Assembly: GCA_016868105.1 (NCBI GenBank)
Contig: VGIA01000002.1
Span: 1-55,514, forward strand
DNA: 55,514 nt
Source: Betaproteobacteria bacterium
GTDB lineage: Bacteria; Pseudomonadota; Gammaproteobacteria; Burkholderiales; SG8-39
Direction: 5' to 3'
This document shows, one piece after another, positions 1-55,514 of this stretch (its first letter is position 1; the number at the start of each line of letters is the position of its first letter). The notes beneath the pieces were generated by a model that saw only the letters and a list, made by a program, of their open reading frames with translations, had not been told where the DNA came from and did not search any database. The translations under genes were made by a program, and so were the position numbers.

Positions 1-250
1 CGGTGGCACCCGAGGTCCAAACCAGGTCCTTGGCGTCGCAGCGCACCAGCGCCGCGACCTCCTCGCGTGCCTGCTCCACCGCCTCCTCGGCCTTCCAGCC
101 GAAGGCGTGCGAGCGGCTGGCCGGGTTGCCGAAATGCTCGACCAGATACGGGATCATCTTTTGCGCCACGCGCGGATCCACCGGCGTGGTGGCGGAGTAG
201 TCCAGGTAGATGGGCAGTTTGTGGGCGCTGCCGATGCGATCGGCGCTCAT
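1..250 (-). CDS. iscS: cysteine desulfurase IscS, N-terminal part (gene continues beyond the window start)
   Basis: Minus-strand translation from ATG at 250 reads [65 protein letters not shown], an IscS-type N-terminus. ATGA overlap with the iscR stop at 247-250. Canonical iscR-iscS order. Confidence 0.85.
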
Positions 251-744
251 GCCGCCACCTTTTCCGTCGCCACCGCGGGGGGTCTGTCTGGGCTGTTCTC
301 GCCGGCCCGGCAGTCCTTGATCACCGCGATCGGCTTGCGCTGCTGGTGCGCGACCACGTCGGCGAGAGATACCGAGGACAGGTAGTCATGCATCTTCGCG
401 TTCAGCGTTGCCCACAGGTCGTGCGTCATGCAGCGCTTGTCGTCGTCACCGCAGTTCTCCTTGCCGCCGCACTGCGTGGCGTCGATCGGTTCATCCACCG
501 CGACGATGATCTGGGCCATGGAGATGCTCGCCGCGGGCTTGGCGAGCTTGTAGCCCCCGCCTGGTCCACGCACGCTGTCGACGATCCGGGCGCGGCGCAG
601 CTTGCCGAACAGTTGCTCCAGGTAAGACAGGGAGATGCGCTGGCGCTGGCTGATCGCCGCCAGCGTCACCGGGCCGCGCGTCTGCCGCATGGACAGATCA
701 ACCATCGCGGTGACCGCAAACCGGCCTTTGGTTGTGAGTCTCAT
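247..744 (-). CDS. iscR: Rrf2-family Fe-S cluster regulator IscR
   Basis: 165 aa: [17 protein letters not shown]...[29 protein letters not shown] (winged HTH), plus a Cys cluster CGG..C....C. Lies directly upstream of iscS. Confidence 0.9.
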
Positions 745-758
745 GGCTGAATTTGCCT

Positions 759-812
759 ATACCCGATTAAGTCGCTCAAGTATACCCAATCCCGACTGAA
801 GCGGTCAAGTAT
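759..812. promoter_or_regulatory. two tandem IscR type-1-like operator sites in the iscR promoter region
   Basis: 759-783 ATACCCGATTAAGTCGCTCAAGTAT and 788-812 AATCCCGACTGAAGCGGTCAAGTAT match about 20-21 of 25 positions of the E. coli type-1 consensus ATASYYGACTRWWWYAGTCRRSTAT (recalled from memory). They sit in the AT-richer 89-bp gap upstream of iscR. Confidence 0.55.
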
Positions 813-833
813 ATGTAAGCCTTTAAGGATCAA

Positions 834-1571
834 CTACTTGATGGCCATGAGCGGGTCGACCTTGGCGTCCCGGGGGTGATCGACGAGCTGCTGCTCCAGC
901 CGGCGAATTTTTTCCGAGAGCGCCGAGACGGTCTGCTCCAGATCCTGTGCGTGCTCCACCAGCGACTGGAGCGTCTTGAGGTAGGGATCTTCCTGGTTCG
1001 GCACCACGCCGTATGCCGCGAACTGGGCCTTGTCGCCCGACTTCTCGCTCCCCTCGACGATCCGCCCCGGCACCCCGACCACGGTGGCCCCAGGCGGTAC
1101 TTCCTTCAGCACCACCGCGTTGGAGCCGACCCTCGCATCGTCGCCCACCGTGAAGCCGCCCAGCACCTTGGCGCCGGCGCTCACCACGACCCGCTTGCCC
1201 AGCGTGGGGTGGCGCTTGGCGCCCCGGAAAAGCGAGGTGCCGCCCAGCGTCACGCCCTGGTAGATGGTGCAGTCATCGCCAATCCGGGAGGTCTCGCCGA
1301 TCACCACGCCCATGCCGTGGTCGATGAACACGCGCCGGCCGAGGACCACGGCCGGATGGATCTCGATGCCGGTGAACCAGCGCGACAGGTGAGACACCAG
1401 CCGCCCGACCCACTTCAGGCCATGGCCCCAGAACCAGTGCGCGATGCGATGCATCCAGACCGCGTGCAGCCCCGGGTAGCAGGTGAGCACCTCCCAGGTG
1501 GAGCGCGCCGCAGGATCGCGCTCGAACACGCTGGCGATGTCCTCGCGCATCTGGCTGAACATGAAAGACAT
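834..1571 (-). CDS. cysE: serine O-acetyltransferase
   Basis: Hexapeptide-repeat transferase with FERDPAA...GIEIHP...[12 protein letters not shown]...IYQGVTLGG motifs. Start placed at MSFMFSQ (ATG 1571); an upstream TTG at 1589 is possible. Confidence 0.85.
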
Positions 1572-1598
1572 CTTACTATGGCCAAGCAAAAACCCCGG

Positions 1599-2342
1599 CT
1601 ATTGCCCCTTGGGCTTGCCTAGCGCGTTCAGCAGACCGCGGAGGATGTTCACCTCCTCGCGCTCGATGTCCAGGCGCGAGAACAGCCGCCTCCAGCGCTC
1701 GCGCAGCCGCGAGTTGGCCGCCGGGTCGAGGAACCGGCTCGCGATCGCGGCCTGCTCCAGGTGCCCGTATAGCCCTTCGAGGTCCCCGATCGTCGCCAGT
1801 TTCCCCGCGCGGTGCGGCGCCGGCACCTGGGTTCCGGCGGCGACGCACAGTTCGTAGGCCACCACCTGCACCGCCTGCGCGAGGTTGAGCGAGCCAAGGT
1901 TGATGGCGCCGGGCCTCTGCGCGGTCGGGATGTGGACAAGATACTGGCAGGCGAAGACTTCGTCCTGCGAAAGCCCGGTGTCCTCGGGGCCGAATACGAA
2001 CGCCACCGGGCCCGCTGCCGCCCGCTCCACCGCCACCAACGCGGCCTCGCGCACCGCGACCACCTGGGGCGACCATTCACGAGGACGCGCGCTCAGCGCT
2101 AGCGCCACCTCGCAACCCTCCAGCGCGTCCTTGAGCGCGGCGTGCACCGGCGCGGCCTCAAGCACGTCCACCGCGTGCGCTGCCAGCCAGCGCGCCTCGG
2201 GCGCCGGATATCCCCCGGGGGCGACCAGCCGCAGGTCGGTGAGGCCCATGGCCTTCATGGCGCGCGCCGCCGAGCCGATGTTGCCAGGGTGGCTCGGGCG
2301 GACCAGTACGATCCGGATCGAAGACCGGGAAGGAGAAGACAT
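1599..2342 (-). CDS. trmJ: SpoU/TrmJ-type tRNA (cytidine/uridine-2'-O)-methyltransferase
   Basis: IRIVLVRPSHPGNIGSAARAMKAMG...FVFGPEDTGLS...IPT......LNLAQAV motifs. Start at MSSPSRS (ATG 2342); the longer ORF-track N-terminus is a low-complexity extension. Conserved position between cysE and suhB. Confidence 0.8.
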   Translation of the reverse strand: MSSPSRSSIRIVLVRPSHPGNIGSAARAMKAMGLTDLRLVAPGGYPAPEARWLAAHAVDVLEAAPVHAALKDALEGCEVALALSARPREWSPQVVAVREAALVAVERAAAGPVAFVFGPEDTGLSQDEVFACQYLVHIPTAQRPGAINLGSLNLAQAVQVVAYELCVAAGTQVPAPHRAGKLATIGDLEGLYGHLEQAAIASRFLDPAANSRLRERWRRLFSRLDIEREEVNILRGLLNALGKPKGQ

Positions 2343-2367
2343 CCTCGCATAATAGAATACGCGCCCC

Positions 2368-3147
2368 ATGCACCCGATGCTCAATACCGCGGTCAAGGCC
2401 GCGCGCCGAGCCGGCTCGATCATCAATCGCGCCGCGCTCAACCGCGAGGGCCTCGAGGTGCGCGCCAAGCACCGCAACGACTTCGTCACCCAGGTGGACA
2501 AGGCCGCGGAGGAGGCGATCCTCGCCATCATCCGCCAGGCCTACCCGGAGCACGCGCTGCTGGCCGAGGAATCCGGCGTGTCGGAGAGCAAAGAATCTGA
2601 GTACCGCTGGATCATCGACCCGTTGGACGGCACCACCAATTTCATCCATGGCTTTCCGCAGTACTGCGTCTCCATCGCCCTGCAGCACCACGGCGTCACC
2701 TTGCACGGCGTGATCTATGACCCGGCGAAGAACGAACTGTTCACCGCCTCGAGGGGCCGCGGCGCCTACCTGGACGACCGCCGCATCCGCGTCACCAGGT
2801 GCGCGCAGCTCAAGGACGCGCTGGTCGGCACCGGTTTCCCGTTCAAGGAACTGGGGCGCCTGGACCAGTATTCGCGCCAGCTGCACAACCTGATGACGCA
2901 CAGCTCAGGCGTTCGCCGCGCAGGGGCGGCGGCGCTTGACCTGGCCTATGTCGCCTGCGGCCGCCTGGATGCGTTCTGGGAGATGGGACTGGCGCCCTGG
3001 GACATGGCGGCGGGCGCGCTCATGATCCAGGAGGCTGGCGGCCTGGTGGGCGACCTCGCCGGCACGCAGGGCTGGCTGGAGAACGGCGACATCGCTGCCG
3101 GCACGCCGAAGGTGTTCCCGCAACTGCTCCAGACGCTGCAGGCTTAA
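2368..3147 (+). CDS. suhB: inositol monophosphatase family protein SuhB
   Basis: 259 aa with [18 protein letters not shown] and WDMAAG motifs of the IMPase family. Divergent from trmJ. Confidence 0.9.
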
Positions 3148-3204
3148 GCGGCTGCGGCGCCGGGACAAGCCTCTATCTTCTTACCCGACAGCTTGCCCCT
3201 GTCG

Positions 3205-3606
3205 TCACAGGAGCCGCAGCACCCGCCTGGCCGGATCAATCTGCACCCGGACGCCATCGGGTACCAGCGCCGTGATGTCGCCCTCGAACCCGGAGAGCAT
3301 CGTCACCGCAGCGAAGGCCGCCCCCTGTGCCAGGATCGGGTTGACGCTGTTGAACACCAGGGCGAGCGGAATGATGCCGCGCGAGGTCATTTCGCGCAGC
3401 ATCCAGGCGCTGGCCACGCCGCCCTTGGCGGTGTCCAGCACCAGAACCTTGCCCACATAGGACTTGCCGGCCAGCTTGTGGGTCGGCCGCGAGAAGGTGC
3501 CGCCGATGCGGTCCAGGTCGTAGCGCGCAGAGAACCCGTCGTTCGCCACCATCGCCGTCCCGGTGACCGGCTTGCCGATGGCGTGCTTTGCAATCAGCTC
3601 CTTCAT
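3205..3606 (-). CDS. aconitase X swivel-domain protein (DUF126, AcnX small subunit)
   Basis: 133 aa from [20 protein letters not shown]...FSRPTHKLAGKSYVGKVLVLDTAKGGVASAWMLREM. ATGA overlap with the DUF521 gene at 3603-3606. Confidence 0.75.
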   Translation of the reverse strand: MKELIAKHAIGKPVTGTAMVANDGFSARYDLDRIGGTFSRPTHKLAGKSYVGKVLVLDTAKGGVASAWMLREMTSRGIIPLALVFNSVNPILAQGAAFAAVTMLSGFEGDITALVPDGVRVQIDPARRVLRLL

Positions 3607-4838
3607 GGCAGGCGCCCTTTTTCCGCGGCCTCGACGCAGCGTTCCATCGAAGCCAGCATCGGCCGGTAGCCGTAGCCGCCCAGGATGTTGACAATCTTGG
3701 TGCTGTTGGTGACGAGGCGCCTCCAGCCGTTCGCCTCCGCGATCTCGCGCGCGTAGGACTGGTAGAAGCACATCCCCGAGAGCACGTGGCCGCCGGCGTC
3801 CTCGATCGACTTGGTGTAGCCGAAGCGGTCGCAGTCGGGCTTGACCTGCGGGCTGGTCACCGCCAGCAGGGGTTTGACGAAGCGCCGGCCCTCGCACAAC
3901 TTCGCCAGGTCGCGCAGTTCATACAGGCTCAATTGCGGCGCGGAAAACACCACCACGTCCACCTCGCCGTCGGCCGGGTAGTGGGCCATCAGCGCCCGCG
4001 CCTCGGCTTCGCCCACACGATGCGCAACCGGCAGCCTGTCGCCACCGCAATCCTCGAGCCGCACGGCCTCGGGCGTGATGCCAGCGAGGTGAAACAGCGC
4101 GATGGAGCCGAAGCTCGCCATCGCGGCGCCGAAATGCTTCATGGCGTCGGAGCCCGGCGCGCCTTCCAATCCTTCGACCAGCGGCACCGACCAGTAATTG
4201 CCGGCCAGCTTGCCGACCACGCCGCCAAGCGCACCCCACTCGTTCAGGGTGCGCGGCGTCCAGTCGGCGCGAATGCGGACCGTGGCGCGGCGCTGCGCGT
4301 CCAAATGAAACCCGTAGCGCGGCGTGCGGCCGGTGAGCCCCGCCGACAATGCAGAGGGCCCGCCCTCGTAGTTGGAGCGCGCGCCGCAAACGGAGTTGGC
4401 AAAAATCACCACACCAGTGTCGCCGAAGGCCACGCTTTCGCCGCGGGTCGGCGCCTGGATGGTCTGGTAGTTGATGCAGGTGTCGGTGAGCGACACGCCA
4501 AGCTTCTGGAACGCGGCGATGGTGCGCCGCTCCAGTTCGAGGAATTTCTCCGGCTGCTTCAGCACCTTCACCTTGGCGAAATCGGTTCCGCGAGGATCGG
4601 TGATGGTGGGGATGCGCACCCTGGCCTTGCCGCCATCCTCCAGGGCCATCTCCTCCAGCCACTTTACCCCTGCTTCGCCCAGGCTCTCGGTATCGGCCAT
4701 GATGTGGGCCTGGGTGACCTCGACGAAATCCGCCGCGCCGAAGTAGTCCCCGACCTGGATCTGGTGCTCGATGGCGATCTGCGGCGCGCGGCCCAGCTCG
4801 CCGGCGCGCATGGCGCCTTCGATCTCGTTGAGTTTCAT
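3603..4838 (-). CDS. aconitase X catalytic-domain protein (DUF521, AcnX large subunit)
   Basis: 411 aa with [22 protein letters not shown] and LSGMCFYQ-type motifs typical of DUF521. Paired with DUF126. Confidence 0.75.
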
Positions 4839-4867
4839 GGCGGCGATTCTATCTAGAATGTGGCCCC

Positions 4868-7426
4868 ATGAAGCTGGGCGCGCCCGTCGCAGATGCCTTC
4901 TCGGCGCACACGCCGATGATGCAGCAATACCTGCGCCTCAAGGCGCAGCATCCGGACATCCTTTTGTTCTACCGGATGGGCGACTTCTACGAGCTGTTTT
5001 TTGAGGACGCCGAGAAGGGCTCGCGCCTGCTGGACCTGACCCTCACCGCCCGCGGCGCCTCGGCCGGGCAGCCCGTGCGCATGGCCGGTGTCCCGGCGCA
5101 TGCCGTCGAGCAGTACCTCGCCAAGCTGGTGAAGCTGGGCGAATCGGTCGCCATCTGCGAGCAGGTGGGCGACGTCGCCACCGCAAAAGGACCGGTGGAG
5201 CGGCAGGTGACGCGGATCGTCACGCCGGGAACCCTGACCGATTCGGAGTTGCTGGACGAGAAGTCCGAGAACATCCTGCTCGCCCTGTCCGCCGAGAAAG
5301 CCTGCATCGGCCTTGCCTGGCTGTCGCTCGCCAGCGGTGAACTCCGGGTCGCGGAGATTGCGCCCGAGGCGCTCGAGAACGAACTGCGCCGCATCGGGCC
5401 AGCGGAGATCCTGGTCGCCGAGGGCGAAGTCCCCGGCTACGCGGTGACCAAGCTCCCGGCCTGGAACTTCGACTATGAGTCGGCCAAGAAACGCCTGCTG
5501 GAGCAGCTGGGCGCCGCATCGCTGGAGGGCTACGGCATCGAAGACCTGCGCCCCGCCATCGCCGCCTGCGGCGCCCTGCTCGATTACGCGCGCAAGACCC
5601 AGGGACGGGCCCTCGCCCACGTCACCGCGGTCAGCGCGGAGCGCGCCGGCCAGTACCTGCGCATGGACGCGGCGACGCGCCGCAACCTTGAGATCACGGA
5701 AACCCTGCGCGGCGAGCCGGCGCCGACCCTGTTCTCGCTGCTGGACGAATGCGCCACCGGCATGGGCAGCCGGCTGCTGCGCCACTGGCTGCACCACCCG
5801 CTGCGCGACCGCGCCCCCCTCACGGCCCGCCACGGCGCAATCGAGGCGCTCGACAAGGCAGCAGCGCCGATGCACGCGGTCCTGCGCCGGTTCGCCGACG
5901 TCGAGCGCATCGGCGCGCGCATTGCGCTACGCAACGCCCGCCCGCGCGACCTTTCCGGGCTGCGTGCAAGCCTGGCCCGGCTTCCCGACCTCCTCGCCGC
6001 ATTCCCGGCAGAGAAAGCCGGCTTGCTCGCGACCCTCGCCTCCGACCTCGCGCTGCCCGCGCAGTGCCTGGACCTGCTCTCCCGCGCCATCGCCGAGGAT
6101 CCCTCCGCGATGGTGCGCGACGGCGGCGTGTTCGCCGAGGGCTGGTCCGCCGAGCTGGACGAGTTGCGCACGCTGCAGTCGAATGCCGGCGGCTTCCTCA
6201 TCGAACTGGAGGCGCGCGAGCGCGCGCGCACCGGCATCGCCAACCTGAAGGTCGCCTACAACCACGTCCACGGCTACTACATCGAGGTCACCAATGCGCA
6301 GGCGGCGAAGGTGCCGGAGGACTACCGCCGCCGGCAAACGCTGAAGAACGCCGAGCGCTACATCACACCCGAGCTGAAGGCCTTCGAGGACAAGGCGCTG
6401 TCGGCGCGCGACCGCGCCCTCGCGCTGGAGAGGACGCTGTACGACGCGCTGCTGCAGCAATTGCAGCAGCACCTGCCGGCGCTGCAGCGGGTGGCGAGGG
6501 CGCTGGCGCAGTCCGATGTCCTCGCCTGCCTGTGCGCCACCGCCGCGCGGCGCGGCTGGTGCAGGCCGCAGTTCACCGCCGACATCGCGCTGCAGATCGA
6601 AGCCGGCAGACACCCGGTGGTGGAGGCGCGCATCGAGGCCGAGAGCGGCCGCTTCGTCCCGAATGACGTGCGACTGTCGCCCGCGCGCCAGCTGCTGCTC
6701 ATCACCGGCCCGAACATGGGCGGCAAGTCCACGTATATGCGCCAGGTGGCGCTGATTGCGCTGCTCGCGCACGCCGGCAGCTACGTGCCGGCGAAGTCGG
6801 CGCGCCTGGGGCCCATCGACCAGATCTTCACCCGGGTCGGCGCCTCGGATGACCTCGCCGGGGGCCGTTCCACCTTCATGGTCGAGATGACCGAGAGCGC
6901 CAACATCCTGCACAACGCCACCGCGCACAGCCTGGTGCTGATGGACGAGGTCGGGCGCGGCACCTCCACCTTCGACGGCCTCGCGCTGGCATGGGCGATC
7001 GCGCGCCACCTGGTGGAGAAGAGCCGTCCGCTGACGCTGTTCGCCACCCATTACTTCGAACTGACGCGCCTCGCGCTGGAGCACCGCACCGTGGCCAACA
7101 TCCACCTGGATGCGGTCGAGCACAAGGACACGGTGGTGTTCCTGCACGCGGTCGAGGAAGGCCCGGCCTCGCGCAGCTACGGCCTGCAGGTGGCCGCGCT
7201 GGCAGGGGTGCCCAAGCCCGTGATCCGCCAGGCGAAGATGTACCTGGAAAGGCTGGAGCAGCAGAGCCTGCGGCAGGGCGGGCAGGACGACCTGTTCCTG
7301 AAACCGGCGCCCGCCGAGCCCGAACCCGCCACCGACCCCTTGCGCGAGGCGATGCAGCAGCTTTGCCCGGATGAGCTCAGTCCGCGCGAGGCGCTTGAGT
7401 TGCTTTACCGGTTGAAGAAAGTCTGA
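4868..7426 (+). CDS. mutS: DNA mismatch repair protein MutS
   Basis: 852 aa: N-terminal [34 protein letters not shown], Walker [14 protein letters not shown], and STFMVEM / [12 protein letters not shown] motifs. Confidence 0.97.
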
Positions 7427-7427
7427 C

Positions 7428-8255
7428 GTGGAGCTGATCGACATCGGCGCGAACCTCACCCACGCCGCCTTCCACGGCGACCTTGACGAGGTGGTCGGCC
7501 GCGCGCGTGCAGCGGGCGTCGGCGAGATGATCGTCACCGGCACCGGGGTCGGGGAGAGCCGGGCCGCCGTGGCACTCGCCGCGGCCCACCCCGGCCTCTA
7601 CGCCACCGCCGGCGTTCATCCCCACCACGCGCGCGATTGCGGCGAGGCCACCATTGCCGCGTTGCGCGAGATCGCCCGCCATCCGAAGGTGGTCGCGATC
7701 GGCGAGTGCGGCCTGGACTTCAACCGCAACTACTCCCCGCAGCCGAGCCAGGAGCAATGGTTGCTGGCGCAGCTGGAACTGGGCATCGAGCTGGGAAGGC
7801 CGCTGTTCCTGCACTCGCGCGACGCGCATCCGCGTTTCGCCGACATCCTCAGGGCGCACCGACCGGCGAAAGCGGTGGCGCACTGCTTCACCGGGGAGAA
7901 GGCGGAGCTGCACGCGTACCTGGACCTTGGCCTTTACATCGGCATCACCGGCTGGATCTGCGACGAGCGGCGCGGACGGCACCTGCTGGAACTGGTGCGC
8001 GACATCCCGCGCGACCGCCTGCTGCTGGAGACCGACGCGCCCTACCTCACGCCGCGCGACCTCAAGCCCCAGCCCAAGGCCCGTCGCAATGAGCCCGCTT
8101 TCCTGCCGCACATTGCCCGCGCCGTTGCCCGTGCGCTGGGCCGGCCGGCCGAGGACGTCGCCCGCGAAACGTCACGCAACGCACGAGCATTCTTCTGCCT
8201 TCCAGACCATGAACCTCGCTCACCTGCTCCATCGCAGCGCACGCTGGCTGCCTGA
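7428..8255 (+). CDS. TatD-family metal-dependent hydrolase
   Basis: GTG start 1 nt after the mutS stop. IDIGANLTH...GVHPHHA...IGECGLDF...LHSRDA...ETDAPYLTP motifs. Confidence 0.8.
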   Translation: MELIDIGANLTHAAFHGDLDEVVGRARAAGVGEMIVTGTGVGESRAAVALAAAHPGLYATAGVHPHHARDCGEATIAALREIARHPKVVAIGECGLDFNRNYSPQPSQEQWLLAQLELGIELGRPLFLHSRDAHPRFADILRAHRPAKAVAHCFTGEKAELHAYLDLGLYIGITGWICDERRGRHLLELVRDIPRDRLLLETDAPYLTPRDLKPQPKARRNEPAFLPHIARAVARALGRPAEDVARETSRNARAFFCLPDHEPRSPAPSQRTLAA

Positions 8256-9678
8256 GGCGCCGGCGCTGGCGCTGGGCGAAGGCGCCACCGCCGGCTACGG
8301 CGAATTGTCGCGCCGCGTCGCATCGCTGGCCGGCGGCCTGCGCGGCCGGCTCGGTCTGGAGCCCGGCGACCGTGTCGCGCTGGCGATGAAGAACTGCCCC
8401 GAGTATTGGGAGGTCCTGTTCGCCTGCTGGCATGCGGGCCTGGCAGCGGTGCCGATGAACGCCAAGCTGCATCCGAGGGAGTTCGAGTACATCCTCGGCA
8501 ACTGCGGCGCGAAGGCCTGCTTCGCGACGCCCGATCTCGCCGGGGAGATCGCCGGCGTGGAGACGATTGCCACCGGCAGCGCCGAGTACCGCCGGCTGGA
8601 GGCGGTCGCAATCCCGGTTGCGGAAACCGCCCCCGGCGACCTCGCCTGGCTGTTCTACACCAGCGGCACCACCGGCGTGCCCAAGGGCGCGATGCTGACG
8701 CAGCGCAACCTCTTGTTCGCGGTGCAGGCCTACTTCGCCGACATCGACAAGCTCGGGCCGCAGGACGCGATCCTGCACGCGGCACCGCTATCGCACGGCT
8801 CCGGCCTCTACGGGCTGCCCCATTTCGCCGCGGGCGCGGTGAACGTGATCCCGGAGAGCGGCGGCTTCGACGCCGGGGAGATGTTCAGGCTGCTGGAGCG
8901 CTGGCCGGGCGCCTCGTTCTTTGCCGCGCCCACCATGGTGGTGCGCATGCTCGCGAGCCCCGCTGCCCGCGCGCCGCGCCACCTGAAGACCATCACCTAC
9001 GGCGGCGCGGCGATGTACGTCGCCGACGCGCTGCGCGCCATCGATCTGTTTGGCGGCGAGCGCCTGTACCAGCTGTTCGGCCAGGGCGAGAGCCCGATGA
9101 CCATCACCGGCCTGCCGCAGTCGTGCCATGTGCGGCGCGAGAAGCTCGAATCCTGCGGCCTGGCGCGCACCGGCGTGGAAGTGAGGGTGGTGGATGGCGA
9201 GGACTGCGACCTGCCTCCCGGCGAGACCGGCGAGATCCTCACCCGCTCCGACTGCGTCATGGCCGGCTACTGGGAGAACCCCGGCGCAACCGGGCAGGCC
9301 CTGCGCGGCGGCTGGCTGCACACCGGGGACCTGGGGTCGCTCGATGCCGCGGGCTTCCTCACCCTGCGCGACCGCTCCAAGGACATGATCATCTCCGGCG
9401 GCTCGAACATCTACCCGCGCGAGATCGAGGAAGTGCTGCTGCGCCACCCGGCGGTGGCCGAGTGCGCCGTCGTCGGGCGGGCGCACCCGGAATGGGGCGA
9501 GGAAGTGGTCGCCTTCGTGGTCCGGCGCCAGGCCGCGGTGGGCGCCGGGGAGCTCGATGCCCTGTGCCTGGAGAACATCGCCCGCTTCAAGCGCCCGCGC
9601 GAATACCGCTTCGTGGAGAGCCTGCCCAAGAACAACTACGGCAAAGTCCTCAAGACCGAGCTGCGCAAGCTCCTATAA
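8209..9678 (+). CDS. AMP-dependent synthetase/ligase (acyl-CoA synthetase family)
   Basis: Start at MNLAHLL (ATG 8209) inside the longer track ORF. FYTSGTTGVPKG, TGDLG and ISGGSNIYPREIE motifs. Confidence 0.85.
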   Translation: MNLAHLLHRSARWLPEAPALALGEGATAGYGELSRRVASLAGGLRGRLGLEPGDRVALAMKNCPEYWEVLFACWHAGLAAVPMNAKLHPREFEYILGNCGAKACFATPDLAGEIAGVETIATGSAEYRRLEAVAIPVAETAPGDLAWLFYTSGTTGVPKGAMLTQRNLLFAVQAYFADIDKLGPQDAILHAAPLSHGSGLYGLPHFAAGAVNVIPESGGFDAGEMFRLLERWPGASFFAAPTMVVRMLASPAARAPRHLKTITYGGAAMYVADALRAIDLFGGERLYQLFGQGESPMTITGLPQSCHVRREKLESCGLARTGVEVRVVDGEDCDLPPGETGEILTRSDCVMAGYWENPGATGQALRGGWLHTGDLGSLDAAGFLTLRDRSKDMIISGGSNIYPREIEEVLLRHPAVAECAVVGRAHPEWGEEVVAFVVRRQAAVGAGELDALCLENIARFKRPREYRFVESLPKNNYGKVLKTELRKLL

Positions 9679-9700
9679 TCCCGGCCCCATCAACCCACGG

Positions 9701-9845
9701 CCGGTGATGCTGGCGACGGACGAGGCGTAAGACATCCGCAGGCTGTTCGGGGTCCGGCTGAAGAAGGACCACGAGCTCAGGTTCGCCGCGACCGGCGCGG
9801 AGACGCTCTCGCAGGCCCAGCACCGATCCCCTGCCGGACCTGATC
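9701..9845 (+). pseudogene. decayed fragment of a response-regulator receiver domain
   Basis: Reads PVMLATDEA*DIRRLFGVRLKKDHELRFAATGAETLSQAQHR, then PDLI in a shifted frame. It resembles the receiver N-terminus (xxLVVDDExDIRRL...A.dG.eAL......PDLIllD), but has an in-frame TAA and a frameshift and is cut off by fdxA. Confidence 0.35.
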
Positions 9846-9850
9846 GGCCG

Positions 9851-10189
9851 TTATTCACCCTTCCCGGGATTCGGGGTGAAATACTTCTCGTACTTGCCCT
9901 TCACTTCCTTCCAGTCATCGGCGTCCGGCGGCGGCGTGCCCTTGCGAGTGATGTTGGGCCATTTCACCGCGTACTCGGTGTTGAGCGGCAGCCAGGCTGC
10001 CGCCTTCGCATCCGAATCCGGCACGATGGCCTTGGGCGGGCATTCGGGCTCGCACACGCCGCAGTCGATGCACTCGTCCGGATGGATGACGAGCATGTTC
10101 TCGCCCTCGTAGAAGCAGTCCACGGGGCAGACTTCGACGCAGTCCATGTGCTTGCACTTGATGCAGTCTTCGGTGACGACGTAGGTCAT
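9851..10189 (-). CDS. fdxA: 7Fe ferredoxin (FdxA type)
   Basis: 112 aa: [51 protein letters not shown]. Start at ATG 10189. Confidence 0.9.
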
Positions 10190-10278
10190 TGGCTCGGGAA
10201 GGTCGGTGGATGCGAAAAAAACGCGATTATCGCACCCTGGCGCACAAAGTCGAACGCCGCGCGCCGGCCGCCTGCACT

Positions 10279-11475
10279 TCAGCCCTTCACGCAAAGGACC
10301 TGCTTCAGGGTATGCACCACTTCGACCAGGTCGGATTGGTTCGCCATCACCGTATCGATGTCCTTGTAGGCGGCGGGGATTTCATCCAGCACGCCCTTGT
10401 CCTTGCGGCAAACAACCCCGGCGGTCTGCGATTCCAGGTCCGCCACAGAATACCGGCTCGCCGCCTGGTTGCGGCTCATGCGCCGCCCGGCGCCGTGGGC
10501 GCAGGAATGGAAGGCCTCGGGGCCGCCCTTGCCGCGCACGATGTAGCTGCGCGTGCCCATGCTGCCCGGGATGATCCCCAGTTCGTCCTCGCCGGCGCGG
10601 ATCGCCCCTTTGCGCGTCACCCACACCTCCTCGCCGTAGTGGAACTCGCGCGCGACGTAGTTGTGGTGGCAGTTGACCGCCTCGGAGGTGACTTCGAAGG
10701 CCGGCAGGTGTCGGCGCAGCGCCTGCAGCACGATATCCATCATCTCCGCGCGGTTGACGACGGCGTAGTCCTGCGCCCAACCCACCGCCTCCACGTAATC
10801 ATCGAAGTGGCGCGCGCCCTCCCTGAAGTACGCCAGGTCGCGGTGCGGCAGGTTCACCTGGTCGCGCTCGGCGTCCTTCCTCGCCAGCTCGATGAAATGC
10901 ATGCCGATGGCGTTGCCGATGCCGCGGCTGCCCGAATGCAGCATCACCCAGGCGCCCCCGGCCTCGTCCAGGCACAGCTCGATGAAGTGGTTGCCGCCGC
11001 CCAGCGTCCCCAGCTGGCGCACCCAATCCGAGCGCTTGCCGAGGCGCTTCTCCACACCCGGATGCTTCTGCAGGATCGCCTTCAGGCCGCGCTTGAAGCG
11101 CTTTGCCGCGTGGCCGTGAGCATCCCGTTCTTCATGCTGGCTGAAGCCCACCGGAACATCACGCGTGATCTGGTTGAAGACCTTCCTCAGCGCGACCTCG
11201 TCGAGCTCATTGGCAGTGAGAGACAGCCGCGCCGCGATCATGCCGCAGCCGATGTCCACGCCCACCGCCGCCGGGATGATGGCGTGCAGGGTCGGGATCA
11301 CCGCACCGACCGTGGCGCCGATGCCCAGGTGCACGTCGGGCATCGCCGCGACGTGGTGGTGGACGATCGGGAGTTTCGAGACGTTCACCAGTTGCCGGCG
11401 CGCCTCGGGCTCCAGGCTGTCGGTGTAGACCTTGACCGGGACGCGGCCTTCGCGGATGTCCTGCAGGACGGGCAT
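10279..11475 (-). CDS. rtcB: RNA 3'-phosphate ligase RtcB
   Basis: 398 aa with [28 protein letters not shown] and CHHNY motifs of RtcB. Confidence 0.9.
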
Positions 11476-11502
11476 CGTACCAGTCTAGCGCCGCCGGCCC
11501 GG

Positions 11503-11832
11503 TCAGGCGGCGAGCTTGCCCAGCAGCGCGCGCAGGGTGGCGAGTTCCCGCGCCGACAGCCGGCCGGTTGCGCCGCTGCGCCCAGCCGCGTTTCTCCATC
11601 CAGTCGGCGAGCGTCATGGCGCCGGAGCGCGCGGTGCCCAGCGCCGCGCTCAGCGCAGACTGCGACAGGCCCGGATTGGCGCCGATGATCACCAGCGCGG
11701 TGTAGCGCCTCGGCGTCATATCCACCCCCGCGGTGGCCTGGTGGAAGGCCTCGAACCCGGCCGGCTGCGCGCGCCGCAGAATCTAGCCCAGGTGCGCGTC
11801 GAGATCGCCATAGCTGAGACCCTCGACCCGCA
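11503..11832 (-). pseudogene. MarR-family regulator, eroded (nonsense codon plus internal deletion/frameshift)
   Basis: Reads VRVEGLSYGDLDAHLG*ILRRAQPAGFEAFHQATAGVDMTPRRYTALVIIGANPGLSQSALSAALGTARSGAMTLADWMEKRGWAQRRN, then in another frame RLSARELATLRALLGKLAA*. In-frame TAG at 11783-11785 where MarR proteins usually have Tyr. The wing and alpha5 (~45 aa) are missing. Confidence 0.6.
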
Positions 11833-11898
11833 CTATGCTGCCCGGGCGCGGACCGCGGGTTTTGGCTTTGGGTGTTTCGCGCTGCATCTTCCGCAGGG

Positions 11899-11926
11899 TT
11901 GACCCGCCGATTGTAATGTTATACAA
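11899..11926 (+). promoter_or_regulatory. candidate promoter/operator upstream of the Liv-type ABC operon
   Basis: TTGACC at 11899-11904 followed by the palindrome TTGTA-N6-TACAA (11911-11926), which overlaps a TATACA/ATACAA -10-like box. Strong SD GAGGAGGA lies before the GTG at 11957. Confidence 0.3.
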
Positions 11927-11956
11927 CGACCGCCACTTCTGAGGAGGAAGAATCCC

Positions 11957-13168
11957 GTGGATCGCCGCCAGTTCAACAAGGCCGCCGCCGCCGCCGGCCT
12001 CGCCACTACCCTGTCCCCCGCCATCGTCCGCGCCCAGGCGCGCCGCCTGAAGGTCGGCGTGCTGCTGCCACGCTCCGGGGTGCAGGCCGGCATCGGCCAG
12101 GACTGCCACCGTGCCCTGGAGGTGGGCAGCCGCATCCTCGCCGACCTCGGCCTGCCGGGGCTGGACATCATGAACGGCGACACCGAGTCGAACGTCGACG
12201 TCGGCCGCGCCCGCGCCGAGCGCCTGATCAGCGAGGGTGCGCAACTCCTGGTCGGCGCCTTTGACTCGGGCCAGACCACTGCCATCGCTCAGGTGGCCGA
12301 GCAGCGCGGCGTCCCCCTGGTGATCAACATCGCCGCGGCGCCGCCGATCACCGAGCAGGGTTACAAGTTCGTGTTCCGCAACTTCCCCACCGCGCCCATG
12401 ATCCTGGGCGACGCCTTCGCCAACCAGCTGGAGGTGTTCAAGGCCACGGGCGTGTCGCCCAAGACCGCGGTGTTCATGCACGTCAACGACACCTTCGGCG
12501 TCGCGATGCAGAAGGGCTTCAGCGGCGTGATGCAGAAGTTCCCCGCGATCCCCTACAAGGTGGTGGACACGATCGCCTACGACCCGGCCGCGCGCGACCT
12601 CTCGGTCGAGGTGACCAAGGCCCGCGCCTCCGGCGCCGAAGCGCTGGTCATGGTGAGCCGGCTGAACGACGCCATCCTGATCACCCGCGAGTTGGTCAAG
12701 CAGCGCTGGGCGCCGTCGGCGATCCTCAGTATGGGACCGGGCTGGTACGAGGACCAGTACCTGAAGACGCTGGGCAAGCTGGGCGATGGGCCGATCAGCT
12801 TCGTGCCCTGGTACGACCCGAACAAGAAGCTCGCCAAGGCGCTCGAGGCGGCGCACGTCAAGGCCCATCCCGAGATCAACCTCAACACCAACCACATCTA
12901 CACCTTCGAGGCGCTGCTGGTCGCGGCCGATGCCTTCAAGCGCGCCGGCAGCGCGGATCCGAAGGCGCTGGCCGACGCCATCCGCGCCACCAACATCACG
13001 GACAACGTCAGCACCGGGCCTGGCATCCAGTTCGACGCCAAGGGCCAGAACGACAAGCTGCGCAACTCCGCGATCCAGAACCGCGGCGGCAAGCTGGTCG
13101 TTGTGGCGCCCGCCAGCGCCTCGAACGCGAAACCCGAGCTGCCGGTGCGGGCCTACGACAAGCGCTAG
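11957..13168 (+). CDS. ABC transporter substrate-binding protein (LivJ/LivK branched-chain amino acid family) with Tat-type signal
   Basis: MDRRQFNKAAAAAGLATTLSPAIVRAQA signal, then a type-I periplasmic binding fold sequence. Heads the livHMGF-like genes. Confidence 0.8.
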   Translation: MDRRQFNKAAAAAGLATTLSPAIVRAQARRLKVGVLLPRSGVQAGIGQDCHRALEVGSRILADLGLPGLDIMNGDTESNVDVGRARAERLISEGAQLLVGAFDSGQTTAIAQVAEQRGVPLVINIAAAPPITEQGYKFVFRNFPTAPMILGDAFANQLEVFKATGVSPKTAVFMHVNDTFGVAMQKGFSGVMQKFPAIPYKVVDTIAYDPAARDLSVEVTKARASGAEALVMVSRLNDAILITRELVKQRWAPSAILSMGPGWYEDQYLKTLGKLGDGPISFVPWYDPNKKLAKALEAAHVKAHPEINLNTNHIYTFEALLVAADAFKRAGSADPKALADAIRATNITDNVSTGPGIQFDAKGQNDKLRNSAIQNRGGKLVVVAPASASNAKPELPVRAYDKR

Positions 13169-13184
13169 GTTGAGCAAAACCCGG

Positions 13185-13204
13185 GTCCCCGCTCCCGCGG
13201 GGAC
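13185..13204 (+). promoter_or_regulatory. GC-rich intercistronic stem-loop after the binding-protein gene
   Basis: GTCCCCGC-tccc-GCGGGGAC: 8-bp perfect stem, 4-nt loop, no T-tract. This position typically gives differential expression of binding protein versus permease. Confidence 0.45.
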
Positions 13205-13269
13205 GGCAACCTCGGTCTGAAGCCGCCCTGCCGGTCGAGATCTACCTGAACGTCGCCGCCAGCGGCCTG

Positions 13270-14100
13270 TTGACGGGACTCGTCTACGGGCTGATGGCGC
13301 TCGGCCTGTCGGTGATCTTCGGCGTGGTGCGCGTGGTCAACTTCGCGCACGGCGAGATGATGACCGTGGCGATGTACCTCGCCCTGATGCTGTTCACCGC
13401 GCTCAAGCTCGACCCCCTGGTGTCGCTGGTGCCGATCGCGGCGGTGCTGTTCGTGTTCGGCTACCTGTTGCAGGCGGGCCTCATCAGCCCGTTCATCAAC
13501 CGGCCCGAGCACAGCCAGTTCATGCTGCTGGTGGCGGTGGCGCTGATCCTGGTGAACCTGCAGCTGATCGCGTTCGGTCCGGACGCGAAGGGCATCCGCA
13601 CCAGCTACTCCTTCGACAGCTTCAAGCTGGGACCCCTGGTGGTGGACGCGGCCAAGGTCTACGCCGCGGGCGCGGCGCTGGTGGTGGCCGCGGCGCTGTT
13701 CGCGTTCTTCCGCTTCACGCTCACCGGCAAGGCGATCCGCGCCTGCGCCGACAACTACCACGGCGCGCTGGTGGTCGGGCTCAACGTGCGCCGCCTGTAC
13801 GCCCTCACCTTCGGCCTGGGCGCGGCCTGCGTCGGCGCTGCCGGTGCGATGCTGATGGCGGTGATCGACGTCACCCCGGCGATCGGCCCGGCCTACACCC
13901 TGCTCGCCTTCGTCATCGTCATCACCGGCGGCCTGGGCTCGATGCCAGGGGCCCTGCTGGGCGGCCTCCTGATCGGCCTCACCGAGGCCCTGGGCGGGGT
14001 GCTGTTCACGCCCTCGGCCAAGAGCATGTTCGCCTTCGCGCTGCTGGTACTGGTGCTGCTGTTCCGGCCGCAGGGCATCCTCGGACGCAAGGCGGCATGA
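13270..14100 (+). CDS. branched-chain amino acid ABC permease (LivH family)
   Basis: GLVYGLMALGLSVIFGVVRVVNFAHGE motif. The track start is TTG 13270, but LivH-like sequence (VEIYLNVAASGLL) continues upstream to about 13231 with no ATG/GTG/TTG, so the true start may be CTG 13228. Confidence 0.8.
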   Translation: MTGLVYGLMALGLSVIFGVVRVVNFAHGEMMTVAMYLALMLFTALKLDPLVSLVPIAAVLFVFGYLLQAGLISPFINRPEHSQFMLLVAVALILVNLQLIAFGPDAKGIRTSYSFDSFKLGPLVVDAAKVYAAGAALVVAAALFAFFRFTLTGKAIRACADNYHGALVVGLNVRRLYALTFGLGAACVGAAGAMLMAVIDVTPAIGPAYTLLAFVIVITGGLGSMPGALLGGLLIGLTEALGGVLFTPSAKSMFAFALLVLVLLFRPQGILGRKAA

Positions 14101-15134
14101 TCGCGCGGCTGCTGGAGGGCGTGCCACGCCGCGGCCTCGTGCTGCTCGGGCTGCTGCTTGCCGCGCTCGTCGTGTTCCCGTTCTTCGCCAGCGGCTACCT
14201 ACTCACGGTGGGCTTCCTGGTGCTGTATTTCGCCTACGTCGGGCAGTCCTGGAACATCATGATGGGCTTCGCCGGACAGCTGTCGCTGGGGCATTCGCTG
14301 TACGTTGGCCTGGGCGCCTATGCCGCCGCCGCGCTGTACGTGCATTTCGGCGTCAGTCCCTGGATCGGCCTGTCGGCCTCGATCGCCTTCTCCGGCCTCG
14401 CCGGCGCGGTGATCGGCTTCCTCGCCTTCCGCTTCGGCGTCGCCGGGGTGTACTTCGCCATCCTCACCATCGCCTTCGCCGAGTTCGCGCGCATCGGCTT
14501 CGACCACTTCGCCTGGGTGCAGGGCTCCTCGGGCTTCTTCCTGCCGGTGGCCAACTACGCGACCAACGACCTGTGGAACCTGCGTGGCAGCCCCACCATG
14601 TTCTATTACCTGATGCTGGCGATGTCCGCCGCGGCCTTCGTGCTGTGCCACGCCCTTGTGCGCAGCCGCATGGGCTACTACTGGCAGGCGATCCGCGAAA
14701 GCCCGGAGGCGGCCGAGGCGCTCGGCATCAACGTGTTCCGCTACAAGATGGCCGCGGTGGTGATCTCCGCCGCCATGACCTCGCTCGCGGGCGTGGTGTT
14801 CGCGTTCTACTACAACAATCTGTTTCCCGAGCAGATCTTCCATATCTCGCGCTCCATCGAGCTGATCCTGGGGCCGATCATCGGCGGCATCGGCACCCTG
14901 GTGGGTCCGCTGGTGGGCGCCCTGCTGCTGACGGGCCTGGCCGAGGGCATGCGAGAGATCATGCTGCAGCTCAAGGTGGACGTCCCCGGCGTGAAGCAGG
15001 TGTTCTACGGCCTGTGCCTGCTGCTGGTGGTGATGTTCCTGCCGCACGGCGTGTGGCCGCCGCTGGCCAGGCGCCTCGGGCTGGAGCGCGGCGGCGCCGA
15101 CGGCGCCGCACGCGCAGACGAAGGCAAGCCCTGA
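14097..15134 (+). CDS. branched-chain amino acid ABC permease (LivM family)
   Basis: 345-aa polytopic membrane protein with GQLSLGH motif. ATGA overlap with the LivH-family gene. Confidence 0.8.
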   Translation: MIARLLEGVPRRGLVLLGLLLAALVVFPFFASGYLLTVGFLVLYFAYVGQSWNIMMGFAGQLSLGHSLYVGLGAYAAAALYVHFGVSPWIGLSASIAFSGLAGAVIGFLAFRFGVAGVYFAILTIAFAEFARIGFDHFAWVQGSSGFFLPVANYATNDLWNLRGSPTMFYYLMLAMSAAAFVLCHALVRSRMGYYWQAIRESPEAAEALGINVFRYKMAAVVISAAMTSLAGVVFAFYYNNLFPEQIFHISRSIELILGPIIGGIGTLVGPLVGALLLTGLAEGMREIMLQLKVDVPGVKQVFYGLCLLLVVMFLPHGVWPPLARRLGLERGGADGAARADEGKP

Positions 15135-15135
15135 G

Positions 15136-15864
15136 ATGGCGGTGCTGCTCGAAGTCCGGGGCCTGTCGAAGAGTTTCCGCGGCCTGCGCGCGGTGCAGCA
15201 GGTCGCCTTCGAGGTGCCCGAGGGTTCGATCACCGGGCTGATCGGCCCCAACGGCGCGGGCAAGACCACCGTGTTCAACCTGGTCGCCGGCGTGATGCGG
15301 CCCGACGCGGGCGAAGTCCGCCTGGGCGGCACGCGCATCGACGGCTGGCGGCCGGACCAGGTCTGCGCCGCCGGCGTCGGACGCACGTTCCAGATCGTGA
15401 AGCCGTTCGCGGGGCTGACCGTGCGGGAAAACGTGACGGTGGGCGCGTTGCGAAAGTCAAACGATGTCTCGTCGGCGCAAAGGCGCGCCGACGAGATCTT
15501 GGAAAAGCTCAGGCTGGGGCCGAAGCGGGGCATGCTCGCCTCCTCGCTCACGCTGCCCGACCGCAAGCGGCTGGAGGTGGCGCGCGCGCTCGCCACCAGG
15601 CCGCGGCTGCTGCTGCTGGACGAGGTGATGGCCGGGCTGCGGCCCACCGAAACCGACCAGATAGTCGCCTTCTTCCGCGAGCTCAACCGCGCCGAGGGCG
15701 TCACCATCCTGCTCATCGAGCACGTGATGCGCGCGGTGATGGCGCTGGCGCAGCAGGTGGTGGTGCTGCACCACGGCGAGGTCATCGCGCGCGGCGAGCC
15801 CGCCGCGGTGGTGCGCGACCCGGCGGTGCTGGAGTGCTACCTCGGCGAGGAGACCGAGGTATGA
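15136..15864 (+). CDS. ABC transporter ATP-binding protein (LivG family)
   Basis: Walker A GPNGAGKTT, signature/Walker B region LLLLDEVMAGL, C-terminal AYLG-type tail. Confidence 0.85.
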   Translation: MAVLLEVRGLSKSFRGLRAVQQVAFEVPEGSITGLIGPNGAGKTTVFNLVAGVMRPDAGEVRLGGTRIDGWRPDQVCAAGVGRTFQIVKPFAGLTVRENVTVGALRKSNDVSSAQRRADEILEKLRLGPKRGMLASSLTLPDRKRLEVARALATRPRLLLLDEVMAGLRPTETDQIVAFFRELNRAEGVTILLIEHVMRAVMALAQQVVVLHHGEVIARGEPAAVVRDPAVLECYLGEETEV

Positions 15865-16574
15865 GCGCGCTGGTCTCGGTCGAGGGCCTGGACCTCTACT
15901 ACGGCGACGCGCAGGCGCTCGCCGCGGTCAGCCTGGAGGTGCCGCAGGGCGAGATCGTCGCCATCGTGGGCGCCAACGGCGCGGGCAAGTCCTCGCTCAT
16001 CCGCACCATCGCCGGCATCGAGCGGCCGCGTGCCGGCCGCATCACGTTCAAGGGCGCGCGCGTCGACGGCCTGCCGCCGCACCGCATCTGCGACCTCGGC
16101 CTCGGCCAGGTCGCCGAGGGGCGGCAGGTGTTCCCGACCCTCTCGGTGGAAGAGAACCTCCAGATGGGCGGCCTCGTGCCCCGCGCCCGCGCCGGCGCGA
16201 AGGCGAAGCTGGTCGAGGTCTACGCCATGTTTCCGCACCTGAAGGAGCGCCGCGCCCAGCTCGCCGGGACGCTCTCGGGCGGCGAGCAGCAGATGCTCGC
16301 CATCGGCCGCTGCCTGATGGGCAACCCGGAGTTCATCATGTTCGACGAGCCTTCGCTCGGCCTGGCGCCCAAGGTCGTGCAGGAGGTCCTGCACACCATC
16401 GGCGCCCTGAATGCGAACGGAATGACGGTGTTGCTGGTGGAGCAGAACGTGGCGGTGTCGCTCAAGATCTCCAGCCACGCCTACGTGCTGGAGAACGGCG
16501 CCATCGCCATGAGCGGCCGCGGCAGCGACCTGCTGCACGACGACCGCGTGCGGCAGGCCTACATGGGCCTGTAG
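15861..16574 (+). CDS. ABC transporter ATP-binding protein (LivF family)
   Basis: Start at MSALVSVEGL (ATG 15861, ATGA overlap). GANGAGKSS, LSGGEQQMLAIGR and IMFDEPSLGLAP motifs. Confidence 0.85.
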   Translation: MSALVSVEGLDLYYGDAQALAAVSLEVPQGEIVAIVGANGAGKSSLIRTIAGIERPRAGRITFKGARVDGLPPHRICDLGLGQVAEGRQVFPTLSVEENLQMGGLVPRARAGAKAKLVEVYAMFPHLKERRAQLAGTLSGGEQQMLAIGRCLMGNPEFIMFDEPSLGLAPKVVQEVLHTIGALNANGMTVLLVEQNVAVSLKISSHAYVLENGAIAMSGRGSDLLHDDRVRQAYMGL

Positions 16575-16589
16575 GGCAGGCGGAGCGCT

Positions 16590-16880
16590 CTACAACGGCG
16601 CGAGAGCGTAGCCGAGCAGCCCGCCAAGCGCCGCCCCGCCGCGGTGCCTGCCCCGACTTTCCTCGGCTTATCGATCTCGCGAATGCCGGTGACGGTGCCG
16701 CACTCGTTGCGGCGGCTGCGACCGGTGCGGCGGCCGGTGCGCCGGCCCGCTTTGCCAGGATGCGCTGGAGCACCGCTTCGCTGACCCCGCCCTGCTTCAG
16801 TTTCAACAGGCCGTCGGGGCTGGTTCGAAACCGGGTTCGGCGCTGTCAATGGCCTGGAGCACGGTGGCCTCGCCCAGGCT
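16590..16880 (-). pseudogene. eroded small lipoprotein/glycine-zipper gene (at least 3 frameshifts)
   Basis: Pieces in three frames: SLGEATVLQAIDSAEPGFE / PDGLLKLKQGGVSEAVLQRILAKRAG / CGTVTGIREIDKPRKVGAGTAAG / AALGGLLGYALAPL*. The last pieces resemble the SlyB/17-kDa-antigen glycine-zipper motif. No single frame stays open. Confidence 0.35.
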
Positions 16881-17844
16881 ACTGCGCCTTGATGCCGCCC
16901 TTGCGGATCACCTCGCCCCAGATCGGCGAGTCGCGGCGGATCACCTCGGTCAGCTCCTCGGGCGTGGTCCCGGTCGCGAGCAGGCCGAACTTGAGCATCT
17001 GCTCGCGGCCCTCCGGGGTCTGGATGATCTTGTTGATCTCCGCGTTCATGCGCTCCAGGACCGGCCGCGGCGTCCCGGCCGGGGCATGGATGCCGTTCCA
17101 GCCGGCGATGCCCAGGGGATAGCCCTGCTCGACGAAGGTGGGCAGGTCCGGCAGCGCCGGCCAGCGCTTCGGGCCGGTGACGGCAAGCGGAACCAGGCGG
17201 CCGGAGGCGAGGTGCGGGCCGACCGCGGCGAGATCCTGGATCGTCATCTGCACCTGGCCACCGAGGATCGCCTGGATGGACGGTCCGGCGCCGGAGTACG
17301 GCACGTGCAGTATCTTCAGCCCCGTGGCTGCGTTCAGCATCTCGCCGTAGACATGGGAGGTGGAACCGTTGCCGAACGAGGCAAAGTTGACCCCGGCGGG
17401 GTTGGCCCTGGCCCAGGCCACGAAGTCCTTGAGGTTCTTCGGCCCCAGCGACGAGGGCACCACCATCGCCAGCACCGTGAGGCCCAGTTGCGTCACCGGG
17501 GCGAAGTCCTTCAGCGAGTCGTACGGCAGCGGCACGCCCAGGTTGGGCGCGATGGTGAGATTGGAAACGTTGGTGTAGACGAAGGTGTAGCCATCGTTGG
17601 CCGAGTTCTTCGCCGCCTGCAGGCCGACCGCGCCCTGCGCGCCGGCGCGGTTCTCCACCAGCACCGGCTGGCCCAGCACCGGGGCCAGCTTCTCGCCCAG
17701 CCAGCGCGAGACGATGTCGGTCTGCCCGCCCGGCGGATAGGGGGCGATCAGCTTGATCGGCTTCGAGGGCCAGGCCTGGGCGAAGACCTGGGCCGACACC
17801 AGCAGCAGCAGCGACAGCAGGTAGCGCATGGCGGCTGCGTTCAT
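16879..17844 (-). CDS. Bug-family (TctC-like) tripartite tricarboxylate transporter substrate-binding protein
   Basis: Signal MNAAAMRYLLSLLLLVSAQVFAQA, then WPSKPIKLIAPYPPGGQTDIVSR...VENRAGAQG. ATGA overlap with the TauD-like gene. Confidence 0.85.
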   Translation of the reverse strand: MNAAAMRYLLSLLLLVSAQVFAQAWPSKPIKLIAPYPPGGQTDIVSRWLGEKLAPVLGQPVLVENRAGAQGAVGLQAAKNSANDGYTFVYTNVSNLTIAPNLGVPLPYDSLKDFAPVTQLGLTVLAMVVPSSLGPKNLKDFVAWARANPAGVNFASFGNGSTSHVYGEMLNAATGLKILHVPYSGAGPSIQAILGGQVQMTIQDLAAVGPHLASGRLVPLAVTGPKRWPALPDLPTFVEQGYPLGIAGWNGIHAPAGTPRPVLERMNAEINKIIQTPEGREQMLKFGLLATGTTPEELTEVIRRDSPIWGEVIRKGGIKAQ

Positions 17845-18713
17845 GGTGTTTCCTTGTAGTAGGGTTTGTCGCCCGCGATGGTGACCCGGTCCATGACGCG
17901 ACGGTGGCCAGGATAGTCGTTGACCGCGATGTGCTGGGTGGAGCGGTTGTCCCACAGCGCGAGTGAGCCCTGGCGCCAGCGGAAGCGGATCTGGAACTCA
18001 GGACGCTGGCTGTGGCGGTTGAGGAAATCGAGCAGCGGCGCCGATTCCTCCTCGGTCATGTCCTGGAAGCGGATCGCGTAGACCCAGTTGACGTACAGGA
18101 TGCTGCGGCCGGTCTCGGGATGGGTGCGGATGCAGGGATGCGGCTGTTCCTTGAGCGCGGATTCGCTCGCCTGGATGCGCATGCTCTTCAGGTCGTCGTC
18201 GGCATAGGTTCCCTGCGGGCCGTAGGAACGCCTGGCGCTGTGCATCACCACCTGCTTCTCCAGCAGGCGCTGCAGCGCGGGCGAGAGCGCCTCGAAGGCG
18301 AGCATCTGGTTGGTCCAGATGGTGTCCCCGCCCACCGCCGGCGATTCGCGCGCGTACAGGCAGGTACCCATCACCGGCTCGGGCGAGAAGGTCATGTCGG
18401 TGTGCCAGCGGCCGCCGAAATTGAGCTTCTTCGCCTCCTGCGGTTCGCGCACGATCCGCATCATCTCGGGGTGCCCGTCTAGGGGCTTGATGAACGGCGT
18501 CTGCGCCAGCGGGCCGAAGTGGCCCGCGAAGGCCTTCTGCTGTTCCGGGGTGAGGTCCTGGTCGCGCAGGAAGATGACGCAGTGCTCGGCCAGCGCGCGG
18601 CGCAGCTCGGCCACTACCTCGGGCGCAAGCGGGCACGAGGCATCTATGCCCTCGATCTCGGCGCCGCCGGCGCCACAGATGAGCTTGACTTCGAATCCCC
18701 GGTAGCGGTCCAT
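17841..18713 (-). CDS. TauD/TfdA-family Fe(II)/2-oxoglutarate-dependent dioxygenase
   Basis: 290 aa with WHTDMTF (HxD facial triad), GGDTIW and WDNRSTQHIAVNDY motifs. Confidence 0.8.
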   Translation of the reverse strand: MDRYRGFEVKLICGAGGAEIEGIDASCPLAPEVVAELRRALAEHCVIFLRDQDLTPEQQKAFAGHFGPLAQTPFIKPLDGHPEMMRIVREPQEAKKLNFGGRWHTDMTFSPEPVMGTCLYARESPAVGGDTIWTNQMLAFEALSPALQRLLEKQVVMHSARRSYGPQGTYADDDLKSMRIQASESALKEQPHPCIRTHPETGRSILYVNWVYAIRFQDMTEEESAPLLDFLNRHSQRPEFQIRFRWRQGSLALWDNRSTQHIAVNDYPGHRRVMDRVTIAGDKPYYKETP

Positions 18714-18781
18714 GAATGCCTCCCGCCCGGGATACTAACCTAACGCATCGCGCAGGGAGAACCATCCGTGACCCGTTTCAT

Positions 18782-19441
18782 CTATACGCCCGCCGCCCTG
18801 CCCTGCGCTTCGCCCCCGCCGTAGGCGTTGCCGCCGCCGGCGGGACGTTCCATCGCGAACACCCGCTCGACCACCGTGTACTCGTCGTAGCCGCAGCGCG
18901 CGATCGGCCGCACGGCCGCGAGGTCGAAGCGGCCGTTTTTCATGAAGCGCTCATCGATGTGCATCCCGACCACCTGGCCGAAGACCACCACGCCCCCGGT
19001 CTCCCGGCCCCCGGCGTCGGTCACCCGCAGAACCTGCGTCACCCGGCATTCCATGGCCGCCGGCGAGGCGGCCACGCGCGGGGGCCGGATGAGGCGGCAG
19101 GGCGCGGTGGCGAGGCCGGCGTGCGCAAACTCGCTCTCGCCACGCGGCAGGCCCGCCGAAGTCAGATTCATCTGGTCGCGCAGGTCCCAGGTGGCCATGC
19201 TCCAGGCGAACTCCCCCGACTCGATGGCGAAGGCCGCGGCGTCCTTCTCGGTCTCGCTGCAGAAGCTCACGATGCGCGGCCGGCTCAGCACGCCGTTGAA
19301 GTAACTGTAGGGGGCGAGGTTCACGCGCCCGGCCTGGTCCATCGAGGAAATCCAGCCGATCGGTCGCGGCACCACCACGCCCTTGAACGGGTCCCAGGGA
19401 AAGAGCTTGCGGTCGCGGCTTTCCGGTTCGAAGAACATCAT
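18782..19441 (-). CDS. flavin reductase-like domain protein (NAD(P)H:flavin oxidoreductase)
   Basis: VVPRPIGWISSMDQAGRVNLAPYSYFN motif of the flavin reductase-like (FMN-binding split barrel) family. Confidence 0.7.
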   Translation of the reverse strand: MMFFEPESRDRKLFPWDPFKGVVVPRPIGWISSMDQAGRVNLAPYSYFNGVLSRPRIVSFCSETEKDAAAFAIESGEFAWSMATWDLRDQMNLTSAGLPRGESEFAHAGLATAPCRLIRPPRVAASPAAMECRVTQVLRVTDAGGRETGGVVVFGQVVGMHIDERFMKNGRFDLAAVRPIARCGYDEYTVVERVFAMERPAGGGNAYGGGEAQGRAAGV

Positions 19442-20583
19442 GCCGTGACCCCCACCTTGTCCGCCGCCTGTTCAACCGCGGGACGCGCCAGCTTCGCGCC
19501 CGGCCACACCGCCGGATGGCTGCGCGCGTACTGCAGCGGGTAGTCCAGCTTGACGCCGAAGCGCTCGGCCGCGTGCCAGACCCAGCGCGGGTCGTCCAGC
19601 AATCCGCGCGCGATCGCGATCCAGTCGGCCTGCCCTGCGGCGAGGATGGCCTCCGCCTGCTGCGCATCGGCAATCATGCCCACGGCACGCACCGGGATGC
19701 CCGGCACCGCCTTCCTCACCGCGGCGGCGAACGGCACCTGGTAGCCCGGCGCGACCTTGATGCGCTGGGCGGCGGACACGCCGCCCGAAGTGATGCACAG
19801 GAAATCCAGACCGATGGCCTTCAGTTCCCTCGCGTACGCAATCGTGTCCGCGATCTCGAAACCACCCTCCATCCAGTCGCTGCCGGTGATGCGCGCGCCC
19901 AGGGCGAGTTCGCGCGGCCAGGCCTCGCGCAGGGCGCGCGCGACCTCCAGCGGGAAACGCATGCGATTCTCCAGGCTGCCGCCGTAGGCATCGCTGCGCC
20001 GGTTGGCAAGCGGCGACAGGAACTGGTGCAGCAGGTAGCCATGCGCCGAGTGCAGCTCGATGAGGTCGAACCCGGCGCGCCGGGCGCGCGCAGCCGAGGC
20101 GACGAAGGCGTCCACCAGACCGCGCAGATCCGCGACGGACAACTCACGCGGCGTGTGCCAGTCCTGATCGAACACCAGCGCCGAGGCCGAAACCGTCGGC
20201 CAGGGCGACTCGCCCGGCCCCAAGGCGCGGCCGCCGGCCCAGGGCGCCTGCGCCGAGCCCTTGCGCCCGGCGTGCGCCAGCTGCACGCCGATGGGCGAGC
20301 GGGACACGCGGCGGCAGAAGTCCACCACGCGCTTCATCGCCGCCTCGTTGCTGTCGCTGTACAGGCCGGTGCAACCGTGCGAGATGCGCCCTTCGCGCGT
20401 CACGCCGGTCGCCTCCACCATCTGCAGCCCGGCGCCGGAGGCGGCGAGGCTGCCCAGGTGCATCAGGTGCCAGTCGGTCATGCTGCCGTCTTCGGCGGAG
20501 TACTGGCACATCGGCGACACCGCGACGCGGTTGGGCAGCGTCACCCCGCCGATGTCGAGCGGTGAAAAAAGTTTTGATTTCAT
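19438..20583 (-). CDS. NADH:flavin oxidoreductase, Old Yellow Enzyme family
   Basis: LFSPLDIGGVTLPNRVAVSPMCQY...HAGRKGS...ELHSAHGYLLHQFLSPLANRRSDAYGGSLENRMRF motifs. Confidence 0.85.
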   Translation of the reverse strand: MKSKLFSPLDIGGVTLPNRVAVSPMCQYSAEDGSMTDWHLMHLGSLAASGAGLQMVEATGVTREGRISHGCTGLYSDSNEAAMKRVVDFCRRVSRSPIGVQLAHAGRKGSAQAPWAGGRALGPGESPWPTVSASALVFDQDWHTPRELSVADLRGLVDAFVASAARARRAGFDLIELHSAHGYLLHQFLSPLANRRSDAYGGSLENRMRFPLEVARALREAWPRELALGARITGSDWMEGGFEIADTIAYARELKAIGLDFLCITSGGVSAAQRIKVAPGYQVPFAAAVRKAVPGIPVRAVGMIADAQQAEAILAAGQADWIAIARGLLDDPRWVWHAAERFGVKLDYPLQYARSHPAVWPGAKLARPAVEQAADKVGVTA

Positions 20584-20686
20584 CGCGCGATTCTATGCGA
20601 TTTGACGCAGGTCAAGCCCGCGCGCGGGTTGCCTCGGTTTGTCGCCGTCGACCAGATGGATTACACGGTCGAGCAGCCGGGAAGGG

Positions 20687-21457
20687 CTAGGGGGCCGAGA
20701 CGCCGATGCCGCGCGCGGTGAACTCGCGCCGCAGCGCCTTCGCGAAGGCCACCGCGCCGGGCTGGTCGCCGTGCAGGCACAAGGTGCCCACCTCCACCGC
20801 GACGCGCTTGCCCGAGAGGCTGGTGACCGTACGCTGCTCCACCATGGCGAGCGCCTGCGCCACCGCTTTCGCCTCCTGCTCGATCAGCGCGCCCGCCTGC
20901 CCGCGCGGGGCGAGCGTGCCATCGTTCATGTAGCCGCGGTCGGCGAAGCCCTCGCCCACCGCCGGCACGCCATGCCTCTTGGCGCAGGCCATCATGGTGC
21001 TGCCGGCGAGGCCGTACAGGATCACCCCGCCCCCGAGGTCCTTCACCGCGCGCGCCATCGCGTCCGACAGCGGCTGGTCGTTGGCGGCCATGTTGTACAG
21101 CGCGCCGTGGCACTTGACGTGGTGCAGCTTCGCGCCCGCAGCGCGGGCGAATCCCTCCACGGCGCCAGCCTGGTAGATGATGAGGTCATAGAGTTCCTGC
21201 GGCGAAATCTTCATCGCGCGCCGGCCAAAGCCCATGATGTCCGGCAGCGACGGGTGCACGCCAATCGCGACGCCGTTGTCCACTGCGAGGCGCACAGTCT
21301 TGCGGATGGTGGCCGGGTCGCCGGCGTGGAAGCCCGCGGCGATGTTCGCGGAACTGATGTGCGGCATCACCTCGGCGTCGGCGCCCATCTTCCAGGCGCC
21401 GTAGCTCTCGCCCATGTCGCAGTTCAGATCGATCGTCCTGGTCAAGGTCTGGCTCAT
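20687..21457 (-). CDS. pxpA: 5-oxoprolinase subunit A family protein (LamB/YcsF)
   Basis: 256 aa from MSQTLTRTIDLNCDMGESYGAWKMG...AAGFHAGDP...VKCHGALYN motifs. ATGA overlap with pxpC at 21454-21457. Confidence 0.85.
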   Translation of the reverse strand: MSQTLTRTIDLNCDMGESYGAWKMGADAEVMPHISSANIAAGFHAGDPATIRKTVRLAVDNGVAIGVHPSLPDIMGFGRRAMKISPQELYDLIIYQAGAVEGFARAAGAKLHHVKCHGALYNMAANDQPLSDAMARAVKDLGGGVILYGLAGSTMMACAKRHGVPAVGEGFADRGYMNDGTLAPRGQAGALIEQEAKAVAQALAMVEQRTVTSLSGKRVAVEVGTLCLHGDQPGAVAFAKALRREFTARGIGVSAP

Positions 21458-22461
21458 CGGAAGGTCCAGTTGAGTGCGCGCAACGCCGAATCCACCCGCC
21501 GCCGCAGCACGCGGCGCAATTCCCCCGCCTGCTCCAGCGTGCAGCGCGCGAAGCGCACGCTGCCGCCGGGGGCCAGCTGCGCCAGGCGCGGCACGTCGGC
21601 CGCCGCGATTTCCGCGATCTTGGGGTAGCCGCCGGTGGTCTGGTGGTCCGCCATGAGCGCGATCGGCTGGCCGCCGGAGGGCACCTGCACCGTGCCCAGG
21701 CAGGCCGGTTCGGAGTTTATCTCGCCCGCCCGTTCCCGCGCGAGCCCCGGCCCCGCCAAGCGCAAGCCCATGCGGTTGGAGTCCGGCGACACCCGCCAGG
21801 TGGCCTCGAAGAACGCGCGCCGCGAGGCAGCGTCGAACAGGTCGTGGTGCCGGCCTTCCATGGCGTGGACCAGGATGGGCTCGCGCTCGGGCCGCGTCAG
21901 CGCCGGCACCGACCAGGCGACGCTGCGCACGCCGCCGTCGAACACCTTCTTCGATTGCAGCCGGGCGAAGCGGGTCGCGGCCAGGCGCGCGGCATCCTTT
22001 GCCAGCGGCACGCGGTCGCCCATGCGCAGGGCGCGGCCCTCCAGCCCGCCGAAGCGGGCCGGGATGTAGGTGCTGCGGCTGCCCAACACCGGCGCGGTGG
22101 CGATGCCGCCGGCGACCGCGAGGTAGGCACGGCTTCCCGCCACCGCGCGCAAAACCTGCAGGCGGTCGCCCCTGCCCACCAGCACCGGCCGGTCCAGGGG
22201 CAGCGTGGCGCCGTTCAGGCGCGCGTCGAATTCCGCGCCGCACAGCGCCACCAGCGCCTCCTGCTCGAACAGCAGTTCCGGCCCCAGCACCGTGACTTCG
22301 AGCGCCGCCTCCGCCGGCGCGTTGCCCACCAGCGCGTTGGCGAACTCGAGCGCGATGCCGTCCATCGCGCCACAGGGCACCACGCCGATGTGCTGCAGGC
22401 CGTGGCGGCCGGCGTCCTGCACGGTCGTCTGCAGGCCCGGCTTGTTGACGAGGATGCTCAC
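21454..22461 (-). CDS. pxpC: 5-oxoprolinase subunit C family protein (KipA / allophanate hydrolase subunit 2-like)
   Basis: GTG 22461: VSILVNKPGLQTTVQDAGRHGLQHIGVVPCGAMD...SPDSNRMGLRL...MADHQTTGGYPKIA. Confidence 0.8.
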   Translation of the reverse strand: MSILVNKPGLQTTVQDAGRHGLQHIGVVPCGAMDGIALEFANALVGNAPAEAALEVTVLGPELLFEQEALVALCGAEFDARLNGATLPLDRPVLVGRGDRLQVLRAVAGSRAYLAVAGGIATAPVLGSRSTYIPARFGGLEGRALRMGDRVPLAKDAARLAATRFARLQSKKVFDGGVRSVAWSVPALTRPEREPILVHAMEGRHHDLFDAASRRAFFEATWRVSPDSNRMGLRLAGPGLARERAGEINSEPACLGTVQVPSGGQPIALMADHQTTGGYPKIAEIAAADVPRLAQLAPGGSVRFARCTLEQAGELRRVLRRRVDSALRALNWTFR

Positions 22462-22468
22462 CCGTTTC

Positions 22469-23170
22469 TCACGCCAGTCGCTCGAACTCGGACAGGGCGA
22501 TCGGCATGAAGCGCACCCGGTCGCCGGGCGCGAACAGGCTGGGTGGCTCGCGCGCCGGATCGAACACCCTGAGCGGGGTGCGGCCGATGATGCTCCAGCC
22601 GCCGGGCGTCTCGTAGGGATAGACCGCGGTCTGCAGGTTGGCGATGGCGACCGACCCCGCCGGCATGCGCGTGCGCGGCGTGGCGCGCCGCGGCAGCGAC
22701 AGCCTGGGGTCCAGCCCCCCGATGTAGGGCTGGCCGGGCGAGAACCCGACCATGAGCACCCGGTGGAGGAGCTTTGCATGGCGCTTCGCGATCTCCGCCT
22801 GCGACAGCGACAGCTTCGCCGCCAGTTCCGGCAGGTCGAGGCCGAACTCGGCTGCGTAGCAGACAGGGACCTCGACGGTGCGTCCCGAATCCTCGAACTT
22901 CCCGGCCAGCTTTAAGCATTCCGCCAGCAGCGCCTTGCAGTGCGGCAGGATCGGGTCGGGCAGTCCCGGGTGGTAGGGATCGACGTGCAGCGCGATGCCG
23001 CACAGCGCCGGGACGATGTCGCGGAGCCACGGCAGCCTGCGCGCGCGCAGGGCCGCAGCCAGCGCCTGCAGGGACTGATTGGTCTGGAGATCCAGTGTTT
23101 CGCCGAATTCGGCGTACAGCGCCGAGTCGCCCAGCGGCGAGAGGCGCAGGGTCTTGAGGAGCTTTTTCAG
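22469..23170 (-). CDS. pxpB: 5-oxoprolinase subunit B family protein (KipI / allophanate hydrolase subunit 1-like); no canonical start codon
   Basis: Continuous frame LKKLLKTLRLSPLGDSALYAEFGE...VPALCGIALHVDP...MVGFSPGQPYIGGLD...TPGGWSIIGRTP. The first ~137 codons contain no ATG/GTG/TTG. CTG at 23168-23170 overlaps the TGA of the upstream gene (CTGA). Confidence 0.7.
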   Translation of the reverse strand: MKKLLKTLRLSPLGDSALYAEFGETLDLQTNQSLQALAAALRARRLPWLRDIVPALCGIALHVDPYHPGLPDPILPHCKALLAECLKLAGKFEDSGRTVEVPVCYAAEFGLDLPELAAKLSLSQAEIAKRHAKLLHRVLMVGFSPGQPYIGGLDPRLSLPRRATPRTRMPAGSVAIANLQTAVYPYETPGGWSIIGRTPLRVFDPAREPPSLFAPGDRVRFMPIALSEFERLA

Positions 23171-23520
23171 GGTTGCCGCGGGCGCGCCACGCCCAGCTGC
23201 AGCTCGCGGTGGTGGCGCGCGTCCTGGGCGATCGCCGCGGCCAGTTCCGCGAGGCCCTGCTCGTCGGCCAGCCCGCGCCCGATCAGCAGGCGCTCGAGCG
23301 CCCGCACCCAGTGCAGGTAATAGGTGTCGCCGCGGTCGGGGTCGCCTTCAGCCTGCGCGTCGCGGATCACCTGCGCCAGGGTTTCGGCCCACTCGGTCCA
23401 GGTGAACAGCCCCCTCTGGTGCAACTGCAGCGCCAGCGCGAAGGCGAGCGCCTCCCAGGGGGCGTTGAACACCGGCGCTTCGGCGGGCCGATTCAAGCGC
23501 GTTCCAGGTAATCGTCCCAC
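23167..23520 (-). CDS. nitrile hydratase accessory (activator) protein
   Basis: FNAPWEALAFALALQLHQRGLFTWTEWAETLAQVIRDAQAEGDPDRGDTYYLHWVRALERLL is typical of NHase accessory proteins. Start is GTG 23520, or TTG 23496 (TTGA overlap with the nthB stop). Confidence 0.75.
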   Translation of the reverse strand: MGRLPGTRLNRPAEAPVFNAPWEALAFALALQLHQRGLFTWTEWAETLAQVIRDAQAEGDPDRGDTYYLHWVRALERLLIGRGLADEQGLAELAAAIAQDARHHRELQLGVARPRQP

Positions 23521-24158
23521 AGGTCCAGGTGGACGCTGTCACGGGAAACTTCGCGGCGCGGCTCGCCCCACAGCTCCCCGGCGCTGAAGCGCACGCTGTA
23601 GCAATGCTGCGGCTTCGGACCCAGGCCCAGCGCATGCGTGTCCGGGAATACGTACGCGCCGTGATCCAGGTGCACCACGCCCTGCCTGCCGCGGCAATAG
23701 CGCGGCATCCGGGTATGCGCGGGCGGGTTGAGGTTCTTCACCCGCACCCGCTCGCCGACCACGAAGCGCGGCGCGACCGGATCGTCCAGCTTGGCGCCGC
23801 GGCTGTTGGCCAGCATCTTCATCGCGGTCGCGGCGTCGGGCGCCGCGAGCGACGGATCGCGCGGCTCGAGGGCGCGGCCGGCGCGCAGTTCCTCCGCTGT
23901 CACCAGGCCCTTTTCCACCGCCAGCCGCTCCAGGCCCTTGTGCCACAGCTCGTAGTAGCTCAAGGCGAGGTACTCGGCCGGGTCGCGGTTCTCGCGCGCA
24001 AAGCGCGACATGTCGAGGTTCCAGCGCCCCAGCATGCCCAGCGCGAGCGTGACGGCGAAGGCGCGCCGCTCCCAGTCGTGATGGAACACCGGTTCGTCGG
24101 GCTCCGGGATCACCGGACCGAAACCCTGCATGCCGCCCAGGTCCTGGCCGCCGTTCAT
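23493..24158 (-). CDS. nthB: nitrile hydratase beta subunit
   Basis: 221 aa: [16 protein letters not shown]...[18 protein letters not shown]...[12 protein letters not shown]...[18 protein letters not shown] overlap with nthA. Confidence 0.85.
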
Positions 24159-24787
24159 CGCGCGGTGCCGATCATGTGGTCGCGGGTCACCAGCGCGGCC
24201 AGTTCGGCCTCGCCGAGCCGTTCGGTGCCCGCCGGCCGCTCCGGGATCACCAGGTAGCGGATCTCGGCGGTCGAGTCCCAGACCCGGACCTCGACCTCCT
24301 GCGGCAGATCGACGCCGAACTCGCGCAACACGCCGCGCGGGTCGGATACGGCACGGGAACGGTACGGCGCGGACTTGTACCAGACCGGGGGCAGGCCCAG
24401 CACCGCCCAGGGGTAGCAGGAGCACAGGGTGCAGACCACCATGTTGTGCACCCTCGGGGAGTTCTCCAGCGCCACCAGGTGCTCGCTCTGGCGGCCGACG
24501 TAGCCCATGCTCGCGATCGCCGTGGTCGCGTCGCGCAGCAGCAGCTCCCGGTAGGCCGGATCGGTCCAGGCCTTGGCCACCACGCGCGCGCCGTTGCGCG
24601 GCCCGACGCGGTGCTCGTAGGTCTCGATCAGCGCCTCCAGCGCCTTCGGATCGACCAAACCCTTCTCGGTCGCGATCCGCTCCAGGGCGCGCACGCGGAA
24701 GGTGATGGTATCGTCGTCGTGACGATGATCATGGTCGTGGCCATGGTCGTGGTCATGGTCGTGGCCGTGATCGCTTCGGCCGCTCAT
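24155..24787 (-). CDS. nthA: nitrile hydratase alpha subunit, cobalt type, with His/Asp-rich N-terminal tail
   Basis: Metal-site motif [10 protein letters not shown] (Thr and Tyr indicate the Co type). N-terminus [30 protein letters not shown] overlap with the ThDP enzyme gene at 24784-24787. Confidence 0.88.
24719..24775. repeat. 12-nt tandem repeat encoding the His/Asp tract of NthA
   Basis: Core of three copies ATGGTCGTGG(C/T)C at 24731-24766, flanked by degenerate copies. Each unit encodes (G/D)HDH on the minus strand. Confidence 0.9.
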
Positions 24788-26487
24788 GCCACCCACTCCG
24801 ATACCGGCGCCTTTGCCTCGTGCAGCGGCTGGCAGACGATGTCCACCAGCGACGGCCCGCCGTGCGCGAAGGCCGCCTTGAGCGCGCCGGCCAGCCGCCA
24901 GGGTTCGGTCACGCGCCAGGCTTTCACGCCGAACGCCTCGGCGACCCGCGCGTGGTCGGTGACGCCGAAGTCCACCGAGAAGTAGCGCGCGCCGTAGCCC
25001 GTCTTCTGCCCCGCCTTGATCCAGCCGTAGACCGCATTCGAGATCACGACGAACGTGACCGGGAGCTTCAGGCGCGCAGCGGTTTCCAGTTCGCCGGCGC
25101 ACATGCCGAAGCTGCCGTCGCCCATGACGCCGACGGTCTTCACCGACGGCCGGCCGAAGTGCGCGCCGATGGCCGCGGCCAGGCAATAGCCCAGCGCGCC
25201 ATGCGCGCGGTTGGAGAACACGCGCTTGCCGGTACCCCGGATCGGGTAGAACGCCGAGAAGTACGGGCAGGGCGTGCCCGGATCCAGCACCACGATGGCA
25301 TCGGGGTCCAGGGCCCGCGCCATCTCGGCCACCACGCGCTCGGGCTTGATGGGCGCCTCCTCCGATCTGGCGAGGGCGTCGAACTTGGTGAACTTGGCCT
25401 CGCGCGCCCTCTTCACCGCGTCGGCGTCGAGCGGGCGATTCATGCCATCGAGCGTCTCGTTCAGCGCCGCCAGCGCCAGCTTGGCGTCCGCCACCAGCGG
25501 CACATCCACCTTGTAGTTGGCGCCAATCGCCTTCGGGTCCACGTCCAGGTGCAGCACCCGCGTCTTGCCCGGTGCCGGATGGCGCCAGCGCTCCGTGGTG
25601 ACCGACCCGGCGCGGCAGGTGATGAAGAACACCAGGTCTGCGGCATCCACGATCGAGCGGGTTTCCGGGGTGCCGCCGTTCGATCCCACCACGCCCACTG
25701 CCAGCGGGTGGTCGTCGGCGATGGCGCCCTGCCCGCTGACGGTGGTCGCCACCGGCGCGGACAACTTCATCGCCAGTTCCGCGAGTTCCGACTCCGCCCC
25801 GGACATGACCACGCCGCCGCCGCAGATGAACACCGGGTTCCTGGCCGCGCGCAGCAGCTTCGCCGCCAGCTCGACGTGCAAGGGGTCGGGCGCGCTCCGG
25901 CGCGCGGGGATCTGCCCGAGGCTGGGGTCGGCCCAGACCTCGCTGCGCTCCACCGGGCCGTTCTGCACATCGAAAGGCAGCGCGATGTGCGCCGATCCCG
26001 GCCGACCGGTGGTCATCTCGCTGAACGCGGCGCGGAGGCTGCGCGGGATGTCCTGCGGGCGCTCCAGCACCGCGTTCCACTTGGTGACCGGCTTCATCAG
26101 CGCGCCCTGGTCCAGCTCGGTCAGGGTGAAGCGGCCGCGAGAGGATACCGACACGTCGGTGTTGATCGCGAGCACCGGCACCGAGGATTGGTTCGCCTCC
26201 ACCAGTCCGGGCAGGATGTAGGTGGCGCCTCCGCCCGAAGGCCCCTCGCACACGCCGACCTTGCCCGAGACGCGGGCGTAGCCGTCGGCCATGTAGGCGG
26301 CGTGGCGCTCGTCCCTCGTCAGCACGTGCCGCATTCCGTGCGGCAGCCGCGCCAGCGCGTCGTAGAACGGCAGGCTGGTGTCGCCGCACAGGCCGAAAAT
26401 CACCTCGACGCCATGCATCTGGAGCATCTCCACCGCTGCTTCGGCGCCGGTGAGGGTGGCCGCTGCCGCATCAACGGGTTTGTTCAT
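24784..26487 (-). CDS. thiamine diphosphate-dependent enzyme (acetolactate synthase large subunit-like family), substrate unknown
   Basis: 567 aa from [41 protein letters not shown]...GPSGGGATY...GDGSFGM...NAVYG (ThDP GDG-x-N motif). Confidence 0.8.
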
Positions 26488-26503
26488 GCGGCTATTATAG
26501 GGC

Positions 26504-27376
26504 GTGGAAAAATACGTTCCCGCGCCCGGCGAGCTGGTGCTCGACCATGTCGCGCACTTCGTCCCCGATCTCGTCGCCGCGCGCGGTGCGCTGCAGGCGA
26601 TGGGCTTCGCGGTGACGCCGGAATCGGCGCAGTCGAGCCCGGATGGCCCCGCCGGGACCTCCAACGTGACCGTGATGCTGCCGCAGGGCTACCTGGAGTT
26701 CCTCGCCCCCACCATGGACACGCCCAACGCCGCGAGGCTGCGCGCCACCATGTCCCGCTATTGCGGGGTGCACCTCGCCTGCTTCGGCACGCCGGCCGCC
26801 GCAGCCGAGCATGCTCGCCTCGCCACGCACGGCTTCGCGCCGCTGCCGCTGGTCGAATTGGGCCGGGAAACCGAGACCGGGCGGGCGCAGTTCAAGCTGA
26901 TCCGCTGCGCGCCCGAGGCCATGCCCGAGGGACGCGTGCAGTTCGTCGAGCATCTAAGCCCCGAAGTGATCTGGCACGAGCGCTGGATGGGGCACGCGAA
27001 CGGCGTGCGCAAGCTCGCCTGCGTGTTCGTGGTCGCGGACGATCCGGTCGCCGTCGCCGCCCGCTGGGCGCACTTTGCCGCGCTGCTGCCCCGGCCCGCC
27101 GGCCGCTTCGTGCATCTGAGGACCGACCGGGGCGACGTGCTGGTGGGCCGGCGTGGCGAATGGGAGCAGCTCTTCGGCGACAAGGTACCCGCGGCGCCGG
27201 CGCTCGCGGGCTACGCGCTGGAATGCGAGGACCCGGAAGGCCTCGCGCGCCGCGTGCTGCTGGCGGGTGCCGCGGTCCGCAAGCTCCGGCCGCGGCTCTT
27301 CGCCGCGGGGCTGCCGGCGGCGCTGGGCGGGAACTGGGTGGTCGGCACCGCGGCGGCGCTGGCGCTGGACGGTTGA
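26504..27376 (+). CDS. glyoxalase-like (VOC superfamily) domain protein
   Basis: 290 aa. LDHVAHFVPDL...YLEFLAP and the later VQFVEH resemble the Glyoxalase-like domain family. GTG start only 16 bp from the divergent ThDP gene start. Confidence 0.5.
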   Translation: MEKYVPAPGELVLDHVAHFVPDLVAARGALQAMGFAVTPESAQSSPDGPAGTSNVTVMLPQGYLEFLAPTMDTPNAARLRATMSRYCGVHLACFGTPAAAAEHARLATHGFAPLPLVELGRETETGRAQFKLIRCAPEAMPEGRVQFVEHLSPEVIWHERWMGHANGVRKLACVFVVADDPVAVAARWAHFAALLPRPAGRFVHLRTDRGDVLVGRRGEWEQLFGDKVPAAPALAGYALECEDPEGLARRVLLAGAAVRKLRPRLFAAGLPAALGGNWVVGTAAALALDG

Positions 27377-27528
27377 GCTGCGCTGGGCACGGCACGAGGC
27401 CGGCACTGCCCAGATCGGCAGCGCACCGATCAGCCTTCAGAACGCGGCGCGAAAGGCGTTCAGCGCCGGTTCGTTGCGCCAGGCTTGGGCGCCGGGGACC
27501 TGCGCCAGCGCCGGGGATTCAGCCGCCA

Positions 27529-28767
27529 TCAGCCCCCGCGCTCGAGCACCAGCTGCACGTCCCCGAGCGCCCGCTCGGCGAAACCGCCCTCGCAGTAGCT
27601 GAGGTAGTACTGCCACATCCGGATGAAGGTATCGGGATAACCCAGTGCACGCACCCGCGGCGCGTTGCCGAGGAAGTTCTCGCGCCAGCGCGCGAGCGTG
27701 GTGGCGTAGTGCGGACCGATGTCCTCCAGCGCGACGATCCGCAGCCGGCTCGCGCCCGTCATCTCGCTGGCGAGCGCGGTCACCGACGGGATGCAGCAGC
27801 CGGGGAAGATGTAGCGCTTGATGAAGTCCACCTCCCGCTTCGCCTGCTCGTAGCGCTGGTCGGCGATGGTGATGGATTGCAGCAGCATGCGGCCCCCCGG
27901 ATGCAGGCGCCGTTCGCAGACGCGAAAGAACTCGCCGAAGTACTGGTGTCCCACCGCCTCGATCATCTCGATGGACACCAGCTTGTCGTAAGCGCCCTCG
28001 AGGTCGCGGTAGTCGCGCAGCAGCACGCTGACGCGGTCCGCGAGCCCCGCGGCGCGCACCCGTTCGGTGGCGAGCGCATGCTGGTTGGGCGAGATCGTGG
28101 TGGTGGTGACGCGGCAGCCGTACTTCCCCGCGGCGTGCAGCGCGAACCCGCCCCAGCCGGTGCCGATCTCCAGCACGTGGTCCTGTGGCCCGAGCGCCAG
28201 CTTGCGGCAGATGGCCTCCAGCTTCGCCGCCTGCGCCTCGGCGAGCGTCATCCCCGGGCGCTCGAAGATGGCGCTGGAGTACATCATGGTTTCATCCAGG
28301 AACAGGCGATACAGGTCGTTGCCAAGGTCGTAGTGAGCCGAGATGTTGCGCCGGCTTCCCGCGCGCGTGTTGCGGTGCAGCCAGTGCGCTGAGACGCGCA
28401 GCGGCGAGGACAGGCGCGCGAGCCCGCCCTCCATCCCGTCCAGCGCCTCGCGGTTGCGCAGCAGCAGCCGCATCAGCCCCGTCAGGTCGTCCGCGACCCA
28501 GTGCCCCAGCATGTACGCCTCGCCCGCCCCAACCGAACCGCCGAAGGCGAGCTCCGGGTAGAAGGCCGGGTGGCGCACGGTGACGTTCACCGCCGCGCCG
28601 CCCGCGGCGCCGAAGCTGCGCGACTCGCCCTGCTCGTGCAGCGCCAGGCGGCCGTGGCGGAGCCCGGAGAGCCGCGCATGGACGAGCCGGCGCGCGAGGC
28701 CGGCGAGGAGTCCCGCGCGCGGCCGCGGGCGGGAGAGATCGACCAGGGTCGGATCGTTCAGGTTCAT
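27529..28767 (-). CDS. cyclopropane-fatty-acyl-phospholipid synthase family SAM methyltransferase (UfaM-like candidate)
   Basis: 412 aa: NISAHYDLGNDLYRLFLDETMMYSSA...VLEIGTGWGGFALHAA...MIEAVGHQY...IFPGCCIPS. Confidence 0.85.
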   Translation of the reverse strand: MNLNDPTLVDLSRPRPRAGLLAGLARRLVHARLSGLRHGRLALHEQGESRSFGAAGGAAVNVTVRHPAFYPELAFGGSVGAGEAYMLGHWVADDLTGLMRLLLRNREALDGMEGGLARLSSPLRVSAHWLHRNTRAGSRRNISAHYDLGNDLYRLFLDETMMYSSAIFERPGMTLAEAQAAKLEAICRKLALGPQDHVLEIGTGWGGFALHAAGKYGCRVTTTTISPNQHALATERVRAAGLADRVSVLLRDYRDLEGAYDKLVSIEMIEAVGHQYFGEFFRVCERRLHPGGRMLLQSITIADQRYEQAKREVDFIKRYIFPGCCIPSVTALASEMTGASRLRIVALEDIGPHYATTLARWRENFLGNAPRVRALGYPDTFIRMWQYYLSYCEGGFAERALGDVQLVLERGG

Positions 28768-29492
28768 GGGTGGGCGTAGAAGGGCGTGCGTCGGGTCCAG
28801 AGCCGCAAGGCCTGCCAGTAGATCGCCGCCACGACCTGCAGCGGCATGAGCGGGAAGCGCGCGAGCGCCCCGGCGAGCGAGGCGGTGCCGATCTCGCGCC
28901 GCGCCAGATCGAGCGTCGCATCGAACACCTTGGCCTCGCCCTCCAGGTTGCGCATGTGCACCGCCAGACGCGCGCCGGGCTCGCTGAAGCGCCAGTCGTA
29001 GCGCAGCGCCATGGGCAGGAACGGCGAGACATGGAAGGCCTTGCCGAAGCGGAAGCGCAGCTCCCCGCCTCCAGTCTGCAGCACGTAGGCGTGGCGCTCG
29101 TTCCAGGGCGTGTTGGTGATCTCCGCGACGATGGTCTCGACCTTGTCGCCCGCGGCGTCGTAGCAATAGTAGAAGCTCACCGGGTTGAAGCAATGGCCGA
29201 ACATGCGCAGGTGCGCGAGCAGGCGGATCGGGCCCGCGGGCCGGCGGCCGGTTTGCGCGGTGACGCGCTCGCGCACCGCCTGGTCCAGGGGCACGGCGGG
29301 ATCGCCCAGGTAGTCCGCGCGGCGCAACCAAGCCAGCGCCGGCCGGCGCGCGGACCAGAACCAGCGGCCGCGGAACACCTGGTCCAGCTCGGCGAGGTCC
29401 AGCCACGCCATGAACAGGCGGTAGCGGAACTCACGCGGGCGTGGCGCGAAGCGCCGGTGCCTAAGCGACCCGGTGTACAGGGCGCTGTGCAT
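28764..29492 (-). CDS. DUF1365 family protein (UfaO-like candidate)
   Basis: MHSALYTGSLRHRRFAPRPREFRYRLFMAWLDLAELD...HLRMFGHCFNPVSFYYCY is typical of DUF1365. ATGA overlap with cfa. Confidence 0.75.
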   Translation of the reverse strand: MHSALYTGSLRHRRFAPRPREFRYRLFMAWLDLAELDQVFRGRWFWSARRPALAWLRRADYLGDPAVPLDQAVRERVTAQTGRRPAGPIRLLAHLRMFGHCFNPVSFYYCYDAAGDKVETIVAEITNTPWNERHAYVLQTGGGELRFRFGKAFHVSPFLPMALRYDWRFSEPGARLAVHMRNLEGEAKVFDATLDLARREIGTASLAGALARFPLMPLQVVAAIYWQALRLWTRRTPFYAHP

Positions 29493-30738
29493 CGCCGATG
29501 TCCTCCGCGAAATGCGCCAGCGCCGCCAGCGCGCTTGTCACGCCGTCCTCGTGAAAGCCGTTGCGCCAGTAAGCGCCGCAATAGTAGGTGCGCCGCCCGC
29601 GATTGAGTTCGGCCTGCCGCGCCTGCGCCGCGACCCCGGCTGGGGTGAACAGCGGGTGGTGGTAGGTGATGCACTTCAGCACCTTCGAGGGGTCCACGGC
29701 ATCGCTGCGATTGAGCGTCACCAGGAACGGCTCGGGCGCATCCAGTCCCTGCAGGATGTTCATGTTGTAGGTGAGCGCGACGCGCTCGCGTGCCCCGGGC
29801 AGCAGGTGGTAGTTCCAGGCCGCCCAGGCCAGTGGCTTCTTCGGCAGCAGCCGCGAGTCGGTATGCAGCAGCGCTTCGTTCTCCTGGTAGGGAATCGCGC
29901 CCAGGACCTCGCGCTCGGCCGGGCTGGGGTCCGCGAGCAGGCGCAGGGCCTGGTCGCTGTGGCAGGCGATGAAGACGGAATCGAAGCGTTCAGCCATCCC
30001 GTCGCGCGTCCGCACGATCACCTGCCCCGGCAGGCGGCGGACCCACTCCACCGGGGTGCGCAGGCGGATGCGGTCGCGCAAGGGTGCCACCAGCTTCTCC
30101 ACGTAGCGTGCGGAACCGCCGCGGACGACACGCCACACCGGCCGCTTGTCCACCGACAGCATGCCGTGGTTGTGCAGGAAGCGGATGAAAAAGCGCGCCG
30201 GGAACGCGAGCATCGACTGCGGATCGGTGGACCAGATGGCAGCGCCCATCGGCACGATGTAGTGCTGGACGAAGCTGCGGCCATACCCGCCCCGCTGCAG
30301 CAGCTCGCCGAGCGGCACCTCGCCCCCGGGCTGGCGCAGGAGCAGCGGCGCCTCGCGGTTGAAGCGCAGGATGTCGCGCACCATGCCCAGGAACGAGGGC
30401 CGCAGCAGGTTTCGGCGCTGTGCGAACAGGCTATTGAGCGTCGTGCCGTTGTACTCCAGCCCGCTCGCCTCGTCGCGCACCGAGAAGCTCATGCGGCTCG
30501 CCTGCCAGCCGACGCCCAATTCCTCCAGCAGGGCGACGAAGTTGGGGTAGGTGCGGTGGTTGAACACGATGAAGCCGGTGTCGACCGCATAGCGCCGCCC
30601 GCCCTGCTCCACCAGGTGGGTGTGCGTGTGGCCGCCGGCGTGGCCGCCGGCCTCGAACACGGTGATGTCGTGCTCGCGGTGAAGGCGGTGCGCGGCGACG
30701 TTGCCGGCGATGCCCGAGCCGATGATCGCGATCTTCAT
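29461..30738 (-). CDS. FAD/NAD(P)-binding amine-oxidase-like oxidoreductase (UfaD-like candidate)
   Basis: MKIAIIGSGIAGNVAAHRL dinucleotide fold and HTD..LLP / YCGAYWRNGFHEDG C-terminus. 32-nt overlap with the DUF1365 gene. Confidence 0.8.
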   Translation of the reverse strand: MKIAIIGSGIAGNVAAHRLHREHDITVFEAGGHAGGHTHTHLVEQGGRRYAVDTGFIVFNHRTYPNFVALLEELGVGWQASRMSFSVRDEASGLEYNGTTLNSLFAQRRNLLRPSFLGMVRDILRFNREAPLLLRQPGGEVPLGELLQRGGYGRSFVQHYIVPMGAAIWSTDPQSMLAFPARFFIRFLHNHGMLSVDKRPVWRVVRGGSARYVEKLVAPLRDRIRLRTPVEWVRRLPGQVIVRTRDGMAERFDSVFIACHSDQALRLLADPSPAEREVLGAIPYQENEALLHTDSRLLPKKPLAWAAWNYHLLPGARERVALTYNMNILQGLDAPEPFLVTLNRSDAVDPSKVLKCITYHHPLFTPAGVAAQARQAELNRGRRTYYCGAYWRNGFHEDGVTSALAALAHFAEDIGDAQRPVHRVA

Positions 30739-31595
30739 CGCTTTCTCGCCTCGCGCACCGCCGCCGGGACCCTGCGCAACTCGTGCACCAGGCCCAGTGC
30801 CGCCAGCAGCTTCAGGCCGTACCAGCTCAGGTCCACCTCCCACCAGTAAAAGCCCTGGTGCGCCGCGCCCGGATAGTGGTGGTGGTTGTTGTGCCAGCCC
30901 TCGCCGAAGGTGAGCAGCGCGAGCCAAAGGTTGTTGCGCGAGTGATCGCGCGTCGCATAGCGCCGGCTGCCAAAGCGATGCGCGAGCGAGTTGATGGTGA
31001 AGGTCGCGTGCCAAAGCGCAACCGTGGAGATGCACAGGCCCCAGACGACGTACTCCAGGCCGCCGGCGGCGTAGAGCGCAGCCGCGAGCAGTGCCGGCAC
31101 CAGCGCGTCATAGCGATCGAGGAATCGCAGCTCCGGGAAACGGGCGAGGTCCGCCACCAGTTCCTGGCGCGTGGCGAAGTTCTCGCGCGCCAGGAACCAG
31201 CCGGCGTGGCTCCAGGCGAAGCCGTGCTGCAGGGCGGAGTGCGCGTCCGCCGGGCGGTCGGCATGGGCATGGTGGTGGCGGTGGTGCGAGGCCCACCACA
31301 GCGGGCCGCGCTGCACCGCGGAGGCGCCCAGCACCGCGAACAGGAACTGCATCGGGCGCGAGCAGCGGAAGGCCCGGTGCGAGAAGTAGCGGTGGTAGAA
31401 AGCGGTCACCGCGAACATGCGCAAGGCGAACAGCGCCGCGGCAAGCCCCACCAGTTCCAGGCTCGCGCCCACCCACAGCGCGCCCAGGCAGCCGGCATGG
31501 ACGGCGATCAAGGGCAGCACGCGAAGGAGGTCGGATCCCGCCGGCGCGGAGGCGCTGTCGAACCAGCAGCGGAGGGTATCGAGCGTGCGCTTCAT
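30735..31595 (-). CDS. membrane acyl-CoA/acyl-lipid desaturase (three His-box family)
   Basis: His boxes HRYFSH, HHRHHHAHAD and HNNHHHYP. Start at ATG 31595 (ATGA overlap) or 31601. Confidence 0.85.
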   Translation of the reverse strand: MKRTLDTLRCWFDSASAPAGSDLLRVLPLIAVHAGCLGALWVGASLELVGLAAALFALRMFAVTAFYHRYFSHRAFRCSRPMQFLFAVLGASAVQRGPLWWASHHRHHHAHADRPADAHSALQHGFAWSHAGWFLARENFATRQELVADLARFPELRFLDRYDALVPALLAAALYAAGGLEYVVWGLCISTVALWHATFTINSLAHRFGSRRYATRDHSRNNLWLALLTFGEGWHNNHHHYPGAAHQGFYWWEVDLSWYGLKLLAALGLVHELRRVPAAVREARKR

Positions 31596-32110
31596 GGCCA
31601 TTGCTGCGGTACCTTGCGCAGCCGTGCCGCGTCGTAGCCCTGCTCGCGCAGGAACCCGAGCAGGCGCTGGTAGTCCGCCTGCGGAATCTGCGGCTGGCGC
31701 GCCATGATCCACACGTAGTCGCGCTTCTCGCGCCCGATCACCACCTGGCCGTAGTCCGGGGCGAGCCAGGCGATGCGGAAATCAGCCTTGATGGGCCAGA
31801 CGAAGCGCATGCCCCACACCGCGTTCCCGGTGCCCGGGACCACGAAGCCGCGCGGGGTGTAGCGCTTCAACTCGCCGTCGAACCCGCCCTCGCGGAAGGT
31901 GAAAGTGGTGGCAATGCTGCCGTCGGCCCCCAGCCGGTAGGATTCCACCGCGTTGTGGGCGCCGGTCTCGATGAAGGTCGGGATGCTGGCGATCACGTAC
32001 CAATCGCCCATGAAGCGCGCCAGGTCCACCTGAGGAGCCAGCGCAAGCGGCGGCAGCCCCGGGCTGGAACAGCCGGCGAGCAGCGCAAGGGCGAAGGCCA
32101 CCCGTTTCAT
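31592..32110 (-). CDS. blc: bacterial lipocalin (Blc-type outer-membrane lipoprotein)
   Basis: Lipobox LLAGCSS, then FMGDWYVIASIP lipocalin motif and YVWIMAR. Confidence 0.8.
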   Translation of the reverse strand: MKRVAFALALLAGCSSPGLPPLALAPQVDLARFMGDWYVIASIPTFIETGAHNAVESYRLGADGSIATTFTFREGGFDGELKRYTPRGFVVPGTGNAVWGMRFVWPIKADFRIAWLAPDYGQVVIGREKRDYVWIMARQPQIPQADYQRLLGFLREQGYDAARLRKVPQQWP

Positions 32111-32883
32111 ACGCTTCGCCTCGGCCCGGGAAAGAACGCATTGGTGCGCAGCACGTAGTTCGCGTACTGCGGCCGGCGCTGCCCGATGTCCTTCTCCAGC
32201 AGCGCCACGCCTGAGACGCGCAGCAGCAGCAGGCTCATGAGCAGCGGCGAGAACACCGTCCACCAGGCACCCGCGGCGGCGGCGAGCAGCCAGAAGCCCC
32301 ACCAGAGGCAGAATTCGCCGAAGTAGTTCGGGTGCCGGCTGTAGCGCCACAGCCCGCGATCCATGACGCCCCCGGCGTTGCGCGGGTCGGCCTTGAAGCG
32401 GGCCAGCTGGGCGTCGGCAAGGGCCTCGAAACCGAGGCCGAACACCACCAGCGCGGCCCCCGCGCCATCGAGCGCGCCGGCCGGCTGGCCGGAGCCAATC
32501 GCCGCGGCCAGCGGCGCGGAGATGATCCAGGCCAGCACCGCCTGCAGGCCGAAGACGAGGTACAGGCTCCTCCAGGCGAAGCCAGGCTCGTTGCGCGCGC
32601 GGATGGCGCGGTAGCGGTGGTCCTCGGGCGCGCCCCAGTTGCGCGCGGCGAGGTAGCCTGCCAGGCGCAGCGACCACAGGGCCACCAGCGCGAGCACCAG
32701 CAGCGCGCGCCCATCGATCGCCTCCGCCGGCACGGCATAGACCGCGGCCGCGGCGAGGAAGAACAGCGACCAGAAGATGTCCACCAGCCCGGCGTTGCTG
32801 CGCGCGGTGGCAACCGCCCAGGCGAGCAGCGCGAGCGCGACGGTGGCCGGCAGGCCGGCGAGCCAGTCCTGCAAGAAGCTCAT
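32107..32883 (-). CDS. DUF1295 / steroid 5-alpha-reductase-like membrane protein
   Basis: GLWRYSRHPNYFGEFCLWWGFW motif. Polytopic membrane protein. Confidence 0.75.
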   Translation of the reverse strand: MSFLQDWLAGLPATVALALLAWAVATARSNAGLVDIFWSLFFLAAAAVYAVPAEAIDGRALLVLALVALWSLRLAGYLAARNWGAPEDHRYRAIRARNEPGFAWRSLYLVFGLQAVLAWIISAPLAAAIGSGQPAGALDGAGAALVVFGLGFEALADAQLARFKADPRNAGGVMDRGLWRYSRHPNYFGEFCLWWGFWLLAAAAGAWWTVFSPLLMSLLLLRVSGVALLEKDIGQRRPQYANYVLRTNAFFPGPRRSV

Positions 32884-33407
32884 CTGGCCTCCAGCCGCAG
32901 CGCAAGGGCGGACAGCAGCGGCGTGGCAAGCGCCCAGCCGGCGGCAACCGCGGTCAGGCCCAGCAACGGGTCGGCGAATTGCAGCGCGCCCAGCCGCTCG
33001 CCCGCGTAGTACGCCACCGGGCCGCCGATGGCGCCAAACAGCACGCCCAGCACCGGCCACTCGCGCAGCCAGCGCAGCGACACGTTGAGGGTGGTGGCGA
33101 ACAGCGCCCACAGCGCCACCATCCACACCGGCGCCAGCGCCGACAAGGGGACCGCGCCGGCAAATGACACCCAGCCCGTCATTGCGAGCACGGAGTCGAA
33201 CGCGAACCCGGCCAGGGCCGCGACGAGCACCAGCGACAGCTCATCGCGCGGATTGCGGGAACGAAAGACGATGAACGCCGCGATCAGCAGCGCGACCAGC
33301 GCGCCCTGCCAGGGAAAGCCGCGCGCCGCGCCCAGCACGCAGGCAAACCAGCCGGCCTGGAAGAGCAGGAAATTGACCGCCACGGCCGACCGGGTCGCCA
33401 CGAACAC
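32880..33407 (-). CDS. DUF2878-like small membrane protein
   Basis: 175 aa from GTG 33407: NFLLFQAGWFACVLGAA...GGPVAYYAGERLGA. Four to five predicted TM helices. Family name assigned from memory of this conserved neighbourhood. Confidence 0.55.
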   Translation of the reverse strand: MFVATRSAVAVNFLLFQAGWFACVLGAARGFPWQGALVALLIAAFIVFRSRNPRDELSLVLVAALAGFAFDSVLAMTGWVSFAGAVPLSALAPVWMVALWALFATTLNVSLRWLREWPVLGVLFGAIGGPVAYYAGERLGALQFADPLLGLTAVAAGWALATPLLSALALRLEAR

Positions 33408-33414
33408 GCGCCCT

Positions 33415-34461
33415 TCAGTCCGCGGGACGCTCGAACAGGTAGTGGCTGACCCACCATTGCTGGCCGGCGTCGTGGCCGAACAGACCCGCGCAGGCCATGA
33501 AGAACAGGCGCCAGCGCTGCAGCCACAGCCCCGCCTCACGCTCGCCGTAGGCGCGCGCGAGCACCGGCAGCGCCTCGCCGCGGCGCCGGTCCAGGTTCTC
33601 CAGCCAGGCATTCGCGGTACGCTCGTAGTGCGTGCCGTCCCAGCGCCAGCGGTGCACGAGGCGCAGCCGGTCCTGGAAGCGCAGCGCGAGCTCGTCCGCG
33701 GGCATGATGCCGCCGGAGAAGAAGTGCCGGCTGATCCAGTCCGACGGCCCCGCGTCGGTGAAGGCATAGCTCTGGGCGCGGTGGCAGAACACGTGCATGA
33801 AGAAGTGCCCGCCGGGGCGCAGCCAGCCGTGCACACGGTGGAACATCGCGCGCCAGTTGCGCATGTGCTCGAACATCTCCACCGAGACCGCACGGTCGAA
33901 GCGCTGCGGCGTGTCGAACGCGTTCATGTCCGCGGTGCGCACCGTGACGTTGGCGAGGCCCCGTGCGCGCGCTTCGCCCTCGATGTAGGCGCGCTGCGAG
34001 GCGGAGTTGGACACCGCGGTGATGCGGCTGCCCGGGTAGGCGGCGGCCATCCACAGCGTGAGCGAACCCCAGCCGCAGCCCAGTTCCAGGATGTCCTGCC
34101 CGTCGGCCAGGCCGGCGCGCAGGCAGGTCTCGGCAAGGGCGGCTTGCTCGGCCTCGACGAGCGTGACCACGCCCTCGGGCCACCAGCAGCTGCTGTACTT
34201 GCGGTGCGGCCCCAGCGCCAGGCCGAAGAACTCGGCTGGCACCTCGTAGTGCTGGGCGTTGGCGAGGTGCGGCACCGGCGCAATCTGGGCTGTATCCATG
34301 TCGCGCAGGAAGGCCTCGGCGCGCAGCGCGGCGCCTTCGCTGCCGGCCTGCGCCAGTTGCGCCAGGCGCTGCTTAACCAGGCGGCGCACGCCCCTGCGTA
34401 TCACCGCATCGGGCACCAGGCCCCGCTCGACCCAGTCGAGCGCAAGTTGTGTCGTGCTCAT
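33415..34461 (-). CDS. second Cfa-family SAM-dependent methyltransferase
   Basis: 348 aa: HYEVPAEFFGLALGPHRKYSSCWW...ILELGCGWGSLTLWMA...SVEMFEHM. ATGA overlap with the regulator gene. Confidence 0.8.
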   Translation of the reverse strand: MSTTQLALDWVERGLVPDAVIRRGVRRLVKQRLAQLAQAGSEGAALRAEAFLRDMDTAQIAPVPHLANAQHYEVPAEFFGLALGPHRKYSSCWWPEGVVTLVEAEQAALAETCLRAGLADGQDILELGCGWGSLTLWMAAAYPGSRITAVSNSASQRAYIEGEARARGLANVTVRTADMNAFDTPQRFDRAVSVEMFEHMRNWRAMFHRVHGWLRPGGHFFMHVFCHRAQSYAFTDAGPSDWISRHFFSGGIMPADELALRFQDRLRLVHRWRWDGTHYERTANAWLENLDRRRGEALPVLARAYGEREAGLWLQRWRLFFMACAGLFGHDAGQQWWVSHYLFERPAD

Positions 34462-35375
34462 GTATTGCTCTTCCTGGGACGCAGCAGCGCCACCAGGCGC
34501 CGTACGCCGGCTTCGATGTCCGCGCCCAGTGGCACCGCGCCGGCGGCGACGATGGCGTCACGATGGCGCACCGAGGTCTGGCCGCCGATCAGCACCGGGA
34601 TGTCCACCTGCGCGACCAGCGCCGGCAGCGCCTTGCGCAGGGTTGCTGGCTCGGGGTCCAGGGAACTGGAAACGACGATGGCGCGGCAATCGGCGCGCCG
34701 CGCCGGCAACGCCAGTTCCGCCAGCGGCAGGTTGGCGCCCAGCGGCACGCAGCGCAGCCCCGCTTCGCTGGCGGCGATGGCGAACAGGAGCAGGCCGATC
34801 TCGTGGAACTCGCCGGGGGCGCAGGCGAGCAGCAGCTTGGGGCCAGAGGGCAGGCGCCGGTGGTGCAGGCGCGCGCCCAGCTTGTTCCTCAGATAGACGG
34901 CGAAGAAATGCTCCTCGGCGACGCCGCCGGCGGTCCGGTCCCAGCGCTCCCCCAGGGCGCACAGCAGCGGCATGAGCAGGCTCGAGGTCACGCGCTCGAT
35001 CGGGTGCAGCGACAGCGCCTCCTCGTAGACTGCGTCCAGCGCCGCCTCGTCGAAGCGCGCGATGGCGGTGGACATGCGCTCCAGGTAGCGGGCCCAGGGC
35101 CCGGCGGCGGGCGGCGCCTGGCGCGCCTGTACCCCGCCGGAGAGCGCCCGGCGCACCTGCCCGATGGGCACGCCCTTGGCCATCAGCGAAAGCACCTCGT
35201 GGATCTGGTTCACCTGCGCCTGGGTGTACAGGCGGTGGCCGGTGCGGGTGCGCGATGGACGGATCAGGCCGTAGCGCCGCTCCCAGGCGCGCAGCGTGAC
35301 CGGCAGCACGCCGGTGAGGGAGGCGACGGTCCGGATCGGGTAGCGCTCGGTGCCGGCGGCGGAGTCGGTGCCCAT
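34458..35375 (-). CDS. MerR-family regulator with B12-binding domain (CarH/LitR-type photoreceptor candidate)
   Basis: MerR HTH YPIRTVASLTGVLPVTLRAWERRYGL. W-x9-EH motif (WDRTAGGVAEEH) and E-x-H-x-x-G motif (EFHEIG) of AdoB12-binding CarH-like proteins. Start placed at ATG 35375 (MGTDS); ATG 35390 is the alternative. Confidence 0.8.
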   Translation of the reverse strand: MGTDSAAGTERYPIRTVASLTGVLPVTLRAWERRYGLIRPSRTRTGHRLYTQAQVNQIHEVLSLMAKGVPIGQVRRALSGGVQARQAPPAAGPWARYLERMSTAIARFDEAALDAVYEEALSLHPIERVTSSLLMPLLCALGERWDRTAGGVAEEHFFAVYLRNKLGARLHHRRLPSGPKLLLACAPGEFHEIGLLLFAIAASEAGLRCVPLGANLPLAELALPARRADCRAIVVSSSLDPEPATLRKALPALVAQVDIPVLIGGQTSVRHRDAIVAAGAVPLGADIEAGVRRLVALLRPRKSNT

Positions 35376-35379
35376 CCCA

Positions 35380-35412
35380 CAACTATACATAACTTGTACA
35401 AAATATGCAATG
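35380..35412. promoter_or_regulatory. predicted litR-operon promoter overlapped by tandem 11-bp direct repeats (operator I)
   Basis: Minus strand: TTGCAT (35410-35405), 17 nt, TATAGT (35387-35382), 6 nt, ATG 35375. Plus strand: 35380-35390 CAACTATACAT and 35391-35401 AACTTGTACAA both fit nAnnTnnACAn. A third repeat at 35402-35412 is partial. Confidence 0.6.
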
Positions 35413-35433
35413 CGAACGTTAGTTTCCAGACTT

Positions 35434-35455
35434 TACCGATACATTACTTGTACAT
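35434..35455. promoter_or_regulatory. second copy of the tandem 11-bp repeat pair (operator II)
   Basis: TACATTACTTGTACA (35440-35454) matches TACATAACTTGTACA (35386-35400) at 14 of 15 positions, 54 bp away in the same orientation. It lies just upstream of the amidase start. Confidence 0.5.
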
Positions 35456-35482
35456 TCCGGCAGGCTCCAGAGCCAGGCTACA

Positions 35483-36901
35483 ATGCCCGACATGCGTTCG
35501 GACCTGTGCGCCCTCACCGCCACCGAACTCCTTGAGGGCTATCGGAAAAAGGCCTTCTCCCCGGTGGAGGTCACACGCGCGGTGCTGGCGCGCATCGAGC
35601 GCCTCAACCCGGTGCTGAATGCCTTCGTGCTGGTGGCCCGCAAGGAGGCGCTGGCCGCGGCCAAGGCCTCCGAGGCCCGCTGGCGCGTCGGCCACCCCAT
35701 GGGGCTGCTGGATGGCGTGCCGGTGTCCATCAAGGACCTGCTGCTCACGCGCGGCTGGCCCACGCTGCGCGGCTCGAGGACGATCGATCCGCGCGGGCCC
35801 TGGAACGACGAGGCGCCCTGCACGGCGCGCCTGCGCGAGCACGGCGCGGTGCTGCTGGGCAAGACCGCGACGCCGGAGTTCGGCTGGAAAGGCGTCACAG
35901 ACAGCCCGCTGTCGGGGATCACGCGCAATCCCTGGAACCCGAAGATGACCCCGGGCGGTTCCTCCGGCGGCGGCGCGGCCGCGGTGTCCTCCGGCATGGG
36001 CCCGCTCACCGTGGGCACCGACGGCGGTGGCTCGATCCGGATTCCCTGCGGCTTCACCGGCCTGTTCGGCATCAAGCCTTCGTTTGGCCGGGTGCCGGCC
36101 TGGCCGCTCTCGCCCATGGGCACGGTGGCGCATGTGGGACCCATGAGCCGCACGGTGGCGGACGCGGCGCTGATGATGAACGTCATCACCCTGCCCGATG
36201 CGCGCGACTGGCATTCGCTGCCCTGGGACGCGCGCGACTACCGCGTCGGGCTGGAGGACGGCGTCAAGGGCCTGCGCATCGCCTACTCCGCCGACCTGGG
36301 CTACGCCAGGGTGGACCCCGAAGTGGCGAAGATCGTCAGCAAGGCGGTGAACGCGCTCAGCGACCTGGGCGCTATCGTCGAGGAGGAGGACCCGGGCTTC
36401 GATGACGCGCTGCAGCTGTTCGCCGACCACTGGTTCCCGGGCGCGGCCTCGGTGGTGCGCGCAATTCCCGCCGCGAAGCGAATGCTCATGGACAAGGGCC
36501 TGCTCGAGGTGGCGCGGGATGGCGAGAAGCTAACCACGGCGCAGTACTTGGATGCCGTGAAGCAGCGCGGTGCGCTCGGCGAGCGCATGAACCACTTCCA
36601 CGCCCGCTTCGACCTGCTGCTCACGCCCACCCTGCCGCTGCCCGCGTTCAAGGCGGGGCGCGAGGTGTCCGGGTTGCTGAAGGAGAAACGCTGGACCGAC
36701 TGGACCCCGTTCAGCTACCCCTTCAACCTGACGCAGCAACCTGCGGCCACCGTGCCCTGCGGCCTCACCAAGTCCGGCCTGCCGGTGGGCCTGCACATCG
36801 TGGGGCCCCGCTACGCCGACGCGCTGGTGCTGCGCGCCGCTCGCGCCTTCGAGTCCACCCACCCCTACCGGGCCCCCAACCTCGCCAAGCTCGAAAACTA
36901 G
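35483..36901 (+). CDS. amidase-signature family amidase
   Basis: 472 aa with GGSSGGGAAAV and GTDGGGSIRIP amidase-signature motifs. The alternative start ATG 35492 lies 7 nt after TACAAT. Confidence 0.85.
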   Translation: MPDMRSDLCALTATELLEGYRKKAFSPVEVTRAVLARIERLNPVLNAFVLVARKEALAAAKASEARWRVGHPMGLLDGVPVSIKDLLLTRGWPTLRGSRTIDPRGPWNDEAPCTARLREHGAVLLGKTATPEFGWKGVTDSPLSGITRNPWNPKMTPGGSSGGGAAAVSSGMGPLTVGTDGGGSIRIPCGFTGLFGIKPSFGRVPAWPLSPMGTVAHVGPMSRTVADAALMMNVITLPDARDWHSLPWDARDYRVGLEDGVKGLRIAYSADLGYARVDPEVAKIVSKAVNALSDLGAIVEEEDPGFDDALQLFADHWFPGAASVVRAIPAAKRMLMDKGLLEVARDGEKLTTAQYLDAVKQRGALGERMNHFHARFDLLLTPTLPLPAFKAGREVSGLLKEKRWTDWTPFSYPFNLTQQPAATVPCGLTKSGLPVGLHIVGPRYADALVLRAARAFESTHPYRAPNLAKLEN

Positions 36902-36904
36902 GGG

Positions 36905-36960
36905 CAGACCACGATTTCCGCCTTGGCGCTCTCGGTAATCGTGGTCTGTCCCTGATTTTT
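36905..36960 (+). terminator. 11-bp perfect stem-loop followed by a T-run between the amidase and the acyl-CoA ligase
   Basis: CAGACCACGAT (36905-36915) pairs with ATCGTGGTCTG (36938-36948), with a 22-nt loop, followed by tccctgaTTTTT. The T-run is 7 nt from the stem, so this is not a textbook terminator. Confidence 0.4.
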
Positions 36961-38511
36961 ATGCCAATGGAACCGAGGCACTTCGCGCACTGGCCGCCGC
37001 ACCTGCCGCGCAGCCTGCCTGCGCCGCAGATCACGCTGGGGGCGATGCTGGAGCGCACCGCGCAGGCCTTCCCGGACAAGCCCGCCTCGATCTTCCGCGA
37101 TCAAGTCCTGAGCTGGGGCAAGCTGCGGCGCCGCGCCGAGGCGCTGGCCGGGCACCTGCGGCAGGCCTGCGGCGTGCAGCGCGGCGACCGGGTGCTGCTC
37201 GACCTGCAGAACGGCAGCGACTTCGTGGTCGCCTTCTTCGGCATCCTGCGCGCCGAGGCAGTGGTGGTGCCGGTGAGCCCGGCCAACCTCGGCAGCGAGC
37301 TGGCGCACTACCTGTCAGACAGCGAGGCGCGCGTCGCGATCACCGAACCCGAGACCGCGTCGCGCTTCGCCGGCCTCGATGTCGAACACCTCATCGTCAT
37401 GGGGCAGACGCCGCTGCGAGACCTCGCGCCTTCGCCCTCGCGCGCCGCCCATCACGAACTGTGCCTGATGCCCTACACCTCGGGGAGCACCGGCAAGCCC
37501 AAGGGCTGCATGCACACCCACGCTACCGTGCTGCACAACATCGTCGGCGCCGCGGCCTGGAAGCGCATCACCGAGGCCACCGTGGCGCTGGCCACCGCGC
37601 CCTTCTTCCACGTCACCGGGCTGATACACAGCCTGCTCGCGACCGTGTGGGCCGGCGGCACCATGGTGATCCAGCGCCGCTGGGATCCCCTGGAAGCCGC
37701 GCGCCTGGTCGAGCGCCACGGCTGCACCCACTGGGACAACGTGCCCACCATGGTGGTGGACCTGCTGTCGCACCCGGAGGCGCTGCGGCACGACCTGGGC
37801 TCGCTGAAGTGGATTTTCGGCGGTGGCGCCGCCATGCCCGAGGCGATCGCGCAGAAGCTCTATGACCTGTGCGGCGTGCGCTACATCGAGGGCTACGGCA
37901 TGACCGAAACCATTTCCCAGACCCACATCAACCCGCCGCAGAATCCGAAGAAGCAGTGCCTGGGCATCCCGACCTTCGACACCGAGTCCCTGGTCGTGGA
38001 CCCGGCGACCTTCAAGGTCCTCGGTCCCGGCGAGCCGGGCGAAATCTTGGTGCGCGGCCCGCAGCTGCTCACCGGCTACTGGAAAAACGAGCCGGCGTAC
38101 CGGGAATCCCTGTGCACCATTGACGGCAAACGGTTTTTCCGCACCGGCGACCTCGGCCGCACCGACGAAGACGGCTACTTCTTCATCTCCGACCGCCTGA
38201 AGCGCATGATCAACGCCGCCGGCTTCAAGGTCTGGCCGGCGGAGGTGGAAGCCGCCATGTACCAGCACCCCGCGATCAAGGAATGCTGCATCATCGCCTC
38301 GCCCGACGAGCGCCGCGGCGAGACGGTCAAGCTGGTCGCGGTGCTCAAACCGGGCGAGAACGCGACCGGCGAGCAGATACGGGACTGGGCACGCTCGCGG
38401 ATGGCGGCCTACAAGGTGCCGCGCAAGGTGGAGTTCATCGACGCCCTGCCCCGCACCGGCTCGGGCAAGCTGCTGTGGCGGGCGCTGCAGGAAAAGGAGT
38501 TCGGGCAATGA
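36961..38511 (+). CDS. AMP-dependent synthetase/ligase (acyl-CoA ligase family)
   Basis: 516 aa with YTSGSTGKPKGC, GYGMTE, TGDLG and KVPRKVEF motifs. Confidence 0.85.
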   Translation: MPMEPRHFAHWPPHLPRSLPAPQITLGAMLERTAQAFPDKPASIFRDQVLSWGKLRRRAEALAGHLRQACGVQRGDRVLLDLQNGSDFVVAFFGILRAEAVVVPVSPANLGSELAHYLSDSEARVAITEPETASRFAGLDVEHLIVMGQTPLRDLAPSPSRAAHHELCLMPYTSGSTGKPKGCMHTHATVLHNIVGAAAWKRITEATVALATAPFFHVTGLIHSLLATVWAGGTMVIQRRWDPLEAARLVERHGCTHWDNVPTMVVDLLSHPEALRHDLGSLKWIFGGGAAMPEAIAQKLYDLCGVRYIEGYGMTETISQTHINPPQNPKKQCLGIPTFDTESLVVDPATFKVLGPGEPGEILVRGPQLLTGYWKNEPAYRESLCTIDGKRFFRTGDLGRTDEDGYFFISDRLKRMINAAGFKVWPAEVEAAMYQHPAIKECCIIASPDERRGETVKLVAVLKPGENATGEQIRDWARSRMAAYKVPRKVEFIDALPRTGSGKLLWRALQEKEFGQ

Positions 38512-38686
38512 CGCTCTAGTTCAATGCCGCGGGCATCACGCACCGTGGCGCCCATGGGGGAGAAAAACGAGGACTGAATCGCCATCGGCTTGCGGATACC
38601 CCAGGGGTCCATTGACGTGGCGCAGCATTGCACCCCACCAAAACGCCTATAGAGTGATTGTCTTCTCAGGATAGGAAATCAAAACC

Positions 38687-38947
38687 ATGAAAATAAAAGC
38701 ATGCGCACTCTCCTCAGCCGCCCTGCTTGCGTTCACCGTCCAGTGCGCCTTCTCGCAGGACAAGCCCAAGCCCCCGCCGGTCACCCCCTTCGCCACCGGC
38801 TTCATGGACCCGAAGGACAACAGCTTCTGGGGCCGTCCGGCGTACCTGGCGCAGTTGAAGGACGGGTCGCTGCTGGTGTCCGACGAGCAGCTGGGCGCGA
38901 TCTACCGTATCAGCTACAGCGCGCCGGCTCCCGCGAAGAAGAACTAG
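38687..38947 (+). pseudogene. remnant of a PQQ-dependent sugar (sorbosone-type) dehydrogenase: signal peptide fused to the last ~50 residues
   Basis: MKIKACALSSAALLAFTVQCAFS signal, then FATGFMDPKDNSFWGRPAYLAQLKDGSLLVSDEQLGAIYRISY, which matches the C-terminal blade of that ~370-aa family. The roughly 300 residues in between are absent. Confidence 0.5.
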
Positions 38948-39528
38948 TGCGCCTGCAAGTCGGGGGGCGGTGGGCTGTGCTCACCGCCCTTTTCATTTGC
39001 GCTTCGGTCCATGCGCAGGCGCCGCCCTCCGTGGCAAGGCTGAAGTCCTGCGCCCAATGCCACGGCGAGGACGGCAACTCCTTGAACGCTGGCACGCCCT
39101 CCATCGCCGCACAGCCGCGCATCTTCCTCGAGAACTACCTCGTGCTGACGCGCGAAGGCCTGCGCGGGTCGGACGCGATGCAGAGGCTGCTGAAGGGGCT
39201 GCCCGATCGCGACATCTTAGCCTTTGCGCGGCACTACTCAAGCCTGAAGGCCGTTCCCGCGCCCGGGGCGGTGGACCGGGTGCTGTTCGAGCGCGGCCGC
39301 GCCATCGCCGCCCGCAGCCGCTGCGGCAGCTGCCACCTGCCCGACTACAGCGGCCGCGAGCAGATGCCGCGCCTCGCGGGCCAGCGCGAGGAGTTCCTGC
39401 TTGAGGTCATGCTGCAGTACCGCCAGAACCGGCGCCGTGGTGGCGACACCATGATGTCGGCCGCGCTGCACGGCATCCCGGAGTCCGAGTTTCCCGCGCT
39501 GGCGCACTTCTTTTCGCGCCTCAAATGA
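38947..39528 (+). CDS. dihaem c-type cytochrome (c4-like)
   Basis: GTG 38947. Signal RLQVGGRWAVLTALFICASVHA and two CxxCH motifs (CAQCH, CGSCH). Confidence 0.75.
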   Translation: MRLQVGGRWAVLTALFICASVHAQAPPSVARLKSCAQCHGEDGNSLNAGTPSIAAQPRIFLENYLVLTREGLRGSDAMQRLLKGLPDRDILAFARHYSSLKAVPAPGAVDRVLFERGRAIAARSRCGSCHLPDYSGREQMPRLAGQREEFLLEVMLQYRQNRRRGGDTMMSAALHGIPESEFPALAHFFSRLK

Positions 39529-41567
39529 CCCCCCTGCGCGCGGCGTTGGCGCTGGCGACGCTCGCGCCCCTGCATGCGCAAGGCGACGCCCAGGACGCGA
39601 TCTCGGTCACCGCCACCCGCGTTGAGCGCCCTACGCTCGAGATTCCCGCCGCCGTGGACCGCGTGCGCGAAGAGGACATCGGCTGGGGCAAGCCGCAGGT
39701 GAACCTGTCGGAGTCCCTCGGTCGCGTTCCCGGCATCTCGGTGCACAACCGCAACAACTACGCCCAGGACCTGCAGATCACCTCGCGCGGCTTCGGCAGC
39801 CGCGCCACCTTCGGTATTCGCGGCCTGCGCCTGATCGCCGACGGCATCCCGGCGAGCTTCCCGGACGGCCAGGGGCAGGTGTCGCACTTCGACCTGGGTT
39901 CCGCGGGCGGCATCGAGGCGCTGCGCGGCCCGTTCTCGGTGATGCACGGCAACGCCTCGGGCGGGGTCATCAGCCTGACGACCGAGCGCGGCACGCCGGG
40001 GCTGGCGGGCTCGTTCTCCATCGGCAGCCACGGCGCCCGCCGCGCGGCGCTGAAACTGGGCGGCGAGGGCTGGCTGGTCAGTTCCGCGCGCTTCAGCACC
40101 GAGGGCTATCGCGACCACAGCCGGGCGGTGCGCGAACAGCTGAACGCAAAAGCGGAGTTCTCCCCCGGCAGCGGCACGCGCGTGACGCTCATCGCCAATG
40201 CCTTCGCCAGCCCGGAAACGCAGGACCCTTCCGGCATGACGCGCGCGCAGATGGAAGCCAACCCCAAGCAGGTGGCGGCGACGGTGCTGCAGTTCGACAC
40301 GCGCAAGAGCCAGGCGCAGAACCAGTTCGGGGCATCCTTTTCGCATCGTCTGTCGGAGGCGGCGACGCTGCATGGGTCGCTGCACGCCGGCGAGCGTGTG
40401 GTGCGGCAGTACCTGGGGTTCCTCGGCTCGGCCCCGGCCACCACCTCCGGCGGCGTGCTGAACCTGGACCGCGGCTACGGCGGCGCGTCGCTGCGGCTGG
40501 AGAGGCGCGGTGCGCTGCTCGGGCGGCCGCTGACGGTAAGCTTTGGCGGCGAAGTCGAGCGCATGGTGGACCGGCGGACCGGCTGGGTGAACCAGAATGG
40601 CCAGATCGGGGCCCTGCGCCGCGACGAGGACAACCTCGTCAATGCCACCGGCGCCTACGCGCAAGGCGAGTGGCGCTTCGCCGACCAATGGATCGCGCTC
40701 GCTGGCCTGCGCGCCAGCCGCGTCGCCTTCCAGTTGAAGGACTTCTTCATCGTTGCCGGCAACCCGGACGACAGCGGCAGCCGCAGCTACAGCGCCCTGA
40801 CCCCGGCGCTGGGGCTGCTGTACCGCGCCACCCCCGCGATCAGCCTCTAAGCCAACCACGGCCGCGGCTTCGAGACCCCGACCTTCGTCGAACTCGCCTA
40901 CCGCCCCGACGGCAGCGGCATGAACTTCGCGCTGGAAGCCTCGCGCAGCCGGCACCTGGAAGCAGGCGTCAAGGCGGTGCTGGGCGCCACGACGCGGCTC
41001 AACCTGGCCCTCTTCGAGGTCGCCACGGAGCGCGAGATCGTGGTGGACACCAACGTGGGCGGCCGCAGCACGTTCAAGAACGCCGGCTGCACGCGCCGCA
41101 GCGGGCTGGAACTGGGGCGGGAATCGAGCCTCCCGTTCGGCCTGGAGGCGGCGCTCGCCTGGACGCTGCTGGAGGCCACTTTCCACGACACCTTCACTTC
41201 AGGCGCCGTGACCGTGCCCTCGGGCAACCGCCTGCCGGCCGTGGCGCGCAACACCTTGTATGGCGAGTTGCGCTGGAAGCATGCGCCCAGCGGCTTCACG
41301 CTGGCGCTGGAGGCACAGCACAAGTCGAGGGTGGCGGCGGACGACGTGAATTCCGACTTCGCCGCCGGCTACACCACCGCGAACCTTGCGGCCGGATTCA
41401 CGCAATCGGGCGGCAAGTGGAGGCTGAGCGAGTTCATCCGCATCGGCAACCTCGCCGACCGGCGCTACGCCGGCTCGGTCATCGTCAACGAAAGCAACAG
41501 CCGCTTCTTCGAGCCTTCGCCGGGGCGCACCGCCATGGTGGGGGTGCAGGCGAAGTTGGGGTTCTAG
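39525..41567 (+). pseudogene. TonB-dependent outer-membrane receptor interrupted by one in-frame TAA
   Basis: ORFs 39525-40850 and 40920-41567 share one frame. The sequence across the stop reads ATPAISL*ANHGRGFETPTFVELAYRPD, where homologues have Tyr. Plug motifs are present and the C-terminus is the aromatic QAKLGF. Confidence 0.7.
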
Positions 41568-41962
41568 CCCCGGGCGTTGCGCAGGCCGACCACGGCCTCG
41601 ATCTCCACCTTCATTCCCGGGATGGCAAGCTCACTCACGCCGATGAGCGTGCTCGCCGGCCGCGACCTGCCGAAGAACGCCTTGCGCACCGGATTGATCT
41701 TCCTGCGGTCGTTAATATCAGTGAGGTAGACCGTGACCTTGAGCACGTCAGCGAATGTGGCCTCGGCGGCATGCAGCGCGACCTCCAGGTTCTGCAGCAC
41801 CTGGCGCGCCTGCGCCACCACGTCGTCGCTCACCACCCTGCCCTTGGCGTCGATAGGCGCCATGCCGGAGATGAATAAAAGCTCGCCCCAGCGCACCGCG
41901 TCGCAGTAGTGGCTGATGGGCGTGGCGAGCCCCGGCAGCATGAATTCCTGTTTGCGCTTCAT
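41564..41962 (-). CDS. RidA/YjgF/UK114-family protein
   Basis: 132 aa: ISGMAPIDAKGRVVSDDVVAQARQVLQNLEVALHAAEATFADVLKVTVYLTDI...PASTLIGVSEL. ATGA overlap with the acyl-CoA dehydrogenase gene. Confidence 0.8.
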   Translation of the reverse strand: MKRKQEFMLPGLATPISHYCDAVRWGELLFISGMAPIDAKGRVVSDDVVAQARQVLQNLEVALHAAEATFADVLKVTVYLTDINDRRKINPVRKAFFGRSRPASTLIGVSELAIPGMKVEIEAVVGLRNARG

Positions 41963-43086
41963 AGGCGTTTTGCAACCTCCTCCAGCATGACCTCGGTGGC
42001 CCCGCCGCCGATGGATTGCACCCGCGCGTCGCGGTACATGCGCTCGATCGCCGAGTCCTTCATGTAGCCGGCGCCGCCGTGGAACTGCAGGCAGTCGTAC
42101 ATCACCTCGTTCACCAACTCGCCGCAGTAGGCCTTGGCCATGGACACTTCCCGCACGCAGTCGCGGCCCTGCGCGTCCAGCTCCGCCGCGTGGCGCACCA
42201 GCTGCCGTCCCGCCTCCACCTTCGCCGCCAGCATGGACAAGCGCTGCCGGATGGCCTGCCTGTCCCACAGCGGCGCACCGAACGCCTTGCGCGTGCGCAC
42301 GTAGTCCAGGGTCAATTCGATGGCGCGCTGCGACTCGCCCATGGCCATGGCGCCGATGGCGATGCGCTCGTTTTGGAAATTCCTCATGATGGAGTAGAAG
42401 CCGCGGTGCGCCTCGCCCAGCAGGTTCGCCGCCGGCACGCGGCAGTCCTCGAACACCAGTTCCGCGGTGTCCGAGGAGCGCCAGCCCATCTTGTCCAGCC
42501 GCCGCCCGACCGAGAAGCCCTTCAGCCCCTTCTCCACGATGAACATCGACAGGCCCTTGGAGCCGCCTGCCGGGTCGGTCTTCGCCGCGACGAAGTAGAT
42601 GTCGGCCAGCGCGCCATTGGTGATGAACATCTTCGAGCCGCGCAGCACCCATTCTCCGCCATCGAGCCTCGCGGTGGTGCGGATGGATTTCACGTCCGAG
42701 CCCGCGTCGGGCTCGGTCACCGCCACCGCGCTGATGGCTTCGCCGGAGATGATGCGCGCTAGCCAGGCCTTGATCTGCTCCGGAGACCCGGCATTCACCA
42801 GGTGCGGCGAGGCCATGTCGGTGTGCACCAGCACCGTGATGGCGAAACCGCCGAAGGTGGAGCGGCCCAGTTCCTCCGCCAGCAGCGCCGTAGCGCGGGC
42901 ATCCAGTCCGCCGCCGCCATGCGCCTGCGGATAGCGCAGCCCCAGGAACCCCAGCCTGCCCATCTGCCGCAGGATCTCCCGCGGCACGAAGCCCTGCGCT
43001 TCCCACGCCGCCGCGTGCGGCACCACTTCCCTCTCCACGAAACGGCGGAGGCTCTCGCGCAGCAGGAGCAGCGTTTCGTCGTCCAT
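41959..43086 (-). CDS. acyl-CoA dehydrogenase
   Basis: 375 aa: VTEPDAGSD, KMFITNG and QFHGGAGYM...IGGGATEV motifs. Confidence 0.88.
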   Translation of the reverse strand: MDDETLLLLRESLRRFVEREVVPHAAAWEAQGFVPREILRQMGRLGFLGLRYPQAHGGGGLDARATALLAEELGRSTFGGFAITVLVHTDMASPHLVNAGSPEQIKAWLARIISGEAISAVAVTEPDAGSDVKSIRTTARLDGGEWVLRGSKMFITNGALADIYFVAAKTDPAGGSKGLSMFIVEKGLKGFSVGRRLDKMGWRSSDTAELVFEDCRVPAANLLGEAHRGFYSIMRNFQNERIAIGAMAMGESQRAIELTLDYVRTRKAFGAPLWDRQAIRQRLSMLAAKVEAGRQLVRHAAELDAQGRDCVREVSMAKAYCGELVNEVMYDCLQFHGGAGYMKDSAIERMYRDARVQSIGGGATEVMLEEVAKRL

Positions 43087-43090
43087 GCGC

Positions 43091-44263
43091 CTATCTTAGG
43101 CGATGCGCCGCCAGCTGGTGCCGGAACCAGAGCGCCAGCAAAGGCAGCCCGGCGGCGGACACCAGGTACGCCGGCAGCGCGCCGTAGCCGTCCACGGCGT
43201 GCGCGGCGAGCCACACGCCCAGGGACTGCCCGGTGAACAGCAAACAGGCGAACAGCGCCACCGCCGCGCCGCGCGCTTCAGGCGCCATCTGCGTCGCGTG
43301 CACCTGCAGCGTGTTGTGCAGCATGTACAGGCCGACGCCCACCAACAGCACGCAGGCCACGGCAAGTGCGGCCACGGGTGCGAAGGCAAGGCCGAGCAAG
43401 CCCAGGCCGGCAAGCAACCCGCCGCCCATCGCCACCCGCCCCTCGCCCAGCCACGGCAGCAGCCGCCCGGACACCAGCGCATACGACAGGCCGCCCAGCG
43501 GGAACGCCGACAGCAGCGCCCCGCTCTGCCCCGGGCCAAGACCGAAGCGCTGCTGCGCGTCCCAGGCGACGAACGCGAGCGGCCCGTACAGCAACGCACC
43601 CTCCAGGAACACCGTCGCCAGCATCACCCGCACCCAGCGCTCGCGCGCCAGCCCCGCCATGCGCAGGAACGACTCGCGCAGCGTCGGCCCGCTCCCGGCC
43701 CGCTGCGCCGTTGCCGGATTCGTGCGCAGCTCGAACCCCAGCAGCGCCGCGATCGCAACGTACAGGCCGGTGAGCGCCTGGAACACCGCCTGCCAGCCGT
43801 GGCGCTCGCCCAGCCAGCCCGAGGCCATGGCCGCGAGTGCGATGCCGAACATGTGGCCGATGAGGAAGCGCGCCAGCACCGGCTGGCGCCGCTCGTAGGG
43901 CACCGTGTCGCCAATCCAGGCCATGGCGAGGGGCACGATCGCCCCCACCGTGGCGCCGGTGGCGAAGCGCGCCGCCACCAGCAGCGGCAGCGAGGGCGCC
44001 AGCGCGCAGGCGAGGTTGCCCGCGGCCGAGATCGCCGTGACCCAGAACACCATGCGGTACTTGCCGACGCGGTCGCCGATGGGGCCGTTCACCACCTGCA
44101 GCAGGCCGTAGGCGAGGCCGAAGGCGGTGATCACGGCGGAGGCGCCGCCGGCGGTGGCGCCGAAGGCCTGCGCCAGCAGCGGCAGCAGCGGGTCGGGGGC
44201 GCGCAGCGCCGCCGCGCTCGCAAACGAGGCCAGCGACAGGACGACGAGGGCTCGGCTGCTCAA
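43091..44263 (-). CDS. MFS transporter
   Basis: 390-aa protein with 12 TM-like segments and GPIGDRVGKYR loop motif. TTG start. Confidence 0.75.
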   Translation of the reverse strand: MSSRALVVLSLASFASAAALRAPDPLLPLLAQAFGATAGGASAVITAFGLAYGLLQVVNGPIGDRVGKYRMVFWVTAISAAGNLACALAPSLPLLVAARFATGATVGAIVPLAMAWIGDTVPYERRQPVLARFLIGHMFGIALAAMASGWLGERHGWQAVFQALTGLYVAIAALLGFELRTNPATAQRAGSGPTLRESFLRMAGLARERWVRVMLATVFLEGALLYGPLAFVAWDAQQRFGLGPGQSGALLSAFPLGGLSYALVSGRLLPWLGEGRVAMGGGLLAGLGLLGLAFAPVAALAVACVLLVGVGLYMLHNTLQVHATQMAPEARGAAVALFACLLFTGQSLGVWLAAHAVDGYGALPAYLVSAAGLPLLALWFRHQLAAHRLR

Positions 44264-44350
44264 TGCGCTGCTTGGCGCATCACTGCACCCATCCCTGCAA
44301 CTGCAGGCCGGCGCGGGCGCAAAGCAGGGCTGCGAACAGCAGGGACTTCC

Positions 44351-45862
44351 TCATTTCACCCCACCCACCAGGTTGAACTGCTTTAGCGCGTGCTCGCGCA
44401 GCTTGGACTTCTGCACCTTGCCGCTGGCGGTCATGCCGATGGCCTCGAAGTCCGCCACGATGCGCAGGTAGCGCGGCACGCGGAAATTGGCGCAGCGCGC
44501 CCTGGCGTGCGCGAGCAGCTCCGCCTCGCTGGCCTGCGCGCCGTCCTTCAGGGTCACGTAGGCGCAGCCGACCTCACCAAGACGCGGATCCGGAACGCCC
44601 ACCACCTGCGCGGTTTGCACCGCCGGGTGCGACAACAGCACTTGCTCGACCTGCGCCGGCGCGACGTTCTCGCCGCCGACGCGGAACACGTCCTTCAGGC
44701 GCCCGACCATGCGCAGCCGGCCGTCGGCCACGATCTCGCCCAGATCGCCGGTGCGCAACCAGCCGTCCTCGGTGAAGGCCTCGGCGGTTGCCTCGGGGTT
44801 GTTGCAATAGCCCTTCATGACGCTCCAGCCGCGCACCTGGATCTCTCCTTGCGGGGAGATGCGGATCTCCAGGCCCTCGTGCGTCTTGGCCAGGCCCTGT
44901 ACCCGCAGTTCCTCCGGGTCGCGCCAGTCGTTCATCACCACGTTGGGCGAGGCCTCCGACAGGCCGTAAGCAGCGCAGACGTGCTTCATGCCCAGCTTGT
45001 CGATGATGGCGCGCATGGTCAGCGGGCCGGCGGCGGCCCAGCCGCCGCGCAGATGGAGCCTGCGCTTCGGCAAGTCCTCGTGCCCCATCAGCATCTGGAA
45101 AATGGTGTCGTTGCCCGAGATGAGCGTGCAGCGCTCCTGCTCCAGCATCGCGAGCGCTGCGCCGGCCTCGAAGGTGGGCAAGGTGGCGAGGCAGCAGCCG
45201 AAAGCGAGCGACATCAGCGCCGAGAGCGTCGAACCGCCAACATGGAAGAACGGCCGGCAGTTGAAGTAGCGGTCCTGCGGCTGGCAACCGATGCGCGTGC
45301 CCGCGGCCCAGGCGTTGCGCAGCATGTTGTCGTGAGTGAGCATCACCCCCTTGGGGTACGCAGTAGTGCCGGAGGTGAACTGGATGAGCAGCAGGTCGGC
45401 GGGCGACGGGCCGAGCACCGGTTTCGTTTCGGCCATCCAATCGACCGACCCGAGCGAAATGCGCTTGAGCGCCGGCAGCGCCGCCGCGACCTCGGGCATC
45501 ATCGCTTCGAAGTCGATCTTGAGAAAGGTCTCGGCGTAGTAAAGCGCCTTCGCATCGGATTGCTTTAGGCAGTACGCGATCTCGGCAGCCTTGAAGCGCG
45601 TGTTCACCGGCACCGTCACCGCGCCGATCAAGGCCGCGCCGTAGAAGAGCGACAGCCAATCCTCGCCGTTGCCGATCAGGATGCCGACGCGGTCGCCAGG
45701 GGCGAGGCCCCGCGCCTGCAGGTCGGCCGCCGCGCTGCGCGCGCGGTGCTGTAGTTGCGCCCAGGTCAGGCGCGCCGTCGGCGTCACCAGCGCCTCGGCA
45801 TCGCCGCGCTCGCGGGCGTTCGCCTCCAGCAGATCTCCCAGCGTCTTCGAGCGCCAGCTCAC
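44351..45862 (-). CDS. AMP-dependent synthetase/ligase (acyl-CoA synthetase family)
   Basis: 503 aa with FTSGTTAYPKG, YGLSE, TGDLG and the C-terminal SGKVQK motif. Confidence 0.85.
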   Translation of the reverse strand: MSWRSKTLGDLLEANARERGDAEALVTPTARLTWAQLQHRARSAAADLQARGLAPGDRVGILIGNGEDWLSLFYGAALIGAVTVPVNTRFKAAEIAYCLKQSDAKALYYAETFLKIDFEAMMPEVAAALPALKRISLGSVDWMAETKPVLGPSPADLLLIQFTSGTTAYPKGVMLTHDNMLRNAWAAGTRIGCQPQDRYFNCRPFFHVGGSTLSALMSLAFGCCLATLPTFEAGAALAMLEQERCTLISGNDTIFQMLMGHEDLPKRRLHLRGGWAAAGPLTMRAIIDKLGMKHVCAAYGLSEASPNVVMNDWRDPEELRVQGLAKTHEGLEIRISPQGEIQVRGWSVMKGYCNNPEATAEAFTEDGWLRTGDLGEIVADGRLRMVGRLKDVFRVGGENVAPAQVEQVLLSHPAVQTAQVVGVPDPRLGEVGCAYVTLKDGAQASEAELLAHARARCANFRVPRYLRIVADFEAIGMTASGKVQKSKLREHALKQFNLVGGVK

Positions 45863-46578
45863 GGCTTGCCCAGACCGCCACCCTGCTTCAACTGTTCATC
45901 GATGGCGTCCATTTCGACCTGCAGCGCCGCGGCGCGCGCGGCGAGTTCGGCGCCGTCCAGGCAGCGCTTGGCGAAGGCAAGCGCCTTCGGCGGCGCCCCG
46001 CAGATGGTGCTCGCCATCGCCGCCAGTTCCTTTTCCAGCTCCGCCGCCGGCACGATCCGCGATACCAAGCCGTGGCGCATCGCTTCTTCCGCCGGCAGGC
46101 GACGCCCGGTGAACATCAGGTCCTTGGCGAGGCGCAACCCCAGCACCCGCGGCAGGCGCTGCGTGGCGCCCACGGTGCCGCGAACGGCCTCCGGTGTGGC
46201 GAACCAAGCCTCGGGCGTGGCGACGATGAAGTCGCAGGCGCCGGCAATCTCCACGCCCGAGCCCACCGCAGCCCCGGTCACCACCGCCACCGCCGGCATC
46301 GGCAGGGCTTCGAGCGCGGCATAGGCGGCGAAGGCCTTCAGGCGCCGTTCGCGCGTCTGCGCCTCGCTCATGCCCTGGCGCTCCTTCAGGTCGGCGCCGG
46401 CGCAGAACACCGCGCCCGCGCCACGCACCAGCACCAGGCGCACGGACGCGTCAGCCGCGGCGGCCTGCGCGGCATCCAGCAGGCCTTGGCACATCTCCAG
46501 GTCGAGGGCGTTGCGGCTCTCGGGACGGTTGAGCGTGATGGTGACCACGCCGCCCTGCTTCGCGCAGAGGATGCTCAT
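45859..46578 (-). CDS. enoyl-CoA hydratase/isomerase (crotonase) family protein
   Basis: ITLNRPESRNAL...RGAGAVFCAGADLKE motifs. ATGA overlaps on both sides. Confidence 0.85.
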   Translation of the reverse strand: MSILCAKQGGVVTITLNRPESRNALDLEMCQGLLDAAQAAAADASVRLVLVRGAGAVFCAGADLKERQGMSEAQTRERRLKAFAAYAALEALPMPAVAVVTGAAVGSGVEIAGACDFIVATPEAWFATPEAVRGTVGATQRLPRVLGLRLAKDLMFTGRRLPAEEAMRHGLVSRIVPAAELEKELAAMASTICGAPPKALAFAKRCLDGAELAARAAALQVEMDAIDEQLKQGGGLGKP

Positions 46579-47753
46579 ATGGCCTTGGCCGCCTTCAGCT
46601 TCTCGATCTGCTCCGCGGAGTAACGCAGCCGCTCACGCAGGATGGCCTCGGTCTGCTCGCCCAGCGCCGGCGGGCGGCCGATCTCGGGGTTGTCCCAGCC
46701 GAGGAACTTGAAGGGCAGCGCCAGCGCCTTGAATTCGCCCACGCCGGGGTAGTCGAAACTGCCCACCAGCCGGCGCGCCCGCACATGCGGGTCGGCGAGG
46801 ATCTCGGCAACGTCGTTCACCGGACCGATCGGCACTTGCACCGCGTCCAGCGCGGCGATGAGCGCGGCGCGATCGAACGCCGCGATCTTCTGCTTCAGCA
46901 TCGGCATCACCTCGTCGCGCTTGTGCACCCGCAGCTCGTTGGTGCCATAGGCCCTGCCCCAGTCTTCCAGCCCGAGCACGCGGCACAGCGCCCCCCAGTG
47001 CTGGTCGCTGGCGGTGATGTGGGCAAAGCGCCCGTCCTTGCAGCGGAAAGTCGCCGAGGGCACGCGGCCCGGATGCTCGGTGCCCAAACGCGGGGGCACT
47101 TCGCCCAGCGCGAAGTAGCGCGCGGCGGCGAGGGTCAGCAACGACACCTGTCCATCCAGCATGGAGAAATCCAGCCGCGCGCCGCGCCCGGTCTTCTCGC
47201 CTCCGGCCAGCATGGCAAGGATGCCGATGGCCACCCACAGGCCCGAGGTGAGGTCCGCCACCGGCAATCCGGGCTTCACCGGCCCGCCGCCCTTTTCGCC
47301 CGTCAGGCCCATGATCCCGCCCATGGCCTGGAACACGGTGTCGTAGCCCTTCTTCTGCGCGTAGGGCCCGGTCTGGCCAAAGCCGGTGCAGGAGACGTAG
47401 GCGAGGCGCGGATTGAGCGCTGACAGGCTGGCGTAGTCCAGTCCGTAGCGCCCCAACGTGCCCACCGGGAAATTCTCGACGAACACATCGGCCTGCTGCG
47501 CCAGCTCGCGGATCACGGTCTGGCCCTCGGGCTGGCGCAGGTTGACGGTGATGGAGGACTTCGACCGGTTGCAGGCGAAATAGTAGGCGCTGTCGGCGGC
47601 CAGCTGCGGCTCGAAGCCGCGCGTCTCGTCGCCCGCGCCGGGCTGCTCCACCTTGATCACCGTGGCGCCCAGTTCGGCGAGGATCATGCTCGCGAACGGG
47701 CAGGCGAGCACGCGCGAAAGATCGAGGATGGTGATGTGCTCGAGCGGTTTCAC
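46575..47753 (-). CDS. family III CoA-transferase (CaiB/BaiF type)
   Basis: ILDLSRVLACPFASMILAELGATVIKVE...DSAYYFACNRSKSSITVNL motifs. Confidence 0.85.
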   Translation of the reverse strand: MKPLEHITILDLSRVLACPFASMILAELGATVIKVEQPGAGDETRGFEPQLAADSAYYFACNRSKSSITVNLRQPEGQTVIRELAQQADVFVENFPVGTLGRYGLDYASLSALNPRLAYVSCTGFGQTGPYAQKKGYDTVFQAMGGIMGLTGEKGGGPVKPGLPVADLTSGLWVAIGILAMLAGGEKTGRGARLDFSMLDGQVSLLTLAAARYFALGEVPPRLGTEHPGRVPSATFRCKDGRFAHITASDQHWGALCRVLGLEDWGRAYGTNELRVHKRDEVMPMLKQKIAAFDRAALIAALDAVQVPIGPVNDVAEILADPHVRARRLVGSFDYPGVGEFKALALPFKFLGWDNPEIGRPPALGEQTEAILRERLRYSAEQIEKLKAAKAI

Positions 47754-47765
47754 GGCGTCACCTGC

Positions 47766-48650
47766 TCACCTCAGCAACAGCGCCGCGATGCCGGCGAGCA
47801 CCAGCGCAGCGCCGGCCAGCGTGCGCCCGGTCAGCTCCTCGCGGTTCTTCAGGATGAACACGCTGAACGGGAAGATCAGGACCGGCGTGGTGTGCACCAC
47901 CAGCGTCGCCAGTGCGATCTCCATGCGCAGCATGGCCGCGGAAATGAACACCGAGCCCAGGCTCGTGGTCACGCCGCAGGCCAGGTAAAGCCCGATCGCC
48001 CTGCGGTCCGCCGCGCGCAGCTGCGCGCCGATGCGGCTCCAGTTGCGCGTAACCAGCACCTGGCACAGGAGCGCCGCGACCGAGGCGATCGCGCTGCCCA
48101 GGAAGATTTCCTCCCAGGTGCGCGTGGCGATGCCGCGCAGCACGTTGCCGAAGCCGAAGCCGGCGACGGTCAGCAGGCCGGCGATGAAGCCCCGCCTGGC
48201 CTGCGCCGCGGTGAGCTGCGTGGCGCCGGCCCGCGGCTGCGTGAACCAGAGTCCCAGCCACACCACCACCATCAGGCCGATCTCGTACCAGCCCAGGCGC
48301 TCGCCCGCGAGCAGCCAGGCGCCCACCAGCGCGAAGGCCGGCGCGGTGGAATGGAACACGCTGGCGCGCGCCGGCCCCAGCAGGTGCACGGTGTCGAAGA
48401 GCAACCGCCGGCCGAGGAAGGTGCCGATGATGCCGCCCAGCGCGAAGATGCCGGCGCCCTTCCAGTCCCAGGACCCGGGCGCGGCTCGCCCCGCCAGCTC
48501 GAACGGGTAGATCAGGGCTGGAAACAGGACGTTGGCCGCGAGCACGATGTAGAAGCCCGATTCCACGGGCAGCCGCGCCACGGCGTAGCGCGTCAGGATG
48601 ATGTTCGAGGCGAAGGACGCCATCGCCAGCAGGGCGAGGAGGACCCCCAT
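47766..48650 (-). CDS. DMT-superfamily (EamA-like) transporter
   Basis: 294-aa protein with 10 TM-like segments and two EamA-like halves. Confidence 0.7.
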   Translation of the reverse strand: MGVLLALLAMASFASNIILTRYAVARLPVESGFYIVLAANVLFPALIYPFELAGRAAPGSWDWKGAGIFALGGIIGTFLGRRLLFDTVHLLGPARASVFHSTAPAFALVGAWLLAGERLGWYEIGLMVVVWLGLWFTQPRAGATQLTAAQARRGFIAGLLTVAGFGFGNVLRGIATRTWEEIFLGSAIASVAALLCQVLVTRNWSRIGAQLRAADRRAIGLYLACGVTTSLGSVFISAAMLRMEIALATLVVHTTPVLIFPFSVFILKNREELTGRTLAGAALVLAGIAALLLR

Positions 48651-48653
48651 GCA

Positions 48654-49379
48654 TCACGGCTTTCGAAGCGCGCGCATGCGCTGGTTCGCCTCGCGCCCGC
48701 GCTCAAGGGCCCGCTCCAGCGGCAGGTCGGCGACCTCGTGGAACAACCGCTTCGTGATCGCCATGGCCGGGCGGCCGACGGCGGCGAGTTTCTCCGCCAG
48801 CGCCAGCGCTTCCTGCATTAATTCCGCATCCGGCACGACCCGGTTCACCATGCCCAGCGCAAGCGCCTGCCGCGCGTCGATCGCCTCGCCCAGCGCCACC
48901 AGCTCGAAGGCGGCCTTGCGCCCCACCTGGCGCGAGAGGTTCGCCATCACGATCGCCGCCACGATGCCGTGGCGCGTCTCGGGGTAGCCGATCTTCGCCC
49001 CCTCGGCCATCACCGCCAGGTCGCCCGCGATGGCGAGGCCCGCCCCGCCGCCCATGGCCGCGCCCTGGACCGCGGTCACCACGGGCTTGGCCATCTTCGG
49101 GAACGCGAGGTGCAGCTGCATGGTCAGCTCGGCCCGCGCATCCACCAGGTCGTGGTTCTCCGGCGTCAGATCCTTGAACTCGCCCAGGTCCGCGCCGGCG
49201 CAGAAGCCCTGCCCGGCGCCCGCGAGCACCACGCTGCCGACCGCTTCGTCCCGGTCCGCGGCGCGCAAGGCCTCGAGCAGCGCGCGCGTCAGGTCGCTGT
49301 TGAGCGCGTTGCGCTTCTCCGGCCGGTTCAGGGTCAGGATCCGGACCGCGCCGCGGTCCTCCACCAGCAGCAGGCTCAT
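48654..49379 (-). CDS. enoyl-CoA hydratase/isomerase (crotonase) family protein
   Basis: ILTLNRPEKRNAL...AGAGQGFCAGADLGEF motifs. Confidence 0.85.
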   Translation of the reverse strand: MSLLLVEDRGAVRILTLNRPEKRNALNSDLTRALLEALRAADRDEAVGSVVLAGAGQGFCAGADLGEFKDLTPENHDLVDARAELTMQLHLAFPKMAKPVVTAVQGAAMGGGAGLAIAGDLAVMAEGAKIGYPETRHGIVAAIVMANLSRQVGRKAAFELVALGEAIDARQALALGMVNRVVPDAELMQEALALAEKLAAVGRPAMAITKRLFHEVADLPLERALERGREANQRMRALRKP

Positions 49380-49458
49380 GCCACCCCCGCTTTCCAGCGC
49401 GCGTCCTGGAGTTCGGCGACGAGGTGCTCCATGCCCGGAAGCCCCGTGATGCGCCTCT

Positions 49459-49929
49459 TCATTTGGCCCGCTCGCGCTGGATGAAGCGCCGGGCCTCGCG
49501 CGCCAGCTTCTCCAGCACCGTGTCGAAGCACGCCCGCTGCCTCGCGCTCAAGCAGCCGAGGAAGGCATCGTTGCGCTCCGCGGCGGCGGCGATCAGCCCG
49601 TCGTAGATCCGGCGGCCGGCGCGGGACAGGCGCAGCTTCACGCCCCGGCCGTCGGCCTTGTCCGCCGCGCGCAGCAACAGCCGGCGCGCCGAGAGGCCCG
49701 ATACCACGCGGCTCATCTGGCTCTTGTCCACGCCCGCGGCGCGCGCCAGATCGTTCAGCGACAGCGGCTCGGGCGCGCCGCCCAGGAGGGCCACGGTGCG
49801 CCATTCCAGCAGGCTGACGCCGAACTCGCGCCGGTAGCGCATCTCCGCGCCGCGCGACAGCAGGTTCGCCACCCGGTGCACGCGGTAGGACAGCAATTCG
49901 CGGATAGTGGGCGCGGCGCGCTGCAGCAT
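49459..49929 (-). CDS. MarR-family transcriptional regulator
   Basis: 156 aa from MLQRAAPTIRELLSYRVHRVANLL...LSLNDLARAAGVDKSQMSRVVSGLSARRLL...DGRGVKLRLSRAGR (winged HTH). Starts 10 nt after the pcaG stop. Confidence 0.8.
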   Translation of the reverse strand: MLQRAAPTIRELLSYRVHRVANLLSRGAEMRYRREFGVSLLEWRTVALLGGAPEPLSLNDLARAAGVDKSQMSRVVSGLSARRLLLRAADKADGRGVKLRLSRAGRRIYDGLIAAAAERNDAFLGCLSARQRACFDTVLEKLAREARRFIQRERAK

Positions 49930-49939
49930 CGCTGGTCGC

Positions 49940-50485
49940 TCAGTCGTCGAAAAACGGAGTCTCGTCCCCGCCGCGCAGGCGGATGTCGAAGCGGTAGCGC
50001 CCCTCGCCCTCCTTCTTGGCCACCAGCAGCGACCGGCGCGCGGCCGGCACCGCGTCCAGCACCGGATCGGCGCCAACCTCGAAGTACAGCGTGGTGTTGA
50101 GGATCCGCATCAGGCCGGAGAACATGGCCATGACATTGACGTGAGGCAAGCGCCCCGGCGGCGCGCCCGGCAGGATGGTGCGGAAGCGGTAGACGCCCTG
50201 CTTGTCGGTGGCGGCGCGCCCCCAACCCAGGAAATCCGGATCCGCCTGCGCGTGCCGCGGGTCGGCGGGATGGCGGTAGATGCCAGCGGCGTCCGCCTGC
50301 CAGATTTCCACCACCAGGTTCTCCAGCGGGCTGCCGTCTTCCTGCACCACGCGACCGCGGATTTCGATCGGCTGGCCGCGCGCGGGCCGGCCCTCCAGCC
50401 GCGTCAGGTCGTTCGCCCCCGCGTCCACGTAGCGCGGCGGGAAGAACGGCCCGATGGTGGCCTCCCCGGTCGGAATCCGCCTCAT
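49940..50485 (-). CDS. pcaG: protocatechuate 3,4-dioxygenase alpha-subunit-like intradiol dioxygenase
   Basis: 181 aa: GEATIGPFFPPRYV...IEIRGRVVQEDGSPLENLVVEIWQADAAGIYRHP...PHVNVMAMFSG. Start overlaps the pcaH stop (TGATG). Confidence 0.75.
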   Translation of the reverse strand: MRRIPTGEATIGPFFPPRYVDAGANDLTRLEGRPARGQPIEIRGRVVQEDGSPLENLVVEIWQADAAGIYRHPADPRHAQADPDFLGWGRAATDKQGVYRFRTILPGAPPGRLPHVNVMAMFSGLMRILNTTLYFEVGADPVLDAVPAARRSLLVAKKEGEGRYRFDIRLRGGDETPFFDD

Positions 50486-51189
50486 CACGGCTGCGCCGCG
50501 GTGGCCCTGCGCCCCCGCAGCACGATCTCGTGCTCGAACACGAGCTCGTTGTAGGGCTCGCCGGTGGGCGGCAGGTGCTTGGCCACCAGCCGCTCGCGCG
50601 CCGCCGCCTCCGGCACCGCGTTCAGGATCCGGTCCTGGGCGTTCAACGGCTCGCCGGGGAAATACATCTGCGTCACCAGCCGCGACAGCCACACCTTGCC
50701 GAACAGCGAAAAATGCACGTGCGGCGGGCGCCACCAGCCGTCGCGCGTCGGCACCGGATAGGCGCCCGGCTTCACGGTGCGCAGCTCGAAGGCGCCGGTC
50801 TGGCCCGTCACCAGGCGCGCGGCGCCGTAGAAGTTCGCGTCCACCGGGGCGTGGTCGTCCTCCAGCGGGTGGATGTAGCGGCCGGCGCTGTTCGCCTGCC
50901 ACATTTCCACCACTGCGCCGGGCACCGGCGCGCCATCCTCGTCGGTGACCCGGACCCGCAGGCGGATCACCTGCCCGATGGCCTGCCTCTGGCCGCTGCC
51001 CGCGATGTCGCCGCCCAGGAGCTGCACGCGCCGGGCCACCTCCAGCGGCCCGGTCAGCTCCGAGAGGGTCGGCGCGCGCCTGACCAATGGCTGCGCCGGG
51101 GTGCGCCACGGCGTCTGCGGATAGCCCGCGATGATGCGCGCCGGCTGCGTGCGCTCGTCGCGCGGCAGGATGGCATAGGCCTCGTTCAT
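50485..51189 (-). CDS. pcaH: protocatechuate 3,4-dioxygenase beta-subunit-like intradiol dioxygenase
   Basis: 234 aa: IRLRVRVTDEDGAPVPGAVVEMWQANSAGRYIHP...WRPPHVHFSLFG...TQMYFPGEPLN. Confidence 0.8.
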   Translation of the reverse strand: MNEAYAILPRDERTQPARIIAGYPQTPWRTPAQPLVRRAPTLSELTGPLEVARRVQLLGGDIAGSGQRQAIGQVIRLRVRVTDEDGAPVPGAVVEMWQANSAGRYIHPLEDDHAPVDANFYGAARLVTGQTGAFELRTVKPGAYPVPTRDGWWRPPHVHFSLFGKVWLSRLVTQMYFPGEPLNAQDRILNAVPEAAARERLVAKHLPPTGEPYNELVFEHEIVLRGRRATAAQP

Positions 51190-51389
51190 TGGCGGGGCTC
51201 GCACTGGCGCACCGGCGCCTTGCGCGGCGGCGTGCCGGGGTTGACCGCGCCCAGGCCGGCGACGGTCTCGGGCTGGAACTCCTCGGCAGCCGGCCTTGTT
51301 CTCGACCACCACCGTCTGGCCCAGCGCGGCGCCGAGCCGCCCGGCGGGAACGGCAACAGGGCTGCGAGGGTCTTCTTCCGGACGCGCAT
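51186..51389 (-). pseudogene. 67-codon remnant of a Bug/TctC-family gene, retained as an upstream ORF coupled to pcaH
   Basis: Strong SD GGAGG 5 nt before ATG 51389. Reads MRVRKKTLAALL-PFPPGG, then out of frame LGAALGQTVVVENKAG. Its TGA overlaps the pcaH ATG (ATGA, 51186-51189). pcaH itself has no SD. Confidence 0.5.
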
Positions 51390-51446
51390 CGGAACCTCCT
51401 CGATTGAGTTTGACCTTCATAGCCTATGTAGTTGATACTGTCAACC

Positions 51447-52364
51447 ATGTCGGCCGTCGTCCTCTGCGAGTGCTTCGCCCGCGACGGGCTGCAGCACGAG
51501 CCCGCCTTTGTCGCCACCCCAGTGAAGCGCGCGCTCATCGAGCGCTTCGCCGCCCTGGGCTTTGCGCGCATCGAGGTCACCGCCTACTCCAACCCGAAGG
51601 TGGTGCCGCAGTTCGCCGACGCTTCCGACCTGCTGCGCCAACTGCCGCGGCGCGAGGGCGTGCACTACAAGGCCACCTGCGCCAACCCGAAGGCCGTGCA
51701 ACGCGCGCGCGCGGACCAGGGGGCCGGCTTCGGGGCCAACGAGATCAGCCTGCTGGTGTCGGCCACCGAGTCCCACACGCAAAAGAACCTTAAGCGCAGC
51801 CGCGCCGAGCAGTGGGCCAACGTGGAGGAGATGGTGCGCGCGGCCGACGGGCGCTTTCGCCTGGTGGGCACGGTCTCGGTCGCCTTCGGCTGTCCGTTCG
51901 AAGGAAAGGTGGATCCGGGCTTGGTGGCCGAGGACGCGGCGCGCTTCGCGGCGCTGGGCATTCGGCACGTCGCCCTCGGCGACACCACCGGCATGGCGAC
52001 GCCGCTGTCGGTGCGCGACCTTGTCGATCGCCTGTCGCAGCTCGAAGGGCTGGTGCCCATCGCCCACTTCCACGACTCGCGCGGCACCGGCCTCGTCAAC
52101 TATGTCGCCGCCTACGAAGCGGGCGTGCGCCATTTCGATTCCGCCTTCGGCGGCGTCGGCGGCCATCCGGCGAAGGTGAAGTACGGCGGCGGCCACACCG
52201 GCAATGTCTGCACCGAGGACCTGGTCGGCCTGTTCGAGTCCATGGGCATCGGCACCGGCATAGACTTGGACGGATTGCTGGCGGCCGCGCAAGCCTGCGA
52301 GCAGGCGCTTGGCCGTGAGCTGCACGGTCGCGTGACACGAACCGGATTGAACCCGCTGGAATGA
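51447..52364 (+). CDS. HMG-CoA lyase-like (HMGL family) protein
   Basis: ECFARDGLQHE...IEVTAY.NPK...GDTTGMATP...HFHDSRGTGLVN motifs. Start placed at ATG 51447 (MSAVVL); TTG 51432 is possible. Confidence 0.8.
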   Translation: MSAVVLCECFARDGLQHEPAFVATPVKRALIERFAALGFARIEVTAYSNPKVVPQFADASDLLRQLPRREGVHYKATCANPKAVQRARADQGAGFGANEISLLVSATESHTQKNLKRSRAEQWANVEEMVRAADGRFRLVGTVSVAFGCPFEGKVDPGLVAEDAARFAALGIRHVALGDTTGMATPLSVRDLVDRLSQLEGLVPIAHFHDSRGTGLVNYVAAYEAGVRHFDSAFGGVGGHPAKVKYGGGHTGNVCTEDLVGLFESMGIGTGIDLDGLLAAAQACEQALGRELHGRVTRTGLNPLE

Positions 52365-52374
52365 AGCCGCCGCA

Positions 52375-52975
52375 TTTCCCCCCTATCGAGCCGACCAGGT
52401 CGGCAGCCTGCTGCGCCCGCAGGAACTGGCCGACGCCCGCAAGCAGTTCAAGGAAGTCCGTCTTGGCGCCGTCGCGCTCAAGGCGATCGAGGACCGCTGC
52501 ACCTATCTCCAGCTGGAGGACGTCAGTTTCTCGTACCCGTGCGACCGGAAGATCCGGGACACCACACGCAGCAACGGCAACGACCCGGCGAACCTGCCGC
52601 GGCAACTTCAAGTCGAGCTGGGTTGCCTCGGGGGGCTACGAGACGGTGGCGGAGGCGATGTTCTCCGCCGGCGTGGACGCCTTCTTCATGGAGTTCGACG
52701 ACCAGCGCTCGGGCACCTTCGAGCCGCTGCGCTACCTGCCCCGGGGCAAGAGGGTGGTGCTGGGCCTGGTCACCACCAAGGTGGGCCGGCTGGAGGACAA
52801 GGACATCCTCAAGCGGCGCATTGAGCAGGCGGCGAAGTTCGTGCCGCTGGAGGACCTGTGCCTGTCGCCGCAATGGGGCTTCTCCAGCACCCACCACCGC
52901 AATGCGCTGTCGATGGACGAGCAGTGGCGCAAGCTGGAACTGGTGGTCGAAGTGGCGCCCAAGGTGTGGGGCTGA
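52375..52975 (+). pseudogene. eroded cobalamin-independent methionine synthase (MetE C-terminal-like) family gene
   Basis: Frame A: FPPYRADQVGSLLRPQELADARKQF...AIEDR|CTYLQLEDVSFSYPCD...GNDPANL. Frame B: CRGNFKSSWVASGGYETVAEAMFSAGVDAFFMEFDDQRSG...VLGLVTTK...LSPQWGFSS...VWG. At least two internal deletions and one frameshift. The conserved Cys in SPQCGF is replaced by Trp. Confidence 0.6.
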
Positions 52976-52976
52976 C

Positions 52977-53564
52977 TTGGCCGCGCCGGCCGCCGTCGTA
53001 CACACGCACGTCCATTCCATCCGGCTGGCGGCCGGGAGGGAAGCGCTGGTCGCGCGAGTATTGCTGAAGGACGACACCGCGGGCTTTGGTTTTTCGCTCG
53101 ACCTGGACGCCACGGTCGCGCGCGACATGGCGGCCTGGGATGCGCACGCGAAGTCGGCCGGCACGCCGCTGTGGCGGATGCTCGGCGGCACGCGCGCCGA
53201 GGTTCCGGTGGCGCAGGACGGCGAGCCGGCGCTGGCGCCGGACTGGGAGCCGCTGCATCGTGGCCTGGTGGCACGTCGCTACAAGATGGTCCGCATGGAT
53301 CCCTTCGCCTGGGGCGCGCTGGAGAAAGTGCAGAGCATCGTTGCGGCGGCCGCGAGGCTGGATACGCCGGTCGCGCTGCTGGCGCCCAACGGCCATCCTT
53401 GGGAAATCGCGTGGTGCGCGGCGCTGGCGGGCGAGCACGCCAGCATCATCGTCCGCGGCGAGCCGCCGGTGCCGGCGTTCAGGCGGCCGGAACACCCGGG
53501 GTCCGGCGTGAGCTGGGCCAGCCAGCCCGGCTTCGATGCGATTCGCTGGCTGGCGCCGGGCTAA
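52977..53564 (+). CDS. short enolase-superfamily-N-terminal-like protein (possibly another remnant)
   Basis: TTG 52977. IRLAAGREALVARVLLKDDTAGFGFSL...AKSAGTPLWRMLGG resembles the capping domain of mandelate racemase/muconate lactonizing enzymes. At 195 aa it lacks a recognisable TIM-barrel metal site. Confidence 0.35.
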   Translation: MAAPAAVVHTHVHSIRLAAGREALVARVLLKDDTAGFGFSLDLDATVARDMAAWDAHAKSAGTPLWRMLGGTRAEVPVAQDGEPALAPDWEPLHRGLVARRYKMVRMDPFAWGALEKVQSIVAAAARLDTPVALLAPNGHPWEIAWCAALAGEHASIIVRGEPPVPAFRRPEHPGSGVSWASQPGFDAIRWLAPG

Positions 53565-54511
53565 TCCGCCTTCGCCCCCGACTCCTTCACCGCATTCGCC
53601 CACTTCGCCACCTCGGCGCGCAGGAAGGCGGCGAACTCGGGCACCGTGGCGCGCTTCCAGTCCAGCCCGAGCTGGGCGAGACGCTCGTGCACCTCCGGTG
53701 CCTCCAGCGCGCGGTTGATCTCGCCGTTCAGCCGCGCCACCACCCCCTCGGGCGTGCCGGCGGGCGCGAAGAACGCGAACCAGGTCAGGTCGTCGAAATC
53801 GGCGAAGCCCTGCTCGTTCACCGTGGGCACCTCGGGCAGCACGGCGGAGCGCTGCGCACTGGTAACGGCGATCGGACGCACCCGGCCCGCCTTGACGTGC
53901 GGCACCGCGGGCGGCAGCGAGGTGCTCGATACCTGCGTGTGCCCCCCCACCACGGCCCCGACAGCGGCCGCAGGCTGATAGGGCACGTGCGTGATGTCGA
54001 CCTTGCGCGCCATCTTGATGCGCTCCACCGAGAGGTGCGTGCTGGTGCCGATGCCCGAGGAGGCGTAGGACAGCGGCTGCTTCTTCGCCAGCTCGATCAG
54101 CTCGGCGAGGTTCCGGGCCGGCACCGACGGGTGGACGGTGATGATGTTTGGCGTGCTGGGGCCCTGCGCCACGCCGACGAAATCCTTCAGCGGATCGTAA
54201 CCCGCGTTGGCATAGAGGCTGGGATTCACCGCATAGGCGACGCTGGTGACCAACAGCGTGTAGCCGTCAGGCGCGGCACGCTTCACCTGCTGCGCCGCGA
54301 CGTTGCCGCCAGCCCCGGGCCGGTTCTCCACCACCACGGACTGGCCCAGCGCCTCGGCCACCTTGGGCGCGACCAGGCGCGCGACGATGTCGGTGGAACT
54401 GGCTGGTGCGAAACCGATCACCAGCTGGATGGGCCTCTGGCGGGGCCATTCCAGTGCAGCCACGGGCAGCGGCGCACTGATCGAGAGCACGGCACAGAGC
54501 AGGATTCGCAT
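53561..54511 (-). CDS. Bug-family (TctC-like) substrate-binding protein
   Basis: Signal MRILLCAVLSISAPLPVAA, then RPIQLVIGFAPASSTDIVAR...VENRPGAGGN...PDGYTLL. Confidence 0.85.
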   Translation of the reverse strand: MRILLCAVLSISAPLPVAALEWPRQRPIQLVIGFAPASSTDIVARLVAPKVAEALGQSVVVENRPGAGGNVAAQQVKRAAPDGYTLLVTSVAYAVNPSLYANAGYDPLKDFVGVAQGPSTPNIITVHPSVPARNLAELIELAKKQPLSYASSGIGTSTHLSVERIKMARKVDITHVPYQPAAAVGAVVGGHTQVSSTSLPPAVPHVKAGRVRPIAVTSAQRSAVLPEVPTVNEQGFADFDDLTWFAFFAPAGTPEGVVARLNGEINRALEAPEVHERLAQLGLDWKRATVPEFAAFLRAEVAKWANAVKESGAKAD

Positions 54512-54573
54512 GGCAGAGAAGCCCCCTGCCATAGGATACACAACGGCGCCGCGTGCGTAGAATCCGGGGTCGG

Positions 54574-55062
54574 ATGCCCGAGCACCTGAAAACCGTCCAC
54601 ACCAGCTTCACTCTCGCCGCCGCCACGCGCATCATCGATGCCGCGCTTGCCGAGCGCGTCGCGCGCGGCCTGCTGCCACTCGCGGTTGCGGTGCTCGATG
54701 CCGGCGGCAACCTGGTCGCTTTCAAGCGCGAGGACGGCTGCGGCGTGCTGCGCTTCGACATCGCCTTCGGCAAGGCATGGGCAGCGCTGGGCATGGGCAT
54801 GTCCACACGGCTGATCCGTGACCGGCTGAAGGAACGGCCTGCATTCCAGGGCGCGCTCGCCGCCGCCGCCGCCGGCCGCTTCATCCCGGTGCCGGGCGGC
54901 GTGCTGGTGCTGGATGCCACCGGCGCCGCCATCGGCGCGGTGGGCGTGAGCGGCGACGCCTCGGACAAGGACGAGTATTGCGCCATCGCCGGCATTCTTG
55001 CCGCCGGTTTGGGCAGCGAGCCTGCCGCCCCTTCCGCCGACTGGCGAGCGGCCGGCCTCTGA
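54574..55062 (+). CDS. GlcG/HbpS-like (DUF336) haem-binding-family protein
   Basis: LTLAAATRIIDAALAE...AVAVLDAGGNLVAFKREDG......IAFGKAWAA...GGV......GAIGVSG...DKDEYCA motifs. Start at ATG 54574. Confidence 0.75.
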   Translation: MPEHLKTVHTSFTLAAATRIIDAALAERVARGLLPLAVAVLDAGGNLVAFKREDGCGVLRFDIAFGKAWAALGMGMSTRLIRDRLKERPAFQGALAAAAAGRFIPVPGGVLVLDATGAAIGAVGVSGDASDKDEYCAIAGILAAGLGSEPAAPSADWRAAGL

Positions 55063-55087
55063 TTCACTGTATCGCGGAGAATCACAA

Positions 55088-55514
55088 ATGAAACGCAGGC
55101 AACTGCTCGGACTCGCCCTCGCGGCAGGTCTCGCCCCAGCTTCACTGGTCCGTGCTCAGGGCAGCTTCCCTTCCAAGCCCATCCGGCTGGTGGTGCCGTT
55201 CCCGCCGGGCGGGCCGACGGACATTTTCGCGCGCCAGTATGGCCAGCGACTCGGCGTGGTGCTCGGGCAGCAGGTGATCATCGACAACAAGGCAGGCGCT
55301 AGCGGCGCCATCGGCTCGATGGAGGTGATGCGCGCCAGCCCGGAGGGCCACACCCTGCTGTTCGGCACCGCTTCCACGCACGCGCTGTACAACCTCATCA
55401 ATGACAAGGCGCAGTACGACTCGCTCAGGGACTTCGCTCCGGTGGCGATCGTCGGCGGCGCCGCGGTGGTGATCGTGGCGCATCCCTCGCTGCCACCCAC
55501 GCTGAGGGGCGTGA
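55088..55514 (+). CDS. Bug-family (TctC-like) substrate-binding protein, N-terminal part (runs off the window end)
   Basis: SD GGAGA 8 nt upstream. MKRRQLLGLALAAGLAPASLVRAQGSFPSKPIRLVVPFPPGGPTDIFAR...IDNKAGASG. Confidence 0.85.
   Translation, partial: MKRRQLLGLALAAGLAPASLVRAQGSFPSKPIRLVVPFPPGGPTDIFARQYGQRLGVVLGQQVIIDNKAGASGAIGSMEVMRASPEGHTLLFGTASTHALYNLINDKAQYDSLRDFAPVAIVGGAAVVIVAHPSLPPTLRGV

Follow-up and report, generated by a model that had tools for sequence, protein, structure and literature searches.

Gene organization of the locus

The window, the whole stretch of 55,514 nucleotides analyzed here, contains seven minus-strand genes at 20687-26487 that encode a ThDP enzyme, the alpha subunit, beta subunit and accessory protein of a nitrile hydratase (NHase), and PxpB, PxpC and PxpA. 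All seven genes and all six junctions were recovered by family profiles and sequence reading as the initial annotation had described them. In order of transcription, with profile scores and cut-offs, the genes are:

24784..26487, minus strand: ThDP-dependent enzyme, acetolactate-synthase-like, 567 aa, first gene of the operon (TPP_enzyme_N, TPP_enzyme_M, TPP_enzyme_C)
24155..24787, minus strand: NHase alpha subunit, Co-type, N-terminal tail rich in His/Asp (TIGR01323, 300.6 bits; cut-off 249.85)
23493..24158, minus strand: NHase beta subunit (TIGR03888, 235.3 bits; cut-off 152.2)
23167..23520, minus strand: NHase accessory (activator) protein (TIGR03889, 91 bits; cut-off 46)
22469..23170, minus strand: PxpB-like subunit, CT_C_D domain (PF02682), 233 aa, CTG start on the TGA of the accessory gene (TIGR00370, 170.8 bits; cut-off 145.55)
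21454..22461, minus strand: PxpC-like subunit, CT_A_B domain (PF02626), 335 aa, GTG start (TIGR00724, 277.5 bits; cut-off 230.2)
20687..21457, minus strand: PxpA-like subunit, LamB_YcsF (LamB/YcsF, PF03746), 256 aa (NF003814, 332.7 bits; cut-off 226)

The ThDP enzyme remained under every NCBIfam cut-off (top score 400.8 bits versus 673); its nearest solved relative is BbmA (245 bits). The cobalt motif VCTLCSCY is present in the NHase alpha subunit. For the beta subunit, the closest solved structure is the Pseudomonas putida Co-NHase (3QXE/3QYH), and residues R52, Y68, Y69 and W72 are conserved; its pocket residues recur in many proteobacterial Co-NHases that are not related to it and so are uninformative about the substrate. 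On the PxpC equivalog model, PxpC reached 264 bits, under the cut-off of 500.

The junctions were read from the sequence. ATGA overlaps join ThDP/nthA (GGCATGAGC), nthA/nthB (CGATGAAC) and pxpC/pxpA (CGATGAGC), a CTGA overlap joins the accessory gene to pxpB (CCCTGAAAAAG), and pxpB and pxpC are separated by a 7-nt gap (TGA, GAAACGG, GTG). The accessory gene can start at TTG 23496 (109 aa), giving a TTGA overlap with nthB (CTTGAATC), or at an upstream GTG at 23520 (117 aa), giving a 28-nt overlap; the 109-aa form is the choice of gene callers on identical contigs. The CTG start proposed for pxpB is required, since its frame holds no ATG, GTG or TTG ahead of codon 138; related loci have ATG, GTG, TTG or CTG at this position. 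No terminator-like sites were found within the seven genes at 20687-26487. Stop/start codon overlaps are common in high-GC operons, and the case for a non-chance arrangement therefore rests on conservation across loci and not on the overlaps.

Conserved neighbors of the operon

Three further genes flank the operon:

26504..27376, plus strand: two-domain VOC (Glyoxalase_3) protein (PF13468)
19438..20583, minus strand: OYE-family FMN oxidoreductase, YqjM/TsOYE/XenA class (PF00724; best solved relative 5OCS, 387 bits)
18782..19441, minus strand: flavin-reductase-domain protein (PF01613), 4-nt overlap with the OYE stop

The VOC gene points away from the operon, only 16 nt separating its start codon from that of the ThDP gene, and is the most constant neighbor of the cassette, adjoining it in almost every locus. 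A TATAAT box at 26494..26499 on the minus strand lies 6 nt 5' of the ThDP ATG; on the plus strand, TATTAT lies 5 nt ahead of the VOC GTG. The box is a probable common -10 element for two divergent leaderless transcripts. Of 66 distinct ThDP upstream regions, 34 show the pattern TAATAT/TATAAT-N6-ATG, in a background of ~70% GC. The AlphaFold model of the VOC protein (pLDDT 92.6) has a predicted fold similar to two-barrel VOC enzymes (3P8A, HPPD, hydroxymandelate synthase; TM 0.55-0.65, ~10% identity), and its residues H15, E65, H90 and E142 are invariant. In many loci the VOC gene adjoins a binding protein that resembles aromatic-acid binders rather than amino-acid binders.

In nearly all related loci, the OYE gene is the next gene after pxpA. 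In the window it lies 103 nt downstream of pxpA, behind a promoter-like TTGACC...TAGAAT. The flavin-reductase-domain gene is kept in only part of the loci. A TauD-family dioxygenase, a TctC-type binding protein and a Liv-type ABC transporter are also encoded near the operon in the window. The conserved unit is VOC / [ThDP] NHase PxpB PxpC PxpA OYE; the core of NHase and Pxp had been recognized in the initial annotation, but its boundaries were drawn too narrowly and missed VOC and OYE, the most constant partners.

Distribution of the cassette

The cassette of NHase and Pxp was found in >100 loci from uncultured soil and freshwater Burkholderiales genomes, all of them metagenome-assembled. In a survey seeded with the closest PxpA homologues, a seed that is unbiased as to NHase, NHase lay directly upstream of pxpB in 52 of 64 evaluable loci, so the adjacency extends well beyond a single genome. 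ThDP orthologues (65-93% identity) were present in 80 loci. With ThDP as seed, 51 loci were evaluable; 34 contained NHase and Pxp, 6 NHase without Pxp, and 11 neither, the last being ThDP loci with VOC. A generic NHase alpha seed returned the cassette context in only 2 of 80 loci, which indicates that the association with Pxp is specific and not a general NHase trait.

The initial annotation joined ThDP enzyme, NHase and Pxp in one operon. The link between NHase and Pxp is widely kept, but the ThDP gene is not a constant member (present in 21 and absent from 16 of the 37 evaluable NHase-Pxp loci). Every partial combination of the modules occurs: ThDP, NHase and OYE without Pxp (L005, L094, L095, L099, L110 and L157), Pxp and OYE without NHase (L181 and L210), and ThDP and Pxp without NHase (L118/L224 and L140).

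Exchange of the NHase genes and the Pxp clade

Two NHase architectures replace one another exactly in place, from the end of the ThDP gene to the start of pxpB. The window and a sister locus (L167) share ~87% DNA identity as far as the ThDP stop (24784), and the match resumes at the same level with the pxpB start (23171); in the interval, the alpha-beta-accessory NHase of the window is replaced in the sister by a split-beta NHase. In the PxpA tree, loci of the alpha-beta-accessory type stand at three separate places among split-beta loci. In most related loci, NHase beta is divided into one gene for the N-terminal part and one for the C-terminal part, and an additional N-domain paralogue is often present.

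A split beta subunit is also found in the NHase-family enzymes thiocyanate hydrolase (ScnABC) and toyocamycin NHase (ToyJKL). The enzyme of the cassette might accordingly be thiocyanate-hydrolase-like or another family member acting on a non-nitrile substrate, and the split-beta variants in the same slot do score 242 bits on the thiocyanate hydrolase gamma model. However, the alpha subunits of both types score above the NHase alpha cut-off and below the thiocyanate hydrolase cut-off of 291.45 (window, 169.9; split type, 242.1). In the window, the beta subunit is unsplit and the nearest relative of the enzyme is the P. putida Co-NHase, and the context of the cassette is unrelated to thiocyanate or toyocamycin metabolism. 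We regard a non-nitrile substrate as very improbable.

In the displayed part of the PxpA tree, the NHase-linked Pxp proteins form a clade separate from the stand-alone pxpBCA of the same bacterial group, which sits beside a TctC gene. The two differ in the start codon of pxpB. Among distinct sequences from loci whose fetched DNA included an NHase gene, pxpB started with CTG in 33, TTG in 25, GTG in 9 and ATG in 6, and 3 were unassigned. Six more copies of the NHase lineage, for which the fetched DNA held no NHase (contig truncated or NHase absent), all started with CTG, giving 39 in total. Stand-alone pxpB started with ATG in 11 of 12 distinct sequences. The weak CTG and TTG starts often overlap the stop of the last NHase gene, for either NHase type.

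These observations bear on the possibility that the region was simply inherited within one Burkholderiales lineage, with NHase and Pxp functionally unlinked. The carriers all come from a single broad group of uncultured Burkholderiales, and synteny extends in part to the flanking genes for ACS, amidase and Hsp33. Hsp33 and other housekeeping genes share this synteny on one side of the cassette, which means that some of the conservation is due to common descent within one bacterial group. Yet gene order and stop-start coupling persist where PxpB identity falls to 50-60%, while the flanks vary between two alternative left arms. The in-place replacement of the NHase genes and the clade-specific start codons also argue against neutral inheritance, which appears improbable as the full explanation.

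The amidase and the question of independent modules

An amidase gene lies outside the operon, on the opposite strand:

35462..36901, plus strand: amidase-signature amidase, PRK06169 type (PF01425; NF004815, 720.8 bits; cut-off 506)

It is 73-79% identical to amidases that adjoin VOC in ~40 related loci. In the window it is 8 kb away, set apart from VOC by an inserted block at 27529-35432. The initial claim that an amidase is missing holds inside the operon but not for the locus family, where this orthologue is a frequent VOC neighbor, and the case for Pxp replacing a missing amidase is thereby weakened. The amidase could alone complete a classical route from NHase to amidase.

The locus may instead be an island for organic-nitrogen scavenging, in which separate modules are co-located and co-expressed in response to a common signal and share no intermediates. 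NHase and the signature amidase would then turn nitriles into acids and ammonia, PxpBCA would be an ordinary 5-oxoprolinase, and OYE, VOC and the ThDP enzyme would be unrelated. The recurrent amidase and the existence of all partial module combinations are consistent with such an island, and the TauD-family, TctC-type and Liv-type genes nearby suggest nutrient scavenging. The PxpA of the window is ~72% identical to the stand-alone paralogue, compared with 73% to distant cluster copies, and NCBIfam 5-oxoprolinase models score the NHase-linked and stand-alone clades equally, without separating them; the Pxp of the cassette may therefore be an ordinary 5-oxoprolinase. On the other hand, the NHase-linked Pxp is a clade of its own, with weak pxpB starts where stand-alone copies have ATG, and the NHase genes are exchanged precisely in place. 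Roughly half of the NHase-Pxp loci lack an amidase next to them and have a binding-protein/ABC-transporter flank in its place, and the amidase also accompanies ThDP loci without NHase. We consider independent modules possible but unlikely.

Proposed function and comparison with known systems

The seven genes form a single translationally coupled operon and represent, in this genome, a cassette that uncultured Burkholderiales have conserved. The best explanation, which we advance tentatively from gene content and conservation, is that NHase, PxpBCA and OYE of this cassette process one nitrile-derived substrate. The cobalt NHase would hydrate a natural nitrile to the amide. The amide, or a lactam or hydroxylactam formed by its cyclization, would be handled by OYE through reduction of an activated C=C bond, and the PxpABC-type enzyme would open a 5-oxoproline-like ring in an ATP-dependent reaction. 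The pathway would end in an amino acid of the glutamate or GABA type, a source of nitrogen and carbon. The ThDP enzyme and the VOC protein probably work on the substrate or product in a 2-oxo-acid form, before or after these steps, and the nearby amidase may offer a parallel hydrolytic branch. Because of its ~72% identity to the stand-alone paralogue, PxpA probably acts on 5-oxoproline itself or a close analogue.

A specific version was suggested in the initial annotation. There, 4-cyano-2-oxobutanoate or gamma-cyano-alpha-aminobutyrate would be hydrated to 2-oxoglutaramate or glutamine and cyclized to 2-hydroxy-5-oxoproline or 5-oxoproline; dehydration and reduction by OYE would follow, PxpABC would release glutamate, and the ThDP enzyme would handle the 2-oxo acid. 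The chemistry agrees with established knowledge: the lactam is the main form of 2-oxoglutaramate, N-acyl dehydroamino acids and unsaturated lactams are reduced by OYEs, and PxpABC serves as the 5-oxoprolinase of prokaryotes. The similarity of PxpA to its stand-alone paralogue fits a 5-oxoproline-like substrate, and OYE after pxpA in nearly all loci would fit reduction of a dehydrated hydroxylactam. However, the sequence gives no pointer to these particular nitriles, and natural amino acids with a gamma-cyano group are rare. Of the 37 evaluable loci, 16 dispense with the ThDP gene, and the VOC-adjacent binding protein of many loci does not resemble amino-acid binders. This particular route has a low probability.

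The tentatively preferred shared-substrate cassette differs from known systems. Classical Co-type NHase operons, such as that of P. putida NRRL-18668, typically come with an amidase and in some cases with an aldoxime dehydratase. The window operon shares with the latter operon the alpha-beta-accessory order, VCTLCSCY and the four conserved beta residues, but contains neither of these partner enzymes; its NHase is translationally coupled to pxpBCA with a ThDP enzyme ahead, and the related amidase lies outside. LamA and LamB are fungal lactam-utilization genes. As in PxpABC, the prokaryotic 5-oxoprolinase reportedly described by Niehaus et al. 2017, and in LamA/LamB, the three protein families are encoded together, and the PxpA and PxpB of the window pass NCBIfam 5-oxoprolinase models. 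In contrast to PxpABC, the window copies belong to a separate paralogous clade with NHase, OYE and weak starts, whereas the stand-alone pxpBCA of the same group has the TctC-type binding protein alongside and an ATG start. The nit1C cluster of Pseudomonas is a nitrilase-based cluster for cyanide/nitrile assimilation with a radical SAM enzyme. Like the cassette, it is a multi-gene cluster thought to turn a 2-oxo-acid-derived nitrile into assimilable nitrogen, but nitrilase, radical SAM and the other nit1C families are all absent here.

The initial annotation knew of no described pathway of such composition, and searches of full texts likewise turned up no paper that connects nitrile hydratase with 5-oxoprolinase or Pxp. 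The recurring operon points to an undescribed way of using nitriles.

Gene content and organization of the cassette

The seven-gene operon from the gene for the acetolactate synthase-like ThDP enzyme to pxpA (20687-26487, minus strand) is accompanied by two genes that were missed in the initial annotation, a divergent VOC gene and an OYE gene. In the genome comparison these were the most constant partners of the cassette. The following features were assigned.

Features of the cassette in the window (bit scores versus model cut-offs in parentheses)
19438-20583, minus strand: OYE FMN oxidoreductase, downstream of pxpA after a 103-nt spacer
20687-21457, minus strand: PxpA-like protein, LamB/YcsF domain (PF03746)
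21454-22461, minus strand: PxpC-like protein, CT_A_B domain (PF02626)
22469-23170, minus strand: PxpB-like protein, CT_C_D domain (PF02682)
23167-23496 or 23167-23520, minus strand: NHase accessory protein (TIGR03889, 91 versus 46 bits)
23493-24158, minus strand: NHase beta (TIGR03888, 235.3 versus 152.2 bits)
24155-24787, minus strand: NHase alpha (TIGR01323, 300.6 versus 249.85 bits)
24784-26487, minus strand: ThDP enzyme, three TPP domains (under every curated NCBIfam cut-off)
26504-27376, plus strand: VOC protein, two-domain Glyoxalase_3, divergent, start 16 nt from the ThDP start

The six junctions within the operon, read off the sequence, agreed with those first described. From the ThDP gene to pxpA they are ATGA, ATGA, TTGA, CTGA, a 7-nt gap and ATGA, where the TTGA overlap between NHase beta and the accessory gene becomes a 28-nt overlap if an upstream GTG is used. 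A scan for terminators and promoter consensus sequences inside the operon gave none above chance, and an Rfam scan of the whole window (GC content ~70%) gave no match. A sigma-54 promoter was rejected, with 43 pattern matches versus 74 expected by chance and none upstream of the operon. In the interval 26485-26506, the ATG of the ThDP gene (26487, minus strand) and the GTG of the VOC gene (26504, plus strand) share an AT-rich box. Its sequence is TATAAT on the ThDP strand, 6 nt ahead of that start, and TATTAT on the VOC strand, 5 nt ahead of the GTG. Of 66 distinct upstream regions of ThDP genes, 34 had the arrangement TAATAT/TATAAT-N6-ATG, and in front of the OYE gene the sequence is a similar TAGAAT-N6-ATG (20590-20595). 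The shared box suggests a bidirectional promoter giving leaderless mRNAs.

The structure model of the VOC protein (pLDDT 92.6) is that of a two-barrel VOC enzyme. His-15, Glu-65, His-90 and Glu-142 of the N-terminal barrel are invariant, a pattern like that of the metal site in glyoxalase I or methylmalonyl-CoA epimerase. The model matched 3P8A, HPPD and hydroxymandelate synthase only at the fold level (~10% identity), from which no function was assigned; a sequence search against the PDB gave no match. The fold family of the ThDP enzyme is certain because all three TPP domains are present. Its best NCBIfam model, NF004772, scored 400.8 bits versus a cut-off of 673, and all 25 models listed were under their cut-offs. 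The closest solved relative is BbmA (245 bits); a literature search on BbmA and CsmA, the closest solved relatives, yielded nothing of use.

Identity and exchange of the nitrile hydratase

Every sequence-testable feature of a Co-type NHase was found in the window enzyme, namely the metal motif, the beta-subunit residues, an accessory gene and scores above the HMM cut-offs. The alpha subunit carries the Co-type motif VC(T)LCSC(Y), and Arg-52, Tyr-68, Tyr-69 and Trp-72 of the beta subunit are conserved in an alignment to PtNHase. The closest solved NHase is the P. putida enzyme. Activity of this NHase family member on a non-nitrile substrate was considered very improbable. The gamma model of thiocyanate hydrolase, TIGR03887, has a cut-off of 291.45 bits; the window enzyme scored 169.9 bits and the split type found in related genomes 242.1 bits, both below it. 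As a clue to the substrate, the beta pocket was compared between cluster-linked NHases and 66 other Co-NHases and was rejected, as most unrelated Co-NHases also have Thr-37, Gly-41, Trp-46, Ile-48, Ser-51 and Arg-55; Asn-57 and Arg-58 were the only cluster-specific pocket residues. The N terminus of the alpha subunit (24710-24787) forms a His/Asp-rich tail, an extension that probably binds metal. Many related alpha subunits have a comparable tail, judging from the many loci retrieved with the pattern DHGHDHDH.

Most related loci encode a split-beta NHase, in which genes for the beta N-domain and C-domain precede alpha, often with an extra N-domain paralogue. The split-type alpha subunit has the CTLCSC motif and scores above the NHase alpha cut-off. 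The window was compared with L167, a close sister locus from another genome. DNA identity between the two is ~87% over the stretch from VOC to the ThDP stop (24784), and this level returns at the first base of pxpB (23171) and continues as far as the pxpA stop. Between these flanks, the window has a 1.6-kb alpha-beta-accessory set (23172-24783), whereas L167 has a 1.27-kb split-beta set (6019-7287), and the two sets resemble each other only in a 315-nt stretch of the alpha core (72%). The boundaries of the exchange are the ThDP stop and the pxpB start, so that the cassette swap is exact. In the PxpA tree, loci with the alpha-beta-accessory set were found at three separate places among split-beta loci. 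The exact in-place swap and the three scattered tree positions indicate that an NHase, of whichever kind, is kept by selection at precisely this slot.

Conservation across genomes

Four seeds were searched separately with one genome per GTDB species. Locus architectures were assigned by reference-based tblastn in place of single-linkage clustering of stop-to-stop ORFs, in which unrelated families had been lumped together. With the window NHase alpha as seed, 80 loci were obtained (alpha 61-77% identical), and further context was common to only two of them, L005 with ThDP-NHase-OYE and L026 with VOC, NHase, PxpBCA and OYE. Ordinary Co-NHases are thus not found beside Pxp genes. The ThDP seed retrieved 80 orthologues with identities of 65-93%, nearly all in MAGs of uncultured Burkholderiales, and the PxpA seed, which is unbiased for NHase, the 80 closest homologues. 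With these seeds the NHase-Pxp adjacency first noted in the window recurred in other genomes. Among the 51 ThDP-seeded loci with enough downstream sequence, NHase followed by PxpBCA was present in 34, NHase without Pxp in 6 and neither in 11. NHase lay immediately upstream of pxpB in 52 of 64 evaluable PxpA-seeded loci, and OYE directly followed pxpA in nearly all. The ThDP gene, initially counted as an operon member, is one in the window and in 21 PxpA-seeded loci, but it is clearly absent from 16. With the split-type NHase alpha as seed, the cluster context was found at ~71% identity and above; homologues at ~70% or less had other contexts, including those in cultured Albimonas, Jannaschia and Paludibacillus.

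Partial arrangements also exist: ThDP-NHase-OYE without Pxp, Pxp-OYE without NHase (L181, L210) and ThDP-Pxp without NHase (L118/L224, L140). Several cluster copies in one MAG were considered as paralogues and rejected, L108, L206 and L209 being 97-99% identical duplicates; L127/L179 (76% nucleotide identity) may be the sole pair of true paralogues. Two observations limit the synteny argument: the carriers are one broad group of uncultured Burkholderiales MAGs, and the housekeeping gene Hsp33 is partly syntenic on the right flank. Both would fit neutral synteny, to which we assign a low probability beside the in-place exchange of the NHase genes.

In Jannaschia sp. KMU-145 (L312, 6197-8007), a 4-nt overlap joins the alpha stop to the gene of a small single-domain protein that, by its translation, would be a VOC. 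This alphaproteobacterial split-beta NHase locus has no Pxp or OYE. Because of the VOC-like neighbour, an association of NHase with VOC-type proteins may reach beyond the Burkholderiales cassette.

The start codon of pxpB

In the pxpB frame, the first ATG, GTG or TTG occurs only from codon 138, so the CTG overlapping the accessory TGA must be the start. An identical ThDP protein was found on 13 contigs (JGI, ENA and Logan metagenome assemblies) with unchanged gene order, and automatic gene callers shorten pxpB on these contigs to 94 residues. The missing canonical codon therefore does not stem from an error in sequencing the window. The NTG start (window 23168-23170) is homologous in L026, L081, L089, L130, L150, L167, L186, L198 and other loci. 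Among distinct sequences whose fetched DNA includes an NHase gene, the homologous start was CTG in 33, TTG in 25, GTG in 9 and ATG in 6, with 3 unassigned. Six further pxpB genes of the NHase lineage, from loci where the contig was truncated or NHase was absent, all had CTG and raised this class to 39, whereas 11 of 12 stand-alone pxpB genes, outside the cassette, start with ATG. The CTG often overlaps the TGA of the last NHase gene, whichever that is. CTG and TTG starts that often overlap the NHase stop, compared with ATG in the stand-alone genes, suggest that PxpB synthesis in the cassette is probably dependent on, or throttled relative to, NHase translation. A -1 frameshift at CCCTGAAAAAG fusing the accessory protein to PxpB was rejected: the upstream context is not conserved, and in several loci the CTG lies 10-20 nt past the upstream stop. 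The gene is a clear comparative case of a CTG start codon that is mis-annotated by current gene callers.

Flanking genes and the amidase

The OYE stop is overlapped by a flavin reductase-domain gene on the same strand, and this is followed by genes for a TauD-family dioxygenase and a TctC-type binding protein; a Liv-type ABC transporter lies beyond these on the other strand. In the closest relatives, L167 (9774-12266), L081 and L082, a 2.5-kb insertion separates pxpA from OYE, where the window has only the 103-nt spacer. From its translations, this insertion encodes on the opposite strand a putative adenylate/guanylate cyclase-FHA protein and a putative MscS-type channel with a cyclic nucleotide-binding domain. 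On the VOC side of the window, two features were assigned.

Features beyond the VOC gene
27529-35432: 8-kb block between VOC and amidase (cyclopropane-fatty-acid synthase, DUF1365, amine oxidase, fatty-acid desaturase, DUF1295, DUF2878, methyltransferase, MerR/B12-binding regulator)
35462-36901, plus strand: amidase-signature amidase, followed by an acyl-CoA synthetase

The 8-kb block, whose regulator is presumably of the light-responsive type, looks like an insertion common to the closest relatives L161, L164 and L167. Two types of left arm were found beside VOC in related loci. The first has an acyl-CoA synthetase, small proteins and an amidase-signature amidase. The second, found in L145 (7628-9403) and ~30 other loci, has a Liv-type ABC transporter whose binding protein matches 4EY3, 4F06 and 4EVS of Rhodopseudomonas palustris (E 1e-115). 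These three bind benzoate derivatives, so that in some loci of the family the ligand may be an aromatic acid. The Liv-type binding protein of the window (11939-13168) is of a different kind from those beside VOC.

An in-operon amidase or aldoxime dehydratase is the defining feature of a classical NHase operon. The initial annotation had both as missing here. Neither was found among the genes at 16.9-27.4 kb, and the scanned ORFs at 4.8-38.5 kb gave no match to aldoxime dehydratase families. The absence holds for the operon, but an amidase orthologue is located 8 kb away. VOC and amidase are adjacent in many related genomes, and the window amidase is 73-79% identical to these VOC-adjacent amidases, which identifies it as their orthologue shifted 8 kb by the inserted block. 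The amidase also occurs with ThDP loci that have no NHase, and about half of the NHase-Pxp loci lack it; it is therefore neither an obligatory NHase partner nor irrelevant.

The Pxp module

Proteins of PF03746, PF02682 and PF02626 are encoded by adjacent genes, which is the three-family PxpABC architecture. PxpB passes TIGR00370. PxpA is above the subfamily model NF003814 and below the equivalog NF003813 (310.5 versus 392 bits), and PxpC is below NF045499 (264 versus 500 bits). PxpC and PxpA of the stand-alone L175 paralogue were likewise under these models, so that the NCBIfam models do not separate the two Pxp clades. Neighbour-joining trees were made for PxpA and PxpC. In the listed part of the PxpA tree, the stand-alone copies form a clade apart from all NHase- or OYE-linked copies; these loci are usually TctC-pxpB-pxpC-pxpA without NHase, OYE or VOC. 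The window Pxp genes are paralogues, not orthologues, of the stand-alone pxpBCA of this bacterial group, which presumably has the housekeeping role. The identity of PxpA to its stand-alone paralogue, 72%, is about equal to that with distant cluster copies. This figure and the equal model scores speak against Pxp specialisation and suggest that the chemistry is close to 5-oxoproline, as probably is the substrate class.

The main rival explanation treats the region as a scavenging island built from separate modules: the NHase would work with the nearby amidase and Pxp would be an ordinary 5-oxoprolinase. The amidase orthologue and the closeness of Pxp to its stand-alone relatives would be in keeping with it; the separate PxpA clade, the coupled pxpB start and the NHase-Pxp loci that lack the amidase fit it less well. 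We judge it rather unlikely.

Proposed pathway and significance

The operon is real, conserved and undescribed, while each component is of a known family. Full-text literature searches found no paper joining nitrile hydratase to 5-oxoprolinase, Pxp or LamB. The gene identities, their coupling and conservation, the cassette swap, the separate PxpA clade and the bias in start codons are established by the analysis; for the chemistry we infer, at each step, a route from nitrile to amide or lactam, then through OYE to PxpABC. The NHase would hydrate a natural nitrile. OYE would then reduce an activated double bond of the amide, or of a lactam or hydroxylactam formed from it by cyclisation, and the PxpABC-type enzyme would open the ring with ATP to give an amino acid. 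VOC, and ThDP where present, would act on the 2-oxo-acid form of the substrate or product. The whole route, taken as one proposal, is given slightly less than an even chance. The more specific route first suggested, from a cyano-amino acid or cyano-oxo acid, is chemically coherent and would accommodate OYE, but no feature of the sequence points to it in particular, and it is considered improbable.

NHases are important industrial catalysts. To our knowledge, few of their natural substrates and physiological pathways have been established. Our tentative reading, with a probability somewhat below even, is that a widespread group of uncultured soil and freshwater Burkholderiales assimilates nitriles by an undescribed pathway, in which the amide is not simply cleaved by an amidase but is channelled in lactam-type form through OYE and a dedicated ATP-dependent ring-opening PxpABC, with VOC and the optional ThDP enzyme completing the pathway and pxpB tied to NHase by its CTG/TTG start. 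The cassette offers a compact, synthesisable eight-gene test system. If the nitrile-to-PxpABC route is true, it would provide a new physiological context for NHases and the first non-5-oxoproline, or pathway-embedded, role of bacterial PxpABC paralogues. It would also mean that a natural nitrile is common enough in soils and lakes to sustain the pathway in many lineages.
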